A stretch of DNA of 64,000 bases from positions 1,751 through 65,750 of the forward strand of contig JBBSML010000012.1 in the NCBI GenBank assembly GCA_038233215.1, read 5' to 3'. The notes beneath the pieces were generated by a model. That model was not told the origin of the DNA. It searched no databases and saw nothing but the letters and a program-made list of their open reading frames with translations. How positions within the stretch are numbered: position 1 is the stretch's first letter; each line of letters opens with the position of its first letter. The DNA comes from Candidatus Limnocylindria bacterium. Lineage in GTDB: Bacteria; Chloroflexota; Limnocylindria; QHBO01. Shown here in pieces: positions 1 through 64,000 of the stretch. The translations under genes were made by a program, and so were the position numbers.

Positions 1-182
1 TTGGCAGCGGCGCTCCTCGAGAGCCGGTCATGGGCATCAACTGGCAGCTCTTTCGCCGCGATGGCCGGCGGCCGCCTGCCGCTGATCGATTACCCACTTG
101 GTTCGACCGGCGCGCACACGCTGGGACCGGCAATGCCGGGTGTTCAGGTCGAAGCGCCGGGCTTCGGCGAGTTCGGGAGGCC

Positions 183-473
183 CTAGGAATCGATGCGCTC
201 AACCAATCGATCTGCAAGCGCGATCGAGTAGTTCTGCCCGCGATCGTGGGGATAGACCTGGAACATACTCGCCACCCACAGGTTCGGAATGGCGGTATGG
301 AACGGCGGGATGTGATTCCGGTAGTCCACGGTGACGATCGGCTGCGCGAATGGGGCGGCGAAGATCCAGGCATCGGTCATCCAGGATCGGTCGACGGTAA
401 GACCGGCCCGCCTAAGGCCCTCCCACCAGAAATCACCAGGACCATCGACGCTGGCGAGAGCGAGATCCACCAT
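183..473 (-). CDS. hypothetical protein (about 97 aa), aromatic-rich (FWWEG..., ...YPHDRGQNYSIALADRLVERIDS)
   Basis: ORF 183..605 minus. Start taken at the internal Met (cat at 471-473) because the upstream part crosses a palindromic promoter region. No family recognised. The antisense ORF 30..476 is the alternative reading. Confidence 0.3.
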   Translation of the reverse strand: MVDLALASVDGPGDFWWEGLRRAGLTVDRSWMTDAWIFAAPFAQPIVTVDYRNHIPPFHTAIPNLWVASMFQVYPHDRGQNYSIALADRLVERIDS

Positions 474-510
474 TGACATGCGTAGATTCCTACGTAGTAT
501 CTTACGCATG
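473..510 (+). promoter_or_regulatory. divergent promoter/operator: TTGACA (473-478), 16-nt spacer, TAGTAT (495-500), overlapped by nested inverted repeats CATGCGTA(477-484)/TACGCATG(503-510) and CGTAG/CTACG
   Basis: Seen directly. Unusually AT-rich for this genome. The -10 ends 7 nt before the ATG at 508, implying a leaderless mRNA. Confidence 0.4.
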
Positions 511-966
511 AAAGACCGCTTGACGTACCAGGCGACGGATCTTGCACGCAACCATCGGAACGTGTTGGCGGAGGCCCGCGCCGGATACGCGCTCGTTCGC
601 GACAAGGACGGGACGACGCTGATCCTGACGCCGGCGGGTGATGTCGAGCGACTGCGCGAGCTCGCCGATCTGGCACTCGGACTGGCAACGCTCCAGCGGG
701 TGCTGACACGGCCGATGGATCAGCGCGCCACCGCGCTGTACGGAAGCTTCGCGTGGGCAAGTGCCCTGCCGGAGGAGAATCAGCGCGCGTTCGCCGAAGA
801 ACTTGCCGATGCGTTGCTGATCGCCACCTCCGGGACCTCGTTGGAGCCGGTTCGGGAGCTGATCGGAGACTGGATCGCGACCGTCGAGGCGTGGGCTGAT
901 CCCGAAACCCGCGGGCGCCTTCTCACGGATGAGCCTGACCCTCTGCGCGTTGAGCTTCACGGCTGA
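508..966 (+). CDS. hypothetical protein; N-terminal about 50 aa resemble the Phd/YefM antitoxin fold (TYQATDLARNHRNVLAEARAGYALVRDKDGTTLILTP)
   Basis: ORF 331..966; start placed at ATG 508 (MKDRLTYQ...) just downstream of the promoter-like element. The YefM-like pattern is by eye only. Confidence 0.4.
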   Translation: MKDRLTYQATDLARNHRNVLAEARAGYALVRDKDGTTLILTPAGDVERLRELADLALGLATLQRVLTRPMDQRATALYGSFAWASALPEENQRAFAEELADALLIATSGTSLEPVRELIGDWIATVEAWADPETRGRLLTDEPDPLRVELHG

Positions 967-1719
967 CCGTGGCTGCGGAAGAGTCGCCGCCATGGACACT
1001 GCTCGCCGCTTCGGCGTCCGCAGAACGAGAGTGGGAGGAGGCGAGGACGAGGGAACCGGAGCTGATGCGAAGGACCGCGGAACGGTTACGACAGCGTCCG
1101 CTCGACCGATCGGCCAATCCACGCCGCACGCACCGCCTGAAGCCTCCGCTGGACTCGATGCGGATCGGTCATCGGCGCTTACCGCAATGGCAGCACGAGC
1201 TCAGCACCGCCTGTCGGATCCACTATTGTCCCGATTCCGAGGCTCGAATCATCTGGATCACAATGGTAAGCCTGCGCCACCCGAGAACAACCGAGTGAGC
1301 CTCGAGCGGCGTCGTCGCGTGAACTATCGATTGATCGAGCGGGGGCAGGCCGCGGGTTCCGATCAACGCGGCAGACTGGGAACGGCCAAGACGCTTGCAG
1401 CGCAGTCCGCCACCTGAGGCTGCTGCCCTTCAGCACCAATACCCGTGCCGTGGCCTCAGGGAGCCTGGGGCCTCGCCCGCGCTAACCTCGGTTAAATCCT
1501 CCGCAGCGACCCAACCTCCGCAACGCGCGCCGCAAGGAAACGAACCCGCTCAGCGCCATTGAGAACGGCGCGGCTGGTGCTACCCGTCGCCGGTGAATCG
1601 AACGATCGAGTCGTTGCTGGCCGCTGCTTCCACCTATAGCGTGCCGCACCAATGCTACTCTTGGAAGCAGCAGGAACCTTGCGGCCGGAACGTCCAGCAG
1701 AGGCGATAGTTCTCTAACG

Positions 1720-3924
1720 GTGAGCTCAAAGCCAAGCGCGTCGATTCGCACCGGAGCGATGGGTGGTAGCGCGGTACTCCTGCTGTTCATCGTCACGATC
1801 TTTCTGGGCGCGGTCCTCGTATTCGGCGTGCAGCCGATAGCCGCACGGTTGCTCTTGCCACGCTTCGGCGGCAGCCCAGGAGTCTGGAGCGCCGCCAGCC
1901 TTTTCTTCCAGTTGGCGCTCCTGGCCGGGTATGGCTACAGCTTTCTCCTCACCTGCCACGTCACGCAGCGTTATCAGCCACTTATTCATGTGCCCCTGCT
2001 GGCCATGCCGCTGCTGCTCCTGCCGCTCAGCCTGCCGATCAGCGGTCAACCCGCCACGGACGCCACGCCGGCCATTTCGGTTCTGGGCGTGCTAGCCGTT
2101 GGCCTCGGCATTCCATTCGCCGTGGCATCGACAACCGGTCCGCTGCTTCAGCGGTGGTTTAGCTACACCGGTCACCGATCCGGATCTGATCCTTATTTCC
2201 TCTACGCGGCAAGCAATACCGGCAGTCTGTTGGTCCTGTTGGCGTATCCATTCTTGCTCGAGCCGCGCTTGACGCTCGATGAACAGTCGATTGCCTGGTC
2301 TGTCGGCTACGCAGTCTTCGCCTTCCTTGGAGCGACATGTGCGGTCGTGATGCGGCGACGCGCTCCGGGGGAAGCGACGTCAGACCGGCTGGTCGAAAAG
2401 GAGAAGGGCTCGGGAAGCTCGGCGACAGTTCCAACATGGCGCTCGCGGGCGCGATGGGTCGTCTTGTCCGCCGTGCCGTCCGCCCTCTCTCTTGGGACAA
2501 CGCAACACATCAGCACGGACATCGCCGCAGTACCGCTTCTCTGGATTGCGCCCTTAGCGCTCTACCTGACGAGCTTCATAGTTGCATTCTCCAGGAGGAA
2601 TCCGCTTAGCTCGAGCGTCGCCGGCAACCTTCTGCCGATTCCCGCGGCCGCCATGGTGGTGGTGCCCTTGTTAGGCGCACCGATCTGGCTGACCATCAGT
2701 ATCCATCTGCTCCTGCTGTTCGTTGCAGCCGTTATGTGCCACGCGCGCTTGGCTGAGGAACGGCCTTCCACCCGATATCTGACCGAGTTCTACCTGCTCT
2801 TGAGCATCGGTGGCGCATTGGGGGGCGTCTTCGTCTCGCTGCTTGCGCCGCTGCTGTTCGACCGGGTATGGGAATACCCGCTGGCAATCGTCGCGGCGCT
2901 CCTGCTGCGCCCGCGGATCCAGGGCCTCTTACCCCGATGGAGCCTTATTGCAGTAGGAGGGACTATCGCCCTCGCGGTCATCGCGTTGCTCGTACGCGCT
3001 CAGGAACCATCCGTCCTGCCTGGTTGGACCCCGTGGATCGCCTTGGCCGCGACGCTTCTCGCGCTCTCGCGGTGGCGAATCGTCTTGGCGGCCGTAACGG
3101 CATTCCTCCTTGGGGTACCACTCACCAACGGAGAAGGGGCAATCTACACGGATCGCACATTCTTCGGCGTGTACCGGGTTCTCTCCACTGAGGGCCGGCA
3201 CGAGCTGCTGCACGGCACGACCGTGCATGGCATGCAGTTCTTGGGAGCCACAGAACGTGAGGTGCCTGCCACCTACTATCACCCGACGGGTCCGATTGGC
3301 CAGGTCTTAACGGCTCGCGGCAGCGCGTTCAAACGAATTGGAGTGGTGGGCCTGGGGGTGGGCACCCTGGCGAGCTACGGCACGCCCGGCCAGCACCTCA
3401 CATTCTTCGAGATCGACCCGGCAATGGTGGCGCTCGCCCGTGAGCCGACCTTATTCACGTACCTAGCTGATTCGGAAGCTGAGATCGATATCCGGGTGGC
3501 CGATGGCCGACTCGGCCTCGTCGCCGATACGACACGGTACGATCTATTAGTGGTCGATGCTTTCTCGTCCGACGCCATCCCCGTCCACCTGTTGACTCGT
3601 GAGGCGCTATCCATCTACGAAAGCCGGCTCGCGTCTGGTGGAGTCATCGCCTTCCACATCACGAACCGATACCTTGACCTCGCACCGGTTCTGGGGAATA
3701 TCGCGGACTCACTCGGCATGAGCGCGCTGGTCCAGGTTGACACAACTCTGTCTGCGTATGCTCTGGCTCAAGGGAAGGCCGCCTCCACCTGGGTCCTGCT
3801 TGCCCCCCGGCCTGCCGACCTCGCGCCCTTTGACACCGATGCACGGTGGACTCCCGCCAAGCTTGACCCTGACAGCCGCGTCTGGACCGATGGGTACTCG
3901 GACCTCATCGGTGCCCTTCACTAG
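1720..3924 (+). CDS. membrane-anchored spermidine-synthase-like (polyamine aminopropyltransferase fold) protein
   Basis: 734-aa ORF. N-terminal about 480 aa is a multi-TM hydrophobic domain. The C-terminus has a class-I MTase/spermidine-synthase-like region (VVGLGVGTLASYG, FFEIDPAMVALAR, VDAFSSDAIPVHLLTRE). GTG start at 1720; ATG alternative at 1759. Confidence 0.65.
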   Translation: MSSKPSASIRTGAMGGSAVLLLFIVTIFLGAVLVFGVQPIAARLLLPRFGGSPGVWSAASLFFQLALLAGYGYSFLLTCHVTQRYQPLIHVPLLAMPLLLLPLSLPISGQPATDATPAISVLGVLAVGLGIPFAVASTTGPLLQRWFSYTGHRSGSDPYFLYAASNTGSLLVLLAYPFLLEPRLTLDEQSIAWSVGYAVFAFLGATCAVVMRRRAPGEATSDRLVEKEKGSGSSATVPTWRSRARWVVLSAVPSALSLGTTQHISTDIAAVPLLWIAPLALYLTSFIVAFSRRNPLSSSVAGNLLPIPAAAMVVVPLLGAPIWLTISIHLLLLFVAAVMCHARLAEERPSTRYLTEFYLLLSIGGALGGVFVSLLAPLLFDRVWEYPLAIVAALLLRPRIQGLLPRWSLIAVGGTIALAVIALLVRAQEPSVLPGWTPWIALAATLLALSRWRIVLAAVTAFLLGVPLTNGEGAIYTDRTFFGVYRVLSTEGRHELLHGTTVHGMQFLGATEREVPATYYHPTGPIGQVLTARGSAFKRIGVVGLGVGTLASYGTPGQHLTFFEIDPAMVALAREPTLFTYLADSEAEIDIRVADGRLGLVADTTRYDLLVVDAFSSDAIPVHLLTREALSIYESRLASGGVIAFHITNRYLDLAPVLGNIADSLGMSALVQVDTTLSAYALAQGKAASTWVLLAPRPADLAPFDTDARWTPAKLDPDSRVWTDGYSDLIGALH

Positions 3925-4175
3925 ATGACGACCGCTCGTGGATGGGCATCAGCAGAGCGGACGGACAGTACCGTGAGTCCCGGCCACGGGATGACCACTA
4001 CGACCACATGAGCTTACGGTTCGCGTGCCGGATCCTGTCTCGCGCGCTAGGGCCGCGCGTAGACACGTCTGTCGGGCCTCTGCCAATTGCCCGCTCAGTA
4101 GACCGCGGAGCTGCGGGCATCCGTCAGTCAACCGTCCCGTTGTTCCGCCAAGAATCGATGCGATGATGTGGCACG

Positions 4176-5117
4176 ATGATCAACAAGCTCGATCGCACGG
4201 CGTCCAAGATGCGGCTCCGCGGCGTTGGTCGGCCCTCGCTCGGCGTCCGGCTGGCGCGCATCGTGGCTTTGGCGGTGATCATAGGAATCGGGTTCAGCCA
4301 TGTCTGGTGGTCGATCACCGACTGGCACCTGAAGGACATGAACGCCTACTGGGATGCCGGGGTGAGGCTACGGGCCGGCGACGCGCTCTATCCGCAGATA
4401 GCCAACGTTCTCGCGTCGGAGGTATACCGATACAGCCCCTGGTTCGCGTGGCTGTGGGCGCCGCTCACCGTTCTCCCGCGGGAATTGGTGAACGTGCTCT
4501 GGTCGGCCGTCCTGCTCGCAGCAAGTATCGCCGCCGTTTGGCCGATGGCTCGGCGCGGGAGCTGGATCGCCGTTGCCTTCTTTCTACCTGTGCTCATCGG
4601 CATTTCGGCGGGAGGCAATGTTCATGCGCTGCTCATCGCCGCTCTCGTGCTGGGCATCGAACGGCCCAGCGGTCCGGTGTGGATCGGCGTGGCCGCCTCA
4701 CTCAAGGTCTTTCCGATCCTGTTCGCCCTGACCTATCTCGGGCGCCGCCAATGGTGGCGGGTGATCGGAACCGGAGCGATCGCCGCGATCCTTCTGGCTC
4801 CCTATCTCCTCTACGATCTCACCAATTACGTCACCAGCGCCGGCGGCGCCGCGCTCCTTAGCCAGTGGATGCCGGTGTATGTGATGGCTGTCGCGGCGAG
4901 CATCGCTGCCGCACTCTGGTACGCCAGGAGTCGGCACGCCTGGCTGGCCTCCGCCGTCGCCGTGGCGCTCGCTTTGCCACGATTCTTCGTCTACGACATC
5001 ACCTACTTGGCGGTCGGGCTAGCGGAGGCCAGAGACGGAACCACGTCAGAGCCGCGTCCTGCCCATCATCGGTCGCCCTGGGGCCGGGAGCCGATCAGAG
5101 ACGTCACTGATCCTTGA
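4176..5117 (+). CDS. GT87/DUF2029-family polyprenol-phosphate-sugar dependent membrane glycosyltransferase (paralog 1)
   Basis: Multi-TM protein with the family core GGNVHALLIAALVLGIERP...AASLKVFPILFAL, shared with four other paralogs in this window. Confidence 0.65.
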   Translation: MINKLDRTASKMRLRGVGRPSLGVRLARIVALAVIIGIGFSHVWWSITDWHLKDMNAYWDAGVRLRAGDALYPQIANVLASEVYRYSPWFAWLWAPLTVLPRELVNVLWSAVLLAASIAAVWPMARRGSWIAVAFFLPVLIGISAGGNVHALLIAALVLGIERPSGPVWIGVAASLKVFPILFALTYLGRRQWWRVIGTGAIAAILLAPYLLYDLTNYVTSAGGAALLSQWMPVYVMAVAASIAAALWYARSRHAWLASAVAVALALPRFFVYDITYLAVGLAEARDGTTSEPRPAHHRSPWGREPIRDVTDP

Positions 5118-5340
5118 GCTGATAGATCGGCCACCCTTCAATGACGTCGTCAGTACTTCGTGGCTAGTGCGTCAGTGGGCAGGCCGTGTAGGGTGCGCCA
5201 TGTGATTCGCCCCTCCCTCCTGCCAGCCGCGCCAATTCCGGAGCGCCTCCGCCTCGTCCTGCTGGCCTTCCTGGTCCTCTTTGTGGATCATCTTCAAGCC
5301 GCTGCTGTCGATTAGCCCGGTGCACCTCCCACCGCTGACC

Positions 5341-6183
5341 ATGTCGCGGCTGGCCAAGGCCGCCCTCCTGGTGGTTCTGCTAGTGCCCAACCTCGTCCTG
5401 ACTCAGTGGTCGGTGGAGGCAATCCTCAACGGAAAGATCGCCGTTGATTGGGTCCAGTATGCCGAAGCCGGTGAGCGGGTCTGGACCGACGACCTTTACG
5501 GATCAACGGCGACGTACGGATGGCGCTATTCGCCCATCCTCGCCTATGCCTTCACCGTACTTGGGCTTATGGGCACCATGGCCTGGCGCGTTCTCCACTT
5601 CGTCGCCGCGCTTGCGTTGCCCGGCTGGAAGCTCGTCCTAGTCACGCTTATTTCCTGGCCATTCTGGTTCGACGTCGAGACCGGCAACACGATGGTGTTC
5701 GTACTGCTGGCGGCTGCATGGGCCCTGCGGGGGAGCCGAATCGGCATCTTTGGGTTCCTGGCCCTCACCCTCCTCATCCCTCGGCCACTGATGCTGCCAG
5801 TCGCGGCATGGATCCTCTGGCAGCATCCCGAGTGGCGCTGGCGCTTCGCGGCCATGTTTGTGATCCACGGGCTGGCGGTGCTGGTCACAGGCTGGGGAGC
5901 TGCATGGATCGCCGAGCTCCTCTGGTCTCCCGCCGATCACCTTTCGCCCAGTAACGTTGGACCCAGCCGGTTCATCGGTCTGACGTGGATCATCGTGGGC
6001 GCTCCGCTTGCCGCGTGGCTGACCTGGAAGGGCCGACTCGGTCTGGCGAGCCTCGCGATCAGCCCCTATCTGCTGCCGTACTACCTCATGATGGGACTGC
6101 TCGAGCTCATCCCGGTCCGCCGTCGGCAGTATGCTGTCCGAGCATTGCCAGCACAGCCCGCGCGTTGGAAGGCAGCGTCATGA
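5341..6183 (+). CDS. GT87/DUF2029-family membrane glycosyltransferase (paralog 2)
   Basis: ORF 5281..6183, start placed at MSRLAKAALLVV. Core ETGNTMVFVLLAAAWAL...; C-terminus ISPYLLPYYLMMGLLELIP. Confidence 0.6.
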   Translation: MSRLAKAALLVVLLVPNLVLTQWSVEAILNGKIAVDWVQYAEAGERVWTDDLYGSTATYGWRYSPILAYAFTVLGLMGTMAWRVLHFVAALALPGWKLVLVTLISWPFWFDVETGNTMVFVLLAAAWALRGSRIGIFGFLALTLLIPRPLMLPVAAWILWQHPEWRWRFAAMFVIHGLAVLVTGWGAAWIAELLWSPADHLSPSNVGPSRFIGLTWIIVGAPLAAWLTWKGRLGLASLAISPYLLPYYLMMGLLELIPVRRRQYAVRALPAQPARWKAAS

Positions 6184-7070
6184 CCTCGGTCCCAACCGTC
6201 CTGGACGATCTTCTCCCGACTCCCCGCTCGCTACCCCGTGCCGGGCGCCTGACGGTCACCCTGATCAGCCTCGCCCTGTTGGCAGTGGGCGTCACCACGG
6301 CCGCGGCGAACTGGCACCTGACGGACCTGAAGGCGTACCTCGCGGCGGCAGATCTGCTTGCAGCGGGCGGGAATCCGTTCGACTTGGCGCTCGTCGAACG
6401 CGGGGTGACGTACTACTATCACTACAGCCCGTGGTTTGCGGGGCTCTTCGTACCTTTCACTGGGCTGCCACCCGAGCTCATCCGCGTTGGGTGGTCCGTC
6501 ATCCTCATCGCAGCCAGCGGCCTGGCAATCGTCCCCCTCGTGCGGATGCATGGGGCCGCCGGCCTTCCGCTCGTCGCGCTCATCGCGTTCCTCCTCCTCA
6601 ACCTCGTTGCCGAAGGCAACGTCCAGCCCCTTCTCCTCGCGGCGCTGGTCTGGTCGTTGGAGCGGCGAGCTGGCCCCGTCGCCATCGGCATGGCGGCGAG
6701 TCTCAAGATCACGCCCATCCTGCTTGCCCTCGTCTACGTGGGCCGAGGTGAATGGGCTCGAGCGCTCCTGTCCGCGGCTGTCGCTGGTCTGCTCGTTCTT
6801 CCGACGCTCCTGTTCGAGCTCACCCCGAACGCGACCGAGACGGGTGGCACCGGCCTCTTCACCTCGGCACCGATCCTATGGGCGCTCCTGGTGCTGACCG
6901 CCCTGGCGTCCACGATGTGGCTGGCACGGTCACGATTCGGCTGGCTCGCCGCTTCCACGGCCACGGTGCTCGCGCTGCCCCGGTTGCTCATCTTCGACTT
7001 CACGGTCCTGATCACCGCGTTTCCGGCGCGCCGCACCGAGCGTGCCCTGCCCGGACCATCGGACTACTGA
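6180..7070 (+). CDS. GT87/DUF2029-family membrane glycosyltransferase (paralog 3)
   Basis: Start ATG 6180 (MTSVPTVLDD) overlaps the upstream stop as ATGA. Core AEGNVQPLLLAALVWSLERR...AASLKITPILLAL. Confidence 0.65.
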   Translation: MTSVPTVLDDLLPTPRSLPRAGRLTVTLISLALLAVGVTTAAANWHLTDLKAYLAAADLLAAGGNPFDLALVERGVTYYYHYSPWFAGLFVPFTGLPPELIRVGWSVILIAASGLAIVPLVRMHGAAGLPLVALIAFLLLNLVAEGNVQPLLLAALVWSLERRAGPVAIGMAASLKITPILLALVYVGRGEWARALLSAAVAGLLVLPTLLFELTPNATETGGTGLFTSAPILWALLVLTALASTMWLARSRFGWLAASTATVLALPRLLIFDFTVLITAFPARRTERALPGPSDY

Positions 7071-7099
7071 GGCCGACCGGGCTGCGTGCTAGCGTTGCT

Positions 7100-7650
7100 C
7101 GGTCGCACCACGACGGACCGTACATGACCACTCGCACGACGCTGACCCAGCCCTGGCTGCGCGCCCTGGTCGGCATTGCCATCAGTATCGACTTCGAGCT
7201 AGAGGACCATCGCATCCGAGCCTTCAACCATATCGGTCCGGGACAGGAGCCTGGTTTTGTCATTTCTCGCTTTCCGAGCAGCTGTCGCGGATCGGGAGGG
7301 GCGAGCAGGAACCGGTCATCGAAGTCGGGAACGTCGAGTCGCGCCGCGACTTCACCGACGTCCGCGACGTCGTCCGTGCCTATCGCCTGGCAGGGGTCAT
7401 GGGAGTGCCCGGCGAGGCTTACAACGTCGTTTCGAGCCGCGCGGTGAGCGTGCAAACGGTTCTCGACCACCTCGTCCGCGCCGCCGGAGCAGCGGTCAAG
7501 GTCGCCTCTGATCCACAGCGCACCAGGGCCGGCGAGTCTCCCCAGGCCCTGGTCGGAGACTCCTCGAAGCCGTCACGACTCACCGGGTGGCAGCCCAAAG
7601 TCTCCTTCGAGCAGACCGATGTCATGGACGCTCTCTTCGAGCCCGCGTAG
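7100..7650 (+). pseudogene. 5'-truncated, frameshifted remnant of a GDP-mannose 4,6-dehydratase / GDP-4-keto-6-deoxymannose reductase (Gmd/Rmd, SDR-extended) gene
   Basis: Frame 2 gives ...RAFNHIGPGQEPGFVISRF. After a +1 shift near 7250, frame 1 continues SEQLSRIGRGEQEPVIEVGNVESRRDFTDVRDVVRAYRLAG...PGEAYNVVSSRAVSVQTVLDHLV..., the conserved C-terminal half of Gmd/Rmd enzymes. The N-terminal Rossmann domain is missing. Confidence 0.6.
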
Positions 7651-7652
7651 GA

Positions 7653-8471
7653 ATGCACGCCGTGGGACTGCCGATGAGCCGCGACATCGACTGGCTGCCC
7701 CTGGCTCGGTGGGTCGGCATTGCGGGACTGGCGGTCGTGTGGGTCGCGCTCCTGGTCCTCCAGCCGGACGTCACCGGGAAGCCCTTCGGCGTCGACGCCA
7801 TGGCGTATCACGGTTCGCCAATGGCCAACCCGTACGACGGCCCGCAGGTCGGACTCCCTGGTGCCTACCTGTATCCACCGCCGTTCATCCAGCTGCTCAC
7901 GCCCCTGCGACTCCTACCCTGGGAGCTGTTCATTGCCCTTTGGCTGGCACTCGAGCTCGCGGCACTTGCCTGGCTCCTGTCCCCTGCAATTGCACTGCTT
8001 GCGCTGGCAATTCCATACGTGCTGGCCGAGGTCGCCATCGGCAACGTCCACCTGTTCATGGCCGTGGCCATGGTGATCGGGATCCATCGCCCGGCATGGT
8101 GGGCTTTCGTCGCTCTGACCAAGCCAACCGTGGCCGTCGTCGCGACGTGGCATATCTTCCGTGGCGAGTGGCGCGCCGCCGTGATTGCCGCAGTTGCCAC
8201 CGCCGTCGTCGCGATCGCGTCCATCCTGATTGCCCCGGACTTGTGGGTCGCATGGATCGACCGCATGCGGGGAGGTACGGGGACGGCTGGCTCTACCTGG
8301 ATGGTCGCTCTCGCCGTTCGTGTCGTGTTGGCAGGTGGGATCGCGTGGTTCGCGGCGCGCCGCAACCGTCCGGTCTTCCTGCCCCTGGCTGCATTTATCG
8401 CCTTGCCGATCCCGTGGCTCGAGGGATTAACCCTCTTCGCAGCGATCCCCCGATTGGTCCGCAGCCGATGA
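7653..8471 (+). CDS. GT87/DUF2029-family membrane glycosyltransferase (paralog 4)
   Basis: ORF 7587..8471, start placed at ATG 7653 (MHAVGLPMSRDIDW) right after the pseudogene stop. Core AIGNVHLFMAVAMVIGIHRPAWWAFVALTKPTV. Confidence 0.6.
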   Translation: MHAVGLPMSRDIDWLPLARWVGIAGLAVVWVALLVLQPDVTGKPFGVDAMAYHGSPMANPYDGPQVGLPGAYLYPPPFIQLLTPLRLLPWELFIALWLALELAALAWLLSPAIALLALAIPYVLAEVAIGNVHLFMAVAMVIGIHRPAWWAFVALTKPTVAVVATWHIFRGEWRAAVIAAVATAVVAIASILIAPDLWVAWIDRMRGGTGTAGSTWMVALAVRVVLAGGIAWFAARRNRPVFLPLAAFIALPIPWLEGLTLFAAIPRLVRSR

Positions 8472-8514
8472 CTCGCGCACTCGCGCCCGCCGTTCCGGCC
8501 CTTACCAGCGGTCG

Positions 8515-8870
8515 GTGCTCTTGGTCGTGGTCGCGGCCATCCTGGCCGTCCCGAACGCGATCTTGCTCGGTGAGACGTTCGGCTTCATCGCGTCGCGGCA
8601 CTACCATCGGCACGGTGTACGCCGTTCTCTCATTGGCGACCGAAGAGGCATTTTCTTTTCTGGCGTCTCTCACCGGGGCACGGAACTCATGGCCATGCAG
8701 TACAACTGGGGACCGACGGCATGGATTGGCCCAGCATGGCTCCTAGCTGGGATCCCAATCGCTGCCTTACTAACCTGGAGGGGCAGAATCGGGTGGCTGC
8801 CTTGGCGGGTAGCCCCCACATCCTTCCGTATTACCTGCTGGTGTTGCTTTGGGAGGTTGGATTGACGACG
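8515..8870 (+). pseudogene. frameshifted 3' fragment of a further GT87/DUF2029 paralog
   Basis: The two reading frames give ...GPTAWIGPAWLLAGIPIAALLTWRGRIGWLP then ...AGSPHILPYYLLVLLWEV, which align to the C-terminus of paralog 2 (GLTWIIVGAPLAAWLTWKGRLGLASLAISPYLLPYYLMMGLLEL). Confidence 0.45.
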
Positions 8871-8917
8871 GGCACCGGATCCGGCGCGCCGGCCGAGACC
8901 CAGACGGGGGGGCTTCC

Positions 8918-9712
8918 ATGAAGGGCCTTCTTCTCGCGGGTGGCAGCGGGTCGAGGCTCTTCCCGCTCACCCTTGTCACCAACAAGCATCTCCTGCCCGT
9001 CTACGACCGCCCGATGATCTACCACCCCCTCGAGACCCTCCGTGACATGGGCTGCCGGGAGGTGATGGTGGTTGTCGGCGGACGCTCGGTGGGCGACGTG
9101 CTCGAGCTCCTTCACGACGGTTCCGACGTCGGGCTGGATCTCACCTACCGATACCAGCGCGGCGCGCTGGGAATCGCGCACGCCATTGGCCTCGCCCGCG
9201 AGTTCGCGGGATCCGATCCGCTCGCGGTGGTCCTCGGAGACAACATCGTCCGCGGCTCGCTTCGCCAATTCGCGGACGAGTTCGTGGCAAGTACCGCTGC
9301 CGCGGGTGCGGTGCTGAAGGCCGTGCCCGATCCGCATCGGTTCGGTGTGGCGGAGTTCGGCGACGACGGCCGGGTCATCGGCTTCGAGGAGAAGCCGTCG
9401 AATCCGAAGTCGAACCGGATACCCATTGGCGTCTACCTCTTCCGGCCGAGCGTGTTCGACGTGCTCCGCAAGCTGCGACCGTCGGCCCGCGGAGAGTTCG
9501 AGATCACCGATGTCCTCAACCACTACGTTCGAGAGGGAAGCCTGATCGCCCACGACTTCGCCGGGGACTGGATGGACGCAGGGACGGTGGAGTCCCTGCT
9601 GGATGCCAACACGTTTGCCGCCGGCTACGCCGCCGAGCATCCGATCGAGACCGGCCGCAGCATCGCCGAGGTGGGAGCCGAGCCGGTCGACCCGGGATCG
9701 GTCCGGCCATGA
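8918..9712 (+). CDS. rmlA: glucose-1-phosphate thymidylyltransferase-like sugar nucleotidyltransferase
   Basis: MKGLLLAGGSGSRLFPLT...NKHLLPVYDRPMIYHPLETL, a nucleotidyltransferase N-terminal signature. It is the first gene of an rml operon and overlaps the next gene as ATGA. Confidence 0.75.
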   Translation: MKGLLLAGGSGSRLFPLTLVTNKHLLPVYDRPMIYHPLETLRDMGCREVMVVVGGRSVGDVLELLHDGSDVGLDLTYRYQRGALGIAHAIGLAREFAGSDPLAVVLGDNIVRGSLRQFADEFVASTAAAGAVLKAVPDPHRFGVAEFGDDGRVIGFEEKPSNPKSNRIPIGVYLFRPSVFDVLRKLRPSARGEFEITDVLNHYVREGSLIAHDFAGDWMDAGTVESLLDANTFAAGYAAEHPIETGRSIAEVGAEPVDPGSVRP

Positions 9713-10731
9713 GGCTGCTCGTGACCGGCGGTGCCGGGTTCATCGGCTCGTCGTTCGTCCGCCGCGCCATGGCGCGGCCCGCCGTCGATCAGCTGACGGT
9801 CATCGACAAGCTCACGTACGCCGGCAACCCGGCCAACCTGGCGGAGGTCGCGGGTGACCCGCGCTACCGCTTCCTGCATGCCGACATCAACGACGCCGAG
9901 GTCGTCACCGGCCTGATGCGCGACGCCGACGCGGTGGTAAATTTCGCTGCCGAGTCGCATGTCGACCGCAGCATCGAGGAGGCCGACGCCTTCGTCCGCA
10001 CCGACGTCAACGGCACGTTCACTCTCCTCGAAGCAGCCCGCGCGACCGGCGTCGCCCGGTTCGTGCAGGTGAGCACCGATGAGGTGTACGGCGACGTTCC
10101 CGAGGGCAGCTCCAGCGAAGCCGATGCGCTCCGTCCGCGAAGCCCGTACGCGGCGAGCAAGGCAGCCGCAGACCTCCTGGCGCTCGCGTATCACACTACC
10201 CACGGCGTCCCGGTGATGATCACCCGCGGGAGCAATACCTACGGACCGAGACAGTTTCCGGAGAAGATAATCCCGCTGTTCATCACCAATGCCATCGACC
10301 ACGAGCCGTTGCCGCTCTACGGCGATGGGCTCCAGGTCCGCGACTGGCTGCACGTCGACGACCATTGCGCGGCGGTCGAGGCGGTGCTGGATCGGGGGAC
10401 AGCGGGCGAGATCTACAACGCCGGCGGCACGGCCAGCTTGACGAACCTTGAGCTGACACGGTGGCTACTCGGCCTGCTGGACCGCCCCGAGTCGCTCATC
10501 CGGCACGTGGCTGATCGTCCGGGACACGATCGGCGGTACGCGCTCGACAGCTCGAGGCTGCGGGCGCTCCGATGGCAGCCGCGGGTCGCCCTCGAAGACG
10601 GGCTTGCCGCGACCGTCGATTGGTATCAGCAGAACGAGGCTTGGTGGCGGCCCATCAAGGACGGCTCGTTCCGCGACTACTATCGGCGCCTGTATGCGGA
10701 ACGACTCGCGACGTCCACGGCCGCGTGGTGA
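9709..10731 (+). CDS. rmlB: dTDP-glucose 4,6-dehydratase
   Basis: MRLLVTGGAGFIGSSFVRR...; YAASKAAADLL (YxxxK); extended SDR fold. Confidence 0.85.
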   Translation: MRLLVTGGAGFIGSSFVRRAMARPAVDQLTVIDKLTYAGNPANLAEVAGDPRYRFLHADINDAEVVTGLMRDADAVVNFAAESHVDRSIEEADAFVRTDVNGTFTLLEAARATGVARFVQVSTDEVYGDVPEGSSSEADALRPRSPYAASKAAADLLALAYHTTHGVPVMITRGSNTYGPRQFPEKIIPLFITNAIDHEPLPLYGDGLQVRDWLHVDDHCAAVEAVLDRGTAGEIYNAGGTASLTNLELTRWLLGLLDRPESLIRHVADRPGHDRRYALDSSRLRALRWQPRVALEDGLAATVDWYQQNEAWWRPIKDGSFRDYYRRLYAERLATSTAAW

Positions 10732-11582
10732 CCCGCGTCGTCGTCATCGGGGCTGCCGGCCTCCTCGGTCGCGAGCTGTGCGGAGCGTTTTTGAAGAGCG
10801 GCCACGAGGTCATACCGCTGACACGCGCCGACGTCGATCTCGCCGACCCCGCGTCCCTCGGGCCCATCAGAACAGCGCGGGCCGATATCGTCATCAATGC
10901 CGCCGCTTGGACTGACGTGGACGGGTGTGCTCGCGACCCGGATCGAGCGCAGCTGATCAACGGCGCAGGGCCTGGAGGTGTGGCTGGGGCGAGTGCCGAG
11001 GGAGGGGCGCTGATGATCCAGGTCAGCACGAACGAGGTATTCGACGGGCGAGAGGAACGGACGTATGCGGAGAACGACGTGCCGAATCCAATCAACCCGT
11101 ACGGTGCATCCAAGGCCGCGGGCGAGCGCGCGGTGATGGCCGCGACGGACCGTCACCTGATCGTGCGGACGGCGTGGCTCTTCGGACCCGATCGTGGATT
11201 CCCTGCGCGCATCAGACAGGCCGCGGACCGCGCCCACTCATCCGGCGAATCACTGCGGGTCGTGGACGACGAGTGGGGAAACCCCACGCTCGCCAGTTCG
11301 CTCGCGGCGGCGATGGTGGATGCCGCCCAGCTCGCCCTTGGGAGCCCCGCTCTTCGGGTACTGCACCTGGCGGGATCGCCGCCCGCCACTCGGTGGGAAT
11401 GGGCGCAGCAGATCCTCGCTCATCATCCGGTCGACATCCGGGCGATCCACCACGTGGAGTACGTCCGAGCTTCCGCCGTCCCGTATCACGCCGTCCTCGC
11501 GCTTGACCTTGCACGGTCGCTCGGGCTGGCAGAGATCGACTGGCGGACGGTGGCGAGAGGTACCGTCGATGCTCCGAGCTGA
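10728..11582 (+). CDS. rmlD: dTDP-4-dehydrorhamnose reductase
   Basis: GTG start at 10728 overlaps the rmlB stop as GTGA. VTRVVVIGAAGLLGRELCGAF...PYGASKAAGE. Confidence 0.8.
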   Translation: MTRVVVIGAAGLLGRELCGAFLKSGHEVIPLTRADVDLADPASLGPIRTARADIVINAAAWTDVDGCARDPDRAQLINGAGPGGVAGASAEGGALMIQVSTNEVFDGREERTYAENDVPNPINPYGASKAAGERAVMAATDRHLIVRTAWLFGPDRGFPARIRQAADRAHSSGESLRVVDDEWGNPTLASSLAAAMVDAAQLALGSPALRVLHLAGSPPATRWEWAQQILAHHPVDIRAIHHVEYVRASAVPYHAVLALDLARSLGLAEIDWRTVARGTVDAPS

Positions 11583-12120
11583 ACGCACCGCGCTCGAGGG
11601 CGTGCAGATCCTCACTCCGGGCGTCCACGCGGATCGGCGTGGATTCCTTGTCGAGTCATATCGCGCGGCCGAGCTGGCCACGGCAGGCATCACCAACCCG
11701 TTCATCCAAGAGAATCACTCGCGATCAGTACGCGGCGCGCTCCGCGGGCTCCACTTCCAGGCCCCGCCGGGCCAGGCCAAGCTGGTGCGCGTGGCACGCG
11801 GTGCCATCCTAGACGTCGTCGTCGACATCCGTCGCTCCTCCCCGACCTTCGGACAACACGTGGCGGTCACCCTCGACGACGCCCTGCACCGCCAGCTGTA
11901 CATTCCGACCGGGTTCGCGCACGGATTCATGGTGCTGACCGAGGACGCGGACGTCATGTACCGACTTGATCGGTACTACGACCCGGCTCTCGAGCGTGGG
12001 GTCGCGTGGGATGACCCGGCCCTCGCCATCGAGTGGCCAGTGGAGAACCCGACGCTCTCCGAACGCGACCGCGCCAATCCGCTGCTGGCCGCCCTCCCCG
12101 CCGAACTTACTGACTGGTGA
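11568..12120 (+). CDS. rmlC: dTDP-4-dehydrorhamnose 3,5-epimerase (cupin)
   Basis: MLRAERTALEGVQILTPGVHADRRGFLVESY...RGLHFQAPPGQAKLVRVARGAILDVVVDIRRSSPTFGQH; start overlaps the rmlD 3' end. Confidence 0.85.
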
Positions 12121-12819
12121 CTCGTGGCCGGCGCAGCCGGCCCACCAGGTGCGATCGCAGTGGCGGGATGAGCTCCAACGGTCCGTACAGGATCCTCGTC
12201 AGCGGACCCAGCCGTCGCGCGACGGGGGGCAGCAGCGTCACTGCACGCAGTTCGGACAGCCAACCGGGAAAGAGCTGGGCGAGGCGCGAACGGCCGATCC
12301 CGTGCACCGCGCGGTTGGACGGATTGCCGAGCCGGAGGTCGTACCAGACGAGCCATCCGCCTCGCGCCAGCACCCGCGCGATCTCCGCCGCCACAGCCTC
12401 CTCGAGCTGCCCTGATGGGAGGGACGAGAACAGGGTCGAGGTGACTACCACGTCAAACGCCGCGGTATCAAACGGAAGACGGTCCGCAGAAGCCTCGACG
12501 AATTCGGCCCACGACATGGACGACGCGGCCGCAGCGACCGCCCCGGGATCCAGGTCAGCGCCCGTCCAGGATACGATCGGCAGGCCGGCGTCGCGGGCCA
12601 CCTCGGCCAAACGACCGTTCCCCATGCCGAGGTCGAGAACGCGGCCACCACCCTCGGGGAGGCTGCGACCAAGGACGCTCACGAGCGCCCGGTCGCGGTC
12701 GTGGACCATCCGCGCGAATCCGCGGTTCCGCAGGTCCCAGATCCGAACTCGCCCGTTGGCCCGGTAGCGCCGATACGTCTCGCGGATCGCCTCGAGATCG
12801 CGGTCGCGGTCACTCATCC
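12107..12819 (-). CDS. class I SAM-dependent methyltransferase
   Basis: Motif I VLDLGMGNGRLAEVA. The start is placed at MSDRDRDLEAIRETYRRY (cat 12817-12819), not at the upstream extension of ORF 12107..13204, because the next gene overlaps there. Confidence 0.65.
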
Positions 12820-13815
12820 CCGCGGAGCACCGGCGACGGCTGCGGACGCGCGGACGCGATTCGCGAGCCTTTGCCACTGGGCGGCCGCGGACAGGGTGCC
12901 CATGCCATACGCCAGGTGCATGACGAGCGCTACAACCGGCAACAACACGCGTGCGGTCAGCCCGGACGCCGGCACTCGGACGGCGAAGATGCACGCCGCC
13001 AGCAGCCATGATGCACCGAGGACGACGAGCGGGAGCCACCACCCCAGAAGCGCGAGTGCGCAACCAATGATCAGCGCCAGGACGAAGACCGCCGGCACGA
13101 AGTGACGCCATCGGATGGCCGATGGGCGGATGGTGGCGAGAGCAACCTTCCAGAACCCGTATCCGTGGTACTGCCGCCAGATGCCCACCAGGGAGTCGCG
13201 GCACCGGTAGGTCGACCGGATGGAAGGTTCGAGCCGGATCCGAAGGCCGGCTTCGCGAATGCGAGCGTTGAGGTCATCGTCCTCGGTCCGGAGTAGGGCC
13301 CGGTTATATCGCCCGACGCGATCGAAGACATCGCGACGGTACACGCCTAGGTAGACCGACTCCACGTCCCGCGCGTCGCCAGCGAAGTGAAACTGCGAGT
13401 CTCCGACGCCGAACGGCGACTGGAGAAGGGCGGCCATCGCACGGCCGATCACTGTCGATCCGACGGGCCGCATCGGTCCACCGGCGACAGCGATGGCGCG
13501 GTCCGTGAGCACCTCCGCCGCACGCTGAAGGTAGTCAGGGGCGATTCGAGCCTGGGCGTCGACGAGGGCCACCAGATCAGCGCTGATGGCATTGAGGGCG
13601 ACGTTGATCGCGGAGGCTCGATCGCCCTCGGGGTTACTGAGAACACGCACACCGGGGGCCATCAAGCCCGTCGCCACGTTGTGTGTGTCATCACTCGAGG
13701 GACCGACCATGATCACCACGTCGTCGGGGATCCAAGATTGACCCGTGACCGCAGCGAGACAGTCCGGAAGCAGGTGTGCTGCGTCCCGTGCCGGGACGAC
13801 CACGGCAACGGTCAT
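12814..13815 (-). CDS. GT2 glycosyltransferase with C-terminal transmembrane helices (polyprenyl-phosphate sugar synthase-like, GtrB/ArnC/DPM type)
   Basis: MTVAVVVPARDAAHLLPDCLAAV...; D-x-D region; TEDDDLNARIR; C-terminal about 90 aa has 2-3 predicted TM helices. Overlaps its neighbours by 4-6 nt (translational coupling). Confidence 0.7.
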   Translation of the reverse strand: MTVAVVVPARDAAHLLPDCLAAVTGQSWIPDDVVIMVGPSSDDTHNVATGLMAPGVRVLSNPEGDRASAINVALNAISADLVALVDAQARIAPDYLQRAAEVLTDRAIAVAGGPMRPVGSTVIGRAMAALLQSPFGVGDSQFHFAGDARDVESVYLGVYRRDVFDRVGRYNRALLRTEDDDLNARIREAGLRIRLEPSIRSTYRCRDSLVGIWRQYHGYGFWKVALATIRPSAIRWRHFVPAVFVLALIIGCALALLGWWLPLVVLGASWLLAACIFAVRVPASGLTARVLLPVVALVMHLAYGMGTLSAAAQWQRLANRVRASAAVAGAPRG

Positions 13816-14747
13816 CGGCGCGGATCCTCGTCGTTGGCCGCCGACCACAGGGCTCGCCAGGCCCGACGCGCTCCGGCCCGCAGTGACAGAGTCATGCCAA
13901 CGGCCCGCAGCCAGAGAAGAAGCAGCGCCAGCACCGAGCCGCCCGGGCCGTACCACTTGCCCAGGTACTGGCGCATCGACCGCGCGTGGAGCGGCCCGAA
14001 GTGGTAGTCCTCCGAGCTGCTCGCGCCACCGATGTGGGTCACCACCGCCGAAGGCACGTAGCGGATCGGCATTCCCGCCGCGGCGGCGCGCCGGCAGAGG
14101 TCGGCATCCTCGAAGTACATGAAGAACCTCTCGTCGAAGCCGCCAAGCTCCCCAAAGGCTTCACGACCGATGGCGAAGCAGGCGCCAGATACCATGTTGG
14201 TATCGATCGTCTCGGTGGCGGTCTCCGCGCTCGCATACTCCCGCGCGAGGCGCGAATGCCGTAGCAATGCGCCAATGCTTGGGACCCGACGTACCCAGTT
14301 TCCAATGGCGTGCAGCCCGAGCATTCGAATGATGAGATCGGATGGCTCTGGAAGGAGCCCGGCAGAACGCTGAATGGAATCGCCGGGTTCGATGAGGCGC
14401 GGGCCGACAACCCCTCGACCATTCCACCTGCGGACTTCACTAAGGATCTCGCCGAGTGAAGTTCCGGAAATGGCCGCGTCGCTATTCAAGAAGACCAGCG
14501 TCGCGCCGTTAGCCGCCCTCGCGCCAATGTTGGCCGCTGCACCGAAGCCGCCGTTCTGAAAACTTTCTAGGACAACGATCCCCCTTGCCTGTAGACCTTT
14601 TAGTCTCTCCACCGTATCGTCGTGAGATGCGTTATCGATGACCACCACTTCGTCGGCCCCTGCCGACAGCGCACTTAGCGCCGCGCTTTCTGTCAGGGCT
14701 GGCGTTCGATAGCTCGCTATGATCGCGCTCGATCGGACTATCTGCAT
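13812..14747 (-). CDS. GT2 family glycosyltransferase (WbbL/rhamnosyltransferase-like)
   Basis: SAIIASYRTP...VVVIDNASHDDT...FFMYFEDADLCRR. Start at MQIVRSS (cat 14745-14747); the longer ORF to 15299 is antisense to the divergent GT2. Confidence 0.7.
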   Translation of the reverse strand: MQIVRSSAIIASYRTPALTESAALSALSAGADEVVVIDNASHDDTVERLKGLQARGIVVLESFQNGGFGAAANIGARAANGATLVFLNSDAAISGTSLGEILSEVRRWNGRGVVGPRLIEPGDSIQRSAGLLPEPSDLIIRMLGLHAIGNWVRRVPSIGALLRHSRLAREYASAETATETIDTNMVSGACFAIGREAFGELGGFDERFFMYFEDADLCRRAAAAGMPIRYVPSAVVTHIGGASSSEDYHFGPLHARSMRQYLGKWYGPGGSVLALLLLWLRAVGMTLSLRAGARRAWRALWSAANDEDPRR

Positions 14748-14774
14748 ACTTTGCTTCGCAGCCGGTAGATCGTT

Positions 14775-15710
14775 TTGATTCTCAGCCATCCCGAACTCTC
14801 CGTCCTCATCGTCAATTACAACTCCACGAACTTGTTGCGGAAATGCTTGGCTTCGCTCACTGCCAGCACCATCGCGGACCGTCTCGAGGTGATCGTGGTG
14901 GACAACGCTTCCGCAGACTTCGACGCGCCGGCCATCGGGATGGAGTTTCCATGGGCGCGCCTGCTGCCGCAGACGACGAACACGACATGGACCGGCGGCA
15001 ACAACATCGCTTTCGATGTATCTTCCGCGCCCCTGGTCCTCCTGCTTAACCCGGACACTGAGGTGGAGCCCGAAGCGCTCGAACGAGCGGTTCAGCATCT
15101 TCGGGACGACGCTTCGCTCGTCGGTTTGGGAGCGATCCTCATCGGACCAGACGGCAACCTCCAGCACTACTACCGACGGCTCCCGACCGTCCTCGATCTC
15201 CCGATCATTTTGTTCGAACCGATCTTCCGCCGCACTAAGCGCGGAAAGCACTACCTCATGCTCGACGAGGCATTTGATCGTCCAACAGTGGTGCCCCAAC
15301 CGCCGGGGGCGTTTCTCCTCTTTCGGCGAGCCGCAGCCCGTTATCCGCTGCTAGATCCCCAGTACTTCAACTTTGTCAGTGATCTTGACCTATGTCGCGA
15401 TCTCAACCGGTCTGGGCAGTTGGTAGTCTTCCCGGATGTCCGGACGTATCACGTGCGCGCGAATGCAGGCGTCGGATCAAAGAACCCTCGGACCCGTCTC
15501 ACACTGGCCCACGACTTCGGATATGGCGTCCGTTACTACTTCAACAAGTTCGCATCGCCGCCCGAACGCCTTCTTGCTAGTTTGGCCGTAATCGTCTATT
15601 GGGGTACGCGAATGGCTCGTCTTGCGATTCGCCGACCAGCGATCGCAAGCGCTGCGGCCATGCAACTTTTTCGCGCGATCCGCGACGAGCCGCCGTCTTA
15701 CCGATCCTGA
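14775..15710 (+). CDS. GT2 family glycosyltransferase
   Basis: TTG start. PELSVLIVNYNSTNLLRKCLASL...VVDNASAD, a classical GT2 N-terminus. Confidence 0.7.
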   Translation: MILSHPELSVLIVNYNSTNLLRKCLASLTASTIADRLEVIVVDNASADFDAPAIGMEFPWARLLPQTTNTTWTGGNNIAFDVSSAPLVLLLNPDTEVEPEALERAVQHLRDDASLVGLGAILIGPDGNLQHYYRRLPTVLDLPIILFEPIFRRTKRGKHYLMLDEAFDRPTVVPQPPGAFLLFRRAAARYPLLDPQYFNFVSDLDLCRDLNRSGQLVVFPDVRTYHVRANAGVGSKNPRTRLTLAHDFGYGVRYYFNKFASPPERLLASLAVIVYWGTRMARLAIRRPAIASAAAMQLFRAIRDEPPSYRS

Positions 15711-15872
15711 TCGGTACATAGTTGACCGCCCGATCGGCAACATGGCTGCGGGCGGCAAAATCAAGGAGCGCGGCAACTCCGCCAACGCCATCGAACTTGC
15801 CGTGGCGGAGCCGGCCAACACCTGCCGGTGCCTTCATACAAGGTGCCTGGAACGATGCACCCACTACCTTGC

Positions 15873-16538
15873 TCACTTCCCCGGCCGCACCAAGACAAAC
15901 CATTCCGCGGCTAACCACTCGTCGCTGATCCCCCTAGTGGCACGACCCAAGACTGACCGTAGGTGACCCAGCACAGTGCTTTGTGGGTAGCCCCATCGCT
16001 CAGGCTTCCACCCCGCCTGTTCAAGAAGCTCACGTAGATTAGACCTGGTGAAAAAGCGGATGTGAGTCGAATCGAATGTGCCTGACGCTTCGGGCCGAAA
16101 TCCGGCACCGACGGCGATCCGTGCGAGAGCCCTGACGTTTCGAATGTTCGGAATTGAGATCAGTAGGCTCCCTTGTGGCTCAACGACTAATTGCCGAAGC
16201 GCCGCTAGCACCGACCCAGGATCAAGGAGGTGCTCCAGGACATCGGCACAAATGATCAAGTCGAATGGACCGGCAACGTCGGCAATTACACCCTCGACTG
16301 TAGCCCTGTGCACCTCATCGAAGCGCTGCGCCGCAAGTTCGCTGCTCTCTTCGTCCGGCTCGATACCGACGATCGTGGCGGCACCACGGGCGCGCAGCCA
16401 TGGAGCGTTGGCTCCAGCTCCGCATCCCACCTCCAGGACAGACGCGTACTCAGTTCCACCCATCCAATCAAGAAGATCCAGTCTCGGTGTCCCGTAGTAC
16501 TCAGTCCTACTTTTATCAGTGGGTGGAGCATCCCTCAC
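15873..16538 (-). CDS. class I SAM-dependent methyltransferase
   Basis: VLEVGCGAGANAPWL...LIICADVLEHLLDP. Confidence 0.7.
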   Translation of the reverse strand: MRDAPPTDKSRTEYYGTPRLDLLDWMGGTEYASVLEVGCGAGANAPWLRARGAATIVGIEPDEESSELAAQRFDEVHRATVEGVIADVAGPFDLIICADVLEHLLDPGSVLAALRQLVVEPQGSLLISIPNIRNVRALARIAVGAGFRPEASGTFDSTHIRFFTRSNLRELLEQAGWKPERWGYPQSTVLGHLRSVLGRATRGISDEWLAAEWFVLVRPGK

Positions 16539-17950
16539 AATTCACCTCCGCGATGTAACGCGTACAACCGCGGCCACGCGACAGCTCCAGATGCAATAGC
16601 CGCAAGCCCGAACCAAACGGATGTGACAATCGGATCGAGGCCAGACGCCAAGAGCAGCGACGATGCGGCAGCGATGGCGAGAGTTACTATCTGCAGCCGG
16701 CCCGGCCCGGTAGGGACATGTGGACGGACGAGGAGCCAGACACCTACGTAATAGATCGCCTGGGACATTGCATATCCGATCCCTGCTCCAGCCAAACCTA
16801 ATGCTTCCACCGCAATGATTGTCCCCGCGATGAGGGTCGAGCCTCCGATGAGTTCAGCGGAGAAATACGAGAACCCGCGGCCGCGTGCTAGTAATCCGAA
16901 CACGAGGACCCACGCTGGTAGACGGACGAGATCTCCGATGAGCTGCCATTTGAGCACCTCGTATGCCGGAACGAATTCCGGCGAGTACAGCAACTCCATC
17001 AAGAAAGGTCCTGTCGCCAATATCATGAGGATGACTGGAATGCCAAGTCCCATGACTAGACGCATGCGGCGTTCGACCAAAGTCGCCAGCTTGAGCGGGC
17101 TGGAGGCCGCGGAGACGCGCGGTAGATAGTCCTGCATCATCATCGAAAGAAAGACCGTGAGATATCCGATCGAGATGGCCGACGCGGCGCGATAGTGGCC
17201 CACGTCTAAGGTGCTCAACATGTTGAGCACAACGATGGGAATGAGAAGTTGAGCCCCTATCCCAGCCAGCTGACTTCCTTGGATAGGGAGACCTATCCAA
17301 AAGAGATGTGCGGCCTCGGGAATAACGTTCGACCCCGACTCTCGCGGCAGCGCATGACCTCTCGAGAGTGCGATCCGCGATAGCGTTATCTGTACTGCGG
17401 CGGTGACGAGTAGCGCAGGCGCCAATCCAGCCCCACCAAAGATGGCGACAAGCGACACTCCTAATGCCGCTGCAGCCACGGATGTTCCTATATTGATTCC
17501 GGCGACGGTTCGGATCCGGTGAAGACCGGTCAGCACGGCAATCTGCACGCCACCCGCCACGGTCAGCAGAAGCGCCGGCGCCAGGACAACCGGCACGAAA
17601 CTCTGCTCGACGGATCCTAGAAGGAGAACCGCGATGGGTTCTCGAAAGACAACGAGCCCTGCGGCTCCAATAGCGCCGCCCCCAAGCCCGACCAGAAGTC
17701 CAGCGCGCTCGACACTGGAAGGACCTCCCTTGCCGTGCGACGCAGCGCTTGCTGTGGCCCGGATTACGCTCGTCCCGAGGCCGACGCTGGCTAGGATGAC
17801 ACCGAGGTTCAGAAGGGACTGCATCAATGCCAACAGGCCCACGCCATTTGCGCCGATGAGGAGCGCGAGCGCCTTCGCAGCAATCACACTCAGTGCGAGT
17901 GTCACGACTGATCCGAAACCTACGATAGCCGTCACTCGTAGAGGAGCCAT
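16535..17950 (-). CDS. polysaccharide/O-unit flippase (MOP superfamily, Wzx-like)
   Basis: About 14 TM helices with a Gly/Ala-rich hydrophobic profile typical of Wzx. Start uncertain (MAPLRV at 17950, or 18034). Confidence 0.6.
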   Translation of the reverse strand: MAPLRVTAIVGFGSVVTLALSVIAAKALALLIGANGVGLLALMQSLLNLGVILASVGLGTSVIRATASAASHGKGGPSSVERAGLLVGLGGGAIGAAGLVVFREPIAVLLLGSVEQSFVPVVLAPALLLTVAGGVQIAVLTGLHRIRTVAGINIGTSVAAAALGVSLVAIFGGAGLAPALLVTAAVQITLSRIALSRGHALPRESGSNVIPEAAHLFWIGLPIQGSQLAGIGAQLLIPIVVLNMLSTLDVGHYRAASAISIGYLTVFLSMMMQDYLPRVSAASSPLKLATLVERRMRLVMGLGIPVILMILATGPFLMELLYSPEFVPAYEVLKWQLIGDLVRLPAWVLVFGLLARGRGFSYFSAELIGGSTLIAGTIIAVEALGLAGAGIGYAMSQAIYYVGVWLLVRPHVPTGPGRLQIVTLAIAAASSLLLASGLDPIVTSVWFGLAAIASGAVAWPRLYALHRGGEL

Positions 17951-18113
17951 GGAGGCGTCAGATTGGCTAAGCTCTTCCGCCTCCCTTGACACCAGCGCAC
18001 GATAGCGCAGTCGTATCTGCTTGCACCTGTCCATTCAGGCCACTGCGGACCGGTAGTGCTGCTAGAACAGCTACCGCCGGTCTAGCCTGCTGCCCCATGA
18101 CTCTGAGGCACCC

Positions 18114-19289
18114 GTGAGCTCAGCCGAGCAGGAAATCATCCCCTTCCACCGCCCCTCCATTGGCGACCGCGAGATCGCGGCCGCCGTGGAGGTGCTCGAG
18201 TCCGGCTGGCTCACTACCGGATCGAAGGCGCATGCGCTGGAGGCGGCGATCGCGAAGCGCATCGGCGTGACGCATGCGCTGGCGGTGAACAGCGCAACCG
18301 CGGCGCTGCATCTGGCGCTCGACGCCTGGGGTATCGGTCCCGGCGACGAGGTCGTCATCCCCACCACCACCTTCACCTCGTGCGGCGAAGTGTGCGCCTA
18401 CCTGGGCGCGCGGGTCGTGCTGGCCGACGTCGGCGAGGACGCGCTCCTGGGTCCGGCCCAGCTCGAAGCCGTCGTGACCGATGCGACCCGCGTCGTCATG
18501 CCGGTCCACTTCGCGGGGCAGGCCGTCGATGTCGCGGCGCTGCGTGGGATCGCCCCGAACGTTCGCTTCCTGGAGGACGCCGCGCACGCCCTGCCGGCCG
18601 ACGTCCGGGGTGTGCCAACCGGGCGGCTCGGGGATGCCGCCGCCTTCAGCTTCTATGCCACCAAGACGATGACCACCGGCGGCGAGGGCGGCATGCTCGT
18701 GACCGATGACGACGCCGTCGCCGAGCGCGCCCGCCTCATGCGCCTGCATGGCATCAGCGCCGACGCCTGGAACCGGTACGGCGCCGGCGGCACATGGGCA
18801 TACGAGGTCGTAGAGGCCGGCTACAAGTACAACCTGACGGATCTCGCTGCGGCTATCGGCCTCGTGCAGCTGGAGCGACTGGATGAGCTGGCCGATGCGC
18901 GCGCCGCCATCGCCGCTCGCTACGACGGTGCCTTCGCGGAATCGGCGCTGCTCGACCCGCCACCGCGCCGAGACGGTGACCGGCACGCGTGGCATCTCTA
19001 CGTCCTTCGCCTCAACCTGGATGCGCTGACCATCGATCGCGCGAAGGTGATCGAGCGGCTGTCGGAGGCAGGCATCGGCGCAGCGGTCCACTTCATCCCG
19101 CTGCACCTGCATCCGCACTACCAGCAGCGCTACGGCTACACGCCCGGCGACTTCCCTGTGGCCGAGGACATCTTCGAGCGCTCCATCTCCTTGCCAATCT
19201 GGCCGGGCATGACCGAAGCCCAGGTGGAGCGCGTCGCCGCGACGCTCCTCGAGATCTGCGAGGCTGCACGCCGCCCCGCCGAGGTCTGA
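18114..19289 (+). CDS. DegT/DnrJ/EryC1/StrS-family PLP-dependent sugar aminotransferase (PglE/WecE-like)
   Basis: IPFHRPSIGDREIAAAVEVLESGWLTTG...FYATKTMTTGGEGGMLVTDD, the canonical family motifs. Confidence 0.85.
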   Translation: MSSAEQEIIPFHRPSIGDREIAAAVEVLESGWLTTGSKAHALEAAIAKRIGVTHALAVNSATAALHLALDAWGIGPGDEVVIPTTTFTSCGEVCAYLGARVVLADVGEDALLGPAQLEAVVTDATRVVMPVHFAGQAVDVAALRGIAPNVRFLEDAAHALPADVRGVPTGRLGDAAAFSFYATKTMTTGGEGGMLVTDDDAVAERARLMRLHGISADAWNRYGAGGTWAYEVVEAGYKYNLTDLAAAIGLVQLERLDELADARAAIAARYDGAFAESALLDPPPRRDGDRHAWHLYVLRLNLDALTIDRAKVIERLSEAGIGAAVHFIPLHLHPHYQQRYGYTPGDFPVAEDIFERSISLPIWPGMTEAQVERVAATLLEICEAARRPAEV

Positions 19290-19338
19290 CCAGCACGGAC
19301 ACTCAAACTTTCACGCATCATGATGCTACAATGCGTGC

Positions 19339-19569
19339 ATGCGCACGACAGTGACCCTAGACGAGGATGTCGCGGCTGCGGTGAAGCGACTCCGGCGAGA
19401 GGACGGGCTTGGCGTCAGCGAGGCGCTGAACCAGATCGCTCGGGCTGGGCTTGCCCACAAGGAAGCGCGAACGCCGTTCAGGCAGCGCACTGTCAAGATG
19501 GGCCTCCTGGTGGACGTTTCCAATGTCGCGGAAGCCATCGACCTGGCCGAAGGTGCCAGCCATCGCTGA
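19339..19569 (+). CDS. vapB: ribbon-helix-helix antitoxin (VapB-like)
   Basis: MRTTVTLDEDVAAAVKRL...; 76 aa; its stop overlaps the vapC ATG (ATGA). Confidence 0.7.
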   Translation: MRTTVTLDEDVAAAVKRLRREDGLGVSEALNQIARAGLAHKEARTPFRQRTVKMGLLVDVSNVAEAIDLAEGASHR

Positions 19570-19997
19570 TGCTGATCGATGTCAATCTGCTGCTCTATGC
19601 GGCGTACGCAGAGACGCCAGAGCACGAGTTGACTCGGGCATGGCTTCAGGAGCAGTTAAACGGACAGAGACGCGTCGGCCTGCCCTGGGAGTCCCTGGTC
19701 GGCTTCGTTCGACTCGCCACGAATCCACGCGTGTCGCCAAGGGCACTCCGACCAGCTGAGGCGTGGGCATTCGTCGAGGACTGGTTGGCGGCGCCGGTCG
19801 TGTGGGTCCCCACCCCGACGGATGAGCACGCGCAGGTGCTCGGGGGCCTCATCGCGAAGCACAGGATTACCGGCAAGCTCGTGCCCGATGCGCACCTGGT
19901 GGCGCTGGCGATGGAGCATGGCCTCGTCGTGTACTCGGCCGACTCTGACTTCGCGCGATTCCCGGAGATCCGCTGGGTCAATCCGCTCGCTGCGTAG
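19569..19997 (+). CDS. vapC: PIN-domain ribonuclease toxin
   Basis: MLIDVNLLLYA...; PIN acidic residues (D5...E...D...D). Coupled to vapB. Confidence 0.75.
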   Translation: MLIDVNLLLYAAYAETPEHELTRAWLQEQLNGQRRVGLPWESLVGFVRLATNPRVSPRALRPAEAWAFVEDWLAAPVVWVPTPTDEHAQVLGGLIAKHRITGKLVPDAHLVALAMEHGLVVYSADSDFARFPEIRWVNPLAA

Positions 19998-20080
19998 ACC
20001 GGGTTTGCGACAAACCCGGTAGTACTGTTGACCCGCGGCACCGGCCGATTCAGCCTACCTCCCACCATGATTGGCGAAAC

Positions 20081-22591
20081 GTGAAGCTTTGGCAGGCCGC
20101 CGTCAAGCGGCTGATTGACGTCGTCCTCGGCGCGTTCGGGCTCGTCGTCCTGATCCCGGTCATGGCACTCGTGGTCGTGGCGGTTGCGGTCGATTCAACG
20201 GGTCCGGTCGTCTACGGCGCGCGGCGCGTTGGCCGGCACAGGCGCGAGTTCACGATGTGGAAATTCCGTTCCATGGCCCGTGGCGCAGACAGGGTCGGTC
20301 CGGCGGTGACCGGTGCCTACGACTTCCGCGTGACGCGCGTCGGCGCCTTTTTGCGGCGAACAAAGTTGGATGAGCTTCCGCAGCTGGTGAACGTGCTGGT
20401 GGGCCAGATGTCGCTGGTGGGCCCGCGTCCTGAAGCGCCGGTCTATGTCGAGCGCTGGACGACCGAGGAACGCGAGATCCTTGCCTTCCGACCGGGCATC
20501 ACCGGACCGACGCAGATCGCCTATATCGACGAAGAGGAGCGCCTCGCCGGCGATCCGAACGCGGTGTACGAGTCCGAGCTGATGCATGTCAAGCTCGCGG
20601 TGGACCTCGACTACGTGCGCCGCTTCAGCCTGCGTGGTGACCTCGGGATCATGTGGAAGACGCTCGTCGGCATCCTGTCGGCCGGCGAACGCCGCACGAA
20701 CCGGCCGCGTCGCCGCTACACCCTGGACGAGCGACTGCGCAGTGCCCGCCTGGGGCCCATCCTGCTCGACGCCTTCCTGGCGGCCATGGCAGCGGCCCTG
20801 GCGGTGGGCCTGCGCATCGATCGCAACAACATCTTCGCCGCGGTTGCCACGTACTGGGTCCTCATCCCCCTGGCGGCCATTGTCCGGCCCGCGGGGTTCC
20901 TGATCGCCGGCGCGTACATGCGGGTCTGGCGGTATCCGACCGTCTCCGATGCAGCGCTGATCGTTGGCTCCTTGGCCGCCGGCTCGCTGATCATGACCAT
21001 CCTCATCTTCGTCGTCATGCAACCGTGGGCATTCGCCGGTTCGGTTGGCTTCCCGCGCAGCGCGCTCATCATCGAGTTCCTGGTCTCGTTCATCGTGCTC
21101 GGCGGAATCCGTTTCGCCTCTCGCATTCGCCAGGAAGGCATTGAGGAGGGGATGCCGCCGGCGAGCGCCGGGCCGCCCCGGCCGGTCTTGATCTATGGTG
21201 CCGGTGAGGCGGGAGCGCTGTTGGTTCGCGAGATGCGGCGCAACCGGTCGCTCCGACTTGAGCCGGTCGCCTTCCTTGACGACGATCCGGCGAAGCGCGG
21301 ACAACGTATCTACGGGGTCGAGGTCGTAGGCGGCGCGAAAGATCTGCCGCTCGTGGCAGCCGAGCGCGAGGTGGCCGAGGTGATCGTCGCCATGCCCCGC
21401 ATCGGCGGCGACCTGCTTCGCCAGATCGTTGCCCTCGCGGAGGCCGCGGGCGTTGCCGTGCGCACCCTCCCCGCCGTCGACGAGCTGCTCGACGAAACCG
21501 TGTCTGTGAACCGAGTGCGGCCGGTCCGCGTCGAGGACCTGCTCAGACGGGAACCAATCGCCATCCCTGAAGGACCGATGCGTTCCCTCGTCGAGGGACG
21601 AACCGTCCTGGTCACCGGCGCGGGCGGCAGCATCGGCTCCGAACTTTGCCGCCAGATCGCGTCGCTCGGCGCTCGCCGAATCGTGCTGTTCGAGCGAGCC
21701 GAGACCCCGCTCTTCTACGTCGACGAGGAGACCCGCCGGCGGTTCCCAGGCGTTGAAGTTGTTGCTGTCGTCGGCGACGTGACCGACGAGGGATCCGTGT
21801 CACGCTGCTTTGAGCGTGAGCAGCCGCAGGTCGTCTTCCATGCCGCCGCCCAGAAGCACGTGCCCCTCTCGGAGGCCAACGTCGCCGCGACGGTCTGGAC
21901 CAACGTTCGAGGGACACGCCTAGTCGCGCAAGCGGCCGTTGATATCGGCGTCGAGGCATTCATCTTCATCAGCACCGACAAGGCGGTCGATCCGTCGTCG
22001 ATCATGGGCGCCACAAAGCGCATCGGCGAAGAGCTGGTGCGGACCGCAGGCGCGTCGGCCGTCGGGCGGTTCGTGGTCGTTCGCTTCGGCAACGTGATGG
22101 GGTCACAGGGATCGGTCCTCGAACTCTTCCGGCAGCAGATCGCCGATGGTGGCCCGGTGACGATCACGCACCCGGACATGACGCGGTACTTCATGACGAT
22201 CCCCGAAGCGGTTCGCCTGATCCTGCACGCTGGCGCCGTTGGGCGTCCCGGCGACGTCCACGTCCTGAACATGGGGCAGCCGATCCGGATCGTCGACCTG
22301 GCGAGCGACCTCATCCGTCTTTCGTCACCGGCGGGGTCTCGCGACATTGCCATCGTCTTCACCGGCCTTCGTCCTGGCGAGAAGCTGGAAGAGACATTGT
22401 TCGGGACGGATGAGGAAGCGCTCGAGACGGATTCGCCGTTCCTGCTGGTGGCGCGCCTTGGTGACGAAGGGCCCCTTGGCTCAACGAACCAATTGGCGGC
22501 GCGCCTCGAAGCACTGGCTGGCGAAGGACGGGATGCCGAGTTGCGCGACCAGCTAGGCGGGACCGCCGCAACGAGCGCCGCCCGAGGATGA
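20081..22591 (+). CDS. fusion protein: N-terminal small phosphoglycosyl transferase (Bac_transf/PglC-WbaP catalytic domain) + 4-TM region + C-terminal CapD/PglF/WbpM-type NAD-dependent nucleotide-sugar 4,6-dehydratase
   Basis: N-terminus: [17 protein letters not shown] (hydrophobic helix), [35 protein letters not shown]-terminus: [44 protein letters not shown]. Confidence 0.8.
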
Positions 22592-24750
22592 TCCGCATCG
22601 TTCCCCGCGTGGCACTCCAACTGTGGATCGTCGGGTTCATCGTCTTCTTCGGCGCCGAAGCCATCCACCTCGAGCCGCCCCTGCGCATCGCGACGCAGGT
22701 CCTGTACGGCTTCCCACTGGCGGCGTGGGCGGTATTCCGCCTGCGTGGGCCATACGACAGGCTCGACATGGCCGTTCTCGGGCTTCTGGTCATCTATGCG
22801 ATCCTGTGTCTCTTCAGCCGCGACCGCACCGAGAGCCTTGGCACGCTGGCCCTGGCAACTGCTTACGCGACGTGGTTCCTGCTCCTCCGTCGCGCAGCCG
22901 ATCTGCGCCCGCAGATTGTGCTCGCGATTGGAACCGGGCTCGCTCTCACCCTGGCCTTCAATGCCTACCTGCAGATCCAGGAAAAGGCGACATGGTTCGC
23001 CACCGTCGGCGCGGCGCCGTTCGAGGGAGTGCTGACCTTTCCATGGGAGTCGGTCAACGCGCTCCCGATGCTCGTGTTGATCGCGATTCCGTTCCTGGCC
23101 TGGGTCATACCTTCGCAGATCAAATCGGTTCTGATGTTCGTCGTGGGATTCAGCGCAGTCGTGGTCGTACCTCTCAGCATGGGGCGCGCCGGATGGCTCG
23201 GCCTCGCGGTCGCCGCGCTGCTGGCACTCCTCCTGCCCTCGACCTTGCAGACCTTCGCGAAGACTCGGTGGCAGACCAAAGCACTCGGCGCAGGAGTGGC
23301 GACGGCCGCGGCAGTCGGTGCTGCGGTGCTTGTCGGACCACGGGCGGTAACCGCCATCGCGGAAAGCGGACGCCTGCTTCTCTGGGAACAGGGTTTGGCG
23401 ATGATCATTGGCTCGCCCCTGATCGGATCCGGACCGGGAACGTACTCGTGGGTGCGGCTGGAAGCAGCGCCGGCTGCCGCCGACCTCCTGGCCGTTCGAC
23501 TCGTCCACAACGTTCCGCTCCAGACGCTCGTCGACGGCGGCCTCGTGCTCGGAACCAGCTTGGTCGGCCTGATGGTCGTATGGGGGCTTGCGCTGCATCG
23601 CCGTTGGCCGGCGTGGAGGGTCGCGGACCGAGTCACGTTGGCCTGTGTTACAGGCTTCGTCGCAGCTCTGATCCTCGATGACTTCAGTTACCTACCGGCG
23701 ATCACGGCCAGCTTCCTGGCCGCGGCGGCGTTTCTGGTCCCCGCCTCAGACACGCGAGCTCTGACGCCCGCGCGTGGCCTGGCAGCACCAGCGCTGCTCA
23801 CGCTGGCAGCACTGATTGCTCTGCCGTATGTCGTCGCCGTCGACGTGGCGCGATCAGCGGCACAGGCAGGTCGAGGAGCCATGGTCGACGGAAGCTATGG
23901 CGCGGCGCGAGCGCACTTTGAAGCAGCGACCCAGGCACACCCCGAAAGCGGCGGCTATTGGCTCGGTCTCGGGATGGCCGCGAGCTATGACGGCGACAGG
24001 ACTGGAGCGATCGACGCGTATCGGCGCGCCGTGGCCGTCGCCCCCGGAGATCCGCGGGGGTACGCGGCGCTCGCAGAGCTGGATAGTGGAGCTGACGCCA
24101 GCGTTCTTCTGGAGCAGGCCGCCGACCGCACCTTGGGTGACCCTCAGTACGCGGTTCGGCTGGGGCTCGAGCTGATGGCCGCCGATCGCCCCCACGAGGC
24201 TACGCACGCGTGGAGCCGCGCTGCCGCGCTTCGACCAGACCTCGTGACCACGCTGCCGTACTGGAATCCTGTGACCATGGGAGCGGTCGCTACCGAGGCC
24301 ATGATCACGATCCACAACGAACCCCGTCCCGCTCCGAGAGAGAACATGGAGAATGCTTGGGACCTCGGACTTGCTCTGGATACACTGCCGGCCGACGCTG
24401 ATCCCGCATGGCGGGCGGTGGATGCCGCCCGGCACGGAGACAACGACACCGCACGTGAACTGGCGGAGGGGTCAGTCACTGCCGCACCCTATGTCGCCCG
24501 CGGCTATCAGGCACTTGCGGCGGTCGCTGCGTTCAGTTGTGACCCGACGACGGTCGAGAACGCCCTCCGGCTGGAGGCCCTGAGTCTCGGCGCATACGAG
24601 CCATTACCGCCTGAACCCCACGTGCGGCGCGAGTTCGTGTACCGCGAAGCCAGCCTCGGGCCGACCCAGCCGCCTGCCGTGGAGCCACTCACTGAGCCAG
24701 AAATGTGGCCGTGGTCGCTGGTTCCACGACCCACGGCCTGCGACGGGTGA
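22588..24750 (+). CDS. O-antigen ligase/oligosaccharyltransferase-like (Wzy_C domain) polytopic membrane protein with C-terminal TPR domain
   Basis: About 12 TM helices. Wzy_C signature GSGPGTYSWVRLEAAPAAADLLAVRLVHNVPLQTLVDGGLVLG. The C-terminal about 300 aa are soluble with TPR-like repeats (AYRRAVAVAPGDPRGYAALAEL...). ATGA overlap with the upstream gene. Confidence 0.65.
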   Translation: MIRIVPRVALQLWIVGFIVFFGAEAIHLEPPLRIATQVLYGFPLAAWAVFRLRGPYDRLDMAVLGLLVIYAILCLFSRDRTESLGTLALATAYATWFLLLRRAADLRPQIVLAIGTGLALTLAFNAYLQIQEKATWFATVGAAPFEGVLTFPWESVNALPMLVLIAIPFLAWVIPSQIKSVLMFVVGFSAVVVVPLSMGRAGWLGLAVAALLALLLPSTLQTFAKTRWQTKALGAGVATAAAVGAAVLVGPRAVTAIAESGRLLLWEQGLAMIIGSPLIGSGPGTYSWVRLEAAPAAADLLAVRLVHNVPLQTLVDGGLVLGTSLVGLMVVWGLALHRRWPAWRVADRVTLACVTGFVAALILDDFSYLPAITASFLAAAAFLVPASDTRALTPARGLAAPALLTLAALIALPYVVAVDVARSAAQAGRGAMVDGSYGAARAHFEAATQAHPESGGYWLGLGMAASYDGDRTGAIDAYRRAVAVAPGDPRGYAALAELDSGADASVLLEQAADRTLGDPQYAVRLGLELMAADRPHEATHAWSRAAALRPDLVTTLPYWNPVTMGAVATEAMITIHNEPRPAPRENMENAWDLGLALDTLPADADPAWRAVDAARHGDNDTARELAEGSVTAAPYVARGYQALAAVAAFSCDPTTVENALRLEALSLGAYEPLPPEPHVRREFVYREASLGPTQPPAVEPLTEPEMWPWSLVPRPTACDG

Positions 24751-26270
24751 GGTCGGCATTGCGCAGGAGGATCCCGGCGAGCTGGGTGGCCATCGCCGCA
24801 CTCTTTGCGCTCGTGGCGTTGCCGCGGTCGGCGATTCCGCTCATCGACGGCGATGTGTATTGGCACATTCGGGCCGGCCTCGAGGTGCTCGACACGGGGC
24901 AAGTCCCGGCGGAAGACAGCTGGAGCCTGGTCGGCGACGGCATGCGGTGGCTGAGCCAGGACTGGCTGAGCAACGTGCTCCTCGGCTTGGGATGGCGCCT
25001 CGGAGAGATCGGGCCATCAGCGCTCTCGCTTGCGTGGTCCTCTCTGGTGGTCGCAGCGCTGGCACTGCTCTGGTGGGCCTTCGGCCTGCGACGCCCAGAG
25101 ACCGGATGGCTGGGGCGCATCGGCTGGCTGACCGTCGGGCTTATCGTCGCTGGCCCCGTCCTTGGCGTCCGCGTGCAGGTCGTCGATCTCACGCTGGCGA
25201 CTGCGGTGGTTCTCTCCTGTTGGGGATACCTGGCACGGCCGTCCATCGGTTGGCTCGTGGCACTTCCGACCATCTCGCTCGCGTGGGCCAATCTGCACGC
25301 AGGCTGGCCGCTCATCTTCATCGTCGGTGGCGCCATCGTCATCGGCGAGGCAGCCGACCGGGTGCTGAAACGCCGACCACCGCACAACATGCTGACATGG
25401 CGGCAGATCGCCCTGCTCGGTGGTGCGCTCGTCGTCTCGATCATGCCGATCGCAGTCAATCCGAGTGGTCTTGAGCTGTATGCCTACCCTCTCGAAACTT
25501 CTTCAATCGCAGCCCATCGCGACTTCATATCGGAATGGCAGTCTCCGGATCCGGGAACCATCGTCGGACAGTTGTTCATCGTCTTCGTCGTGGTGATCGT
25601 CCTGCCGTCGCTCTGGATCGGTCGCCGGACGATGCGTGCCGCTGACGCGCTCGTCATCGCGGGCATGACCGTGATGATCGCCCTCGGTGCGCGGTTTCTG
25701 CTGCTCGCGCCGATCATCGCCGCGACGGCCGGACTCACGCTCGAACCGGCGATCAGCGGGACGGCGCTCGGCCGTCGATTTTCGAGGCCACTGGCACGCC
25801 TCGGTACGGCGCGGAGTGGGGCATTCCTCAACGTGGTGAACGCCGCCCTCATCGGCATCATGGTGCTGGCCGGCCTGGGCGTCGCGTGGGCGCGGGCCAG
25901 CCCTACCGCACAGCGCGAGCTCGTCGCCGACCACATGCCGGTCGGCGCGGTTGACTGGATCATCGCCAATGACCCCGGAGCCCGCCCCTTCAACCAGTAT
26001 TCATGGGGCGGATACCTGGGTCTGCGACGGCCCGACCATCCCATCTACATCGATGGCCGATCCGACATTTACGGCGACCGCCCGATACGCGAGTACGCGA
26101 ACGCGGTCCAGCTCGAGACCGATCCACAGGAACTCTTCGATCGCTACGCGATCGACTACATCCTCTTCCCGCCGAATCAGCCGCTCTCGCAGTGGCTTGA
26201 AGACTCGCCCATCTGGCAGCGTGAATACGTGGACGCCATCGCAGCGGTGTGGATCCGCTTGAATGAATAG
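24705..26270 (+). CDS. uncharacterised polytopic membrane protein, GT-C glycosyltransferase-like (paralog of 27111..28547)
   Basis: N-terminal loop motif PLIDGDVYWH...GQVPAEDSWS. About 11 TM helices. C-terminal soluble domain with YIDGRSDIYGDRPIREY. Shares both motifs with the minus-strand paralog. Confidence 0.5.
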   Translation: MAVVAGSTTHGLRRVRSALRRRIPASWVAIAALFALVALPRSAIPLIDGDVYWHIRAGLEVLDTGQVPAEDSWSLVGDGMRWLSQDWLSNVLLGLGWRLGEIGPSALSLAWSSLVVAALALLWWAFGLRRPETGWLGRIGWLTVGLIVAGPVLGVRVQVVDLTLATAVVLSCWGYLARPSIGWLVALPTISLAWANLHAGWPLIFIVGGAIVIGEAADRVLKRRPPHNMLTWRQIALLGGALVVSIMPIAVNPSGLELYAYPLETSSIAAHRDFISEWQSPDPGTIVGQLFIVFVVVIVLPSLWIGRRTMRAADALVIAGMTVMIALGARFLLLAPIIAATAGLTLEPAISGTALGRRFSRPLARLGTARSGAFLNVVNAALIGIMVLAGLGVAWARASPTAQRELVADHMPVGAVDWIIANDPGARPFNQYSWGGYLGLRRPDHPIYIDGRSDIYGDRPIREYANAVQLETDPQELFDRYAIDYILFPPNQPLSQWLEDSPIWQREYVDAIAAVWIRLNE

Positions 26271-27144
26271 GCCGCGCGTTGCAGAAATGATGAGCTCACC
26301 ACAGCTGCGGCGGCTGCTCAGGGATGGAACTCTTATCGCGGCCATCGTCTTCATCGGCTTCGTATGGTGGCTGGTCACGTTCAACGACTATCAGCACGAT
26401 GCCCGGGCTTACTGGGCGGCTGGCCTGGATAGCCCCTACGCCGATGCACTCGTTGGCGGCTCGGATGCGTACCTCTATTCGCCCGTCTTCGCGCAGCTCG
26501 CCTTTCCGCTGAGCCTGCTGCCATTCGAGGTGTTCCGAGGCATCTGGGCCGTGCTGAATCTCGGCGCCCTGGTCTGGCTGACTGGACCCCGACTCGGTGC
26601 CCTCATGTTGATCATCCCCGGCTCGCCGGTAATCGACGAGGTGGCCACGGGCAATGTCCATCTCCTCATCGCGGCCGCCATCTACGCGAGCCTGTGGAGG
26701 CCGGCCGCATGGGCATTCCCGCTGCTCACGAAGATCACCCCGGGGATCGGCGCCGCCTACCTCCTGGGCGCGCGACGCTGGCGCGCCTTCGCGGAGGCAG
26801 TGGGGGTTTCCGTTGCGTTGAGCGTCATCTCGTTCGCGATCGTCCCCGACCTGTGGTTCGAATGGTTGCGCGTCCTCACCTCGAGCACGAGCGTTCCTGT
26901 TCCTGGCGAGATTGCGATCATTCCGGGCCCGCTTTCGGTCCGCGTGGCAGCTGCTGGCGCGATCGCCCTCGTTGGTGGCATACGCGGCTGGCGGTGGGTG
27001 ATGCCGGTGGCGGCCATGATTGCCCTGCCGGTCCCGTGGTCGTCCGGCCTGAGCCTCCTGGTCGCCGTGGTAGCGCTGTGGCGGTCCGGGCACCTTGTCG
27101 AGCCCAAGGCTCAGGCGGCTGGCGAGGGCGCCCGCGTGACCTGA
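26263..27144 (+). CDS. GT87/DUF2029-family membrane glycosyltransferase (paralog 5)
   Basis: Core ATGNVHLLIAAAIYASLWRPAAWAFPLLTKITPGIGAAYLL, as in paralogs 1-4. Confidence 0.65.
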   Translation: MNRPRVAEMMSSPQLRRLLRDGTLIAAIVFIGFVWWLVTFNDYQHDARAYWAAGLDSPYADALVGGSDAYLYSPVFAQLAFPLSLLPFEVFRGIWAVLNLGALVWLTGPRLGALMLIIPGSPVIDEVATGNVHLLIAAAIYASLWRPAAWAFPLLTKITPGIGAAYLLGARRWRAFAEAVGVSVALSVISFAIVPDLWFEWLRVLTSSTSVPVPGEIAIIPGPLSVRVAAAGAIALVGGIRGWRWVMPVAAMIALPVPWSSGLSLLVAVVALWRSGHLVEPKAQAAGEGARVT

Positions 27145-28547
27145 TCACAGGGGAGAAGGAGGACCGCTCGCTCGTCGCGAAACGCCTCGCACCAGCCTGC
27201 CCGCTCATCCATCGAAGCCAACGGCGCGCTGGGAGGAAGGAGGATCGCCTCAACCCCACGGTCGGCGGCGACCGTTTGCCAGCCGGACTCCGCGCCGCGG
27301 ATGGCCAGGTACTCCTCGAATATCTCGCGCGGGTACATGTCGCTCCGGCCATCGATGAACACTGATCCACCAGAGCCGTACAGGCGGTGGATCGCCCACC
27401 CGCCCCAGTCGTAGTCGACCAATGCCTGAACATCGGGTTCGACGGCGACCAACTGATCCATGGCTGCGCTGGGAAAGACCTCATCTTCGGCCTGGCTGAC
27501 CGCAGGTGGCAGAACGATGACGATCCCGACGACCACCACTGCCGCCAGCCCCAATTCCAGGATGCGGCGTTGGCGCGCGCTGGCGACCGAGCGCGCCCGC
27601 GGCGGCCGAAGGCGAGAGTCGAGCCCAATCGCGAGCATGGGCATCGTCATCACCACCGCAAGCGGGGCGTTACGAACTGCCACGAGGGCACCCAGGGCAC
27701 CGACAACTGCCACTGCCGTGAGCCACCCCGGCGCACCGCGTCGACCAAGGGCAATGACGCCGACGATCAGAAGTGCGACGCCCCATTGCCGCGGGTCAGT
27801 GAAATCGGCCGGCTGCCACTCAGCGATGAAGCTGGTGCCCCAATCGTCCTGGCGCAGGTACCGCAGCGGATAAACGATGCCGTCAAGGCCTGCGGGCGTG
27901 ATCGCAGAGGCAAGTGCGCCGCCAAGGAGCATGCCGACCGCCGTCCATCGCCGTGGCGCAAGCGCGGTTCGACCGAGAAGCGAGAACAGGACGTACACGC
28001 CCACCACTCCAACGCCCACGATCCAGAGACCGTGGAGGTTCGCCCACAGCGCCAGCAACGGAACCACGAGCCATGGCCGGATCCGGTGGTTGACGCGCAG
28101 GCCGAACAGCAGGGCGAGCAAGACAGCAAGAAGCAGCCACGAGAGCACCTGTGGACGTACCGTCGCGAACGAGGCGAGCACGTAGGTGCCGACCACCAGG
28201 AATGGCGTCAGCGCGCGGACTGCGATCCTGTGTCGGTGGAGCATGAACGCGGGGACGAGGAGCGCGCCAGCGGTGGCCAACCCAAAGATGGCAGCTGTGA
28301 CCGGGTAGCCGACGGTCCCCACAAGAGCGGCGATCACCACCTCGCCGAGCCATTCATGAGCGACCCAGGGCCCGTCATAGGCGAAAGAAAACGGATCGTT
28401 CGTCGGCACATCACCGCTGCCGAGAATCAGGCGTCCCGTCTCGAGGTGCCACCAGTAATCTGCGTCGATCGGACCGCGTGCCTCAACCAGCACAATGAAG
28501 AACGCGGCGACGACGGCCGCCAGGATCGTCAGCGGCGAGGGGAGCAT
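27111..28547 (-). CDS. uncharacterised polytopic membrane protein, GT-C glycosyltransferase-like (paralog of 24705..26270)
   Basis: GPIDADYWWHLETGRLILGSGDVPTNDPFSF...; C-terminus FIDGRSDMYPREIFEEY. Confidence 0.5.
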   Translation of the reverse strand: MLPSPLTILAAVVAAFFIVLVEARGPIDADYWWHLETGRLILGSGDVPTNDPFSFAYDGPWVAHEWLGEVVIAALVGTVGYPVTAAIFGLATAGALLVPAFMLHRHRIAVRALTPFLVVGTYVLASFATVRPQVLSWLLLAVLLALLFGLRVNHRIRPWLVVPLLALWANLHGLWIVGVGVVGVYVLFSLLGRTALAPRRWTAVGMLLGGALASAITPAGLDGIVYPLRYLRQDDWGTSFIAEWQPADFTDPRQWGVALLIVGVIALGRRGAPGWLTAVAVVGALGALVAVRNAPLAVVMTMPMLAIGLDSRLRPPRARSVASARQRRILELGLAAVVVVGIVIVLPPAVSQAEDEVFPSAAMDQLVAVEPDVQALVDYDWGGWAIHRLYGSGGSVFIDGRSDMYPREIFEEYLAIRGAESGWQTVAADRGVEAILLPPSAPLASMDERAGWCEAFRDERAVLLLPCDQVTRAPSPAA

Positions 28548-28597
28548 CGTCTCGAAAGTACCACGAGGCTACGACAATGGCTGGGTAGGATGCCCCC

Positions 28598-30217
28598 ATG
28601 CCCGCGCGCTCGGTGATCTTTCGCGATCTGGTCTCGCTCACCGCGGTGGCGCTCGTCGTGCGCGCGGTGTCTGCGTGGCTTGTGCCGGCGCCGCCGCACG
28701 TCGACGCCGCCTACTACACGATGATCGGCGAGCAGTTGGCGATCGGCAATGGGTTCAACGCCCCGGCCCTGTGGAGCTTTCTCGAGGTCGGGGGCAGGCT
28801 CCCGGCCAACCCGGGTCTGCCGGTCCCAAGCAATGGCCACTGGATGCCACTCACCTCAATCGTGAGCGGCGCCTTCATGACGATCCTGAGTCCTGACTGG
28901 CGGGCCGGCCAGGTGCCCATGGTGCTCCTCTCGACGCTCCTCGTGCCACTGACCTACCTCGCGGCGTGGCAGGTGTCGAGATCTCGGCGCGGCGCCGTTC
29001 TGTCCGCGATCCTCGCCATCACCGCCGGATCGCTTCTCCTCATGTATCCCCTGATCGAGTCCTTCGCCACATTCGGAGTGCTGGGCGCCACAACGCTCCT
29101 TGCCAGCGTGCGAGCAATGGAAACCGCTCGCCCTGGGCCATGGCTCGTGCTGGCTGGTGCTGCCGCGGGAGGCGCGAGCCTGACCCGTATCGACGGCGTG
29201 CTTCTCACGCTGGCTCCTGCAACCGCATGGCTCCTTCTCCGTCCGTTCGGAACCGGGCACCTCGGATCTCCGATTCGGGCGCTGGGTTGGGGATGGCTCA
29301 GCGCAATGGCGTTTCTCGTGGTTGTCATACCTTGGTTGATCCGCGACGTCGCCGTCTTCGGCACAGCGTTTCCCTCCCCGGGAGGCCGCCTGCTCTGGAT
29401 CCGCGATTACAACGAGCACCTGTCGATCAGTCTCAACCTGAGCCTGGAGCGCTACCTGGCGTGGGGACTGCCGGCCATCCTGCTCTCGAAGCTCGCCGCG
29501 CTCGTGGCCGTGCTGGGACAGACCCTCGCGCTGATGGGTGGAGTCTTCGGCCTCTATTTCCTCGCTGGCCTGTGGATGCAGCGTCGTAATCGACGCCTGG
29601 CACCAGTAACGGTGTACCTCATCGCGATGTTCGCGACAATGATCCTGCTCGCCACCGAGCATGCTCCGAAGGGCGCATTTCTTCACACCGCACCCGCGTG
29701 GCTGCCATTTGCCCTGCCGATGGCGGTCTCCGCGGTCGTACCCGCCTCCACCGCCATGGGGCGCGTCTGGCCGTTCCTCCGTCGACCGGCGACGCATCGC
29801 TTCCTCGAGGTGGTCGCCGTTGTCGGAGCGGTGGTGCTGGCCCTGATTGGCGCACTCATCCTTGTTGGCCAGTGGCAGGTCCGTTTCGAGCGCCAGGAAG
29901 CAGCCGCCACCTTTCTGCGAAACGAGGCGGCCCCCGGTGATGTGATCCTGGCCGACGATCCATCAAGCCTGTACCTGCGCACTGGTCTCCATGGGGTCGC
30001 CCCGCCCTTCGACCCGTACCCAGTGATCGAACGAGTGATCGAGTCCTATGGCATCGATTGGGTCGTGGTCACGCTCGGTCCCAAGGAAACAATTGATCCC
30101 CTTGGCTTGTGGGAAGGAGGATCTGCCGCCGACGCGCTCGGCAATGAGGCCACGTTTCTTCCAGACGCACCAGCGTTCGAGGCCGACGGTGTGCGGGTCT
30201 TCAAAGTCGATCCGTAG
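28598..30217 (+). CDS. ArnT/PMT-type (GT39/GT83-like) polyprenyl-phosphate-sugar dependent GT-C glycosyltransferase
   Basis: First loop PPHVDAAYYTMIGEQLAIGNGF; 10+ TM helices; C-terminal soluble domain. Confidence 0.6.
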   Translation: MPARSVIFRDLVSLTAVALVVRAVSAWLVPAPPHVDAAYYTMIGEQLAIGNGFNAPALWSFLEVGGRLPANPGLPVPSNGHWMPLTSIVSGAFMTILSPDWRAGQVPMVLLSTLLVPLTYLAAWQVSRSRRGAVLSAILAITAGSLLLMYPLIESFATFGVLGATTLLASVRAMETARPGPWLVLAGAAAGGASLTRIDGVLLTLAPATAWLLLRPFGTGHLGSPIRALGWGWLSAMAFLVVVIPWLIRDVAVFGTAFPSPGGRLLWIRDYNEHLSISLNLSLERYLAWGLPAILLSKLAALVAVLGQTLALMGGVFGLYFLAGLWMQRRNRRLAPVTVYLIAMFATMILLATEHAPKGAFLHTAPAWLPFALPMAVSAVVPASTAMGRVWPFLRRPATHRFLEVVAVVGAVVLALIGALILVGQWQVRFERQEAAATFLRNEAAPGDVILADDPSSLYLRTGLHGVAPPFDPYPVIERVIESYGIDWVVVTLGPKETIDPLGLWEGGSAADALGNEATFLPDAPAFEADGVRVFKVDP

Positions 30218-30317
30218 TACTTCCGAGGCTCAAAGTACTGTTGCCCGGATGCACTCGGGGCCGACAGCATGGACGCGACGTCCGGTACTACGCCGGACAC
30301 GGTACTCCAGGGACCTT

Positions 30318-31337
30318 ATGGCGAACAATCCGGCGCGCGACAGCGCGAATCAGGAATTCGACCGCATCGGGGCAGAGGCCACTGAGAGCCTGCTCGGCGA
30401 TTCGCGACGCCTGCATGCGCTGGCCGAGCAGTTTCGCAGTCAGTACCGCAGCGACCTCGAGCAATGGATGCAGCTCCGCGCGCGGCTCGACCGCCGGGGG
30501 AATGACCTCCGTCCGGTCGGAACCGATGCGCTGCGCGCCGAATACGAGGCACGAAGCAGAGACCTGGCGGCGCTCCAGGCCCGGCTGAAGCGCCTGGAAG
30601 TCGTCGCGAGCCAACTGGATATCCTGCTGGGATACCTCGAATCCCCTGAGGCGGCAGGCACGGAGCCCGGACCGATGGCCGACGCCTCGCCCGCCACCAT
30701 GAGCCTGCGCATCGTCCAGGCCCAGGAAGGTGAGCGCCAGCGCATGGCGGAGGACATCCACGACGGTCCGGCGCAGGTTCTCACCAACGCGATATTCCAG
30801 GTCGAGTATCTGGATCGCATCCTCGGCGATGCAGACCGCGCGGCCCAGGCCGAGGTTGCGTTTCTGCGCGACATGCTGCGTAACGGCCTTGACGAAGTTC
30901 GCACCTTCATCACCGACCTACGGCCGCCGGTTGTCGATGTCGGCATGGCGACCGCGCTCGCCGAGCGCGCACAACAGCTCCATGCGCGGCACGGGATCGC
31001 CACGGAGATTTCGCTCAAGGGTATCGACGAGCGCCTGACGCCGGCGCAGCGCTCGTCTGTCCTGCGCATCGTGCAGGAGGCATTACAAAACGTGCGCAAA
31101 CACGCGGCAGCCAGCACCGTCGCCATCGGTCTCGAGGGAGATTCCCTGGTCATCGAGGACAACGGTCGCGGCTTCGACCTGATGCGCCTCGCATCAGGGA
31201 CGAGTGGCAACTTCGGATTGCAGTTCATGCGGGAGCGCGCCGAGCTACTCGGTGGTCAGCTCCAGATCGATTCGCGACAGGGTGAAGGTACCCGTATCCT
31301 GCTCCGGTTGCCGGTGCAGGCGCGCGACGCACACTGA
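30318..31337 (+). CDS. cytoplasmic NarL-family sensor histidine kinase (HisKA_3 + HATPase_c), no TM segments
   Basis: H-box QEGERQRMAEDIHDGPAQVL; HATPase QEALQNVRKHA...DNGRGF...GLQFMRERAELLGG. Start at ATG 30318. Confidence 0.8.
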   Translation: MANNPARDSANQEFDRIGAEATESLLGDSRRLHALAEQFRSQYRSDLEQWMQLRARLDRRGNDLRPVGTDALRAEYEARSRDLAALQARLKRLEVVASQLDILLGYLESPEAAGTEPGPMADASPATMSLRIVQAQEGERQRMAEDIHDGPAQVLTNAIFQVEYLDRILGDADRAAQAEVAFLRDMLRNGLDEVRTFITDLRPPVVDVGMATALAERAQQLHARHGIATEISLKGIDERLTPAQRSSVLRIVQEALQNVRKHAAASTVAIGLEGDSLVIEDNGRGFDLMRLASGTSGNFGLQFMRERAELLGGQLQIDSRQGEGTRILLRLPVQARDAH

Positions 31338-31350
31338 GGAGGAGAGCCTA

Positions 31351-32085
31351 ATGACAGTCGAAACCAAGACCGACGAGCGTCGCAGGGGCGGCGATCGCCG
31401 CGCCGGAAGCATCCGGGTCGTCATCGTGGACGGCCACACGCTGTTCCGTCGTGGCGTCCGAAACATCCTGGAGCTCGAAGACGACATCGAGGTCGTCGGC
31501 GAGGCGGGCTCAGGAAGAGACGCACTGGCCATGGTCCAGGACGTCACGCCGGACGTCGTACTCATGGACCTGGGCCTACCGGCGCCGAACGGGATCGAGA
31601 CAACCCAGCGCCTGAAGCGCGAGCTTCCGCATACCGGCGTCATCGTGCTCGCATCGAATGACGACGAGGACCAGCTGTTTGACGCCATCAAGGCCGGGGC
31701 CGCGGCGTACGTCCTGAAGGACATTGACCCGACCGACCTGATCGCCATCATCCGGCGCGTGCAGGCCGGCGAGTACCTGATCAACGACAAGGTCTTCGCC
31801 AAACCAGCAGTCGCGTCGCGCGTCCTCAAGGAGTTCAGGGAGCTCGCCGTCTATGGATCCGAGGCGGCGCCGATCTTCGCGCCACTCTCACCGCGCGAGG
31901 TCGAGATCCTGGACAACATCGCGCAGGGCATGACGAACAAGCAGGTGGCCTACGCGCTGGGCATCAGCGAGCAGACCGTGAAGAACCACATGAGCTCGAT
32001 TTTGCGCAAGCTCTCGGTGAACGACCGCACCCAGGCCGTGGTCTACGCCATGCGCCAAGGCTGGATCAAGATCCCCGAGGACTGA
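31351..32085 (+). CDS. NarL/LuxR-family response regulator
   Basis: REC VVIVDGHTLFRRG...VVLMDLGLP; LuxR HTH LSPREVEILDNIAQGMTNKQVAYALGISEQTVKNHMSSILRKL. RBS ggaggagag upstream. Confidence 0.85.
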   Translation: MTVETKTDERRRGGDRRAGSIRVVIVDGHTLFRRGVRNILELEDDIEVVGEAGSGRDALAMVQDVTPDVVLMDLGLPAPNGIETTQRLKRELPHTGVIVLASNDDEDQLFDAIKAGAAAYVLKDIDPTDLIAIIRRVQAGEYLINDKVFAKPAVASRVLKEFRELAVYGSEAAPIFAPLSPREVEILDNIAQGMTNKQVAYALGISEQTVKNHMSSILRKLSVNDRTQAVVYAMRQGWIKIPED

Positions 32086-32236
32086 TCACCATTAGTCCCG
32101 GCCGCTCCGGTACGAACGGCCCATTGGTGAGGCGAGGACGCGTCCATTAGCGTTCCGATCAAGTCACCGCGGGTATCCGCGGGGACCTTCATACCAGGAC
32201 CGCGGTCGGTCCCCAGGTCTCCTCCTCCGGTGCCAG

Positions 32237-32266
32237 GGAGCCGCTCCGCAAGGAGCGGCTCTTTTA
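32237..32266 (+). terminator. rho-independent terminator
   Basis: gagccgctcc-gcaa-ggagcggctc followed by ttttac. Confidence 0.6.
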
Positions 32267-32421
32267 CCTACTCCGGGCGTGATGGTTGACTTTCGGAACG
32301 GTACCCCGCAAGGTACGCTTCCCTGCGGGGAACAGTAGGACTATTCGGCCATATCTCTTGCCGAGCCCGGTCCGTACGCTCCCGATGCAGAATCTTCTTA
32401 GGAAAGGAGGAACCAAATCAC

Positions 32422-32604
32422 ATGATCAAGAACTTCATCAGCAATCTTCTGGCTCGCTTCCAGAGCGAGGACGAGGACGGGCAGACGCTCGTCGAGTACG
32501 GCCTGCTTCTCGCCCTCATCGCGATCGTCGTGATCGCCGCCCTGATCTTCCTGGGCCCGATCATCAGCCAGCTGTTCCAGAACGTCGGCACCTCGTTGAA
32601 GTAA
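32422..32604 (+). CDS. flp: Flp/Fap-family type IVb (Tad) pilin
   Basis: 60 aa with the Flp motif GQTLVEYGLLLALIAIVVIAAL. Strong RBS aaaggagga upstream. Confidence 0.8.
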   Translation: MIKNFISNLLARFQSEDEDGQTLVEYGLLLALIAIVVIAALIFLGPIISQLFQNVGTSLK

Positions 32605-32632
32605 GCCGTCCTCCAGACGGAAACGACTCACA

Positions 32633-32668
32633 GACCCCCGCAGCCTCGGCTGCGGGGGTCTTTCGTGT
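32633..32668 (+). terminator. rho-independent terminator/attenuator downstream of flp
   Basis: gacccccgcagc-ctcg-gctgcgggggtc then tttcgtgt. Confidence 0.6.
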
Positions 32669-32830
32669 CATTGTGCGTTGACGGCTCTGCAAGTACCACG
32701 AGGGTCATAGCCCACAAGTCCAGTCGTTGAGACTTGCCGCCCGTGCGTAGACTGTTGACCGCAGGCACAACCCGTGTACTGCCAGGTACTCATTCCGTAA
32801 CCAATCCACCCGAGCCCAAAGGGGACTTTT

Positions 32831-33727
32831 GTGAAGCGATCGAATCGCCTCGTCATCCTGGTCGGCGTCCTGCTCGCCGTCCTCGCCTTCGTTGCCATCG
32901 TGATCCTGCTCAATCAGCGAGAAGAGGCCGTGGCACCAGAGGAGATCACCGAGACGGTCCTGGTCGCGACGCAGGACATCGCCATCGGCGACCCGGTCAC
33001 CCCCGACGTCGTTGAGGAGCAGGAGATTAACCCCGAAGCCGTTCAGGGCGCTGCGCTCGGCAGTGCATCGGCAGTCTCCGGACAGCCTGCCCTCTTTGCG
33101 ATTCCCGCCGGGTCCCAAGTTACGGGCGAGGCGATCGGCCTCGGCACTGCTGCCGATACCAACCTGGCCGCGCGGCTAGAACCGGGCGAAAAGGCGATCG
33201 GGTTCCAGGTCGACAGCGAGACGGGACTGAACCTCCTCATCAAGGAGGGAGACTCGATCGACTTGATCCTCAGCCAAGACGTGCCTGCCGTGCAGGAGAC
33301 GGCCGATTCGGCTGCGAACCCAGATACCGAAGCGCCGCCCCGCTTTGAACCAGTCGCGGGCTTGGAGAATCTTCGATCGGTGAAGGCCATTCTTCAGGAC
33401 AAGCGCGTTCTGTATGTCAGTGACACTAAGGCTTTCGCGCCCCAACCCGTGGACGCGGATGGCGACGGCGTGGCAGATCCCGAACAACCTCCACCCGCAC
33501 CCGAGGACCAGACTTCTACGGCGATCATCATCATTGCGGGCACTGAGCAGGACGCCGAAGTGGTCAAATTTGCCCAGGGCCAAGAGCGATCGATCACGAC
33601 GGTGATGCGACACGCAGACGACGATGCCATCGACGAAACTCTGGGAATCACCCTCCGACAGCTGGTGGATGAATTCGGTGTACTAATCCCCGATATCATC
33701 CAGCTCGATTTTGAGGCCGCGCCGTAA
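32831..33727 (+). CDS. cpaB: Flp pilus assembly protein CpaB/RcpC
   Basis: N-terminal TM anchor; SAF-like region VLVATQDIAIGDPVTPDVV; acidic C-terminus. Confidence 0.7.
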   Translation: MKRSNRLVILVGVLLAVLAFVAIVILLNQREEAVAPEEITETVLVATQDIAIGDPVTPDVVEEQEINPEAVQGAALGSASAVSGQPALFAIPAGSQVTGEAIGLGTAADTNLAARLEPGEKAIGFQVDSETGLNLLIKEGDSIDLILSQDVPAVQETADSAANPDTEAPPRFEPVAGLENLRSVKAILQDKRVLYVSDTKAFAPQPVDADGDGVADPEQPPPAPEDQTSTAIIIIAGTEQDAEVVKFAQGQERSITTVMRHADDDAIDETLGITLRQLVDEFGVLIPDIIQLDFEAAP

Positions 33728-33762
33728 GCTGGCGCTCGCGCCAGCTCTGACGGTTCACCATC

Positions 33763-34995
33763 ATGATCAAAGTCCTCATCGTCGACGACATTCCCGAGAC
33801 ACGCGACCACCTCTCGCGTCTCCTTGGCCTGGAGCGTGAGATCGACGTTGCCGGCACCGCCGGCTCCGGCGAGGAGGCGATCCGCGTATCGATGGAGCTA
33901 CGGCCGGATGTCATCGTCATGGACATCAACATGCCGGGCATGGACGGCATCGCCGCCGCCGAGATCATCTCGCAGCGACTTCCGCACAGCCCGATCATCA
34001 TGATGAGTGTCCATGGCGAGGCGGAGCAGCTCAAGCGATCCATGCTCGCGGGTGCCCGTGAGTTCCTCGTCAAGCCGTTCAGCGGCGACGAGTTCTCGAC
34101 CTCGATCAAGCGCGTGCATGAGCGTGAGCTGACTCGCCGAGAGCAGATGCAGGAGACGTCCGGCGGGGCCGTAGCGACACCCGCCGGCGAATCCGGCGAC
34201 CCCGAGGACCACCAGGTGATCGGCGTGTTCTCACCGAAGGGCGGCGCTGGACGAACGACATTGGCCGTGAACCTGGCACTCGCCCTCAAACGGGAGACGA
34301 ACCAGCGCGTGGCCCTCATCGACGCGAACCTTCAATTCGGCGACGTCGGCGTTCTCCTGAATCTGAACCCGAAGAACCGCTCCGTCGCGGAGGCCGTCGA
34401 AGGCGGCGAGCCTGACGGTGACATCATCGAATCCGTCATGGTCGAGCACTCGACCGGCATCCGCGTGCTCCTCGCCCCACCGTCGCCAGAGGGCGCCGAC
34501 CTCGTCACGCCCGCATACCTCAAGAAGATCATCGGGTTCCTGCGCGAGACGCACGACTGGGTCGTGGTGGACCTTCCGTCGGGCCTCAACGATCACACCC
34601 TGGGGGTCCTTGACGGGGCCGATCAGATCCTGGTCGTCGCCGCGCTCGAGATCACCACCATCAAGAACGTTCGGCTCTTCCTGGAGATCGCGGATCAGCT
34701 CGACTACGAGCGCTCGAAGATTCGCCTCGTCATCAACCGATCGGACGCCTCGCAGGGCATCCGCATCGGCGATGTGGAGGCCTCCATTCGCCGCTCCATC
34801 GACGGCACGATCGTCTCCGACGGCCGCCTCGCCGTGCTCGCGGTGAATCGCGGAGTGCCGTTCGTCGTATCTCATCCAGAGTCGCCGCTCTCGCGCGACG
34901 TCTTCAAGCTCGCCCGAACGCTCGCCGGCGCGGGGACAGCCACCACCGGAAAGACCGATAAGGCCGCAAAGCGCGGACTCTTCGCACGCCGCTGA
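33763..34995 (+). CDS. tadZ: TadZ/CpaE pilus-localisation ATPase (ParA/MinD fold) with N-terminal canonical receiver domain
   Basis: REC KVLIVDDIPETRD...VIVMDINMPGMDG...KPF; ATPase VIGVFSPKGGAGRTTLAVNLALAL. Confidence 0.75.
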   Translation: MIKVLIVDDIPETRDHLSRLLGLEREIDVAGTAGSGEEAIRVSMELRPDVIVMDINMPGMDGIAAAEIISQRLPHSPIIMMSVHGEAEQLKRSMLAGAREFLVKPFSGDEFSTSIKRVHERELTRREQMQETSGGAVATPAGESGDPEDHQVIGVFSPKGGAGRTTLAVNLALALKRETNQRVALIDANLQFGDVGVLLNLNPKNRSVAEAVEGGEPDGDIIESVMVEHSTGIRVLLAPPSPEGADLVTPAYLKKIIGFLRETHDWVVVDLPSGLNDHTLGVLDGADQILVVAALEITTIKNVRLFLEIADQLDYERSKIRLVINRSDASQGIRIGDVEASIRRSIDGTIVSDGRLAVLAVNRGVPFVVSHPESPLSRDVFKLARTLAGAGTATTGKTDKAAKRGLFARR

Positions 34996-35017
34996 GACCA
35001 TTGGAAGGACGCAGCAC

Positions 35018-36469
35018 ATGTCATTGCTGAAGCGAATCGAGCGGGCCCGTCCCGCCGCAGAAGGGGAACCGCAGACGCCCGCGGTCCCCGCGACGGTTCC
35101 ACCGTCGGGTGGAGCGCCCCAGACGCCGGCCCATGGCGTGAGCGGACCGCCCGCGTCGACACCGCCACCGGTTGCGGCGCCATCGCGCTTCGCCGGCGCA
35201 ATGCCAGCTCGCGAATCGTTCCGGGAGGCGAAATTCCGCGTCCAGAATCGGCTCGTCAATGAGCTGGACCCCAAGCTCGATCTTTCCAACCAGGTCGAGG
35301 TCCGGCGCCAGATCGAAGACCTCTTCAGCCGCATCGCCGATGAGGAGGGCCTGGCCCTCACTCGTGCCGAGCGCGTCCGCATGCTCGAACAGATCACGGA
35401 CGAGATCCTTGGCCTGGGCCCGCTCGAGCCGCTGCTCCGCGACGAGACGCTCACCGAGGTGATGGTCAACGGACCGCAGCAAGTCTACATCGAGCGCGAC
35501 GGCAGGCTGGAGCTCACGAACGTGACGTTCCAGAACGACGAGCACGTGATGCGGATCATCCAGCGCATCATCGCGCCCATCGGTCGCCGCGTCGACGAGT
35601 CCAGCCCCATGGTCGATGCTCGCCTTGCCGATGGCTCACGCGTGAACGCGATCATCCCGCCGCTCTCGCTGGTCGGCCCGGTCGTCACCATTCGAAAATT
35701 CTCGGCAACACCGTTCTCCGTGGACGATCTGATTCGATTCGGGACCGCGACACCCGAGATGTTCGAGTTCCTCGAGGCCTGCGTGAAGGCGCGCTTGAAT
35801 GTCTTCGTTTCCGGCGGCACCGGGTCCGGCAAGACCACGATGCTCAACATCCTGTCGTCGTTCATCCCGGATGACGAGCGGATCGTGACCATCGAGGACG
35901 CGGCCGAGCTCCAGCTTCGCCAGGAACACGTGGTCACGCTCGAATCGCGACCCGCGAACATCGAGGGCAAGGGCGCCATCCCCATCCGCGAGCTCGTGCG
36001 CAACTCCCTGCGTATGCGACCCGACCGCATCGTGGTCGGCGAGTGCCGCTCCGGAGAGGCACTCGACATGCTCCAGGCAATGAACACCGGCCACGACGGC
36101 TCGATGTCGACTGGCCACGCGAACAGCCCACGAGACATGCTCAGCCGCCTGGAGACCATGGTCCTCATGGCCGGCATGGACCTGCCACTCAAGGCGATCC
36201 GTGAACAGGTAGCGTCGGCCGTCGACCTGATCGTTCAGCAGAACCGACTCAAGGACGGATCCCGCAAGATCGTGAACATCACCGAGGTCCAGGGCATGGA
36301 AGGTGACGTCATCGTCATGCAGGACGTCTTCGTCTATGAGCAGACCGGGGTCATCGAGGGCAAGATCCAGGGTCGCCTCAGGCCGACCGGTATCCGTCCG
36401 AAGTTCGTCGAAAAGTTCGAGGCCGCCGGAATCCATCTGCCGAACAATATCTTCGGGTCCCCATTCTGA
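35018..36469 (+). CDS. cpaF: Tad secretion ATPase CpaF/TadA
   Basis: Walker A VSGGTGSGKTTMLN; VGECRSGEALDMLQAMNTGHDGSMST; Pro/Ala-rich N-terminal extension. Confidence 0.85.
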   Translation: MSLLKRIERARPAAEGEPQTPAVPATVPPSGGAPQTPAHGVSGPPASTPPPVAAPSRFAGAMPARESFREAKFRVQNRLVNELDPKLDLSNQVEVRRQIEDLFSRIADEEGLALTRAERVRMLEQITDEILGLGPLEPLLRDETLTEVMVNGPQQVYIERDGRLELTNVTFQNDEHVMRIIQRIIAPIGRRVDESSPMVDARLADGSRVNAIIPPLSLVGPVVTIRKFSATPFSVDDLIRFGTATPEMFEFLEACVKARLNVFVSGGTGSGKTTMLNILSSFIPDDERIVTIEDAAELQLRQEHVVTLESRPANIEGKGAIPIRELVRNSLRMRPDRIVVGECRSGEALDMLQAMNTGHDGSMSTGHANSPRDMLSRLETMVLMAGMDLPLKAIREQVASAVDLIVQQNRLKDGSRKIVNITEVQGMEGDVIVMQDVFVYEQTGVIEGKIQGRLRPTGIRPKFVEKFEAAGIHLPNNIFGSPF

Positions 36470-37461
36470 TGGGCATGCTTCCCTTCCTCATCGCCGGACT
36501 GTCCGCGATGGCTATTCTCTTGATCGCCGTAGGCGTCTCCATGAGCGGCGGCTCGGGAACGGTGGCGTCGCGCCTGGAGCGGTACGCGTCGGCGCAGTCG
36601 GATGCGAATGGCGGCGCGGCCAATGATCGCGGCAGCGCCGTCGTTGAGGGTCTTACGCGCGTCATGGAGCGGCAGGATCGCGGAGCGCGCCTAGGAGTCG
36701 AGCTCGCTCGTGCCGACCTGAAGCTTCGGCCTGCCGAGTTTGCTCTCGCGTGGTTCGCTTCTCCCTTCCTGTTCGCCGGTGCCGCGTTCTTGCTGAGCGT
36801 CATCTTTCCAGCACTTGGGAATCCGGTGGCACTCGCGGTCGCAGCCGCCATTGGCGCATATTTTCCTCGGTTCTACCTCAAGCGACGCCAGGGAAAGCGG
36901 CTCAAGGCATTCGCCACGCAGTTGCCTGACACGATCACGCTGCTCGCGAACTCTCTCCGTGCCGGATCGTCCTTCCTCCAGGGCGTCGAGCTCGTCACGC
37001 GTGAGGGGCGTCCGCCCATCAGCGAAGAGTTCGAGCGCGTCGTGCGCGAAATGCAGCTCGGGATGGCACTTCAACCGGCCCTCAATAACCTGGCCCGCAG
37101 GGTGGACAGTGAGGATCTGGACCTCGTGGTGACGGCGATCAGCATCCAGAGCCAGGTCGGCGGTAACCTCGCCACGGTCCTCGATTCAATCGCTCACACC
37201 ATTCGCGAACGAGTACGGTTGATCGGCGAGATCAACACCCTCACCGCCATGCAGCGCTACAGCGGGTATGTCATTACAGCCCTCCCGTTTGGCCTCGGCC
37301 TTATCCTTTTGGTGATCAGCCCGACCTACATGGCACCGATGTTCGAACGTCCCCCGGAGGCCTTCGGCCTGCCCCTCGGCGTCATCTTCTTCCTCGTCGG
37401 GCTCTTCATGATGGGCATGGGCTACTTCCTTATCCGACGCATCGTAGATATCAAGGTTTGA
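36469..37461 (+). CDS. tadB: Tad pilus platform protein TadB (T2SSF family)
   Basis: Polytopic; LPDTITLLANSLRAGSSFLQGVE, a T2SSF-like motif. Confidence 0.75.
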   Translation: MGMLPFLIAGLSAMAILLIAVGVSMSGGSGTVASRLERYASAQSDANGGAANDRGSAVVEGLTRVMERQDRGARLGVELARADLKLRPAEFALAWFASPFLFAGAAFLLSVIFPALGNPVALAVAAAIGAYFPRFYLKRRQGKRLKAFATQLPDTITLLANSLRAGSSFLQGVELVTREGRPPISEEFERVVREMQLGMALQPALNNLARRVDSEDLDLVVTAISIQSQVGGNLATVLDSIAHTIRERVRLIGEINTLTAMQRYSGYVITALPFGLGLILLVISPTYMAPMFERPPEAFGLPLGVIFFLVGLFMMGMGYFLIRRIVDIKV

Positions 37462-37465
37462 TGCT

Positions 37466-38383
37466 ATGACCCCTGAAATCATCGTCGCGATCCTCGCCGC
37501 CGGCGCCGTCCTCCTCGTCACATACGGGATTGCCGCCCGGCCATCCGAGGATGCCGTACAGGCACGTCTGTCACAGCTGGTCGTTCAGCCCAAGTCGCTG
37601 GAGGAAATGGAGCTCAACCAGCCCTTCTACGATCGGACCGTCCGGCCATTGATCCAGCGCCTCTCAACGGTCGGAAAGCGGAAGGACGGCGGTGTCATCG
37701 CCCGAACCGATGCTCGGCTGGAGAGAGCCGGCTATCCGGGAGGTCTTCGAGGTGCGGACTGGCTGGGCGCGAAGCTCCTCGCTGCCATCGTCGGCGGCAT
37801 CAGCGTTTTCCTGCTCCTGCTCCTGGTCACCGCCGGTACCTTCGGCGTGGCGATCCTGGGTGGGTTGGTCGGCCTCATGATCGGCTTTGTCGCCCCGGAG
37901 TTCTGGCTCGGCAAGAAGATCAAGGCCCGCTCCATGGCCATGATGCTGCAACTTCCCGATGCGCTCGACCTATTGACGATCTCGGTCGAAGCGGGGCTGG
38001 GGTTCGACGCGGCATTGGCGAAATGCGTGGAGAAGATGGAAGGACCGCTCATCGACGAGTTCCGCCAGGCGCTGGCAGAAGTACGCATGGGCCGCACTCG
38101 CCGCGATGCCCTGCGTGACGTCGCCACGCGTGCGGATGACCAGTCGCTCACCAACTTCATCGGCGCCATCGTCCAGGCAGAGCAGCTCGGCGTGCCGATC
38201 GCCAAGGTGCTCCAGATTCAGTCGCAGCAGTTGCGAATCGTCCGACGACAGCGCGCCGAGGAGGCTGCTGCGAAGGCGCCCATCAAGATGCTCTTCCCCA
38301 TGGTGGGCTGCATCTTTCCGACGATCTTCATCGTGATCCTCGGACCGGCCGTCATCACCGTCATGGGCGGCATCGGCGTCTAG
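37466..38383 (+). CDS. tadC: Tad pilus platform protein TadC (T2SSF family)
   Basis: LPDALDLLTISVEAGLGFDAAL. Confidence 0.7.
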   Translation: MTPEIIVAILAAGAVLLVTYGIAARPSEDAVQARLSQLVVQPKSLEEMELNQPFYDRTVRPLIQRLSTVGKRKDGGVIARTDARLERAGYPGGLRGADWLGAKLLAAIVGGISVFLLLLLVTAGTFGVAILGGLVGLMIGFVAPEFWLGKKIKARSMAMMLQLPDALDLLTISVEAGLGFDAALAKCVEKMEGPLIDEFRQALAEVRMGRTRRDALRDVATRADDQSLTNFIGAIVQAEQLGVPIAKVLQIQSQQLRIVRRQRAEEAAAKAPIKMLFPMVGCIFPTIFIVILGPAVITVMGGIGV

Positions 38384-38385
38384 CC

Positions 38386-39099
38386 GTGCTACCGCCGGTG
38401 CGGCCGGCCGTCCTGCTGGTCGATGACGACCGCACGTTGCTCTCGGTGGTTTCGCGGCGCGTGAGCCGCGCCGGGTACGAGGTACGGACCGCGACATCAG
38501 GACCGGCAGCGCTCAAGCAGTTGGAGGGGACCTGGCCTGCCCTCCTGGTGATCGACCTGATGATGCCCGGCATGGACGGCTTCGAGCTCGCCCGGCACGT
38601 GAAGCAGCTAGCTGACCTGCCGATCATCGTCCTTTCGGCCGTCGATGCGTCTGAAGCCAAGGTGAGCGCGCTGGAGCTGTATGCCGAGGATTACGTCACC
38701 AAGCCATTCGACCCCGACGAGCTGGTTGCTCGGATCCAACGCGTCCTGAGGCGGTCAGCGATCGGCAATCCGCAGCTCTCGTTTGACGGCGGGGACGTGG
38801 AGGTGGACCTGGCCACACGACGGCTGACTACGCCCGCGGGGTCGCATCAGCTCAGTCCCACCGAAGCGCGACTGCTCCAGGTGCTCGCCGCCTCCCTCGA
38901 TCGCGTCGTGCCCACCGATGAGCTCATCGACCGGGTCTGGACCGGTAGGGAGGGCGCCGATGCATCCTACCTATGGGTCACCGTCCGCCGATTACGTCGG
39001 AAGCTTGAGGCGGACCCCGACCGACCCCGCTATCTGCTGACCGAGCGCGGCCTCGGCTATCGGCTGGTCTCTAGCACGTCCGCGCCACTGCGCTCATAG
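38386..39099 (+). CDS. OmpR/PhoB-family response regulator
   Basis: REC LLVDDD...LVIDLMMPGMDG; winged helix LSPTEARLLQVLAAS.... Confidence 0.8.
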   Translation: MLPPVRPAVLLVDDDRTLLSVVSRRVSRAGYEVRTATSGPAALKQLEGTWPALLVIDLMMPGMDGFELARHVKQLADLPIIVLSAVDASEAKVSALELYAEDYVTKPFDPDELVARIQRVLRRSAIGNPQLSFDGGDVEVDLATRRLTTPAGSHQLSPTEARLLQVLAASLDRVVPTDELIDRVWTGREGADASYLWVTVRRLRRKLEADPDRPRYLLTERGLGYRLVSSTSAPLRS

Positions 39100-39102
39100 G
39101 CC

Positions 39103-40575
39103 GTGCCTCGCAGCGGCCTCTGGCTTCGCGTTTTCGTCGGCCTACTGTTGGCGGTGATGCCGCCCCTGCTCATGCTGGCCGGGGCGCTCCTGCTCACCGA
39201 ATATGTCCTCCACGGCACGGATCCCGCATCCGTCGCAGCCCTGGTCGTCATGGGAGCCATCGGCTGGGCGGCCATCCTGGCAATCTTCTTCACGCGCAGC
39301 CTCGCGCAGGATTACGGTTCTCTCCTTTCCCTTGCGCATCGCGGAGAACACGGTGGGGATGCCGAGGGGGATGCCGCGTACCGCGAGCTCGCCAGCCTTC
39401 TCGACGAGAGGGATCGCCAAGTCTCGACGCTGGCGCAGCAGGCCAGCACGATTCCCATCGACGATGAACCGCGGGCGGTCGTGGCATCCCTAGTGTCGGC
39501 AGTGCGGCGCGTGATGCGGGACTCAACCTGGCGCTGCGCCGTACTGGCATCCGATCACGAGGAACTCCTCCCTCCCGGGGTCTACCAGGGAACCGAAGAC
39601 GCCACCGAGCCGGGGGCTTTGGACGACCTCGAGCGTTGGGCCTCGGTCTCCGGTTGGGAGCGGCCGGCACGCCGGGAGGAGGGACCGTGGGGCGCCTTCG
39701 TCATCATCAATGTGGCCGCAAGCGAACGGGTGAGCGCCATTCTCTACGCTCCCTGGGAGGGCAGAGTTGACCCAACGCCGGCGGAGATCGGCCTGCTCAG
39801 CCTGGTTGGCCAACATGCCGGCACCGCGCTGGAGCATTCGCTCGTCTACTCCCAGGTACGGTCGCAGGCGGACGAACTCAACCGCATGGCCAGCATCCAG
39901 GCGGACTTCCTGCGAGGCGTCACCCACGACCTACAGACGCCGCTGACCAGCATGGCGGCGCTGGCTACCGAGCTGCAGGCGGAAGAGGTGGTTTCGGAGA
40001 CGGCACGTGCGGACCTTGAATCCATCGCCCACCAGGCCGAACGTATGCGACGGATGGTAAGCCAGCTCCTGATCGCGTCGCGCTTGGAGGCCGGAGGCAT
40101 TTCAGCACACCAGGACGTTTTCGCCGTTCCGCCATTGGTGGAGCGGACATGGGCCGCGCTGCGAGCGAATCGACCCTTCGCGCTGAAGGTCGCCGGGCCT
40201 CCGCACCTCGCGGTGGCGGACCAGGATCGCCTGGAGCAGGTCCTCTGGGCGGTGCTGGATAACGCGGTCAAGTACAGTCCTGCGGGCTCGTCGGTCGACG
40301 TGCATATCAGCCCAGAAGCCGGCCTGCTCGCGATCATCGTGGCCGACCGGGGCACCGGCATGAGTGAGGCCACCCGCGCCAGGGCATTCGACCAGTTCTA
40401 TCGCGCGCCGGAGGCACGCAAGCTGGCGCCCGACGGCAGCGGAGTCGGACTGTATGCCGCGCGCGGGATCATGCAGGCAATGGGCGGCTCCATAGACATC
40501 GACAGCCACCTCGGGCGAGGTGCGCGCGTGACACTCCGGCTGCCAGCCGAAGCGAGCGGCGCCGCCGGGGAGTAG
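39103..40575 (+). CDS. membrane sensor histidine kinase (HisKA + HATPase_c)
   Basis: 2 N-terminal TM helices; H-box FLRGVTHDLQTPLTSM; ATPase DRGTGMSEATRARAFDQFYRA...GVGLYAARGIMQAMGG. Confidence 0.8.
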   Translation: MPRSGLWLRVFVGLLLAVMPPLLMLAGALLLTEYVLHGTDPASVAALVVMGAIGWAAILAIFFTRSLAQDYGSLLSLAHRGEHGGDAEGDAAYRELASLLDERDRQVSTLAQQASTIPIDDEPRAVVASLVSAVRRVMRDSTWRCAVLASDHEELLPPGVYQGTEDATEPGALDDLERWASVSGWERPARREEGPWGAFVIINVAASERVSAILYAPWEGRVDPTPAEIGLLSLVGQHAGTALEHSLVYSQVRSQADELNRMASIQADFLRGVTHDLQTPLTSMAALATELQAEEVVSETARADLESIAHQAERMRRMVSQLLIASRLEAGGISAHQDVFAVPPLVERTWAALRANRPFALKVAGPPHLAVADQDRLEQVLWAVLDNAVKYSPAGSSVDVHISPEAGLLAIIVADRGTGMSEATRARAFDQFYRAPEARKLAPDGSGVGLYAARGIMQAMGGSIDIDSHLGRGARVTLRLPAEASGAAGE

Positions 40576-40680
40576 TACGACCGTACCAATGCGATCGGGA
40601 CGGTTTACGGGCAGGCTGCAAGGTGACGTGCAAGGTCGCGCTCATAGACTCCGCTCATAAGTCGCTAACGAGCCCCCAAG

Positions 40681-41769
40681 TTGTTTCGCCGACACGTATC
40701 ACGAGCGTCCGCCAGCCGCGGGCAGGCAATGGTTGAGCTGGCAATCATCCTGCCACTTCTCGCTTTGCTCCTTGTGATGGCGCTGGACTTCGGTCGTGTT
40801 TTCTACAGTTCTGTGTCTCTCAACAACGCGAGCCGGGTCGGAGCTAACTACGCCGCGGCACACCCCACGGACACGTGGGGCCCGGGTTCCAAGTACGCGA
40901 ACCAGATCCAGAGAGACGCCGCCGCGATTGGCTGCCAACTACCGACTCCACTCCCGCCACCCACCTTTCTCAACGGCACCACTCCCGGAGGAGATGCACA
41001 GGTCAGGCTGACCTGCACCTTTACGCTGATCACCCCCTTGGCAAATAGCATCATCGGCGGTCCCGCGGCCCTGGCCGCGACTTCAAGCTTCCCCATCCGA
41101 AGTGGCCTTCTTGCCGGCGCGCCACCGCCTCCGCCTCCGGCAGCCTGCTTCTTGGTGCCAAATCTCGTAGGCTCCAGCGTAGCCGCTGCACGAGTCACGT
41201 GGGGCCAAGCAGGGTTTGTGGCTGGGACGTTCTCCCCAGCCACGGGCAATGATGCCGAGCCGGTCAACTTCCAGACCACCAGCCCCGTCTCGGTCCCTGG
41301 CGACTGCCTGCCGGTAACCACGACCGTGACGGTAGGGTCCACAGCTGCTCCACCGCCACCGCCCGGTTGCCGGATCGTGCCGCAGCTGGTAGGCCTGAGC
41401 GGAGCCGCGGCACGCGCTGAGTGGACCAGCTACGGTTTCGCGGCCGGCACATTCTCGCCTGCCACCGGCAACGACAGCTCGACGGTGCTCACGCAGACCA
41501 CGAACCCGGCTGCCTCGCCAGGCGGCTGTATCTCGCCGACCTCGTCGGTCACCGTTACCTTCGGCGCCGCACCACCACCACCAACGTGCACCGTGCCCGG
41601 GCTGAGCGGCGTCGGTGCCAACCAGGCGACAAACCAGTGGACGGGTGCCGGTTTCAGCGGGACCCTCACGATCACGCGACCGCCCAATGGCAACTACCAG
41701 ATCAAGAACCAGACCATCGTGGGTGGCCAGAAGGTGCCGTGCAACAGCGCGATGTCGGTGGGCGGATAG
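40681..41769 (+). CDS. TadE-like minor pilin fused to three tandem PASTA-like repeats
   Basis: TadE N-terminus RGQAMVELAIILPLLALLLVMALDFGRVFY. Poly-Pro linkers, then three about 70-aa repeats each beginning C..VP.LVG (FLVPNLVGSSVAAARVTWGQAGF..., RIVPQLVGLSGAAARAEWTSYGF..., TVPGLSGVGANQATNQWTGAGF...). Confidence 0.7.
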   Translation: MFRRHVSRASASRGQAMVELAIILPLLALLLVMALDFGRVFYSSVSLNNASRVGANYAAAHPTDTWGPGSKYANQIQRDAAAIGCQLPTPLPPPTFLNGTTPGGDAQVRLTCTFTLITPLANSIIGGPAALAATSSFPIRSGLLAGAPPPPPPAACFLVPNLVGSSVAAARVTWGQAGFVAGTFSPATGNDAEPVNFQTTSPVSVPGDCLPVTTTVTVGSTAAPPPPPGCRIVPQLVGLSGAAARAEWTSYGFAAGTFSPATGNDSSTVLTQTTNPAASPGGCISPTSSVTVTFGAAPPPPTCTVPGLSGVGANQATNQWTGAGFSGTLTITRPPNGNYQIKNQTIVGGQKVPCNSAMSVGG

Positions 41770-41770
41770 C

Positions 41771-42250
41771 ATGCGCCTGCTTCAACGTCGCCCCAGACGA
41801 GGCCAGTCCCTCGTGGAGTTCGCGCTCGTTCTCCCGATCTTCTTCCTGCTCCTGTTCGGAGTACTGGATCTCGGTCGCGGCGTTCTCGCCTTCAACTCTG
41901 TGTCCAACGCGGCACGGGAGGGCGTTCGAACGGCGATTGTCGATCAAACGGTTTCTGCCATCAAGGCACGAGCCGCCAGGACGTCCACCGGGGCTGCGCT
42001 CTCCGCCGGGGACATCCGCATCGCGTTCCGCAGGAGTGACGACCCCACCAACATCAGCAACGTGTGCAACCCGGTTCGCGAAGGATGCGTCGCCGTCGTG
42101 ACCGTGCAAACGCTCTTCCAGGCGGCAACGCCGTTGATCGGCAACATCGTCGGCCCGGTCTGCATTCAGTCCACGACCATGATGGCCGTCGAGGCCGTAC
42201 CAACCCCCACCCCCGCTCCACCTCCCGCGTGGACGGCGGCCTGTCCGTGA
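41771..42250 (+). CDS. TadE-like minor pilin
   Basis: MRLLQRRPRRGQSLVEFALVLPIFFLLLFGVLDLGR. Confidence 0.65.
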   Translation: MRLLQRRPRRGQSLVEFALVLPIFFLLLFGVLDLGRGVLAFNSVSNAAREGVRTAIVDQTVSAIKARAARTSTGAALSAGDIRIAFRRSDDPTNISNVCNPVREGCVAVVTVQTLFQAATPLIGNIVGPVCIQSTTMMAVEAVPTPTPAPPPAWTAACP

Positions 42251-43395
42251 TGGAGAAGACAATGCCCCGCTCCCACACTGCGCGCCCTGACGAGCGCGGC
42301 CAGATTCTCGTGATGGTCGCCGCTGGGCTTTTCACGCTCATCGCCTTCATCGGCGTCATCATTGATGGCGGCAACGCGTGGTCGCAGCAGCGCGGCATGC
42401 AGAACGGCACAGACGCGGCAGCCGAGGCGGGCGCGGTCGTCCTGGCCCAGCGGATCAGTGGAGCGTCCCGAACCGATTCTGATGTCGCCGCCGCGGTTGC
42501 GAACTTCGGCGCCAAGAACAACATCCAGGTTCCGGCGGCGTACTACACCGACTACACCGGTTCCCTGCTCGCCCCGAGTGGCACGACCACCACGGATCCG
42601 TCCGCCGCGGCGCGCGTCGGCGGCGGGTCGATCCCCAATGGAACGCAGGGCGTACGCGCCTCCGGCCGGCGAACGTTCGAGACCTTTCTTGCCCGTATCA
42701 TCGGTATCAATCAGTGGACGACGTCGGGGGAGGCAACGGCGGTCACGGGGCCCCCGCGGAGCATCTGCGCAGGTGCGGACGGATGCGCCCTGCTGCCCGT
42801 GGCCTTCCCGGTCAACCTGATCCAGTGCGATGGGTCAGACAAGGTGCAGTACAAGGTGCCGGTGGAGCCCTACGTCGCGGGTAGGCGGTACATCTTTCCG
42901 CTCTGCTTCAACTCGCCAGGCAACGTGGGCTGGCTCGACTGGGTTCCCCCAGCCGGTGGCGCGAGCGAGGTGGCATCGTCCATCTCCACTCCGAATAATC
43001 CAGCCATTGACCTGCCGTCATGGGCCGGAATCGACCAGACTGGCAACATCAGCAGCTCGCAAGTCGAGAATGCACTCAACGGCTACATTGGTCAGCCAGT
43101 CACGCTCCCGCTGTTCGACAGCACCTGCGATATGGAACCGTCTGGAGTTCTTGTCGGTGATTGTCCGGCCGGCCATGTCGGCGGAAATGGGAACAACCAG
43201 TGGTACCACATACCGACAGTCATGTCCCTGGTCATCGAGCGCGCCTACATCAACGGGACCTACAGCCAGTGCGCGCCGGTTGGCGCCAAGAGCTGCATCA
43301 TCGGCACGGTCACTTCCTTGACTGAGTCGGGCACGGTGGGACAGGTTACGGGCACCACCGTATATGACAATGTCAGGGTCCAGCTCGTCCGCTAG
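42250..43395 (+). CDS. TadG-like (Tad_N domain) pilus protein
   Basis: ERGQILVMVAAGLFTLIAFIGVIIDGGNAW...TDAAAEAGAVVLA; ATGA overlap with upstream gene. Confidence 0.65.
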   Translation: MEKTMPRSHTARPDERGQILVMVAAGLFTLIAFIGVIIDGGNAWSQQRGMQNGTDAAAEAGAVVLAQRISGASRTDSDVAAAVANFGAKNNIQVPAAYYTDYTGSLLAPSGTTTTDPSAAARVGGGSIPNGTQGVRASGRRTFETFLARIIGINQWTTSGEATAVTGPPRSICAGADGCALLPVAFPVNLIQCDGSDKVQYKVPVEPYVAGRRYIFPLCFNSPGNVGWLDWVPPAGGASEVASSISTPNNPAIDLPSWAGIDQTGNISSSQVENALNGYIGQPVTLPLFDSTCDMEPSGVLVGDCPAGHVGGNGNNQWYHIPTVMSLVIERAYINGTYSQCAPVGAKSCIIGTVTSLTESGTVGQVTGTTVYDNVRVQLVR

Positions 43396-43624
43396 TGACG
43401 CAAACTGCGATCGTCTTTAGGCGACGCCCACTTGAGGCGAGTCGTCTGGTGGGCGAAGGGCGCACGTGAATGCATCGAGCTTCCCGTCGGGACGATACAC
43501 CTCAGCAGGAGCAAGCCGGGCGATCGGCTGTGGGCTAGTGAACGCGGGATCGTTGGAGGGTGTCCTTCCGTAAGCCGGTAAGCCCGGCCTGCAGGGGTAT
43601 GGAACTCGAACCGCAGTTGACCGC

Positions 43625-45265
43625 CTAGGGACCCGTGACACAGAGATTGCCGGGTGAACACGCACGATCAAGTCGAAGGACTCCTCGCCGCTCGGTGTTG
43701 CTGGCCGTTAATCTGAAGACAGACGAGTCGAACTTCAAGGTCCATGACCACAGCTGGCCGATCTCGGCGGCGGAGGTGGAATTTCCCTTGAAGTCTGCAT
43801 TGTCGCTCGGGGCATACTGCACGCCTGCAAGAAAAATGTTTCCTCCCCCTGTGAGAGTCAGCGTGGAGTTCTCGCTGTCCTTGCAGTCGGGTGGAGTGGT
43901 CAGCCCCACGATGCAGTTGGGGTCCCGACGCACCATCACCGTCAAAGGGAGAGGACGGTCTCCAATAGTCTGTACCGGGCCCGTCGGTCCAGTCGCCGCC
44001 TTGGCCTTCTTGCCCGACGAGTTGAGGTAAGCGCTGCCGTAGTTCATCGCCAGCAGCGAAGTTGCGGTCTTGGTCGTGAACCTCCCAGGCTCCCGCCCCT
44101 CGCTGCTCGCTTCCTTGAAGACGAGGGCCACGCCGGCCTGATCTGGCACGAAGCCACCAATCAGACTCTCCGAGACGGTTACTCCAAAGTCGAAGAAGTA
44201 GACGCCTGGCGCAAGGAGGTACGCCGTTTGGGTCGTCGCGCTGACTACTTGATACCGATAGACGCCCGGTCGCAAGCAGACTGCGGTCACCTTGAGGGGA
44301 TCACGAATGAGTTGGTTCGTCTTTAGCTCACGGTAGGAGTCCGGGACGGACGCCTGAAGGGCGCTGCAACGCGCCGCATAGTTCGCGTCATAAGCCGGGT
44401 GTCCGACCTTCGTGCCCATTGCCTCAGCCTCGTCGGCGTACCGATATCGCGGGTCGGTGGGAGCGTCCGGGATCGTGTAATTCGGATCATCTGTGTACGT
44501 GGCCGTCTGGACCCCGGTCGGATTCCCGCTCCACAACTTATACGGGTCGTAGTAGTACAGGTTGTAATCAGGATCAAGGATTAGTTGAGAGAATCCCGCT
44601 CCTCCGCCGCCGCCATAGAACATGTTGGTGTTGGTGACGACGTCCCCGTTCGCGACGTATACCTTGCTGCCGCCGGTGATCTGGAGGTTTTTCTCGTTTG
44701 CGTCGCTCGCATTATTGCGAGGGCTTGGTGGTCGCAGGGCGACGAGGGCATACTGACGAGCGTGAACCACACCTGCGACAGACGTCGCCCGAACCTGCCA
44801 TTGGTTCTGACCCAAGATCCGGCCAAACGTGAGTTTGAAGGAAGGCTGCCAGACGCTTACCTGGACCGCACGGGAGGACTCGCAGTCCAAGCAGCTCGGC
44901 GAGGGCGTGATGATGGACACGCGATAGTCCGTCCCCGACATCGCGCAGCCGCCAGCCGTAAGGCAGTCGCCGGCAGGTCCGGTCTTGCTTGGACCGCCGA
45001 GCTGCGAAGCGAGAACGTCCCACGCGTGCTGACGAGCCTTGGCTCGTTCGGTTTCCGTGGGCAAGGCCCTGGTCCCCGGCACCTGTAAGTCCTGAGCACC
45101 GGCAAGAGAAGCTGCGTCCGCCACGGACCGTTCCCAGCGTTCCGCCATGTAGGCAGCGCTGACGTCGACCGCGAGGGCGCTGAGACCTAGCAAGACAGTC
45201 ATCATGAGCGCCGCAAGGACCAGTACCTGGCCTCGCTGAGATTGAGAGAATGCTACGTTGGTCAT
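43625..45265 (-). CDS. large TadG-like (Tad_N domain) secreted pilus-associated protein
   Basis: QRGQVLVLAALMMTVLLGLSALAVDVSAAYMAER...ADAASLAGAQDL; 546 aa. Confidence 0.65.
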   Translation of the reverse strand: MTNVAFSQSQRGQVLVLAALMMTVLLGLSALAVDVSAAYMAERWERSVADAASLAGAQDLQVPGTRALPTETERAKARQHAWDVLASQLGGPSKTGPAGDCLTAGGCAMSGTDYRVSIITPSPSCLDCESSRAVQVSVWQPSFKLTFGRILGQNQWQVRATSVAGVVHARQYALVALRPPSPRNNASDANEKNLQITGGSKVYVANGDVVTNTNMFYGGGGGAGFSQLILDPDYNLYYYDPYKLWSGNPTGVQTATYTDDPNYTIPDAPTDPRYRYADEAEAMGTKVGHPAYDANYAARCSALQASVPDSYRELKTNQLIRDPLKVTAVCLRPGVYRYQVVSATTQTAYLLAPGVYFFDFGVTVSESLIGGFVPDQAGVALVFKEASSEGREPGRFTTKTATSLLAMNYGSAYLNSSGKKAKAATGPTGPVQTIGDRPLPLTVMVRRDPNCIVGLTTPPDCKDSENSTLTLTGGGNIFLAGVQYAPSDNADFKGNSTSAAEIGQLWSWTLKFDSSVFRLTASNTERRGVLRLDRACSPGNLCVTGP

Positions 45266-45846
45266 TGGGGTGCCTTGGGTTCCATGCGGAGTTGAGTCGA
45301 CGAGGTCACGCAGTAGCCTGAAGATCCCTGACAGTTACCGATGAGAGCCTGAAGCCCGGGCAGGAATATCGGCACGACGTGGCTGACCTTCACCCGGATC
45401 GACCAGGGAATTCTGCCGTCAGCCGGCGGACAGTCACTGGGGAACAATGCAATTGGCGGACTGCCCCACTGCCAATCGGCGGCAGGCTGCTGTCCGGAAG
45501 GGAACCAGTCGACACCGACACCGCGCGCACCCCCTGACGTTGACGAGCCAGCGCTTGCCCATGGGGTCCAACCAACTAGCGAAGCTCGGCCGGCCTGCTC
45601 GTTGGCCTTAGAGCTCACGTTCGCACGAGACGCAGCGGAGTCGCACGGAGCAAGAGGTTGCGTCACTGCCCAACGTGCTGTCTCCCGGGCTACCTCCGTA
45701 ACCGCGTTCTGCGTCCAGAGAATCACCGAAAACTGGACCAGGCCGCCTACGACGAGCATGAACAGCCCGATAACAAGAGCGAACTCGACCATCGCCTGTC
45801 CTCGGGAACTGCAACCGTTGGCAAGAGGCTTAGTCCAAACTCTCAC
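45262..45846 (-). CDS. TadE-like minor pilin
   Basis: ...SSRGQAMVEFALVIGLFMLVVGGLVQFS. GTG start at 45844-45846 overlaps the upstream stop as GTGA. Confidence 0.55.
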   Translation of the reverse strand: MRVWTKPLANGCSSRGQAMVEFALVIGLFMLVVGGLVQFSVILWTQNAVTEVARETARWAVTQPLAPCDSAASRANVSSKANEQAGRASLVGWTPWASAGSSTSGGARGVGVDWFPSGQQPAADWQWGSPPIALFPSDCPPADGRIPWSIRVKVSHVVPIFLPGLQALIGNCQGSSGYCVTSSTQLRMEPKAPQ

Positions 45847-46412
45847 TGGTCTTCCTGTGGCTCCATGCGGAACTGCGAGGTCGCGGTAACCGGGAAGGTG
45901 CACCCGGAACTTTGGCACGTGATAGAGAGTGGCAGGTACTCCAGCCCCGGAATGAACACTGGAACGCCGTGGGCCAACCGCACCGTGACGTACTCGGTTA
46001 CCCGGTTGTCGAGCGGACGGACACACGCCCCACCACCCTCTCGCGACCACACGACCTCTACCCCGCCATCCGCATTCGGAGCACTAGCGGGGAGCTGAGT
46101 GTTATCCGGGTATGCCATGAAGACGTTCCAGCCGCTGGAGTATCCGAGGATCCCCGCCTCAGAGGCGAAAAGATTGGCTTGAGTAAGGGGTTGGGGAGGC
46201 GCGTCCGTCGCCGCCTTGGCGCATGGGTCACGCGTTTGTGTAGCTGCCCAACGTCCGGTGTCCCTGGCAACCTGGACCAGCGCGTGCCTAGCGGCAAAGA
46301 TCGCCCCTACTTGGACGACTCCTCCGATCAACGCCAGCAGAACTGGTAGGACGATTGCGAATTCGACGAGGGATTGCCCCCGCCGCGGTTTGGTGAACAT
46401 TCGATAGGACAT
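45843..46412 (-). CDS. TadE-like minor pilin
   Basis: MSYRMFTKPRRGQSLVEFAIVLPVLLALIGGVVQVGAIF. Confidence 0.65.
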   Translation of the reverse strand: MSYRMFTKPRRGQSLVEFAIVLPVLLALIGGVVQVGAIFAARHALVQVARDTGRWAATQTRDPCAKAATDAPPQPLTQANLFASEAGILGYSSGWNVFMAYPDNTQLPASAPNADGGVEVVWSREGGGACVRPLDNRVTEYVTVRLAHGVPVFIPGLEYLPLSITCQSSGCTFPVTATSQFRMEPQEDQ

Positions 46413-46939
46413 CTGTACTGGGGGAAGACGGCAATCGTACCTGGCCTACCTTGCAATCCCCCTAACAAGCCGGTCCTCGTCACCTACCTACTTTCACGGC
46501 ACGGCTTACCGCTCCGTGTGCCGACTATCAAGTAGCAGATGGGGTCCTCAGGACGATTTCCTTAGCTTCGCAGGCGTCGAAGTCCGCCGCTCACGCGGGC
46601 TGAATCCCGGACTATGGTAAGGATTGGCAGAGTCATGGCGGCGCGCCAGAATCGGCAATATGAAGAACTGGGCTCGACGCTTGCTTTCCGCCACGGTTTG
46701 GGCCTTGGCGATCTCGACTTGGGGATCGATTGGACACCACTTACTTGGTACGCCGGATCTCGGGCCAGTACTACCGTTGGCCGTCGGCCTAATTGTCGTC
46801 GGCTGGCCCCTTGGGGCGGCGTATCGCAACCGAATCTCCACCACACCACCGATCTCCGCCATGGGCGGTACGCGCGGTGCGTAGGGCGGCCGAAGTGGCG
46901 ACCTCTAGATAGCTAAGCGCCGGCCCACAGGACCGAGAC

Positions 46940-47781
46940 TCAGGCCTCCAGGGTAGCGGTGATGATGATGTCGTCGACCACGATGACCGCCGGTGGCGGT
47001 CCCGATGCCACTGCAAAGGCACCGCGCAGGTTGTTAAGCCAAGCCACCCGGTTGAGCCGGTGCTGCTTCGTCGTCGGTCGCGTCCGCACGAGCACCGAGG
47101 ATAGGGGCAGCCCAACCGGCGCGACAGCCCGTTGCTCGATCAGCTCGGCCTGGTGGTAGCCGCGCGCCGCCAGCCGCGCGGCGTGAACGGGAACCGGCAC
47201 CAGCGCGGCCGCGGGACCCGCAATCGGCAGCAGCAAGCGCAGCGCGGGCAGTGCCGCATCGGCGAGGGGGGCGCCGGGCGGGAGACGCCGGCGTACTTGG
47301 GCGCCGCGAGCGCGCGACGCATCGGTCCTTCGTAGGCGAAGGCAGCGATGGCGAAGAGGAGCGCGTCACCGACCACAACGCCGGCATCGGGCGCGACGAT
47401 CGGTCGCGTGGATCCAGCGGTGTCCGGAAGCACGCGGGGCAGGCGGCGCAGAGGAGCGCGCCCGACCGAACCAGCCGGCGCAGGCGGGAGACAGGAGCAG
47501 GTCCAGGAGTCGCATCGGCCTCCAACGGCACGTGTCGTTGACGGGTCCAATCCTTGCGTGAATCTAGGCGCGCATACGTCCTGCACGATCAATCTCGCCA
47601 AGTAATCAACGTCCGCTTCAGCGGCGGCGAGGAAGGTCTCGGTTCGGAATCCGGCCGAGGCGCTCTTGCGTTGTACTGCCCTGCGATGATGCGCCGATGA
47701 CTGGTGCGGCCCGTTACATCCGAATCGAGAACATGACCCGGGGAACGGTCGTGGGCGAGCGGGTGCGCGTAGCCAGGTCAA
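46940..47781 (-). pseudogene. decayed, frameshifted paralog of comF (ComF/phosphoribosyltransferase family)
   Basis: Two frames give VAPDAGVVVGDALLFAIAAFAYEGPMRRALAAPKY... and ...GYHQAELIEQRAV...RTRPTTKQHRLNRVAWLNNLRGAF...VIVVDDIIITATLEA. These match the intact comF at 48544..49191 (about 80% nt identity over the aligned part) but lack the last about 20 codons. Confidence 0.55.
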
Positions 47782-48071
47782 GCCGCGACCGCACGGTCGG
47801 TCTGCTGCGGACGCCGGAGGTCAAGCTCGGCGAGGGACTCTGGATCGAGCGGTCACCGTCGATCCACATGTTCTTCATGCCCTACGCCATCGACGCCGTC
47901 TTCGTCGGCAAGGCCGGCCGCGTCACGAAGGTGGTAGTCAACCTGAAGCCGTGGCGCGTCGTGTGGTGGGCGCGCGGCGCCCGCGACTGCCTGGAGCTGC
48001 GGGCGGGAGCGGCCGCCGAGAGCGGCACCCAGGTCGGTGACGAGCTGCGGCTCGTCGACATCGGCTCTTAA
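47697..48071 (+). CDS. DUF192-family protein (COG1430)
   Basis: LWIERSPSIHMFFMPYAIDAVFVGKAGRVTKVVVNLKPWRV; likely start MTRGTV at 47733. Confidence 0.6.
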   Translation: MTGAARYIRIENMTRGTVVGERVRVARSSRDRTVGLLRTPEVKLGEGLWIERSPSIHMFFMPYAIDAVFVGKAGRVTKVVVNLKPWRVVWWARGARDCLELRAGAAAESGTQVGDELRLVDIGS

Positions 48072-48482
48072 ACTTCGTCGAGCCTCCGCGAGGGTCTGGC
48101 CGAGAAGGCTGGTGAAGAGCGCCTCCGTGGCGTGATGCTCGCCCCGCATCGAGAGCGCGGCGGCGCCCGCGAACACTAGATTCTCGGCCTTGGGCTTGAT
48201 TCGGACGAAGGACGGCAGCCCGTAGCGGACGGCCAACCAGTTCGCCATGAAGCGGGCCGCCCGTCCGTTTCCGTTGGCGAACGGATAAATACGGATCCAT
48301 TCTCCGTGGGCGTAGGCGCAGAGCCGAACGATCGCCGCAACGTCGAGGTGCCGGGACGGCACACTCCCCGGTGGTATGGCGGCATCCAGGGCGCCGGTCA
48401 CGGCGGTGGCGGCACCGATGAAGCGATCAAGCGCATCGGGGACCTCCCTGACCGGCGTACCCGCCACGCCGCCGACGGTCAC
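47853..48482 (-). CDS. short Fic/Doc-superfamily protein with non-canonical active-site motif (YPFANGNGRAAR instead of HPFx[DE]GNGRxxR); 3' end uncertain, possibly a pseudogene
   Basis: LDVAAIVRLCAYAHGEWIRIYPFANGNGRAARFMANWLAVRYGLP matches the Fic core helix-loop pattern. GTG start. The ORF overlaps the convergent DUF192 gene by about 220 nt, so the true stop is probably earlier. Confidence 0.45.
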   Translation of the reverse strand: MTVGGVAGTPVREVPDALDRFIGAATAVTGALDAAIPPGSVPSRHLDVAAIVRLCAYAHGEWIRIYPFANGNGRAARFMANWLAVRYGLPSFVRIKPKAENLVFAGAAALSMRGEHHATEALFTSLLGQTLAEARRSLRADVDEPQLVTDLGAALGGRSRPQLQAVAGAARPPHDAPRLQVDYHLRDAAGLADEDGVDGVGHEEHVDRR

Positions 48483-48543
48483 CTCGTAGCCGATCAGGCA
48501 GCGGATCCGATATCACATGTCAAGATGTGACATCAGTCATCCC

Positions 48544-49191
48544 CTAGACCTCACGCGCCAGCGCGAAGCCGTACACCGCTGAGCAACCGGCCTGCCGCAG
48601 GACCGATGCGCACGCCTCCAGCGTCGCCGTGGTGGTGATGATGTCGTCCACCAGGATGGCCGTGAGCGGCACCGCCCCGGACGCCTGAAACGCGCCGCGC
48701 AGGTTCGCCAGGCGCGCCGTTCGGTTGAGCCGATGCTGCTTCGTCGTCGGTCGCACGCGCTCGAGCGCCAGAGCCATGGGAGTTCCGAGCCGGCGTGCGA
48801 TCAGCTCCGCCTGGTTGTAGCCGCGAGCCCGCTGACGTTCGCGGTGCAGCGGCACCGGTACGAGCACCGCGGGTCCCGTGGTGCGCAGCAAATTGTCCAA
48901 CGCCGGCGTGGCGGCCCGCGCCAGGATCGGCGCAAGGCGAGAGGCGCCTCCGTATTTCAGCGCCGCCAGGGCGCGGCGCATCGGTCCTTCGTACGCGAAC
49001 GCTGCCACGGCGAGGGCCAGCGCATCACCCACGACCACGCCGGCATCCGGGGCCAGGAAGCGATCTGCAGGCCGTGAAGGCACCTGCAACCCGTTCAGGC
49101 ACCGGGGACATAGCAGTGCGCCAACTCGGCCGCAGGCGGCGCACGCCGGCGGCATGAGGAGATCCAGCAGCGACACGATGGTCCCCAGCAT
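48544..49191 (-). CDS. comF: ComF-family protein (competence-associated phosphoribosyltransferase-like, N-terminal Cys4 zinc ribbon)
   Basis: CAACGRVGALLCPRCL...; PRTase loop ILVDDIITTTATLEACASVLRQAG. Confidence 0.75.
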   Translation of the reverse strand: MLGTIVSLLDLLMPPACAACGRVGALLCPRCLNGLQVPSRPADRFLAPDAGVVVGDALALAVAAFAYEGPMRRALAALKYGGASRLAPILARAATPALDNLLRTTGPAVLVPVPLHRERQRARGYNQAELIARRLGTPMALALERVRPTTKQHRLNRTARLANLRGAFQASGAVPLTAILVDDIITTTATLEACASVLRQAGCSAVYGFALAREV

Positions 49192-49531
49192 GCGTTGTGG
49201 CCATTACCGCGCGCGTACCGGGTACTTATCGCGGTGCTTGGCACTGGGTGCGCGGTCGGCGGACATCGGTCCTTATCAGGCTCGTGGCTGTCGCGTCTCG
49301 GGGCGTCCGGAACCGAAATTTGGCTGGGGCGCAAGCAACTACGAAGTTGGGCCCCGAAACCGTCCCCGATTTGCCGCACGTGCAAACCATGGGCCTGTTG
49401 GGGGTAGAAACGGGCGGATTCGGCCTCTTCTTCGTAGATACTTGCGCTGGGCGCAAACGGCGCGTAGTGGGCGCGCGGGTGTAGCCTAGAAGGCCATTCC
49501 CGACCACACACGCAGCGGAGGGCAGGGAAGA

Positions 49532-50110
49532 GTGAAGACGAACCTGACGGCCCGCAACCTGGAGCTGAGTGACCTGCTCCGAGAGCAGATCGAGCACAAG
49601 CTCCAGCGGCTCGACCGCATCACGCATGACCTTGCAGAAGCCGATGTCGAGCTGATCGCCAAGGCCTCCCACGCGGCGGACAGCGCACAGGTCGCGGAGG
49701 TCACGCTGCGTAACAACGGCGACGTCCTGCGCTCAACGGCGGCCGGTCCCACGCCCATGGCCGCACTCGACATCGTGGTCGACAGGCTCGAGCGCCAGGT
49801 GGTTCGTCACAAGGAGCGGCCGCGCAGCGTGAGGGAACGCCATGCGGACGAGGTCGAATCCGTCCTGGAACGAGAAGCGCTCGGAACGATCGAGCCTGAT
49901 GAGGCTCCAGCTCCATCGGTCGTGAAGCTCAAGCGCTTCGACATGCAGCCGATGTTCTCCGAAGACGCCATCGCGCAGATGGAAGAGCTTGGCCACGCCT
50001 TTTTCGTGTTCCTGGACGCGGAGACCGATGGGGTCGCAGTGCTGTATCGGCGCAGGAACGGGTCGTACGGGCTGATCGAGCCGGTTCTCGGCAACGGGAA
50101 ATCGCGCTGA
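49532..50110 (+). CDS. hpf: ribosome hibernation promoting factor, long form
   Basis: MKTNLTARNLELSDLLREQIEHKLQRL...; C-terminal dimerisation domain HAFFVFLDAETDGVAVLYRRRNGSYGLIEP. Confidence 0.85.
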   Translation: MKTNLTARNLELSDLLREQIEHKLQRLDRITHDLAEADVELIAKASHAADSAQVAEVTLRNNGDVLRSTAAGPTPMAALDIVVDRLERQVVRHKERPRSVRERHADEVESVLEREALGTIEPDEAPAPSVVKLKRFDMQPMFSEDAIAQMEELGHAFFVFLDAETDGVAVLYRRRNGSYGLIEPVLGNGKSR

Positions 50111-50125
50111 GGCTCGCGCCGTCGA

Positions 50126-50262
50126 TCAGAAGATGGCCGGCAGAATCAGCAGCGCCGCCACGACTCCGATCAGCGCCACGAAGAAGACGAGCAGCCCCAC
50201 GCCAAGGAGGTCGGTCGTCGGCGTCTGCGGTTCGGGCGATCCCGTCGGGTCATCAGGCATGG
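50126..50262 (-). CDS. possible 45-aa single-TM peptide
   Basis: MPDDPTGSPEPQTPTTDLLGVGLLVFFVALIGVVAALLILPAIF; weak, supported only by hydrophobicity. Confidence 0.2.
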
Positions 50263-50324
50263 CGCGCACCCTAGCACGGCCCGAGCCCCGACGGCGCCTG
50301 ACGTGGCCGGCCTCCGCTCCGCGA

Positions 50325-51248
50325 GTGGGCCTGCACATCGGCGTGGCGAACGGGCTGATGCGGGCGGCGCGCCGGTCTCGCCAGATTGGCGCACAGGCGC
50401 TCCAGATCTTCAGCGACAACCCCACCGCCTGGCGTCGCCGTCCCGAACCACTTCCCGACGCCCCGGAGTTCATCACCTACTGCTCCCGCGAGGGAATCGC
50501 GCCGATCTCGATCCACGCCTCCTACCTCATCAATCTCGCCGGCTCCGCCGAGCCCTTCGCCACGCAATCCCGCGCCGGCCTGATCTTCGAGATGCAGCGT
50601 GCCCCGATATACGGGGCGACGCTGGTCAACACCCATATCGGGTCGCATCGGGGGGTCGGCGCGGACGTCGGCCTGCGACAGATCGTGGAGTCGGTGCGCG
50701 CCGTCCTGGAAGCCTCGCCGCCATCGGTCCGGCTGGTGCTCGAGAACTCGGCGGGCGGCGGGGATCTCCTCGGCTCTCGGGTGGAGGAGCTGGCGGCCAT
50801 CCTGGAGGGAGTGGGGTCCGTGGCCGGGGCGGATCGGCTCGCGTTCTGCCTCGACACCGCGCACCTGTGGGGTGCCGGCTATGACATTGCTTCCGTTGCG
50901 GGGACGGGTGCCGTGGTCGATCGGTTCGATGAGCTGATCGGGCTGGACCGCCTGGCCCTGGTCCACCTGAATGACTCGCGATCGTCACTGGGCTCGCGGA
51001 CGGATCGCCACGAGCACGTGGGGGCGGGGCAGATCGGTCCTGTGGGTTTGGGTGCGTTTCTGCGCGATCCGCGGTTGGCGCGGCTGGCGTTCATCATGGA
51101 GACACCGGGCGGAGACGAGGGCTACGACGCCGTCAACCTGCGACGCGCGTTTCAGCTGTGGGGTGGCGCCGATGCTCTGCCGGTGTTGCCGCCGAAGGCC
51201 TTTCGAACCAACCGCCGGTCCACGCGGATGGGGCCTCGGGTGGATTAG
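50325..51248 (+). CDS. nfo: endonuclease IV (AP endonuclease family 2, TIM barrel)
   Basis: GTG start (VGLHIGVANGL). IHASYLINLAG, LVLENSAGGG, CLDTAHLWGAGYD, HLNDS. Confidence 0.8.
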   Translation: MGLHIGVANGLMRAARRSRQIGAQALQIFSDNPTAWRRRPEPLPDAPEFITYCSREGIAPISIHASYLINLAGSAEPFATQSRAGLIFEMQRAPIYGATLVNTHIGSHRGVGADVGLRQIVESVRAVLEASPPSVRLVLENSAGGGDLLGSRVEELAAILEGVGSVAGADRLAFCLDTAHLWGAGYDIASVAGTGAVVDRFDELIGLDRLALVHLNDSRSSLGSRTDRHEHVGAGQIGPVGLGAFLRDPRLARLAFIMETPGGDEGYDAVNLRRAFQLWGGADALPVLPPKAFRTNRRSTRMGPRVD

Positions 51249-51477
51249 CTGGGGCGAACTGAGCGCCGAGCCGCGCTCTTGGACAAATGCCGCGTGCGTG
51301 GTCATTAGCCGATAGATCGGGCGGGGTGCGGCCATATCCACGCTCAGCGTCACGAGTCACGAAGGCTGTTCTCGCGCTAATGCTCACCTTGGCGGCAAAA
51401 GACCGAACGGGTGGATCGGCGCGGTCAGAGGCTCACCATGACGGCAGATGACCGAAACGCGCGCCCCGCACACCGAG
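51249..51477. repeat. repeated intergenic element family L, copy 1 (forward B-type core at 51281-51313, reverse A-type core at 51431-51462)
   Basis: ggacaaatgccgcgtgcgtggtcattagccg, and gctcaccatgacggcagatgaccgaaacgcg, which is the reverse complement of the L2/L3 core. Confidence 0.6.
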
Positions 51478-51930
51478 TTAGCGCCCGTTTGAATACCCGT
51501 TCGAGGCCGGGTGCGACCCGTTTCCGGTGCCATTGCCCGTGCCGTTGGTGTGGTTGCGTCGTGAGCGGACAGCGATATATGCCTGCATCAACTCGCGAAC
51601 ATCCGCCTCGGTGAGGGAGTCATCACCGCGCAGGGCGTGCTCAACGCGAGTCGCGGGCATGACCACGCGGGAGCTCACTGCGGAGAAGTAGGCGGGACCA
51701 TCGGCCTCATCGTGGATCTCGCGGAGGCCGCGGGCGAGCTTGGTGGCCGTGCCCAGCGACGGCATCCGGTCACCCTTGATCAACCGGGAGATCGTGGAAT
51801 GATCCACGCCCGACTGGAGCGCCAAGTGGCGCTGGCTCATCTTCTTTTCCTTCAGCTGGCCACGCAGCCAGGCGTTGAAGGATCGCGGCGTCTGCAGCGT
51901 CATCTGCGACCTATATGCGCTGTACGCCAT
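51478..51930 (-). CDS. XRE-family helix-turn-helix transcriptional regulator with N/G/T-repeat C-terminal tail
   Basis: LRGQLKEKKMSQRHLALQSGVDHSTISRLIKGDRMPSL; tail NHTNGTGNGTGNGSHPASNGYSNGR. The long ORF extension to 53130 is rejected. Confidence 0.6.
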   Translation of the reverse strand: MAYSAYRSQMTLQTPRSFNAWLRGQLKEKKMSQRHLALQSGVDHSTISRLIKGDRMPSLGTATKLARGLREIHDEADGPAYFSAVSSRVVMPATRVEHALRGDDSLTEADVRELMQAYIAVRSRRNHTNGTGNGTGNGSHPASNGYSNGR

Positions 51931-52035
51931 CGGTACGGGTGTGCCGATGGTGCATACGAGCAACCGCAGCATCCATTGTGGACGGCTCCGCCTCAATAGG
52001 AGGAAGGTACCGCGCCTCTTGGCGACCCCTGCGAG

Positions 52036-52216
52036 TTGCATCAGGTGCACGTAACGACGAAGAAGGGACCTGATCGGCCCACATTTGGGCCATGGTTTGC
52101 ACGTCACGCACATCCAGGACCGTCTGGGGCCGAATCGAGCCACAACGTGGTCGTTACGTGCACCCAGCGCAAAACCGAGCCACAACGTGGTCGTTACATG
52201 CGCCCAGCGCAAAACC
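52036..52216. repeat. inverted-repeat element family T, copy A: GGTGCACGTAACGAC (52044-52058) and its reverse complement (52150-52164) about 90 bp apart; the second arm is tandemly duplicated as a 40-bp unit (52137-52176, 52177-52216; 2 mismatches)
   Basis: Seen directly; lies upstream of the XRE regulator gene. Confidence 0.6.
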
Positions 52217-52244
52217 GCGGCCCAGAAGGAACAGAAGACCCGGG

Positions 52245-53306
52245 TTAGCCGGGGGAGACCACCCTGGCTCCATGGGCGCGCCGGACTTTTTGGCTGAAGG
52301 CGTAGAGGATGCCGCCCAGGATGATGACCGTCACGATCGTCAGGCCCCGGTCCACGAGGGCGACCGCGGCGGCAGGTTCCTCGGGAACGCCGTACAGGAA
52401 TAGGACGCCGATGATGCCGGCCTCCACGAAGCCGAAGCCCGCGGGCGTCAAGGGAATGGCAGTCAGGAGGGCGGCCGCAAGGGCCACGAAGACCGATGCG
52501 CTGATTCCGAGACCCACCTCCGGCAGGTCCAGCGCACGGATGACGAAGTACAGGCGCGCGCCCTCCAGCACCCAGATGCCGACGGTCAGCGCCAGGACGA
52601 CCGGGGCGCTGCGGGCCGACAACGCCCCGGTGCTGCCTTCCTGGAATCGAATCCACAGTTCGCCGATGCGAGCCGGCAGCCAGCGCCCGATGCGCGCGCC
52701 GTACAGTCGCAGCCCGGCCAGCATCAGGATGAGCGTGATGGCCAGCACGAAGCCGATGACAAAGAGTGTGTCGATCTCCGGGCGAGATCGACCCCGGAAG
52801 GACCAGAAGCCGGCGGTCAGTGCCAGTACGGCGATGACGATGATATCGGCGATCCGCTCGATGAAGACCGTCCCCACCGTCCGGGAGATGGAGGCGGCGT
52901 AGTTCGCACGCAGCAGGTACGCCCGATACAGGTCGCCCAGCTTGGCCGGCACCAGGCAGTTGACGAACCACGAGAGGAACAGGATCTCGGTCGCGTCGCG
53001 GAAGCGGACCGGCATGGCGCTGCGCCCCAGGACGTAGCGCCATCGGAAGCCGCGCAGCGGGAAGGTCGCGTAGTACGCAAGGAACGCGAGGCCCAGGAAT
53101 CCGACGTCCGCCTGTCCGACCAGGCGCCACACGAGGCCCCAGTTGAAGTCGTCGCCAAAAATGACGCGCGAGAGGAAGTAGAGGAGGAGAAGGCCGAACA
53201 CCAGCGAGCCGATCGTCCGCACGTTCAAGATTCGGCTGCGGAGCGAAACCTGGTCGGCCGTGAACTCGTCGGCGTTGCGCTCCGAATCTGCTATCGGCTC
53301 ACCCAT
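52245..53306 (-). CDS. lysylphosphatidylglycerol-synthase-TM-region-like (UPF0104/flippase-like) membrane protein
   Basis: 8 TM helices; LSWFVNCLVPAKLGDLYRAYLL; start MGEPIADSE. Confidence 0.6.
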   Translation of the reverse strand: MGEPIADSERNADEFTADQVSLRSRILNVRTIGSLVFGLLLLYFLSRVIFGDDFNWGLVWRLVGQADVGFLGLAFLAYYATFPLRGFRWRYVLGRSAMPVRFRDATEILFLSWFVNCLVPAKLGDLYRAYLLRANYAASISRTVGTVFIERIADIIVIAVLALTAGFWSFRGRSRPEIDTLFVIGFVLAITLILMLAGLRLYGARIGRWLPARIGELWIRFQEGSTGALSARSAPVVLALTVGIWVLEGARLYFVIRALDLPEVGLGISASVFVALAAALLTAIPLTPAGFGFVEAGIIGVLFLYGVPEEPAAAVALVDRGLTIVTVIILGGILYAFSQKVRRAHGARVVSPG

Positions 53307-54183
53307 CCGTATCGGGCTCTTTGGAGGGCAGGTCGGCGCTGGTCGGGCGCTTGACGGGCTCCTGACGCACGACCTCCGGCTCCTGCGGACCCAGGATCGG
53401 GCCGGTAGCGGTGCGCTTGCCGCGCCATCCGTCGAACGAGTTCTTCCAGACTGCCCAGCGCGTGGTGGCGTGAATGAGGACAGTGGACCGACTGGCATGC
53501 CAGTCGTTATCGGGCAGCAGGATCTTCAGCTGCTCGGCGGTTTCGAACGCGGGGAGGGCGTTGAAGGCCATCGCCACCTCGAAGCGCGAATGGGAGTCGG
53601 AGGCCGCGATACCGGGAATCCCGTAGCGGTGCGCGAATTCGGCTGCCTCGAGGTTGTGGCGCTGGAGCGCGACGCGACAGTTGAAGACCTCGATCATGTC
53701 GATCTTGCCGGTGTCCGCGAGGTTGCGCAGCGGACCGTCCCGGATGTGCGAGCCGCGGAATGGATCGAACGGGTGCGGGATGCTGACGAGGCCACCTTGC
53801 CGATGGATCTCATCCGCGGTCTCCTTGGCGCTGAGACCGCGCGGGATGGTCCTGGTCAGGAAGATGCCGACCACCTCTCCGTCCGCGGTCGAGACCTCCT
53901 CGCCCAGGATGACGGTGAGCTCGTCCTCCAGGCCCAGCTCGCGCACCTTGTCGCGTACCGCAATCGCCCCTTCCACGTTGTTGTGATTCGTGACCGCGAC
54001 GTGCGTCAGGCCGCGTTCGATCGCGGTCCTGATGAACCTCTCCTCGGGCAGGATCGAGTCACGACTGAACCGGGTGTGAATGTGGAAATCCACGAAGACC
54101 CGGTCCATCCGCGGCTTGCCCGTTCCTTCCCGCTGCTGCATGAGCGAGGCGCGAAGGTCGCCCGCGGATGCAGCGATGGTCAC
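53299..54183 (-). CDS. PHP-domain metal-dependent phosphoesterase
   Basis: FVDFHIHTRFSRDS...HVAVTNHNN...SIPHPFD. Confidence 0.65.
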   Translation of the reverse strand: MTIAASAGDLRASLMQQREGTGKPRMDRVFVDFHIHTRFSRDSILPEERFIRTAIERGLTHVAVTNHNNVEGAIAVRDKVRELGLEDELTVILGEEVSTADGEVVGIFLTRTIPRGLSAKETADEIHRQGGLVSIPHPFDPFRGSHIRDGPLRNLADTGKIDMIEVFNCRVALQRHNLEAAEFAHRYGIPGIAASDSHSRFEVAMAFNALPAFETAEQLKILLPDNDWHASRSTVLIHATTRWAVWKNSFDGWRGKRTATGPILGPQEPEVVRQEPVKRPTSADLPSKEPDTDG

Positions 54184-54190
54184 GGGTGAC

Positions 54191-55186
54191 TCACGAGTGG
54201 CTCACCAGGCTCTTGCGATACGCGCCGAAGTGCTCCAGCGCCATGCCGGTGCCCACGGCGACGCTGTTCAGCGCGTTCTCCGCGACGTGGCACGGGATGC
54301 CGGTCACCTGCGTCAGCAGCTTGTCGAGGTTCCTGAGCAGTGAACCGCCGCCGGTCATGACCATCCCCTTGTCGATGATGTCGGAGCTCAGCTCGGGCGG
54401 CGTCTGCTCGAGCACGTTGCGGACCGCGGTGATGATCGCCTGGAGCGGCTGCTCGATCGCCTCGGTGACCTCCGTGGAGCTGATCGGAATCGTGCGGGGC
54501 AGGCCCGCGATCATGTCGCGGCCCTTGACCTCCATCCTGAGTGGCTCGTCCATCGGCAAAGCGGATCCGATCTGGATCTTCACCTCCTCCGCCGTCCGGT
54601 CGCCGATCATGAGGTTGTACTTGCGCCGGATGTAGTTCGCGATCGTCTCGTCGAAGCGGTTGCCGCCGACCCGCAGGGACTCGGAGACGACGATCCCACC
54701 CAGCGCGATCACCGCGACCTCGCTGGTTCCTCCACCGATATCGATGATCATGTTTCCGCTCGGTCCCGAGATGGGGACGTTTGCGCCGATGGCCGCCGCC
54801 AGCGGCTCTTCAATCAGATACGCATCCTTCGCGCCGGCCTTGAGGGCAGCGTCCCGGACGGCCCGTTTCTCGACGCTGGTGACCCCGGAAGGGACGCTGA
54901 TCATCACGTCTGGTTTGAAGAGGCGCACGCGGGCAACTTTGTTGATCACGTAGCGCAGCATCGCTTCGGTGATGAGGTAGTCGGCGATGACGCCGTCTCT
55001 CATCGGGCGGATCGCCCGGACATTGCCGGGGGTGCGGCCGATCATCTCTCTCGCTTCTTCGCCGACGGCGACGAGGCGGTTGTCATCCTCACTGATGGCC
55101 ACCACGCTCGGTTCGTTCAGCACGACGCCCTTGCCCTTGACGTACACGAGGATATTGGCGGTGCCGAGGTCAATGCCGATCTTCAT
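54191..55186 (-). CDS. mreB: rod shape-determining actin homolog MreB
   Basis: [30 protein letters not shown]...[11 protein letters not shown]. Confidence 0.9.
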
Positions 55187-55450
55187 GCGTTCATGCGTGC
55201 GCTATCGGTCCAATTCGAGCGTGTGGGGAGCCCGCAGTATACCGACACCGCTCCCAGGGTCCGGTGGGGGCTCGCGTGTAGACATTTGCCCGTCATGGCG
55301 GCATGTGTCCGCATGGGGGTGCGCGTTCGGTCATCTGCCGTGATGGTGGGCAATAGCCGAGGTTCTGGGCTGCATGCGGCCGGATTCACGCTCCCGTCCT
55401 CGGTGGCTTCGGGTTCGTTCCGCGGCTAATGCCCGCCATGGCGTCATCTG
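55187..55450. repeat. repeated intergenic element family L, copy 2
   Basis: Core GCGTTCGGTCATCTGCCGTGATGGTGGGCAATAGCCG (55323-55359) plus CGGCTAATGCCCGCCATGG, both shared with copy 3. Confidence 0.6.
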
Positions 55451-56194
55451 TCACAACGGTGACGCGTGCCGGCCAGCCACTCCGCCCCTGACGCGCTGCG
55501 CTGGGCTCCCGGGGCCACCGGTGGCTGGCAGGCTGACGAACCACAACGCTCCGCTGGGGCTGACCGCCGGGCGCCGAAGCCACGAGATGCATGTCCGACC
55601 GCGAAGACTGAACCGATCAAAGAGGGTATCGAGGTTCGCGATCCGGCGCCGAATGGTGCGGTCATCGGCCATCACGATGGCGGGGACGACGGCCCGAACC
55701 TCCCAACCGAGTTCGCCGGCCACGTGTCGGGCCAGCCGTGTCTTCACGTCGAGCGAACCGAGCAGTGCCTGGACATCGACGAGGTCGGTCTTGATCTCGA
55801 TCACCAGCAGCGTGCCGGTCATTGGATGCCACGCAAGAAGATCGATCCTGCCGCGCTCGCCATATCGGCTGTAACTGACCTCCACCCGAACGATCCAGCC
55901 CCAGCGCTCGAGGCGGCGCTTGACGCGGGCACCAAGGACTGCATGACCGGCGTCGAGAAGCCGATCCAGCTCTGGCCCGTTCCAGAACATCCGCACGTCG
56001 AGCCGGGCGCCCAATGCGCCGATGATCGCCTCGACGGCGGCCATCTTCAGACGCCGCGCCTGCCCGCGTTCGAGCGACGAGACGGCTTGCCGGCTTACTC
56101 CGGCTCGGGTGGCCAGCACCGTCTGGGTCAGTGCCTGACGTACCCGGAGCATCCGAGCGAGCCGGCCAAGCCGCTCCGCATTCACGTTCCTCAT
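55451..56194 (-). CDS. XRE-type HTH protein fused to a PD-(D/E)XK nuclease-like domain
   Basis: HTH LTQTVLATRAGVSRQAVSSLERG. Restriction-endonuclease-like core GRIDLLAWHPMTGTLLVIEIKT (D...E.K). The C-terminal about 40 codons run through repeat element L2. Confidence 0.5.
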   Translation of the reverse strand: MRNVNAERLGRLARMLRVRQALTQTVLATRAGVSRQAVSSLERGQARRLKMAAVEAIIGALGARLDVRMFWNGPELDRLLDAGHAVLGARVKRRLERWGWIVRVEVSYSRYGERGRIDLLAWHPMTGTLLVIEIKTDLVDVQALLGSLDVKTRLARHVAGELGWEVRAVVPAIVMADDRTIRRRIANLDTLFDRFSLRGRTCISWLRRPAVSPSGALWFVSLPATGGPGSPAQRVRGGVAGRHASPL

Positions 56195-56259
56195 GATGGA
56201 CGGGGACGCTTACCGCGTGATTACCGGCCGCTTACCGGCGAGCGGATCACAATGGACAG

Positions 56260-57081
56260 ATGCCTGAAGGCGACACGATCTTCCGTACCGCCGAGGTGCT
56301 GCGTGCCGCGCTGGTTGGTCGACGAATCACGGCAGCGCGCGCGCAGCCCCGGCCAGGCTTGCGGCGGGTGCCGGACCTGTCGCGGCTGATCGGCGCAACG
56401 GTGGCAAACGTTGAAGCGCGCGGCAAGCATCTGCTCATCGGCTTCGATAACGGGTTGACAGTGCGCAGCCATCTGCGCATGAGCGGGTCATGGCACCGAT
56501 ATCGCGCCGGCGAGCCATGGAGCCGTCCGCTGCGCCAGGCCAGCGCCATCCTCGAAACATCGGAGTCCGTGGCGGTGGCCTTCAACACTCCCGTCGTGGA
56601 ACTGTTGACGGAGTCCGATCTTCGCCGGTCCCGGGCGTTGACCACGCTCGGGCCGGACCTGCTTTCAAGCGTCTTTGACGTTGACGAGGCGATGCGGCGA
56701 CTTCGAGAACGCGACGGCCACGAACTAGGGAATGTCCTGCTCGACCAGCGAGCGGTGGCGGGAATCGGAAACGTCTACAAGAGCGAGGTCGCGTTCCTCG
56801 AGGGCCTGGATCCGTGGGGGCCGATCGCAGCCTTCGAGGATTCGGAGCTGATCAATGCCCTCCGCACCGCCCGGCGGCTGCTCCAGGCGAATACCAGGGG
56901 CGGAGCACGGATCACCACCGGAAGCCCCGTCCGCGGCCAGGCACTCTGGGTCTACGGTCGGGCGGGCCGTCCATGTCGCCGATGCGGAACGCAGATCCAG
57001 GTTCGCCGTCAAGGGGAGCTCGCTCGACAGACGTACTGGTGTCCCCACTGTCAGCCGCACCGCAAACGCCCCGTCATGTGA
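56260..57081 (+). CDS. nei: Fpg/Nei-family DNA glycosylase (endonuclease VIII-like)
   Basis: MPEGDTIFR N-terminal Pro/Glu catalytic dyad; H2TH; C-terminal zinc finger CRRCG...CPHCQ. Confidence 0.8.
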   Translation: MPEGDTIFRTAEVLRAALVGRRITAARAQPRPGLRRVPDLSRLIGATVANVEARGKHLLIGFDNGLTVRSHLRMSGSWHRYRAGEPWSRPLRQASAILETSESVAVAFNTPVVELLTESDLRRSRALTTLGPDLLSSVFDVDEAMRRLRERDGHELGNVLLDQRAVAGIGNVYKSEVAFLEGLDPWGPIAAFEDSELINALRTARRLLQANTRGGARITTGSPVRGQALWVYGRAGRPCRRCGTQIQVRRQGELARQTYWCPHCQPHRKRPVM

Positions 57082-57371
57082 TGCGGCCCAGCCTCAGATG
57101 TTTCCACGGCCGTTCCCGTAGCGGGCGGTCGGCGCATGAGCCGGCGGCATGAGCCGGCGGCATCACGCAACCGCGTTCGGTCATTTGCCGTGGTGGTGAG
57201 CATTAGCCGGAAACAGAGTCCACCACGGCGGCTGGTGAGCGTGACGGCGGCCGATCCACCGCTGTTCAATCGGCTAACGCCCGCCTGGACAGCAGGTGTC
57301 CGAAGGCTGATGGTTGAGCGGACAAATGCCGCGATGGTGGTCATTTGACCGAAGAATTTCCACCGCGGCAG
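57082..57371. repeat. repeated intergenic element family L, copy 3, plus a 13-bp tandem duplication gcatgagccggcg x2 (57134-57159)
   Basis: Core GCGTTCGGTCATTTGCCGTGGTGGTGAGCATTAGCCG (57173-57209); GGACAAATGCCGCGATGGTGGTCATTTGACCG (57320-57351); CGGCTAACGCCCGCCTGG. Confidence 0.6.
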
Positions 57372-58649
57372 CTATGCCTCGATGCGGTTGATGTTGGCGC
57401 CGAGGGCGACGAGCTTGGCTTCGATCTGCTCGTAGCCGCGATCCACGTGCTCGATGCCGGAGATGACCGACGTGCCCGTGGCGACGAGCGCGGCGAGGAT
57501 GAGGGTGGCGCCCGCACGCAGGTCCGCGATCCCGACCTCGGCACCGTGAAGGGGCGTGGGACCGGAGATCCTGGCGCGCCGGTCGTCGAGAAGCTCGATG
57601 TCGGCGCCCATCCGCGACAGCTCGCGCAGGTGGTCGAGACGGTCCTCGAAGATCGTCTCGTTGATGGTCGAGATGCCATCCGCTTGGGTGAGCAGGACTG
57701 AAAGGGGCGCCTGGAAGTCGGTGGCGAATCCGGGATAGGGATCGGTGCGCAGGTCGACGGCGCGCAGGGAACCCGGGTCAACGGCGCGGACGGTGAGGGT
57801 GGAGGCGGCCGCATCGGCCTCATAGGAAACGTTCATGCGATCGCAGACTTCCAGGAACGCGCCGAGGTGCGCGGGATTCACGCCACGCAGGGTGACCGAC
57901 CCGCCGGTGATGGCGGCCGCGATGGCGAAGGTTTCGGCCTCGAGCCGGTCGCCGATCACGTGGTGCTCGACCCCGCCCAAACGATCAACGCCCTCGATCT
58001 CGATGCGGCGCTCCTCCGTGCGCTCGATCCTGGCGCCCATGGAGCGGAGCATGGCAATCAGGTCGTCCACCTCCGGCTCGAGCGCCGCGTTGTCGAGGAT
58101 CGTCGTTCCGCGGGTCAGCGTGGCGGCCAGCATCGCGTTTTCGGTGCCCATGACGGTGACAATCGGGAACTCGATGTGCGCCCCTCGAAGACCGTCGGGC
58201 GGCGCCGCCGCAAAGTAGTAGCCGTTGCGATACACGATCGTGGCGCCCAGGCGCTCCATTGCGTGGACGTGCAGGTCGACCGGGCGCCGTCCGATTCGAT
58301 CCCCGCCGGGATTCGGCAGGATCACCCGGCCGAACCGCGCCAGCATCGGTCCCAGGAGGATGAAGCTGGCCCGCATTTTCATGGCCGCGTCGAGCGGCAC
58401 GAACGGCCACGGCGCTTCGACCGCGCGCAGCTCCAGCGCGTCGCCGTTCACGCGCCGAACCTCGAAACCGATATCGGTGAGGACCTCGCGCAGAATGGCG
58501 ACGTCGCTGATCTTCGGCACGTTGCGCAGCGTGCACGGTTCGTCGGTCAGGACGGCCGCGGCCATCATCTTCAGGACCGCGTTCTTGGCGCCGGCGATGC
58601 GCACCTCGCCGGAGAGCGGCACGCCGCCCGTGATCACGAACTTCTGCAT
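57372..58649 (-). CDS. murA: UDP-N-acetylglucosamine 1-carboxyvinyltransferase
   Basis: MQKFVITGGVPLSGEVRIAGAKNAVLKMMAA...; full-length EPT fold. Confidence 0.9.
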   Translation of the reverse strand: MQKFVITGGVPLSGEVRIAGAKNAVLKMMAAAVLTDEPCTLRNVPKISDVAILREVLTDIGFEVRRVNGDALELRAVEAPWPFVPLDAAMKMRASFILLGPMLARFGRVILPNPGGDRIGRRPVDLHVHAMERLGATIVYRNGYYFAAAPPDGLRGAHIEFPIVTVMGTENAMLAATLTRGTTILDNAALEPEVDDLIAMLRSMGARIERTEERRIEIEGVDRLGGVEHHVIGDRLEAETFAIAAAITGGSVTLRGVNPAHLGAFLEVCDRMNVSYEADAAASTLTVRAVDPGSLRAVDLRTDPYPGFATDFQAPLSVLLTQADGISTINETIFEDRLDHLRELSRMGADIELLDDRRARISGPTPLHGAEVGIADLRAGATLILAALVATGTSVISGIEHVDRGYEQIEAKLVALGANINRIEA

Positions 58650-58727
58650 GGACCGATGCAGTCTAGTGGGAGCCCTGCGGGAGCGCTGGAGTATATACGT
58701 ATATATTCCACAGCCGCCAAGGCCGAA

Positions 58728-59267
58728 TCACCCGGGAAACGCCTCTTTCCACTCATGCCCGCCCATGTGGTGGCCGTCGCACAACCCGAGGCGCCCCCCC
58801 ATGTGGCGCGACGGCAGATACGGCTGCATTCCCGCCTCGAAGGGAGTCGGCTCGCGATTGCAGATCATCATCCGCCCCTCTCGCGCCCACTCGTAGAGAT
58901 GATCAGATGAGCAGAACCGATACGGCTTCGTGAAATTGACCGTTTCACCATGGGCCGGACTGCTCGGGAGGCCGATCGGCCCTGTCTCGCGCACAACCTC
59001 GATCCGCACCGGCAACTGCGGCATGCGCGTGCCGCATCGGTCGCAGGACAGCACCCGTCAGCCGGTGTAATGCGCGCCGTCGTCCGCCGAGTGGCGCTCG
59101 ACGAAACCGGGATCGAGGTTGGGATCCTCGCCGACCGGTGATCCCCTGTGCGGCATCGAGTCGACCGGGCAGATGAACGGAAACTCGCGCCCGACCTTGC
59201 GAAGCTCCTGCATGCGCCGATGCGGGGGCTCCGGCTGTCCGGGTGGCGTCAACGGCTTCTCATCCAT
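58728..59267 (-). CDS. conserved-hypothetical Cys/His-rich protein interrupted by a single in-frame TGA (codon 59058-59060); either a 108-aa protein starting at GTG 59054, or a 179-aa protein with readthrough, selenocysteine or a pseudogene
   Basis: ORFs 59058..59267 and 58728..59054 are in the same frame, separated only by TGA-CGG-GTG. The downstream part has CDRCG...C and HMGGRLGLCDGHHMGGHEW. Confidence 0.35.
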
Positions 59268-59349
59268 GCGCCGATGCTACCGCAGCGGCCCACCATTGGC
59301 GCGATGCCCCTCCCGTACTGGCTGACGCGCTTCAATCTCGGATTGTCCC

Positions 59350-59500
59350 GCGCTTTGCGCCGGGTGCACGTAACGACCAAGATCGGGCGCTTATTGCGTC
59401 AAATCGGCCGGAACATGCCCAGTATTTGCACTACGCGCACACCCTGGTCAGCAAAACGAGGCAAAGTCGTAGATACGTGCACCCGGTGCAAGCGCCCACC
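59350..59500. repeat. inverted-repeat element family T, copy B: GGTGCACGTAACGAC (59363-59377) and a degenerate reverse-complement arm (59466-59483), flanked by TGCGCCGGGTGCA (59356-59368) and the perfect palindrome TGCACCCGGTGCA (59478-59490)
   Basis: Seen directly; the interior shares tttgcac..cgcgcaca with copy A. Confidence 0.55.
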
Positions 59501-59544
59501 CCGCCGCCTGATCGGGCCCGGCGGAGACGTGTCAGTGGCGAGAG

Positions 59545-59955
59545 TCAGCCGCGGGATCGGCGACGGGTGGCGATGCGCTCGCGCATGAGGGCGGTCTGGA
59601 GCGAGGCGCGGACGCGGCCGAGGTCGATGGGATCCTTGGTTTCGCCGAGCTCCGCCTCGGCTCGCTTGCGGGCCTCGACGGCCTTCGCCTCGTCGATCTC
59701 CTCGGAGTGCTCGGCCAGGTCGGCCATGACGATCACCTTGTCCGGGCGAACCTCCACAAAGCCGCCCGAGATGAGCAGTGACTGCTCGGTGCCGCCCTTC
59801 TTGATCCGGAGCTCCCCGATCCCCAACGCGCTGATCAGGCGCGTGTGGTGGGGCAGGATGCCGAGCTGGCCATCGATGCCGGGCACGATGACCATGTCCA
59901 CCTCATCGGTGTAGGCCAGTCGCTCCGGCGAGACGATCTCCAGCTGCATCGGCAT
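59545..59955 (-). CDS. atpC: F1 ATP synthase epsilon subunit
   Basis: MPMQLEIVSPERLAYTDEVDMVIVPGIDGQLGILPHH. Confidence 0.85.
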   Translation of the reverse strand: MPMQLEIVSPERLAYTDEVDMVIVPGIDGQLGILPHHTRLISALGIGELRIKKGGTEQSLLISGGFVEVRPDKVIVMADLAEHSEEIDEAKAVEARKRAEAELGETKDPIDLGRVRASLQTALMRERIATRRRSRG

Positions 59956-59958
59956 CGG

Positions 59959-62284
<2,326 letters not shown>

Positions 62285-62499
62285 CGGCTACGCGCCCGCC
62301 GCTCGGCCGGCTTGCACCGGGTGCACCAATTGGAGGAGCAGGGAGCCATGGGCACCCCATTCGAGGCGTGTTCTTGCATCGGGCGTGTGGGGGCGTGCGT
62401 GGAGGATCATCGGCTATTCCCAGGCCCCATGACGGTGTGCCAGGTCGCCGAATATATACGTATATACTTCGCGATCGACGGAGGGATTCGGAGGCGACA

Positions 62500-64000
<1,501 letters not shown>

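Follow-up and report, generated by a model that had tools for sequence, protein, structure and literature searches.

Two open reading frames of a Candidatus Limnocylindria bacterium, ORFs A and B, most probably encode glycosyltransferases that work outside the cytoplasm with a polyprenyl-phosphate-linked donor and are anciently diverged paralogues within a large, unclassified GT-C_A family. They lie in a stretch of 64,000 nucleotides (GCA_038233215.1, JBBSML010000012.1:1751-65750), the whole of which is called the window here. We base the proposal on their paralogy, motif conservation, predicted fold, topology pattern, family size and gene context.

An ancient gene pair within a glycan cluster

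Both ORFs, first delineated in a sequence-only reading, are present at the coordinates given in Table 1, although the start codon of A is uncertain by about 20 codons because its orthologues mostly begin near residue 20. BLASTP aligns A and B over nearly the whole length of both (27% identity over 499 columns, E = 2e-22), and a family HMM run against every window ORF of 150 aa or more (189 in all) matches only these two; A and B are thus full-length paralogues. The ORF between them is, as had been proposed, a GT87 gene, overlapping the stop of A (8 nt) and the 3' end of B (34 nt), and two more GT87 genes lie at 4176..5117 and 5985..7070.

Table 1. Features of the A/B locus, in window coordinates
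Feature	Coordinates	Strand	Description
ORF A	24705..26270	+	521 aa; predicted GT-C_A-fold membrane protein of an unclassified family; A-type orthologue group
ORF B	27111..28547	-	478 aa; paralogue of A; B-type orthologue group; same predicted fold, all family-invariant residues
A EL1 motif D48-G-D50-V-Y-W53-H54	24846..24866	+	Start of the predicted first extracytoplasmic loop; invariant in the 45-sequence alignment; predicted catalytic or metal-binding site
B EL1 motif D28-A-D30-Y-W-W33-H34	28446..28466	-	Counterpart of A 48-54; invariant alignment columns
A C-terminal-domain motif D450-G-R-S-D454	26052..26066	+	Predicted extracytoplasmic; 14 residues after Y432-x-W-G-G436-Y
B C-terminal-domain motif D399-G-R-S-D403	27339..27353	-	Sole stretch also seen as a DNA inverted repeat with A (repeat I2)
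GT87-family GT-C gene	26263..27144	+	293 aa; between A and B; Pfam GT87, 1.9e-15
Divergent GT39/PMT-like GT-C gene	28598..30217	+	539 aa; transcribed divergently from B; syntenic with A/B in most Limnocylindria loci
Wzy_C + TPR membrane protein	22588..24750	+	720 aa; directly upstream of A, same operon; Pfam Wzy_C 2.1e-9, TPR families
Bac_transf + Polysacc_synt_2 fusion	20081..22591	+	Pfam 2e-55 and 1e-102
HisKA_3 histidine kinase + LuxR-type response regulator	30048..32085	+	Directly downstream of the GT-C triad; Pfam

The mirror-image arrangement had suggested an inverted duplication around the GT87 gene, an interpretation that is not supported. Apart from their low identity, A and B belong to separate orthologue series (49-94% identity for A, 43-97% for B), and their sole DNA-level inverted repeat is 25 nt long and encodes the common IDGRSD motif. 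Gene order is also variable: in related genomes A and B are directly convergent (A> <B, with no GT87 gene between them) or divergent (<B A>), and a GT87 gene separates them only in the window and in locus L034. On a 94%-identical contig (L002) a GT87 gene directly follows A, the contig ending inside it. The duplication is therefore ancient and the position of the GT87 gene lineage-specific, and a recent inverted duplication finds no support.

The locus is a Chloroflexota (Limnocylindria) cell-surface sugar gene cluster. Its glycan genes include rmlABCD-type genes, two GT2 genes, methyltransferases, Wzx, a DegT aminotransferase and at least three GT87 genes, together with the GT39-like gene, the O-antigen ligase/polymerase-like Wzy_C-TPR gene and the Bac_transf/Polysacc_synt_2 fusion. 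The latter joins a polyprenyl-phosphate phosphoglycosyl transferase to a sugar-nucleotide 4,6-dehydratase-like domain and may initiate a lipid-linked glycan. The 539-aa GT39-like protein has no Pfam match itself; its homologues carry PF02366 or PF13231 and are named 'glycosyltransferase family 39 protein' by NCBI. The two GT2 genes resemble ordinary cytoplasmic transferases, and no gene of the window is an obvious candidate for a polyprenyl-phosphate sugar synthase or a GtrA-type flippase. The A/B pair, the GT39-like gene and the two-component system are syntenic across Limnocylindria, the latter keeping its place directly after the GT-C triad in over 30 loci.

Distant family members often lie among GT-C genes and GT2 genes as well: the 94 nearest neighbours at 27 distant loci include 7 GT87, 5 PMT_2, 2 YfhO, 1 DUF2079 and 9 GT2 genes. 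With FAM denoting an A/B-family member, the order is YfhO, PMT_2, FAM, FAM, DUF2079, PMT_2, GT87, PMT_2, GT87 at locus L051 and PMT_2, FAM, GT87, PMT_2 at L080. The GT2 neighbours at a Dormibacterota locus find their best matches among polyprenyl-phosphate sugar synthases (AglJ, PpgS, ArnC, dolichyl-P hexose transferase), all below curated cut-offs.

A very large family outside the databases searched

Neither A, B nor any of 60 remote relatives, 22-30% identical to A, matched NCBIfam or a PDB sequence, and profile searches against the PDB, including oligosaccharyltransferase sequences, were negative. Pfam returned for these 62 members a single weak MFS_1 match (E = 0.0024), in one relative: PMT and PMT_2 were absent throughout, for STT3 no match reached E <= 1 with A or B, or E <= 0.1 with any of the 62, and the Wzy-type models Wzy_C, EpsG and O-ag_pol_Wzy matched neither A nor B. 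The GT87 HMM also missed both; its matches were the ORF between them and the two GT87 genes elsewhere in the window. The earlier view that no named family can be assigned is thereby upheld. Against 40 PglB sequences, hhalign gave a non-significant P = 0.086 at full length and P = 0.018 for the C-terminal domain. At E <= 1e-30 the family comprises 11,149 clusters (50% identity), and this very large family is described by none of the protein-family databases searched. Two automatic JGI labels apart (see below), every named member is called just "hypothetical protein".

Predicted fold and topology

The AlphaFold2 models of A (pLDDT 94.3, pTM 0.91) and B (pLDDT 93.7, pTM 0.92) each contain 11 TM helices, in agreement with the roughly 11 counted beforehand. 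EL1 and EL4 contain juxtamembrane helices as well, and about 120 residues at the C-terminus form an alpha/beta domain. The modelled EL1 of A is long, with juxtamembrane helices at 49-64 and 87-97 between TM1 and TM2. Predicted cytoplasmic segments (the N-terminus and IL1-5) carry on average about 10.5 K+R per ~53 residues, and the short outer loops EL2, EL3 and EL5 about 1.1 per 12 residues, that one being the conserved R156. The predicted topology thus consists of a cytoplasmic N-terminus, 11 TM helices and an extracytoplasmic C-terminal domain. The acidic D-x-D-aromatic motif is indeed found just after TM1, and the fold and the positive-inside rule predict that it faces outwards.

Foldseek matched both models with probability 1.0 (TMq 0.45-0.63) to GT-C enzymes, the oligosaccharyltransferases STT3, PglB and AglB ranking best, followed by DPY19, ArnT and AftA/B/D. 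The best match of A was STT3 8age_A (E 5.5e-7, TMq 0.61); for B, the same chain gave E 1.6e-6 and 8agc_A a TMq of 0.63. PDB matches at E <= 1e-3 (15 for A, 14 for B) were GT-C_A enzymes without exception, namely STT3, PglB, AglB, DPY19 and ArnT, joined for B by AftA and AftD; for A, AftB, ALG9 and EmbA-EmbB (chain 7bvc_A) had weaker E-values. The best SEDS-fold match of A was FtsW 8p1u_A (E 0.46, probability 0.28, TMq 0.21). Structure prediction followed by structure search therefore upholds the GT-C-like fold claimed in the sequence-only reading and supports, as a confident prediction, its assignment to the GT-C_A subclass of Alexander & Locher (summarised in PMC10920833 and PMC11127046).

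That A and B might be transporters or permeases is suggested by the automatic JGI name 'MFS family permease' given to two homologues (P0041 and P0179), and deserves next to no credence. The MFS_1 hit mentioned above concerns one of 62 members and neither A nor B, and transporters and GPCRs reached Foldseek probabilities below 0.15, transporters no more than 0.1, with a TM of about 0.1, against a probability of 1.0 for GT-C enzymes; the predicted fold effectively refutes this reading.

Conserved residues on the outer face

In an alignment of 45 A-type and B-type orthologues (A numbering), the invariant positions are D48, D50, W53, H54, G58, D71, G79, W82, W87, R156 and Q158; W194, N196, H198, P253, Y261, P262, E277, W278 and R330; and, towards the C-terminus, Y432, W434, G436, D450, G451, R452, Y456 and W504. 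Conservation extends to the remote set, where H54, W82, W194, H198 and R330 are kept in 62/62 sequences, D50, D71 and N196 in 61/62, R156 in 60/62, E277, D450 and R452 in 59/62, and D48 in 55/62. The DxD...WH and C-terminal motifs noticed from the sequence are accordingly real, being fully or almost fully conserved in homologues as distant as 22-30% identity. All family-invariant polar residues map to the predicted outer face: in the N-terminal half D48, D50, H54 and D71 to EL1, R156 to EL2 and N196 and H198 to the exit of TM5; in the C-terminal half E277 to the helical EL4, R330 to the top of TM10 and the Y-x-W-G-G...D-G-R residues to the C-terminal domain.

This pattern bears on whether A and B have kept the fold and lost catalysis, serving instead as scaffolds, as subunits that present substrate to the neighbouring GT87 or GT39-like enzymes or regulate them, or as sensors for the HisKA_3/LuxR system. 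Pairs of GT-C paralogues can hold less active partners, the two-component system is tightly syntenic across Limnocylindria, and a HisKA_3 kinase gene also follows the GT-C array of L080. We nevertheless regard such a role as very improbable, given that D50, D71, R156, H198, E277, R330, D450 and R452 are kept in both paralogues and their remote relatives, and that conserved charged residues at GT-C_A active-site positions constitute an enzyme-like conservation pattern.

Proposed function

For A and B as active glycosyltransferases, we infer the catalytic steps, the donor type and the acceptor by analogy with solved GT-C_A enzymes, favouring a lipid-P-monosaccharide as donor. The EL1 aspartate D50, aided by D48, would activate the acceptor or bind a metal, while R156, R330 and H198 would hold the phosphate(s) of the polyprenyl-phosphate-linked sugar donor, and E277 could sit on a mobile loop comparable to the EL5 glutamate of PglB. 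The sugar would be passed, with inversion, to an acceptor on the far side of the cytoplasmic membrane, possibly an envelope protein or the glycan that the Wzx-dependent cluster around A and B produces, and A and B may act in concert with the GT87 enzymes and the neighbouring GT39-like protein. The two paralogues would most likely differ in the residues or linkages they transfer, or else could form a heterodimer in the way that Pmt1-Pmt2 and EmbA-EmbB do. Of the five GT families assigned to GT-C_A, four use lipid-P-monosaccharide donors and all five are inverting (PMC10920833, Table 1).

The lack of a Pfam or NCBIfam model and of a sequence-matched structure, combined with uninformative names, creates a blind spot for envelope-glycan annotation in the Chloroflexota genomes that carry the family. 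GT-C enzymes build cell-envelope glycans and glycoproteins outside the membrane, and a family model together with one biochemical characterisation would allow thousands of proteins to be annotated. New CAZy families are still being founded upon characterisation, for example GT119-GT135, and GT136 in 2024 (PMC10920833, PMC11127046).

Comparison with known systems

The closest structural relatives are STT3, PglB and AglB (CAZy GT66, Pfam STT3), with E ~1e-6 and TMq up to 0.63. These enzymes use a lipid-PP-oligosaccharide, an observation that counts against a lipid-P-monosaccharide donor. GT66 and the A/B family both have a conserved Asp where EL1 begins. Both also have a conserved Glu in an extended, helical outer loop, a conserved Arg atop a late TM helix, and an outer C-terminal alpha/beta domain with an aromatic-Gly motif in its first strand-loop-helix. 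The best full-length local hhalign pairs E277 with the TIXE glutamate and R330 with the GLR arginine of PglB, and the putative equivalences D50~D56, E277~E319 and R330~R375 follow loop position and this non-significant register. In Y-x-W-G-G-Y-x12-[IV]-D-G-R, strand, motif, helix and strand follow one another as they do in WWDYGY-x12-[LIV]-D-[GN]-[GN] of PglB/STT3B, with a G-to-D spacing of 14 residues in all; the spacing in A is identical to that of WWDYG..DGG (PglB) and WWDYG..DNN (STT3B), and the C-terminal-domain hhalign independently gives the same register. B also matched the isolated C-terminal domain of AglB-S2 (3vu0_C; probability 0.99, TMt 0.50, rmsd 3.8, with a weak E = 0.49).

Such likenesses would fit A and/or B being STT3-like enzymes that transfer a flipped polyprenyl-PP-linked oligosaccharide en bloc, and not single sugars from lipid-P donors, to a protein (e.g. 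S-layer or Flp/Tad pilin), another glycan or a growing chain in a polymerase- or ligase-like manner. The invariant two Arg, Asp and His also match the reported GT-C3 signature of inverting, lipid-PP-using polymerases (PMC10920833). The cluster encodes Wzx along with a phosphoglycosyl transferase and a dehydratase and aminotransferase resembling PglF/PglE, although the role of ligase, polymerase or O-oligosaccharyltransferase could fall to its Wzy_C-TPR protein. Limnocylindria and Dormibacterota both have a tad/flp pilus locus close by, but this adjacency in two related classes may reflect inherited synteny. We consider en-bloc transfer unlikely. Arrays with GT87, PMT_2, DUF2079 and polyprenyl-P-sugar-synthase-like GT2 genes are typical of lipid-P-monosaccharide chemistry, sequence similarity to GT66 is not significant, and the proteins have 11 instead of 13 TM helices and ~480-520 instead of 700-870 aa. 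Since Y-x-W-G-G-Y replaces WWDYG, with G and Y alone retained, the sequon-binding WWD is missing, and no DK or MI motif was identified in the family. PglB and AglB structures carry a second acidic DxD, DxE or DxH motif in the loop after TM3, where the A/B family has the conserved R156-P-Q158.

A more specific and still less probable reading is that of a minimal, highly diverged STT3/PglB/AglB relative, which would have kept the catalytic core and the central-core C-terminal domain, lost sequon recognition and become a new lipid-PP- or lipid-P-dependent class working as an A/B heteromeric pair. It would act on envelope proteins (e.g. Flp/Tad pilins, S-layer proteins) or in glycan ligation, in Chloroflexota and some Acidobacteriota. 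If the STT3-like features represent real homology, the family would also be informative about the evolution of oligosaccharyltransferases out of simpler GT-C enzymes.

Other GT-C families offer further points of comparison. ArnT (GT83) and PMT/PMT_2 (GT39) share the fold (ArnT 5f15, E 4.3e-5 for A and 2.1e-3 for B) and are of comparable size, ending in a small periplasmic domain. In them too TM1 leads straight into an acidic motif, then a juxtamembrane helix and a conserved Pro/aromatic segment, and conserved basic residues are available for the donor phosphate; PMT_2-type genes are moreover frequent neighbours. In contrast to these enzymes, the 62 members lack PMT/PMT_2 matches, have D-x-D-x-x-W-H rather than DE..., and carry the family-specific W-x-N-x-H and E-W-x-x-P-D. 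The C-mannosyltransferase DPY19 (GT98) and the mycobacterial arabinofuranosyltransferases AftA, AftB, AftD and Emb (GT85, GT89, GT53), whose donors are lipid-P-monosaccharides, likewise share the fold (probability 1.0), but they show no sequence similarity and differ in loop motifs and C-terminal domains. In mycobacteria, sets of several GT-C paralogues extend envelope glycans outside the membrane, and the multi-GT-C gene arrays of the A/B family resemble such sets. GT87 enzymes, PimE-type polyprenyl-phosphate-mannose-dependent mannosyltransferases, are polytopic GT-C proteins and frequent neighbours too, whereas A and B fall outside the GT87 HMM, are larger and possess a C-terminal soluble domain.

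Wzy proteins are not known to possess a C-terminal globular domain. As described in PMC10920833, the Wzy-type polymerases of clan GT-C3 (GT122-GT124) resemble A and B in other respects: they occur in Wzx-dependent clusters, their long catalytic loop lies towards the N-terminus, and a conserved set of two Arg, one Asp and one His is reported for their outer face. A final parallel is GT136 (ORF12 of Citrobacter youngae O1), a GT-C_A enzyme that acts after polymerisation with a lipid-P-pentofuranose donor in a three-component system (PMC11127046). Its sequence is unrelated, it carries a carbohydrate-binding module, and the genes of its three-component partners adjoin its own, an arrangement not seen in the window. 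It is a recent case of a GT-C_A enzyme for which, as for A and B, no existing family matched, and it founded a CAZy family of its own once its activity had been shown (PMC11127046).

A large membrane protein family outside the named families

ORFs A and B, the two membrane proteins flanking a GT87-family gene (see table), are a genuine paralogous pair, far above chance: BLASTP aligns them over essentially the full length of both at 27% identity (E = 2e-22), and among the 189 ORFs of at least 150 aa in the window, whose G+C content is about 65%, the family HMM matches just these two. Homology searches with A and B yielded 317 and 642 relatives, the closest (94% and 97% identity, respectively) both from MAGs named "Candidatus Limnocylindria bacterium" (Chloroflexota). 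Where the source records name a relative, it is "hypothetical protein", except for two automatic "MFS family permease" labels. When 1.84 billion cluster representatives were searched exhaustively with a profile, 36,736 proteins scored E <= 1e-3; of these, 27,118 reached E <= 1e-10 and 11,149 reached E <= 1e-30.

The sequence-only reading had singled out an N-terminal loop motif and a C-terminal motif shared by the two proteins, and D48-x-D50-x-x-W53-H54, D71 and D450-G-R452 (A numbering throughout) are indeed among the 31 invariant columns of an alignment of 45 A-type and B-type sequences. In a second alignment, of A, B and 60 cluster representatives with 22-30% identity to A, H54, G58, W82, W194, H198, P253, R330 and P412 are present in 62/62 sequences, D50, D71 and N196 in 61, R156 in 60, and E277, D450 and R452 in 59, so that the motifs are family signatures and not a two-protein coincidence.

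That no named family could be assigned was borne out by database searches. For A and B, Pfam gave nothing at E <= 1 beyond noise and NCBIfam no match; none of the 62 remotely aligned members matched a GT-C Pfam family at E <= 0.1, and searches of all PDB sequences with phmmer and with profile hmmsearch yielded no meaningful match for the family. A sub-threshold Pfam match to DUF7139 in one relative was judged meaningless, and the lone PDB-sequence match, EccE5 (E = 0.27), spurious. Cluster look-ups for 20 representatives, from MAGs of Chloroflexota (Anaerolineae, Anaerolineaceae) and two of Pyrinomonadaceae (Acidobacteriota), likewise gave only "hypothetical protein", and our literature search on the family, on GT-C enzymes in Limnocylindria/Chloroflexi and on Flp pilin glycosylation found no description of these proteins.

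Predicted fold and topology

AlphaFold2 models built with family alignments are of very high confidence (mean pLDDT 94.3 and pTM 0.91 for A; 93.7 and 0.92 for B), and both have 11 transmembrane helices and a C-terminal alpha/beta domain, a first outer loop with two helices, and a long outer loop with two short helices after TM7. Significant Foldseek matches in the PDB were exclusively GT-C_A enzymes: for A, yeast and human STT3 ranked best (8age_A, E 5.5e-7, TMq 0.61), with DPY19, PglB, ArnT, AglB, AftB, ALG9 and EmbA-EmbB (chain 7bvc_A) among the others; for B, STT3 again ranked best (1.6e-6, TMq up to 0.63), accompanied by DPY19, AftA, AglB, AftD, PglB, ArnT and AftB. The GT-C fold proposed from sequence had been set against a non-glycosyltransferase fold, for example that of a transporter, and Foldseek favours GT-C. 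Transporters, GPCRs and SEDS proteins reached only a probability <0.3 and TM 0.1-0.2, which rules out the transporter reading.

Lysine and arginine were counted per segment on the 62-sequence alignment, with helix boundaries from model A. The predicted cytoplasmic segments (N-terminus and short loops) carry a mean of about 10.5 over about 53 residues, and the short outer loops EL2, EL3 and EL5 a mean of about 1.1 over 12 residues, the one being the invariant R156. This pattern and the fold jointly place all the conserved polar residues on the extracytoplasmic side, as in solved GT-C enzymes. We conclude that A and B belong to a distinct family within the well-known GT-C superfamily, one that is very large and has no model. 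Uncharacterised GT-C enzymes in Chloroflexota will not surprise a specialist; the family is a worthwhile target because it is so large, is missing altogether from Pfam and NCBIfam, and has an STT3-like C-terminal core.

Gene neighbourhood and origin of the pair

Features of the window around ORFs A and B
Feature	Position	Strand	Remark
Spermidine-synthase-like protein, 734 aa	1720..3924	+	no Pfam match
Two GT87 genes	upstream of A/B	+	
RmlA-, RmlB-, RmlD-, RmlC-type genes	upstream of A/B	+	
Methyltransferases, two GT2 genes, WzxE-like flippase	upstream of A/B	-	
DegT aminotransferase	upstream of A/B		
PIN-domain protein	19320..19997	+	inside glycan cluster, between DegT gene and phosphoglycosyl-transferase fusion
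Bac_transf phosphoglycosyl transferase + CoA_binding_3 + Polysacc_synt_2 (PglF/CapD-like dehydratase)	20081..22591	+	single 836-aa ORF
Wzy_C (O-antigen ligase/polymerase) + C-terminal TPR, 720 aa	22588..24750	+	directly upstream of A
ORF A, 521 aa	24705..26270	+	
GT87-family gene	26263..27144	+	between A and B; Pfam 1.9e-15
ORF B, 478 aa	27111..28547	-	
GT39-like polytopic protein, 539 aa	28598..30217	+	no Pfam match of its own
HisKA_3/LuxR two-component system	downstream		
Complete flp/tad pilus locus	32422..46050		downstream of two-component system
Flp pilin	32422..32604		G/QTLVEY processing motif
CpaB, CpaE-like receiver-ParA fusion, CpaF, TadB, TadC	in flp/tad locus		
OmpR-type regulator and kinase, four TadE/TadG-like genes	in flp/tad locus		

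The Bac_transf/Polysacc_synt_2 fusion, Wzy_C-TPR, A and GT87 genes form an operon in that order, with successive overlaps of 4, 46 and 8 nt, while B converges on this operon and diverges from the gene for the 539-aa protein, whose homologues have PMT/PMT_2 domains and go under the name "glycosyltransferase family 39 protein" or ArnT-like. The 46-nt overlap covers the annotated start of A. The Wzy_C-TPR protein could serve the cluster as its ligase, polymerase or O-oligosaccharyltransferase. In the related locus L001, the region of the fusion is called as three genes, with the PGT_CapD tblastn matches split in three; there may be a true fusion here, or frameshifts in the L001 assembly. The spermidine-synthase-like gene borders the glycan cluster and adjoins GT87 paralogues; the C-terminal part of its product matches the NCBIfam model 'fused MFS/spermidine synthase' (NF037959, 8.2e-13), above the model's 40-bit cut-off.

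Across 79 species-representative genome loci compared by tblastn, A, B, the GT39-like gene, the kinase and the regulator occur together in Limnocylindria-type loci, either as Wzy_C-TPR, GT87, A>, <B, GT39-like>, HK, RR (e.g. L001/L037, which are one contig, L003, L004, L005, L006 and L007) or as <B, A>, GT39-like>, HK, RR (e.g. L009, L010, L011, L017, L020, L022, L027 and L031). In most of these loci the 539-aa gene is syntenic with A/B and the two-component system, so what is conserved is a set of three GT-C genes. A GT87 gene lies between A and B in the window and L034 only; in L002, a 94%-identical contig, GT87 comes right after A and the contig ends within it. The opposite orientation of A and B noted from sequence is thus conserved, but its mirror arrangement around GT87 is incidental. 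Nor is the proposed inverted duplication around GT87 supported, since the sole A-B inverted repeat found at the DNA level is a 25-nt match encoding IDGRSD; with the synteny, this indicates that the A/B duplication is older than the diversification of the class. A few loci have extra copies, namely a second A-type gene in L005 (14639-16081) and, in L008, a B-type gene on either side of A (6416-7891 and 10060-11472), so that family copy number is dynamic.

Six of the loci (L003, L011, L044, L046, L049 and L074) come from MAGs titled Steroidobacteraceae, Methylomirabilota or Micrarchaeaceae archaeon. Their gene content is Limnocylindria- or Dormibacterota-like, and L003, L011 and L044 also have Limnocylindria synteny; these MAGs are likely mis-binned or mislabelled.

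Distant family members repeatedly lie embedded in extracytoplasmic glycosylation gene sets. On an Anaerolineae MAG contig (L051:350-16961), nine consecutive GT-C-type genes share one strand (YfhO-like, PMT_2, two members of the A/B family, DUF2079, PMT_2, GT87, PMT_2, GT87), together with an unannotated 633-aa gene, and L080 has PMT_2, a family member, GT87 and PMT_2, followed by a relative of the 539-aa GT39-like gene and a HisKA_3 kinase. In Dormibacterota-type loci (e.g. L057), tad genes (T2SSF, T2SSE, RcpC) adjoin the family member, an adjacency that could be either functional (pilin glycosylation) or inherited synteny. These loci also contain a PEMT/ICMT-like methyltransferase, the family member, a 537-aa unannotated membrane protein and two GT2 genes, then a polysaccharide deacetylase and a GT4 gene; the GT2 proteins come closest to polyprenyl-phosphate sugar synthases (AglJ, PpgS, ArnC, dolichyl-P hexose transferase), though none of these matches reaches the curated cut-off. 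The Pfam families occurring most often among the 94 nearest neighbours from 27 distant loci are PEMT/ICMT (12), GT2 (9), RcpC (8), GT87 (7) and PMT_2 (5). The PEMT/ICMT integral membrane methyltransferase is encoded immediately upstream of the family member, often overlapping it, in 12/27 distant loci (L057:7195-7899 and equivalents), and its methyl acceptor might be a phosphate or carboxyl group that is lipid-linked or part of a glycan.

Proposed mechanism and donor

The analysis shows the glycan-synthesis gene context, the fold, the topology and the outward-facing invariant acidic and basic residues; the mechanism is proposed by analogy with solved GT-C_A enzymes such as PglB, ArnT and PMT. 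D50, with D48, would be the catalytic or metal-binding aspartate of EL1, R156, R330 and H198 would bind the donor phosphate(s), E277 would sit on a mobile outer loop, and the C-terminal domain may aid acceptor binding. Since every invariant residue is kept in A and B, both are probably active; as their loops differ in sequence, the two may have different specificities or form a heteromeric enzyme.

As donor we favour a lipid-P-monosaccharide, because such a donor serves four of the five GT-C_A families that PMC10920833 tabulates and because GT87, PMT_2 and GT2 genes resembling polyprenyl-P-sugar synthases are neighbours. A serious rival is a lipid-PP-oligosaccharide, transferred en bloc as by STT3 or used in the manner of a polymerase or ligase, which is supported by the structural closeness of the models to GT66 (the STT3/PglB/AglB oligosaccharyltransferases), the two-Arg/Asp/His signature and the Wzx-dependent cluster.

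Comparison with oligosaccharyltransferases

STT3-type enzymes are the top structural match for both models, and for B Foldseek separately lists the C-terminal globular domain of A. fulgidus AglB-S2 on its own (3vu0_C), with a probability of 0.99, TMt 0.50 and an rmsd of 3.8 A, although the E-value is 0.49. In PglB and human STT3B, taken from the PDB search output, as in A (FNQYSWGGYLGLRRPDHPIYIDGRSD around the C-terminal motif), a conserved G-Y is followed exactly 14 residues on by [IV/L]-D-[G/N], whereas B (LVDYDWGGWAIHRLYGSGGSVFIDGRSD) has two extra residues in this stretch. The motif segment follows a beta-strand and begins a helix in both models, which is probably also the layout in oligosaccharyltransferase structures.

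Profile comparison used an alignment of 40 full-length PglB sequences (37-72% pairwise identity) from 80 metagenome PglB loci. Unguided hhalign of the C-terminal domains set GGY against YGY and IDGR against iDGG (P = 0.018, probability just 2.5%); in the best local alignment over the full length (P = 0.086), E277 fell opposite the glutamate of PglB "TIXE" and R330 opposite the PglB G-L-R arginine, and the N-terminal comparison (P = 0.11) gave no sensible register. The HMM of the 62-sequence alignment scored PglB fragments at about -1 bit, yet in the same IDG register. The C-terminal and full-length registers are mutually consistent, but none is statistically significant; sequence homology of the family to GT66 is thus not demonstrable. 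GT66 enzymes have WWD, which the A/B family lacks, a second DxD/DxE motif at the place where the family has R-P-Q, and 13 transmembrane helices as against 11. As these defining features of GT66 fail, we term the family STT3-like in fold and not a member of GT66.

Follow-up and report, generated by a model that had tools for sequence, protein, structure and literature searches.

Doc, the toxin of the Phd/Doc pair, has about 125 amino acids and belongs to the same Fido superfamily as the Fic proteins; its motif, HxFx(D/N)(A/G)NKR, has a lysine before the arginine and tolerates aspartate or asparagine at the fifth position. In Fic proteins the motif reads HxFx(D/E)GNGRxxR, with a catalytic histidine at its start and, at position 5, an acidic residue that normally binds Mg2+ and that is replaced by lysine or by a hydrophobic residue in other Fic lineages (PMC5033356). 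[quoted passage not shown] Modules of this class are VbhT/VbhA and EcFicT/EcFicA; FICD/HYPE, BT_2513 and NmFic are Fic enzymes that AMPylate.

The DNA analyzed here is a stretch of 64,000 nucleotides (the window) from a Candidatus Limnocylindria bacterium. On its minus strand lies a short Fic-like reading frame that runs antisense into a gene for a DUF192 protein. The frame carries three lesions, all of which recur in a second assembly, it has evolved neutrally, and where it overlaps DUF192 the coding strand is that of DUF192. Very probably it is the functionless, neutrally evolving pseudogene remnant of a gene for a 220-aa Fic protein that belonged to a two-gene, toxin-antitoxin-like module. 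Truncation and frameshift relative to orthologues in the same gene context, selection relaxed relative to the neighboring genes, and the lesions in the second assembly together characterize it as a pseudogene.

The reading frame and its motif

The mechanically derived reading frame (47853-48482, minus strand) encodes 209 amino acids and opens with a GTG at the place of residue 83 in the 220-aa orthologues. In a profile search it matches the Pfam family Fic (PF02661) with 30.4 bits, the cut-off being 24 bits (E = 7e-7), and its best database relatives are found with E = 1.7e-66; the match to Fic is thus far beyond chance. The PF02661 match is confined to residues 46-83 of the frame (profile positions 55-92 of 93), whereas the intact orthologue P0001 covers profile positions 3-92. 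A complete Fic core with all its helices is therefore lacking in the window copy.

The motif YPFANGNGR (48261-48287, minus strand) stands in the wider string I-R-I-Y-P-F-A-N-G-N-G-R. The catalytic histidine is replaced by a tyrosine (TAT, 48287-48285) and the acidic Mg2+ ligand by an asparagine (AAC, 48275-48273), the latter being a trait of the family; the anion-binding part, GNGRxxR, is kept as GNGRAAR. The initial annotation of this DNA, which had described a short Fic frame with this motif overlapping a DUF192 gene, was right in what it saw: the tyrosine is residue 66, so that 65 residues precede the motif as it had counted, and the antisense overlap with DUF192 extends from 47853 to 48071 (219 nt). 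Both unusual codons exist as well, within a motif that had been placed 2 nt off, at 48259-48285.

Intact orthologues

A database search returned 72 relatives of the reading frame. The best, 80-84% identical, are annotated as Fic family proteins and come from metagenome-assembled genomes of Chloroflexota/Candidatus Limnocylindria. Nearly all relatives have 217-221 amino acids, and the part of the window frame that aligns with them makes up only 63-66% of its length: in the protein alignment the frame sets in only where the 220-aa relatives have residue 83, and none of the relatives has an equivalent of its last approximately 75 residues. The family motif, from 59 aligned relatives, is HPFANGNGR(T/A)AR, with the histidine present in 58 of the 59 and asparagine at the D/E position in 57; the histidine, the phenylalanine, GNGR and the second arginine are conserved across the Fic family of the window's relatives. 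Since 57 of 59 relatives have the asparagine, it is the native state, and only the tyrosine is peculiar to the window.

These comparisons bear on the proposal that the locus encodes a Doc-type toxin of full length which two recent substitutions, histidine to tyrosine and aspartate to asparagine, have inactivated. The 65 residues ahead of the motif and the fact that each codon is one transition away from the canonical one would fit such a toxin. In the orthologues, however, 147 residues precede the motif and the whole protein has 217-221, the sequence is GNGR rather than NKR, and the small gene upstream of fic in the relatives is not Phd-like. The asparagine is ancestral and conserved, its AAC codon occurring also in the intact orthologues in the DNA alignment, and so does not count as a second inactivating change. 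The likeness in size to Doc was made by a deletion of 577 bp, described below, which shortened the N-terminus. We have rejected the Doc-type toxin, the chance of which appears negligible.

P0001 was modeled with AlphaFold2 on the basis of the family alignment; the model is confident (pLDDT 93.7, pTM 0.91) and shows seven helices and a β-hairpin. In a Foldseek search of the PDB with this model human FICD came first (E approximately 6e-6, TMq approximately 0.6); further matches were BT_2513 (3cuc), EcFicT-EcFicA (5jff), C. elegans Fic-1, NmFic and VbhT-VbhA (3shg). The best PDB match by sequence is also 3cuc (E = 9e-7). To judge from the model, intact P0001 has a genuine Fic fold, and FICD/HYPE, BT_2513 and NmFic, all AMPylating enzymes, are its best structural matches. 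From these enzymes the window family differs in having asparagine for D/E and in that no intramolecular inhibitory helix motif was found in it; the window copy differs further in having tyrosine for histidine and in the loss of the N-terminal third.

Five orthologous loci were compared with the window, four of which (L001-L004) encode P0001 and one (L005) P0002. The gene order in all five is comF, a small gene (82-113 aa), fic (220-221 aa) and, convergent to it, DUF192. The small gene and the start of fic overlap by 4 nt in L001, L002, L004, L005, L007 and L008, and the stops of fic and DUF192 in the relatives likewise overlap by 4 nt. Beyond DUF192 there follow in L005 Tad/TadE pilus genes and a histidine kinase, the same as in the window; in L005 DUF192 is the final gene of a same-strand Tad/TadE run. 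The window has two Tad gene sets; that they arose by a recent duplication was considered and rejected, there being no nucleotide similarity between them.

In the window the upstream neighbor is an intact comF-family gene (48544-49191, minus strand; NCBIfam comF, TIGR00201, E = 1e-26), and on the other side lies an intact DUF192 gene (COG1430; 47697-48071, plus strand) that encodes 124 amino acids and matches positions 2-95 of the 96 in the PF02643 profile (E = 3e-16); the orthologue in L005 has 125 amino acids. With tblastn, residues 74-216 of P0001 align to window positions 48509-48081 with 84% identity. Together with the DNA alignment to L002 and L005 this delimits the fic remnant to 48068-48506 (minus strand), corresponding to approximately residues 74-220 of P0001. 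Neither a second copy of fic nor the partner gene was found by tblastn in the 64-kb window.

Three lesions

The reverse complement of window positions 47650-49250 was aligned at the DNA level with L002 and L005. The window is collinear with both across comF-fic-DUF192 except for two gaps in the window. The larger is clean and measures 577 bp against L002 and 568 bp against L005. Missing are the presumptive -10 region, the whole gene for a partner protein resembling the Arc (ribbon-helix-helix, RHH) family, the start of fic and the first 73-82 fic codons. The deletion begins 3-5 nt past a conserved inverted repeat with a TTGACA element downstream of comF and ends within fic; its junction (48503-48506, minus strand) shows a 2-nt microhomology, TC. 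The element that was spared (48509-48534, minus strand) is a 10-nt inverted repeat, GATGTCACAT-CTTGAC-ATGTGATATC, around the TTGACA box; it is perfect in L002 (GATATCACAT-CTTGAC-ATGTGATATC) and has one mismatch in the window, where it is probably the relic of a promoter and, putatively, of an operator. The present frame is bounded upstream by an in-frame TGA (48515-48513), after which the GTG at 48482 is the first codon that could serve as a start. Mapped onto the model of P0001, the deletion strips helices 14-37 and 43-53; five residues that are invariant in the family, D12, N23, R38, G66 and R69, are lost in the window.

The second gap is a deletion of 2 bp at 48080/48081 (minus strand), where the window reads GCT--CGA, L002 reads GCTTCCGG and L005 reads GCTTCCGA. 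It sits 10 nt before the native fic stop, a TAA at 48068-48070 (minus strand) that is now out of frame and that overlaps the stop of DUF192 at 48069-48071 (plus strand). This deletion alone leaves the frame open to 47853 and thereby fully explains the overlap of 219 nt, which is not a genuine overlap of two genes; it is a read-through, and in the relatives the two stops overlap by only 4 nt. The read-through tail (47853-48067, minus strand) lies on the strand opposite the 3' part of DUF192, has the GC pattern of non-coding DNA and has no homologue.

The third lesion is in the codon of the catalytic histidine, which is CAT in both outgroups, L002 and L005, and TAT in the window. The initial annotation had offered a recently inactivated toxin as one reading. 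The gene is indeed dead and the exchange of histidine for tyrosine specific to the lineage of the window, but the details proposed for the inactivation were wrong.

Selection on the remnant

Pairwise dN/dS was calculated by the method of Nei and Gojobori. For the fic remnant of the window compared with L002 the ratio is 1.06 (24.5 nonsynonymous and 8.5 synonymous differences), a value that should not be over-read because it is based on only 33 differences, of which 16 could be polarized to the window branch, and because the L002 branch of fic itself shows 6 nonsynonymous to 2 synonymous changes; the direction of the selection result is clear. The same comparison gives 0.17 for comF (12 and 27 differences) and 0.11 for DUF192 (8 and 20), and fic compared between L002 and L005, both of which are intact, gives 0.15 (46.5 and 76.5). 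When the changes were polarized with L005 as outgroup, fic had on the window branch 13 nonsynonymous changes and 3 synonymous ones, comF 4 and 13 (Fisher p = 0.0016). Among the changes in fic on this branch are that of the catalytic histidine and those of residues conserved elsewhere, e.g., P173S and P181A.

Second assembly

A contig of 11.3 kb in Logan, assembled from SRR24807093, matches window positions 44697-49561 with a single mismatch, at 49015 in comF. All three lesions are reproduced in it. The exact deletion junction has no match in the GTDB species genomes or in the JGI metagenomes, and the allele was found only in the Logan contig. This contig, which possibly stems from the same reads as the window, excludes an artefact of the assembler, not an artefact of sequencing.

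The organism could in principle carry an intact partner-fic module that was garbled by sequencing or assembly errors. The source is probably a metagenome-assembled genome, and the adjacent comF-like copy is frameshifted, too, both of which would be in keeping with such errors. They would have to have produced three independent lesions of different kinds, however (deletions of 577 bp and of 2 bp and one transition), and in addition an excess of nonsynonymous changes throughout the remnant; moreover, the contig from the other assembly shows no difference in this region, and comF, DUF192 and hpf, the genes that flank the remnant, are all intact in the window. We consider errors of this kind extremely unlikely and a true pseudogene the proper reading of the lesions.

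DUF192, comF and transcription

The window has a GC content of 65%, and the GC3 of real genes in it is approximately 0.8-0.9. In the overlap (47853-48071) the frame of DUF192 has a GC3 of 0.93, within the 0.89-0.93 found for this gene, and the fic read-through frame has a GC1 of 0.92 and a GC3 of 0.68. The GC pattern of the fic frame thus mirrors that of the gene on the opposite strand, which makes the strand of DUF192 the coding strand. DUF192 is the sole real gene in the overlap.

The surroundings of the locus were searched for RNA families, tRNAs, promoters and terminators, and none was found. For the fic frame no sigma-70-like promoter was found at the locus, from which the -10 region has been deleted, and between comF and the frame no terminator-like site was found. 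Read-through from comF is the only plausible source of transcription over the remnant.

A functional link between DUF192 and Fic was considered as well. In the 80 genome loci fetched, DUF192 never lies downstream of fic (0/80), and the partner homologue lies directly upstream of fic and on the same strand in 76, in several phyla. The conserved unit is therefore the partner with Fic, and the adjacency of DUF192 is a local accident of the clade. The link has been rejected.

It had also been suggested that the frame might encode a non-catalytic variant of Fic. Such a short protein, with a role for instance in binding or regulation, would truly overlap DUF192. The frame is open for 209 codons, it has kept GNGRxxR and most of the core residues, and comF precedes it on its own strand, with the two not separated by any terminator-like site, so that some transcription and even translation are possible. 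Against this stand a dN/dS of about 1 on the lineage of the window, the loss of two N-terminal helices together with the five invariant residues, and a tail whose GC is non-coding, which has no homologue and whose frame was born of a 2-bp deletion. Nor was a sigma-70-like promoter found, and the gene caller applied to the Logan contig left the frame uncalled. A functional protein is thus contradicted on several sides and very unlikely, and we return to the pseudogene and to the module from which it would have come.

The family of intact relatives

Among GTDB species genomes at least 505 loci, each in a species-level genome, carry a relative. They belong to Chloroflexota, Acidobacteriota, Actinomycetota (Solirubrobacterales, Thermoleophilia, Acidimicrobiia) and Methylomirabilota. 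The partner has approximately 110 amino acids and matches the Pfam family Arc (ribbon-helix-helix) weakly (E = 0.007, below the cut-off). It has two conserved segments, AFAxAE and, at the C-terminus, D-D-P-Y/F-G-V-x-x-A-F-E. The exact inhibitory motif [S/T]xxxE[G/N] was not found in the partner; conserved glutamates occur in AFAxAE and in GVxxAFE. No sequence match to the partner was found in the PDB, NCBIfam or PADLOC, and the PADLOC defence models gave only weak, motif-level matches to the Fic-containing candidates PDC-S04 and SoFic. An intramolecular inhibitory helix, as in classes II and III, was considered as well: at the C-terminus of the Fic protein, SMRG[D/E]H resembles SxxxE. This was set aside, the acidic position being variable (D/E/Q/N/H/R). 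In L007 and L008 the pair adjoins a DUF433/DUF2283 pair.

With the class I FicTA modules the relatives share the single-domain Fic fold of approximately 200-220 amino acids, the small upstream gene that overlaps the start of fic by 4 nt, and variable genomic contexts beside other genes of the toxin-antitoxin type. They differ in the partner, which has about 110 amino acids with an Arc/RHH-like N-terminus as compared with the approximately 60 of FicA, and in the motif HPFANGNGR with asparagine at the position of the Mg2+ ligand. As variation at the D/E position is known, the asparagine is one more variant there. In the window the coupled upstream gene has been deleted and the module destroyed.

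By analogy with class I FicTA, the intact module is a putative toxin-antitoxin system in which the partner would neutralize the Fic enzyme via an inhibitory glutamate. The partner would also act as a repressor of the operon through its Arc/RHH-like N-terminus, at the 10-nt inverted repeat around the TTGACA box.

The string HPFANGNGR is absent from the papers of the searchable library, and the combination of an intact HPFANGNGR Fic protein with an Arc/RHH-like partner apparently is unstudied. The parent family of the pseudogene is uncharacterized and otherwise conventional-looking. Tentatively, and with somewhat less than even confidence, we propose that the intact relatives form a widespread Fic subfamily, uncharacterized so far, that is marked by asparagine in place of aspartate or glutamate and by the Arc/RHH-like partner of about 110 amino acids.

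Proposed course of the decay

The ancestral module would have consisted of the gene for the small Arc/RHH-like partner followed by that for the 220-aa Fic protein, the two lying between comF and the convergent DUF192. On the lineage of the window a single deletion of 577 bp removed the -10 region, the partner and the 5' codons of fic, and on the same lineage the catalytic histidine was exchanged for tyrosine. The 2-bp deletion near the stop shifted the frame, which now runs 219 nt into the antisense strand of DUF192.

The loss of an antitoxin should be lethal as long as the toxin is active, and the loss of the partner would have been tolerable through a disabled toxin. Two orders of events are conceivable. 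Either the histidine was exchanged first, or the 577-bp deletion disabled the toxin and removed the partner together; for the latter a single step would suffice. The 2-bp deletion and the scattered nonsynonymous changes would then be later, ordinary decay.

Decay is the ordinary fate of chromosomal modules of the toxin-antitoxin type. The window resembles other degraded chromosomal toxin-antitoxin loci in that the antitoxin and the 5' end of the toxin gene were lost together, a catalytic residue was substituted, the frame was shifted and the remnant has evolved neutrally.

What the locus means

The finding is mainly a correction. The apparent long antisense overlap and the apparent degenerate Doc-like toxin are dismissed, both appearances being the product of two small deletions in a GC-rich genome, in which antisense frames stay open. 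The locus in the window is an ordinary pseudogene. It is a natural case that cleanly illustrates the safe loss of a chromosomal module of the toxin-antitoxin type, with the partner and the N-terminus of the toxin going in one deletion.

What novelty there is lies, mildly, only in the intact two-gene family. If the proposed subfamily is real, the HPFANGNGR Fic protein with its partner would make up a new variant, of either toxin-antitoxin or regulatory type, whose use of metal or nucleotide may be altered. The family is common in soil phyla and may merit biochemical work, as a property of the relatives rather than of the locus in the window.

Candidate operator of the partner-fic operon

Upstream of the partner-fic genes lies a 10-nt inverted repeat, GATATCACAT-N6-ATGTGATATC, with a TTGACA box at its centre (minus strand of the window, positions 48509-48534; counterpart at ~1497-1525 in L002, one of the orthologous contigs with an intact fic). 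The repeat is kept in L002 and in L005, a second such contig, despite a dS of ~0.7 between the two; its arms are shorter in L005 (8-nt), and in the window one arm carries a mismatch. The repeat with its TTGACA box is a candidate for the operator/promoter that would control the partner-fic operon.

The partner-Fic pair in relatives

The partner gene of L002, the small Arc/RHH-like gene directly upstream of fic, contains a 15-nt tandem duplication, ATTCAGACGCGACGG (~1800-1830), encoding IQTRR-IQTRR, which is not found in the partner gene of L005. In the intact fic (1883-2545), nonsynonymous changes on the L002 branch outnumber synonymous ones 6:2, counts too small to interpret. In contigs of more distant Chloroflexota, L007 (6671-8663) and L008 (2951-4943), the pair adjoins a DUF433/DUF2283 gene pair and a GGDEF/EAL gene, and neither comF nor DUF192 lies beside it.

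The comF and DUF192 flanks

Relative to L005, the window contains ~4.2 kb of extra DNA at ~43400-47610, between a Tad gene (42064-43395, plus strand) and DUF192. This segment harbors a second, inverted Tad set, consisting of a Tad gene (43625-45265) and two TadE genes (45262-46050 and 45843-46412). A recent duplication as origin of this set was ruled out, since the two Tad sets of the window share no nucleotide similarity; the segment may be acquired or rearranged DNA. It also includes a second, decayed comF-like copy (46928-47509, minus strand) with 69-78% nucleotide identity to the comF genes of the window (48544-49191), L002 and L005. This copy has several frame changes, an internal stop and, after '...TATLEA', a premature stop, and is likewise present in the Logan contig, a separate assembly from SRR24807093.

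On the other side of comF, comparison of the hpf-comF intervals (window 49192-49531, L001 521-1367, L002 409-783) revealed a BrnT-toxin gene (PF04365) in the close relatives L001 and L002; the window has just ~300 bp between hpf and comF, with no BrnT match there. The flanks of comF seem to be a hot spot of toxin-like gene gain and loss.

Follow-up and report, generated by a model that had tools for sequence, protein, structure and literature searches.

Repeat units in the window

The question raised by this locus was what kind of element accounts for a group of similar intergenic sequences, designated family L, at three sites within a 64-kb stretch of DNA from Candidatus Limnocylindria (Chloroflexota). 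The whole of this stretch is referred to here as the window, and homologues of its Fpg protein placed the organism in Ca. Limnocylindria. An initial annotation, made from the sequence, had suggested small-RNA genes, mobile repeats of the MITE or REP type, or a shared regulator-binding module, and all of the strings quoted in it were present at the positions given. Nine copies of a unit of about 35 nt (TTCGGTCAnnTGCCGnnnnGGTGrGCAtTAGCCG) were found in the window, confined to three spacers at 51270-51460, 55279-55464 and 57168-57352. When three mismatches were allowed, a degenerate pattern of 30 nt yielded eight sites against 0.03 expected, all eight of them inside these spacers, and a strict 34-nt core matched only at 55326-55359 and 57176-57209 (0 expected in the window). 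The ninth unit (55281-55317) was added by an nhmmer profile (E=0.0023), which detected nothing convincing in the 64 kb outside the three spacers. A covariance model, R1, matched the same three loci only in the 64-kb window. The previously noted absence of the family from the first 46 kb was thus borne out by pattern, profile and covariance model alike.

Two blocks that had been regarded as separate proved to be a single unit in inverted orientation, the second block (CGGCTAAYGCCCGCC..) repeating the inner half of the first in reverse complement. The repetition itself was real, but the repeat did not extend over the whole 230-290-nt spacer; approximately 180 nt in all is repeated, and what is left of each spacer is locus-specific (e.g. 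57082-57167).

Composite architecture of the elements

The units form part of a core composite of approximately 135-145 nt, in which a left arm, a centre of about 65 nt and an inverted right arm follow one another, the arms being about 35-37 bp long. Between 0 and 4 extra arm-like units of about 35 nt are attached to the composite with a period of 49 nt, and attachments of one to four such units, or of whole extra elements, are frequent; each window copy of about 180 nt consists of the composite and one such extra unit. In an alignment of 23 copies the central heptamer CACGCTC was nearly invariant (columns C70-C76 invariant or >=90%) and more conserved than the arms, of which some positions, such as CA..TG and GCATTAGCCG, were also invariant. 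The ends of the unit consensus read ..GCATTAGCCG and TTCGG..; a GTAG/CTAC tag at the unit ends was absent from the consensus, and CGTC occurred only inside some arms (TGCCGTC).

The core composite of the first element, W1, lies at 51270..51415 on the + strand, as indicated by alignments and by R1 (127.7 bits on + vs 54.7 on -). Its left-arm unit L, a variant GGACAAATGCCGCG..GGTCATTAGCCG, was found at 51275..51312 (+) with the degenerate pattern and nhmmer, its central CACGCTC at 51339..51345 (+) from the 23-copy alignment, and its right-arm unit R at 51374..51410 (-) from inverted-repeat, pattern and nhmmer matches. The initial annotation had correctly recorded an inverted block and a forward variant in its copy at 51249-51477, but had overlooked the unit at 51374-51410. 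The extra unit of W1 (51423..51457, -; pattern and nhmmer) follows 49 nt past the right arm, and this module is repeated three times in L039 and L022.

In W2, a quasi-palindromic extra unit at 55281..55317 (-), detected by nhmmer, stands head-to-head with the left arm; L024, L020 and L028 also have this module ahead of their left arm. The core composite of W2 occupies 55318..55464 (+; 130.8 bits on + vs 65.7 on -) and has orthologous copies in relatives, and its CACGCTC is located at 55387..55393 (+) by sequence and alignment.

The core composite of W3 (57168..57312) was assigned to the - strand by its centre. The covariance model scored 100.6 on + vs 99.0 on - in the window; the orthologues L039:7388-7533 and L039:7167-7312 scored higher on -, and CACGCTCACCAG on the - strand of W3 matches L020 and L024. 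By sequence and alignment, the heptamer lies at 57237..57243 (-), so that the + strand reads GAGCGTG. A quasi-palindromic extra unit at 57317..57351 (+; pattern and nhmmer), which adjoins the murA stop codon, fits the unit profile in either orientation. All three copies in the window are old and mutually divergent, with no sign of recent transposition here.

Gene context and orientation

The gene context was as first described, with two copies at convergent junctions and a third reaching the 3′ end of an HTH ORF. The convergent junctions are nfo(+)/XRE-HTH(-) for W1 and fpg(+)/murA(-) for W3. W2 is situated between the start of mreB and the 3′ end of the HTH ORF 55451-56194, whose stop codon is supplied by the right arm. 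XRE-HTH genes adjoin two of the three loci, and most copies of the family lie directly 3′ of stop codons. At the convergent junctions the centre was in sense orientation to one neighbour, and next to mreB it was antisense to the genes on either side. Where neighbouring genes are co-directional its orientation was mixed (about four antisense, one sense), with flank orientations that are rough, as they derive from a GC3-based gene caller not accurate enough to give an exact coding fraction. A link to base-excision-repair genes (nfo, fpg, and nth in L006) was considered; other copies flank unrelated genes, and the association was therefore taken as coincidence.

Occurrence in relatives and metagenomes

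All window copies fall between 51.2 and 57.4 kb, and none lies in the other 58 kb. This clustering would agree with chance or a purely local duplication within a 6-kb stretch, with no wider family behind it, and the initial annotation had allowed for these being the only copies. However, the composite was also found beside different flanking genes in further MAGs and in metagenome contigs, and the pattern count was far above that of shuffled sequence. A chance local duplication is therefore refuted, with hardly any probability left to it. The L-centre-R(-extra) architecture was seen at other loci in the Limnocylindria MAG L006 (3′ of nth), in the Chloroflexota MAG L015 and in about 12 soil metagenome contigs. 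When a collection of genomes was scanned with a 17-base-specified pattern, chance-level singletons and two real Chloroflexota relatives were obtained, and no match to the family came from viral contigs, searched with two patterns, or from plasmids and phages.

Both convergent junctions were found filled in some genomes and empty in others. The genes fpg and murA overlap or are 12 nt apart in L040-L043, as opposed to 290 nt here and 576 nt in L039, which carries two elements; nfo and the HTH gene overlap in L042 and are separated by 48 nt in L043, compared with 229 nt here. The relatives with empty junctions are more distant ones and keep the same genes, HTH genes included. Module numbers differed between relatives that are 94% identical, and tandem arrays were present in L022 (four units at a 49-nt period) and L040 (three full elements at about 150 nt). 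In L017, synteny breaks off precisely where a W1-type copy has its left edge, a 230-nt deletion variant distinguishes L029 and L033 from L032, and in L037 an unrelated repeat occupies the same spacers. Orthologues of W2 upstream of mreB were found in L028, L039 and L040, and in degenerate form in L043. This copy has been kept at one site in relatives with Fpg identities as low as about 80%, a persistence that could instead signal retained function. The analysis establishes that the sequences are repeated and built from modules, that they are dispersed to unrelated loci and inserted at sites whose orthologues can be empty, and that their copy number varies.

Folding and conservation of the arms

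An interrupted arm-arm helix of about 30 bp is possible and was used by the minimum free energy structures of W1 and W2. The arms paired in 71.5% of cells vs 32-39% when slid, and a few column pairs covaried (31-128, with GC 15 and UA 4; 32-127, with GC, GU, CG and AU). Between W2 and its orthologue in L028, G-C was seen replaced by A-U and U·G by U-A. The possible helix, the covarying pairs, these replacements, the position of most copies just 3′ of stop codons and the known RNA-level activity of REPs (PMC3733652) would be in keeping with structured RNAs, i.e. sRNA genes or cis-acting 3′-UTR stabilisers or terminators, in which the arm-arm hairpin and central loop are functional and dispersal is secondary.

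Other results, however, spoke against this explanation. Arm covariation was barely above that of shuffles (score 0.172 vs 0.146, 7/500 shuffles), and with this weak covariation the arms are conserved as sequence rather than by covariation. From 12 copies RNAalifold recovered nothing but the arms, and from 23 copies no consensus structure, and the mismatches were balanced (G·T 52 vs A·C 42), with no strand-specific wobble signature. Fold z values of the three window elements as RNA were -0.87, -0.83 and -2.5. Rfam 15 gave no match at the gathering score in the 64 kb and none of relevance at E<=10 in 51000-57600. The promoter scan remained at shuffle level and yielded no promoter-like site in the region, and the three terminator-like sites there compare with 3.0 expected by shuffle, only one of them (57238-57220, -) being inside an element. 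Considering also the mixed orientation of the centre relative to its neighbours, a structured RNA appears unlikely, and the sRNA genes proposed at the outset found little support.

As DNA, the three full elements gave hairpin z values of +1.0, -2.75 and -2.5, a hairpin being modestly favoured. Among the nine window units, L and R units were not palindromic (z about 0, ranging from -1.0 to +0.9). Only the extra unit H (z -3.9) and unit G (z -2.2) folded, and the only clearly significant self-fold was that of the W3 extra unit 57317..57351 (z -3.9).

Arms conserved in sequence with no strong covariation, together with the invariant CA..TG and GCATTAGCCG and the nearly invariant heptamer, might also indicate a platform for a host DNA-binding protein, either nucleoid-associated or a regulator. 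The units and CACGCTC would then be putative sites under selection and the adjoining XRE-HTH proteins candidate binders. The fixed 49-nt phasing of the extra units, the XRE-HTH genes next to two of the three loci and the mreB-upstream copy, which L040 has kept and L043 still has in degenerate form, are compatible with such a role. A regulator module, which the initial annotation had also considered, fits poorly, because at two of the loci convergent genes meet with their 3′ ends and there is no promoter to regulate. Moreover, relatives possess these genes too, HTH genes among them, yet their junctions are empty or, in L037, hold an unrelated repeat; copies in other genomes are adjoined by unrelated genes, and close relatives differ freely in module number. 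A binding platform is accordingly judged improbable.

Search for signs of mobility

Target-site duplications were searched for at 13 x 13 terminus offsets in 23 copies, a scan limited by the age of the copies and by attached extra units that blur the termini. No recurrent 2-5-bp repeat was found, the best result being 5/23 (3 bp). A regex for HUH...Y was negative for a RAYT-like protein in six frames of 388 kb, a result that is not conclusive with so crude an expression. No transposase Pfam was present among the called genes in the syntenic loci, and no parent IS with matching ends was found in the window and the related loci examined. An integron attC site was rejected: the ends 5′-GTTCGG...CCGAAC-3′ are of opposite polarity to 5′-RYYYAAC...GTTRRRY-3′, and the flanks are syntenic housekeeping genes. 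An IS91-type GTTC/CTTG target in the left flank was likewise dismissed, as the bases in question belong to the inverted repeat and have their complement on the other arm.

Nature of family L

Family L is probably a lineage-specific, non-coding, mosaic intergenic repeat of the REP/BIME/REPIN type, possibly MITE-like, in Candidatus Limnocylindria. To our knowledge, no such repeat family has been described in this lineage. Among the options first put forward, a MITE- or REP-like repeat is thus the one supported, by the occurrence at unrelated loci, the empty sites and the varying module number. The element would be non-autonomous, like REP doublets (REPINs), BIMEs or MITEs, and a protein encoded elsewhere in the genome may recognise its conserved arms and, probably, its central heptamer. 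Copies would be placed into spacers free of genes, for the most part where convergent genes have their 3′ ends, and slippage or recombination between units might then alter the module number and occasionally delete or rearrange the flanks.

There is also a slight chance that CACGCTC and the non-palindromic arms, with neither tag nor target-site duplication, represent an undescribed system of repeat mobilisation or repeat binding. This might be REPIN-like, with a domesticated single-copy enzyme outside the RAYT groups, or a host nucleoprotein platform fixed upstream of mreB. Markedly expanded intergenic spacers have been reported for some Limnocylindria lineages (PMC13212565), and such a system, if true, could help explain them. 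If a cognate enzyme were found, the Chloroflexota would be added to the groups known to have REPIN/RAYT-like or TIR-repeat systems.

As it stands, the mosaic repeat is an ordinary type of genomic feature. For an abundant uncultured class of soil and freshwater, family L provides a searchable definition, comprising unit consensus, composite anatomy and covariance model. Such repeats break MAG assemblies, the elements inflate spacers (fpg-murA 290-576 nt when filled vs 0-12 nt in relatives), and they mark sites of rearrangement and deletion.

Comparison with known systems

The features of a structured ncRNA, namely a structure supported by covariation, strand-specific G·U tolerance and consistent orientation to transcription, were not displayed by family L. 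With the TIRYT/TIRtrons (PMC3733652) it shares moderately abundant, non-palindromic inverted units in dimers and clusters, in phyla outside the Proteobacteria, but the transposase gene whose flanking defines those systems was not found, and family L has no GGGGWSAS motif. The BOX elements of Streptococcus pneumoniae (boxA, boxB n times, boxC) likewise contain one module of about 45-50 nt in variable tandem copies, here a 49-nt unit present 0-4 times; sequence and host are unrelated, however, and the variable module of family L is an arm variant outside the inverted arms.

Similarity to MITEs with long terminal inverted repeats (Correia/NEMIS of Neisseria; ERIC/IRU of enterobacteria) is closer. 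These are also non-coding elements of 100-200 bp with inverted termini of about 26-37 bp and a conserved core, and they too are inserted into spacers, can fold into long hairpins and leave empty and filled orthologous sites. Of the features that define MITEs, family L possesses terminal inverted repeats and small non-coding size; it differs in having no target-site duplication at the tested termini, a frequent tandem terminal module and no parent IS found.

From the REP doublets/REPINs and BIMEs of Enterobacteria and Pseudomonas (PMC3733652; REPIN-RAYT, PMC3116915), family L differs in its unrelated sequence, its host from an uncultured Chloroflexota class, a CACGCTC centre more conserved than the arms, and the absence of a GTAG/CGTC tag and of any RAYT seen. 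Its L and R units are not palindromic, and the self-palindromic stem-loop typical of a REP unit is seen only in units H and G. REP families comprise dimers 20-100 bp apart, whose spacers can be conserved, as well as trimers and clusters, and are located 3′ of genes (PMC3733652). Like these, family L consists of extragenic units of 20-40 nt, mostly 3′ of genes, in a mosaic of unit subtypes; it lacks a target-site duplication, is lineage-specific and persists vertically at some sites. As in REPIN-RAYT systems, the repeated entity is an inverted doublet capable of forming a hairpin, although with modest thermodynamic support, and the units occur in multiple copies as inverted pairs with spacers of 20-100 bp, as trimers (dimer plus singleton) and as tandem clusters.

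Distribution and anatomy of Family L

Family L is real and non-random. The strings quoted in the initial annotation were found at the positions claimed for them. A strict 34-nt core matched the window (G+C 65%) only at 55326-55359 and 57176-57209, where no match was expected, and a degenerate 30-nt pattern allowing at most three mismatches had eight sites (0.03 expected), all within the spacers 51249-51477, 55187-55450 and 57082-57371. A profile built from these eight units recovered the same eight at E-values of 1e-9 to 3e-7 and added a ninth at 55281-55317. It gave no convincing match in the other 58 kb of the window, and a full-element covariance model agreed with it on this distribution. 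The reported absence of the family from the first 46 kb was thus borne out, the profile being convincing at the three spacers only. Both of the sequence blocks described earlier were present, but the second, once reverse-complemented, corresponds to the inner half of the first, and one unit (51374-51410) had been overlooked.

At each locus the element is a composite of a left arm (consensus TTCGGTCAnnTGCCGnnnnGGTGrGCAtTAGCCG), a centre of about 65 nt, an inverted copy of the unit as right arm, and one extra unit, which is more palindromic than the arms and sits about 12-14 nt outside one of them. Copy W1 comprises a left arm at 51275-51312 (+ strand), a right arm at 51374-51410 (− strand) and an extra unit at 51423-51457. 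In W2 the extra unit (55281-55317) precedes the left arm (55323-55360, +) and the right arm (55423-55459, −), while W3 has arms at 57173-57210 and 57270-57307 and its extra unit at 57317-57351. Alignment with copies from other genomes (23 copies) revealed a nearly invariant CACGCTC in the centre, in which G, C and C were invariant and the remaining positions at least 90% conserved. The element can be assigned a polarity from this motif, namely plus in W1 (51339-51345) and W2 (55387-55393) and minus in W3 (57243-57237); the latter is consistent with the strand preference of the W3 orthologues in the syntenic relative L039.

Genomic context

W1 lies between an nfo-like AP endonuclease gene (50133-51248, +) and an XRE-HTH gene (51478-51903, −), and W3 between fpg/nei (56260-57081, +) and murA (57372-58649, −); from the order and strands of these genes, both copies are at convergent junctions. 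Genes for an LPG-synthase-TM protein and a PHP phosphoesterase are listed between the XRE-HTH gene and mreB (54191-55186, −). W2 lies between the start of mreB and the 3′ end of the ORF of a 247-aa HTH_31 protein (55451-56194, −), whose stop codon falls within the W2 right arm. The initial annotation had described this context correctly, with two loci at convergent junctions and the third reaching the 3′ end of an HTH ORF.

The HTH_31 ORF has an N-terminal XRE HTH, to which alone Pfam and PDB matches were obtained, and its C-terminal half contains, as judged by eye only, a PD-(D/E)xK-like GRIDLL...VIEIK (D...EIK) motif; in relatives the low-complexity C-terminal tail and the length (157-236 aa) are variable. 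CCCGCAGTATACCGAC (55230-55245; TATACT on the − strand at 55240-55235), which precedes the mreB start by about 50 nt, was kept in the relatives L037 and L040 despite divergence elsewhere in the spacer, and is a candidate −10 region of mreB; about 40 nt separate it from the W2 edge.

Several other features were also observed. A second, unrelated repeat, similarly built, occurs at 52028-52212 and 59347-59491 and partially at 49353-49404 (six pattern matches, 0.72 expected). Its inverted arms with GGTGCACGTAACGACC lie about 105 nt apart in two spacers, one between the XRE-HTH and LPG-synthase genes and one upstream of atpC, and the copy at 52133-52212 has its arm duplicated as a 40-nt tandem. It could be a further mobile repeat family or represent operators of the adjoining XRE regulator. 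The locus-specific portion of the fpg-murA spacer contains a 13-nt tandem, GCATGAGCCGGCG, twice (57134-57159), with three to four imperfect copies in L039. The segments 46958-47399 and 48631-49058 (repeat families D1, D4 and D8), about 1.67 kb apart and 78-88% identical, are probably tandem paralogous genes. No typical high-GC3 ORF was called by a GC3-based gene caller in 15059-18113 and 43396-46939 (3-3.5 kb each), which could reflect atypical codon usage, or foreign or non-coding DNA. A 65-nt direct repeat (71% identity) was seen at 45631-46273.

Occurrence in other genomes and at orthologous sites

A scan of a genome collection, source genome not included, gave 14 matches, which were chance-level singletons except for those in two MAGs, one of Candidatus Limnocylindria (L006) and one of Chloroflexota (L015). 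The L006 element directly follows an endonuclease-III-like gene and matches W2 throughout; the match extends to the centre (GATTCACGCTC) as well as to the end (TGTCACAAC). Of 20 metagenome contigs, about 12 showed the architecture of left arm, centre, right arm and, in some, extra unit; L022 carried four units in tandem with a 49-nt period, equal to the spacing of the W1 right arm and extra unit. The window itself was assigned to Ca. Limnocylindria by its Fpg homologues.

Relatives retain the gene order nfo-HTH-LPG-PHP-mreB-HTH2-fpg-murA. In L039 (94% Fpg identity) all three spacers contained Family L with module numbers unlike those of the window, i.e. three extra units at the nfo-HTH site and two full elements in a 576-nt fpg-murA spacer. 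L040 (83%) had a copy upstream of mreB, three full elements head-to-tail (12756-13204) and a further one at 20598-20743, and in L043 (80%) a degenerate copy persisted at the mreB site. Elements were missing from the fpg-murA junction of L040-L043, where the stops overlap or are 12 nt apart, and from the nfo-HTH junction of L042, where the genes overlap, and of L043, where it measures 48 nt, indicating that the window copies are insertions relative to these relatives. In L037 (88%) spacers of similar size were occupied by another repeat, the 21-nt palindromic TTCGCACGCTGAGCGAGCGAA. Several copies of this repeat, in both orientations (5161-5382, 8845-9284 and 10817-11026), occupy the same three spacers as Family L in the window, junctions that are empty in more distant relatives, and its core CGCTCAGCG/CACGCT is similar to the Family L centre.

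The contig L017 also has a W1-type copy. The sequence to the right of this copy is orthologous to the window but a different gene lies to its left, placing a synteny break exactly at the left edge of the element (compared with window 51249-51275). The metagenome variants L029 and L033 differ from the L032 locus by a 230-nt deletion, which removed the 3′ end of the upstream gene and most of an element. The deletion and the synteny break suggest that Family L repeats are rearrangement sites.

RNA or DNA element

The Rfam and folding checks proposed initially were both carried out: Rfam gave no match to Family L, and the folds of the three spacers were not unusual (z −0.87, −0.83 and −2.5). RNAalifold found only an arm-arm helix with one covarying pair in 12 copies and no structure in 23 copies. 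A hand-specified 36-pair arm helix was paired in 71.5% of cells versus 32-39% in slid controls, and its covariation score, to which the tool's caveats on related sequences apply, was 0.172 versus 0.146 in shuffles (reached by 7 of 500). Arm mismatches were balanced (52 G·T, 42 A·C), so that neither strand bears an RNA-type wobble signature. Single left and right units folded no better than shuffles, and among the window units only extra unit H did so clearly (z −3.9). A scan of the region detected no sigma-70-like promoter, and terminator-like sites were no more numerous than in shuffles (3 against 3.0 expected), only one of them falling inside an element (57238-57220, −). The centre also showed no consistent orientation with respect to the adjacent genes. 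Taken together, these results count against a dedicated structured RNA, making an RNA element improbable, and favour a repeat at the DNA level, with arms maintained by sequence recognition. A protein-binding platform is likewise regarded as unlikely.

Relation to known repeat families

Family L is probably a mosaic repeat of intergenic regions that is specific to Limnocylindria and belongs with the REP/BIME/REPIN (or MITE) elements. The MITE- or REP-like option is thus the best supported of the three offered in the initial annotation, the RNA and binding-platform options being minority readings. No target-site duplication was detected at 13 × 13 terminus offsets in 23 copies, no transposase Pfam in the syntenic loci, no HUH...Y signature in 388 kb of sequence by a crude test, and no Family L match in viral contigs, plasmids or phages. 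The units lack two of the features that define REPs, self-palindromy and a tag, neither GTAG nor CGTC being present. Family L is nevertheless similar to REP/REPIN/BIME families (PMC3733652) in its dimer, trimer and cluster organisation, its conserved spacer and its lack of duplication, and it resembles these more closely than classical DDE-type MITEs.
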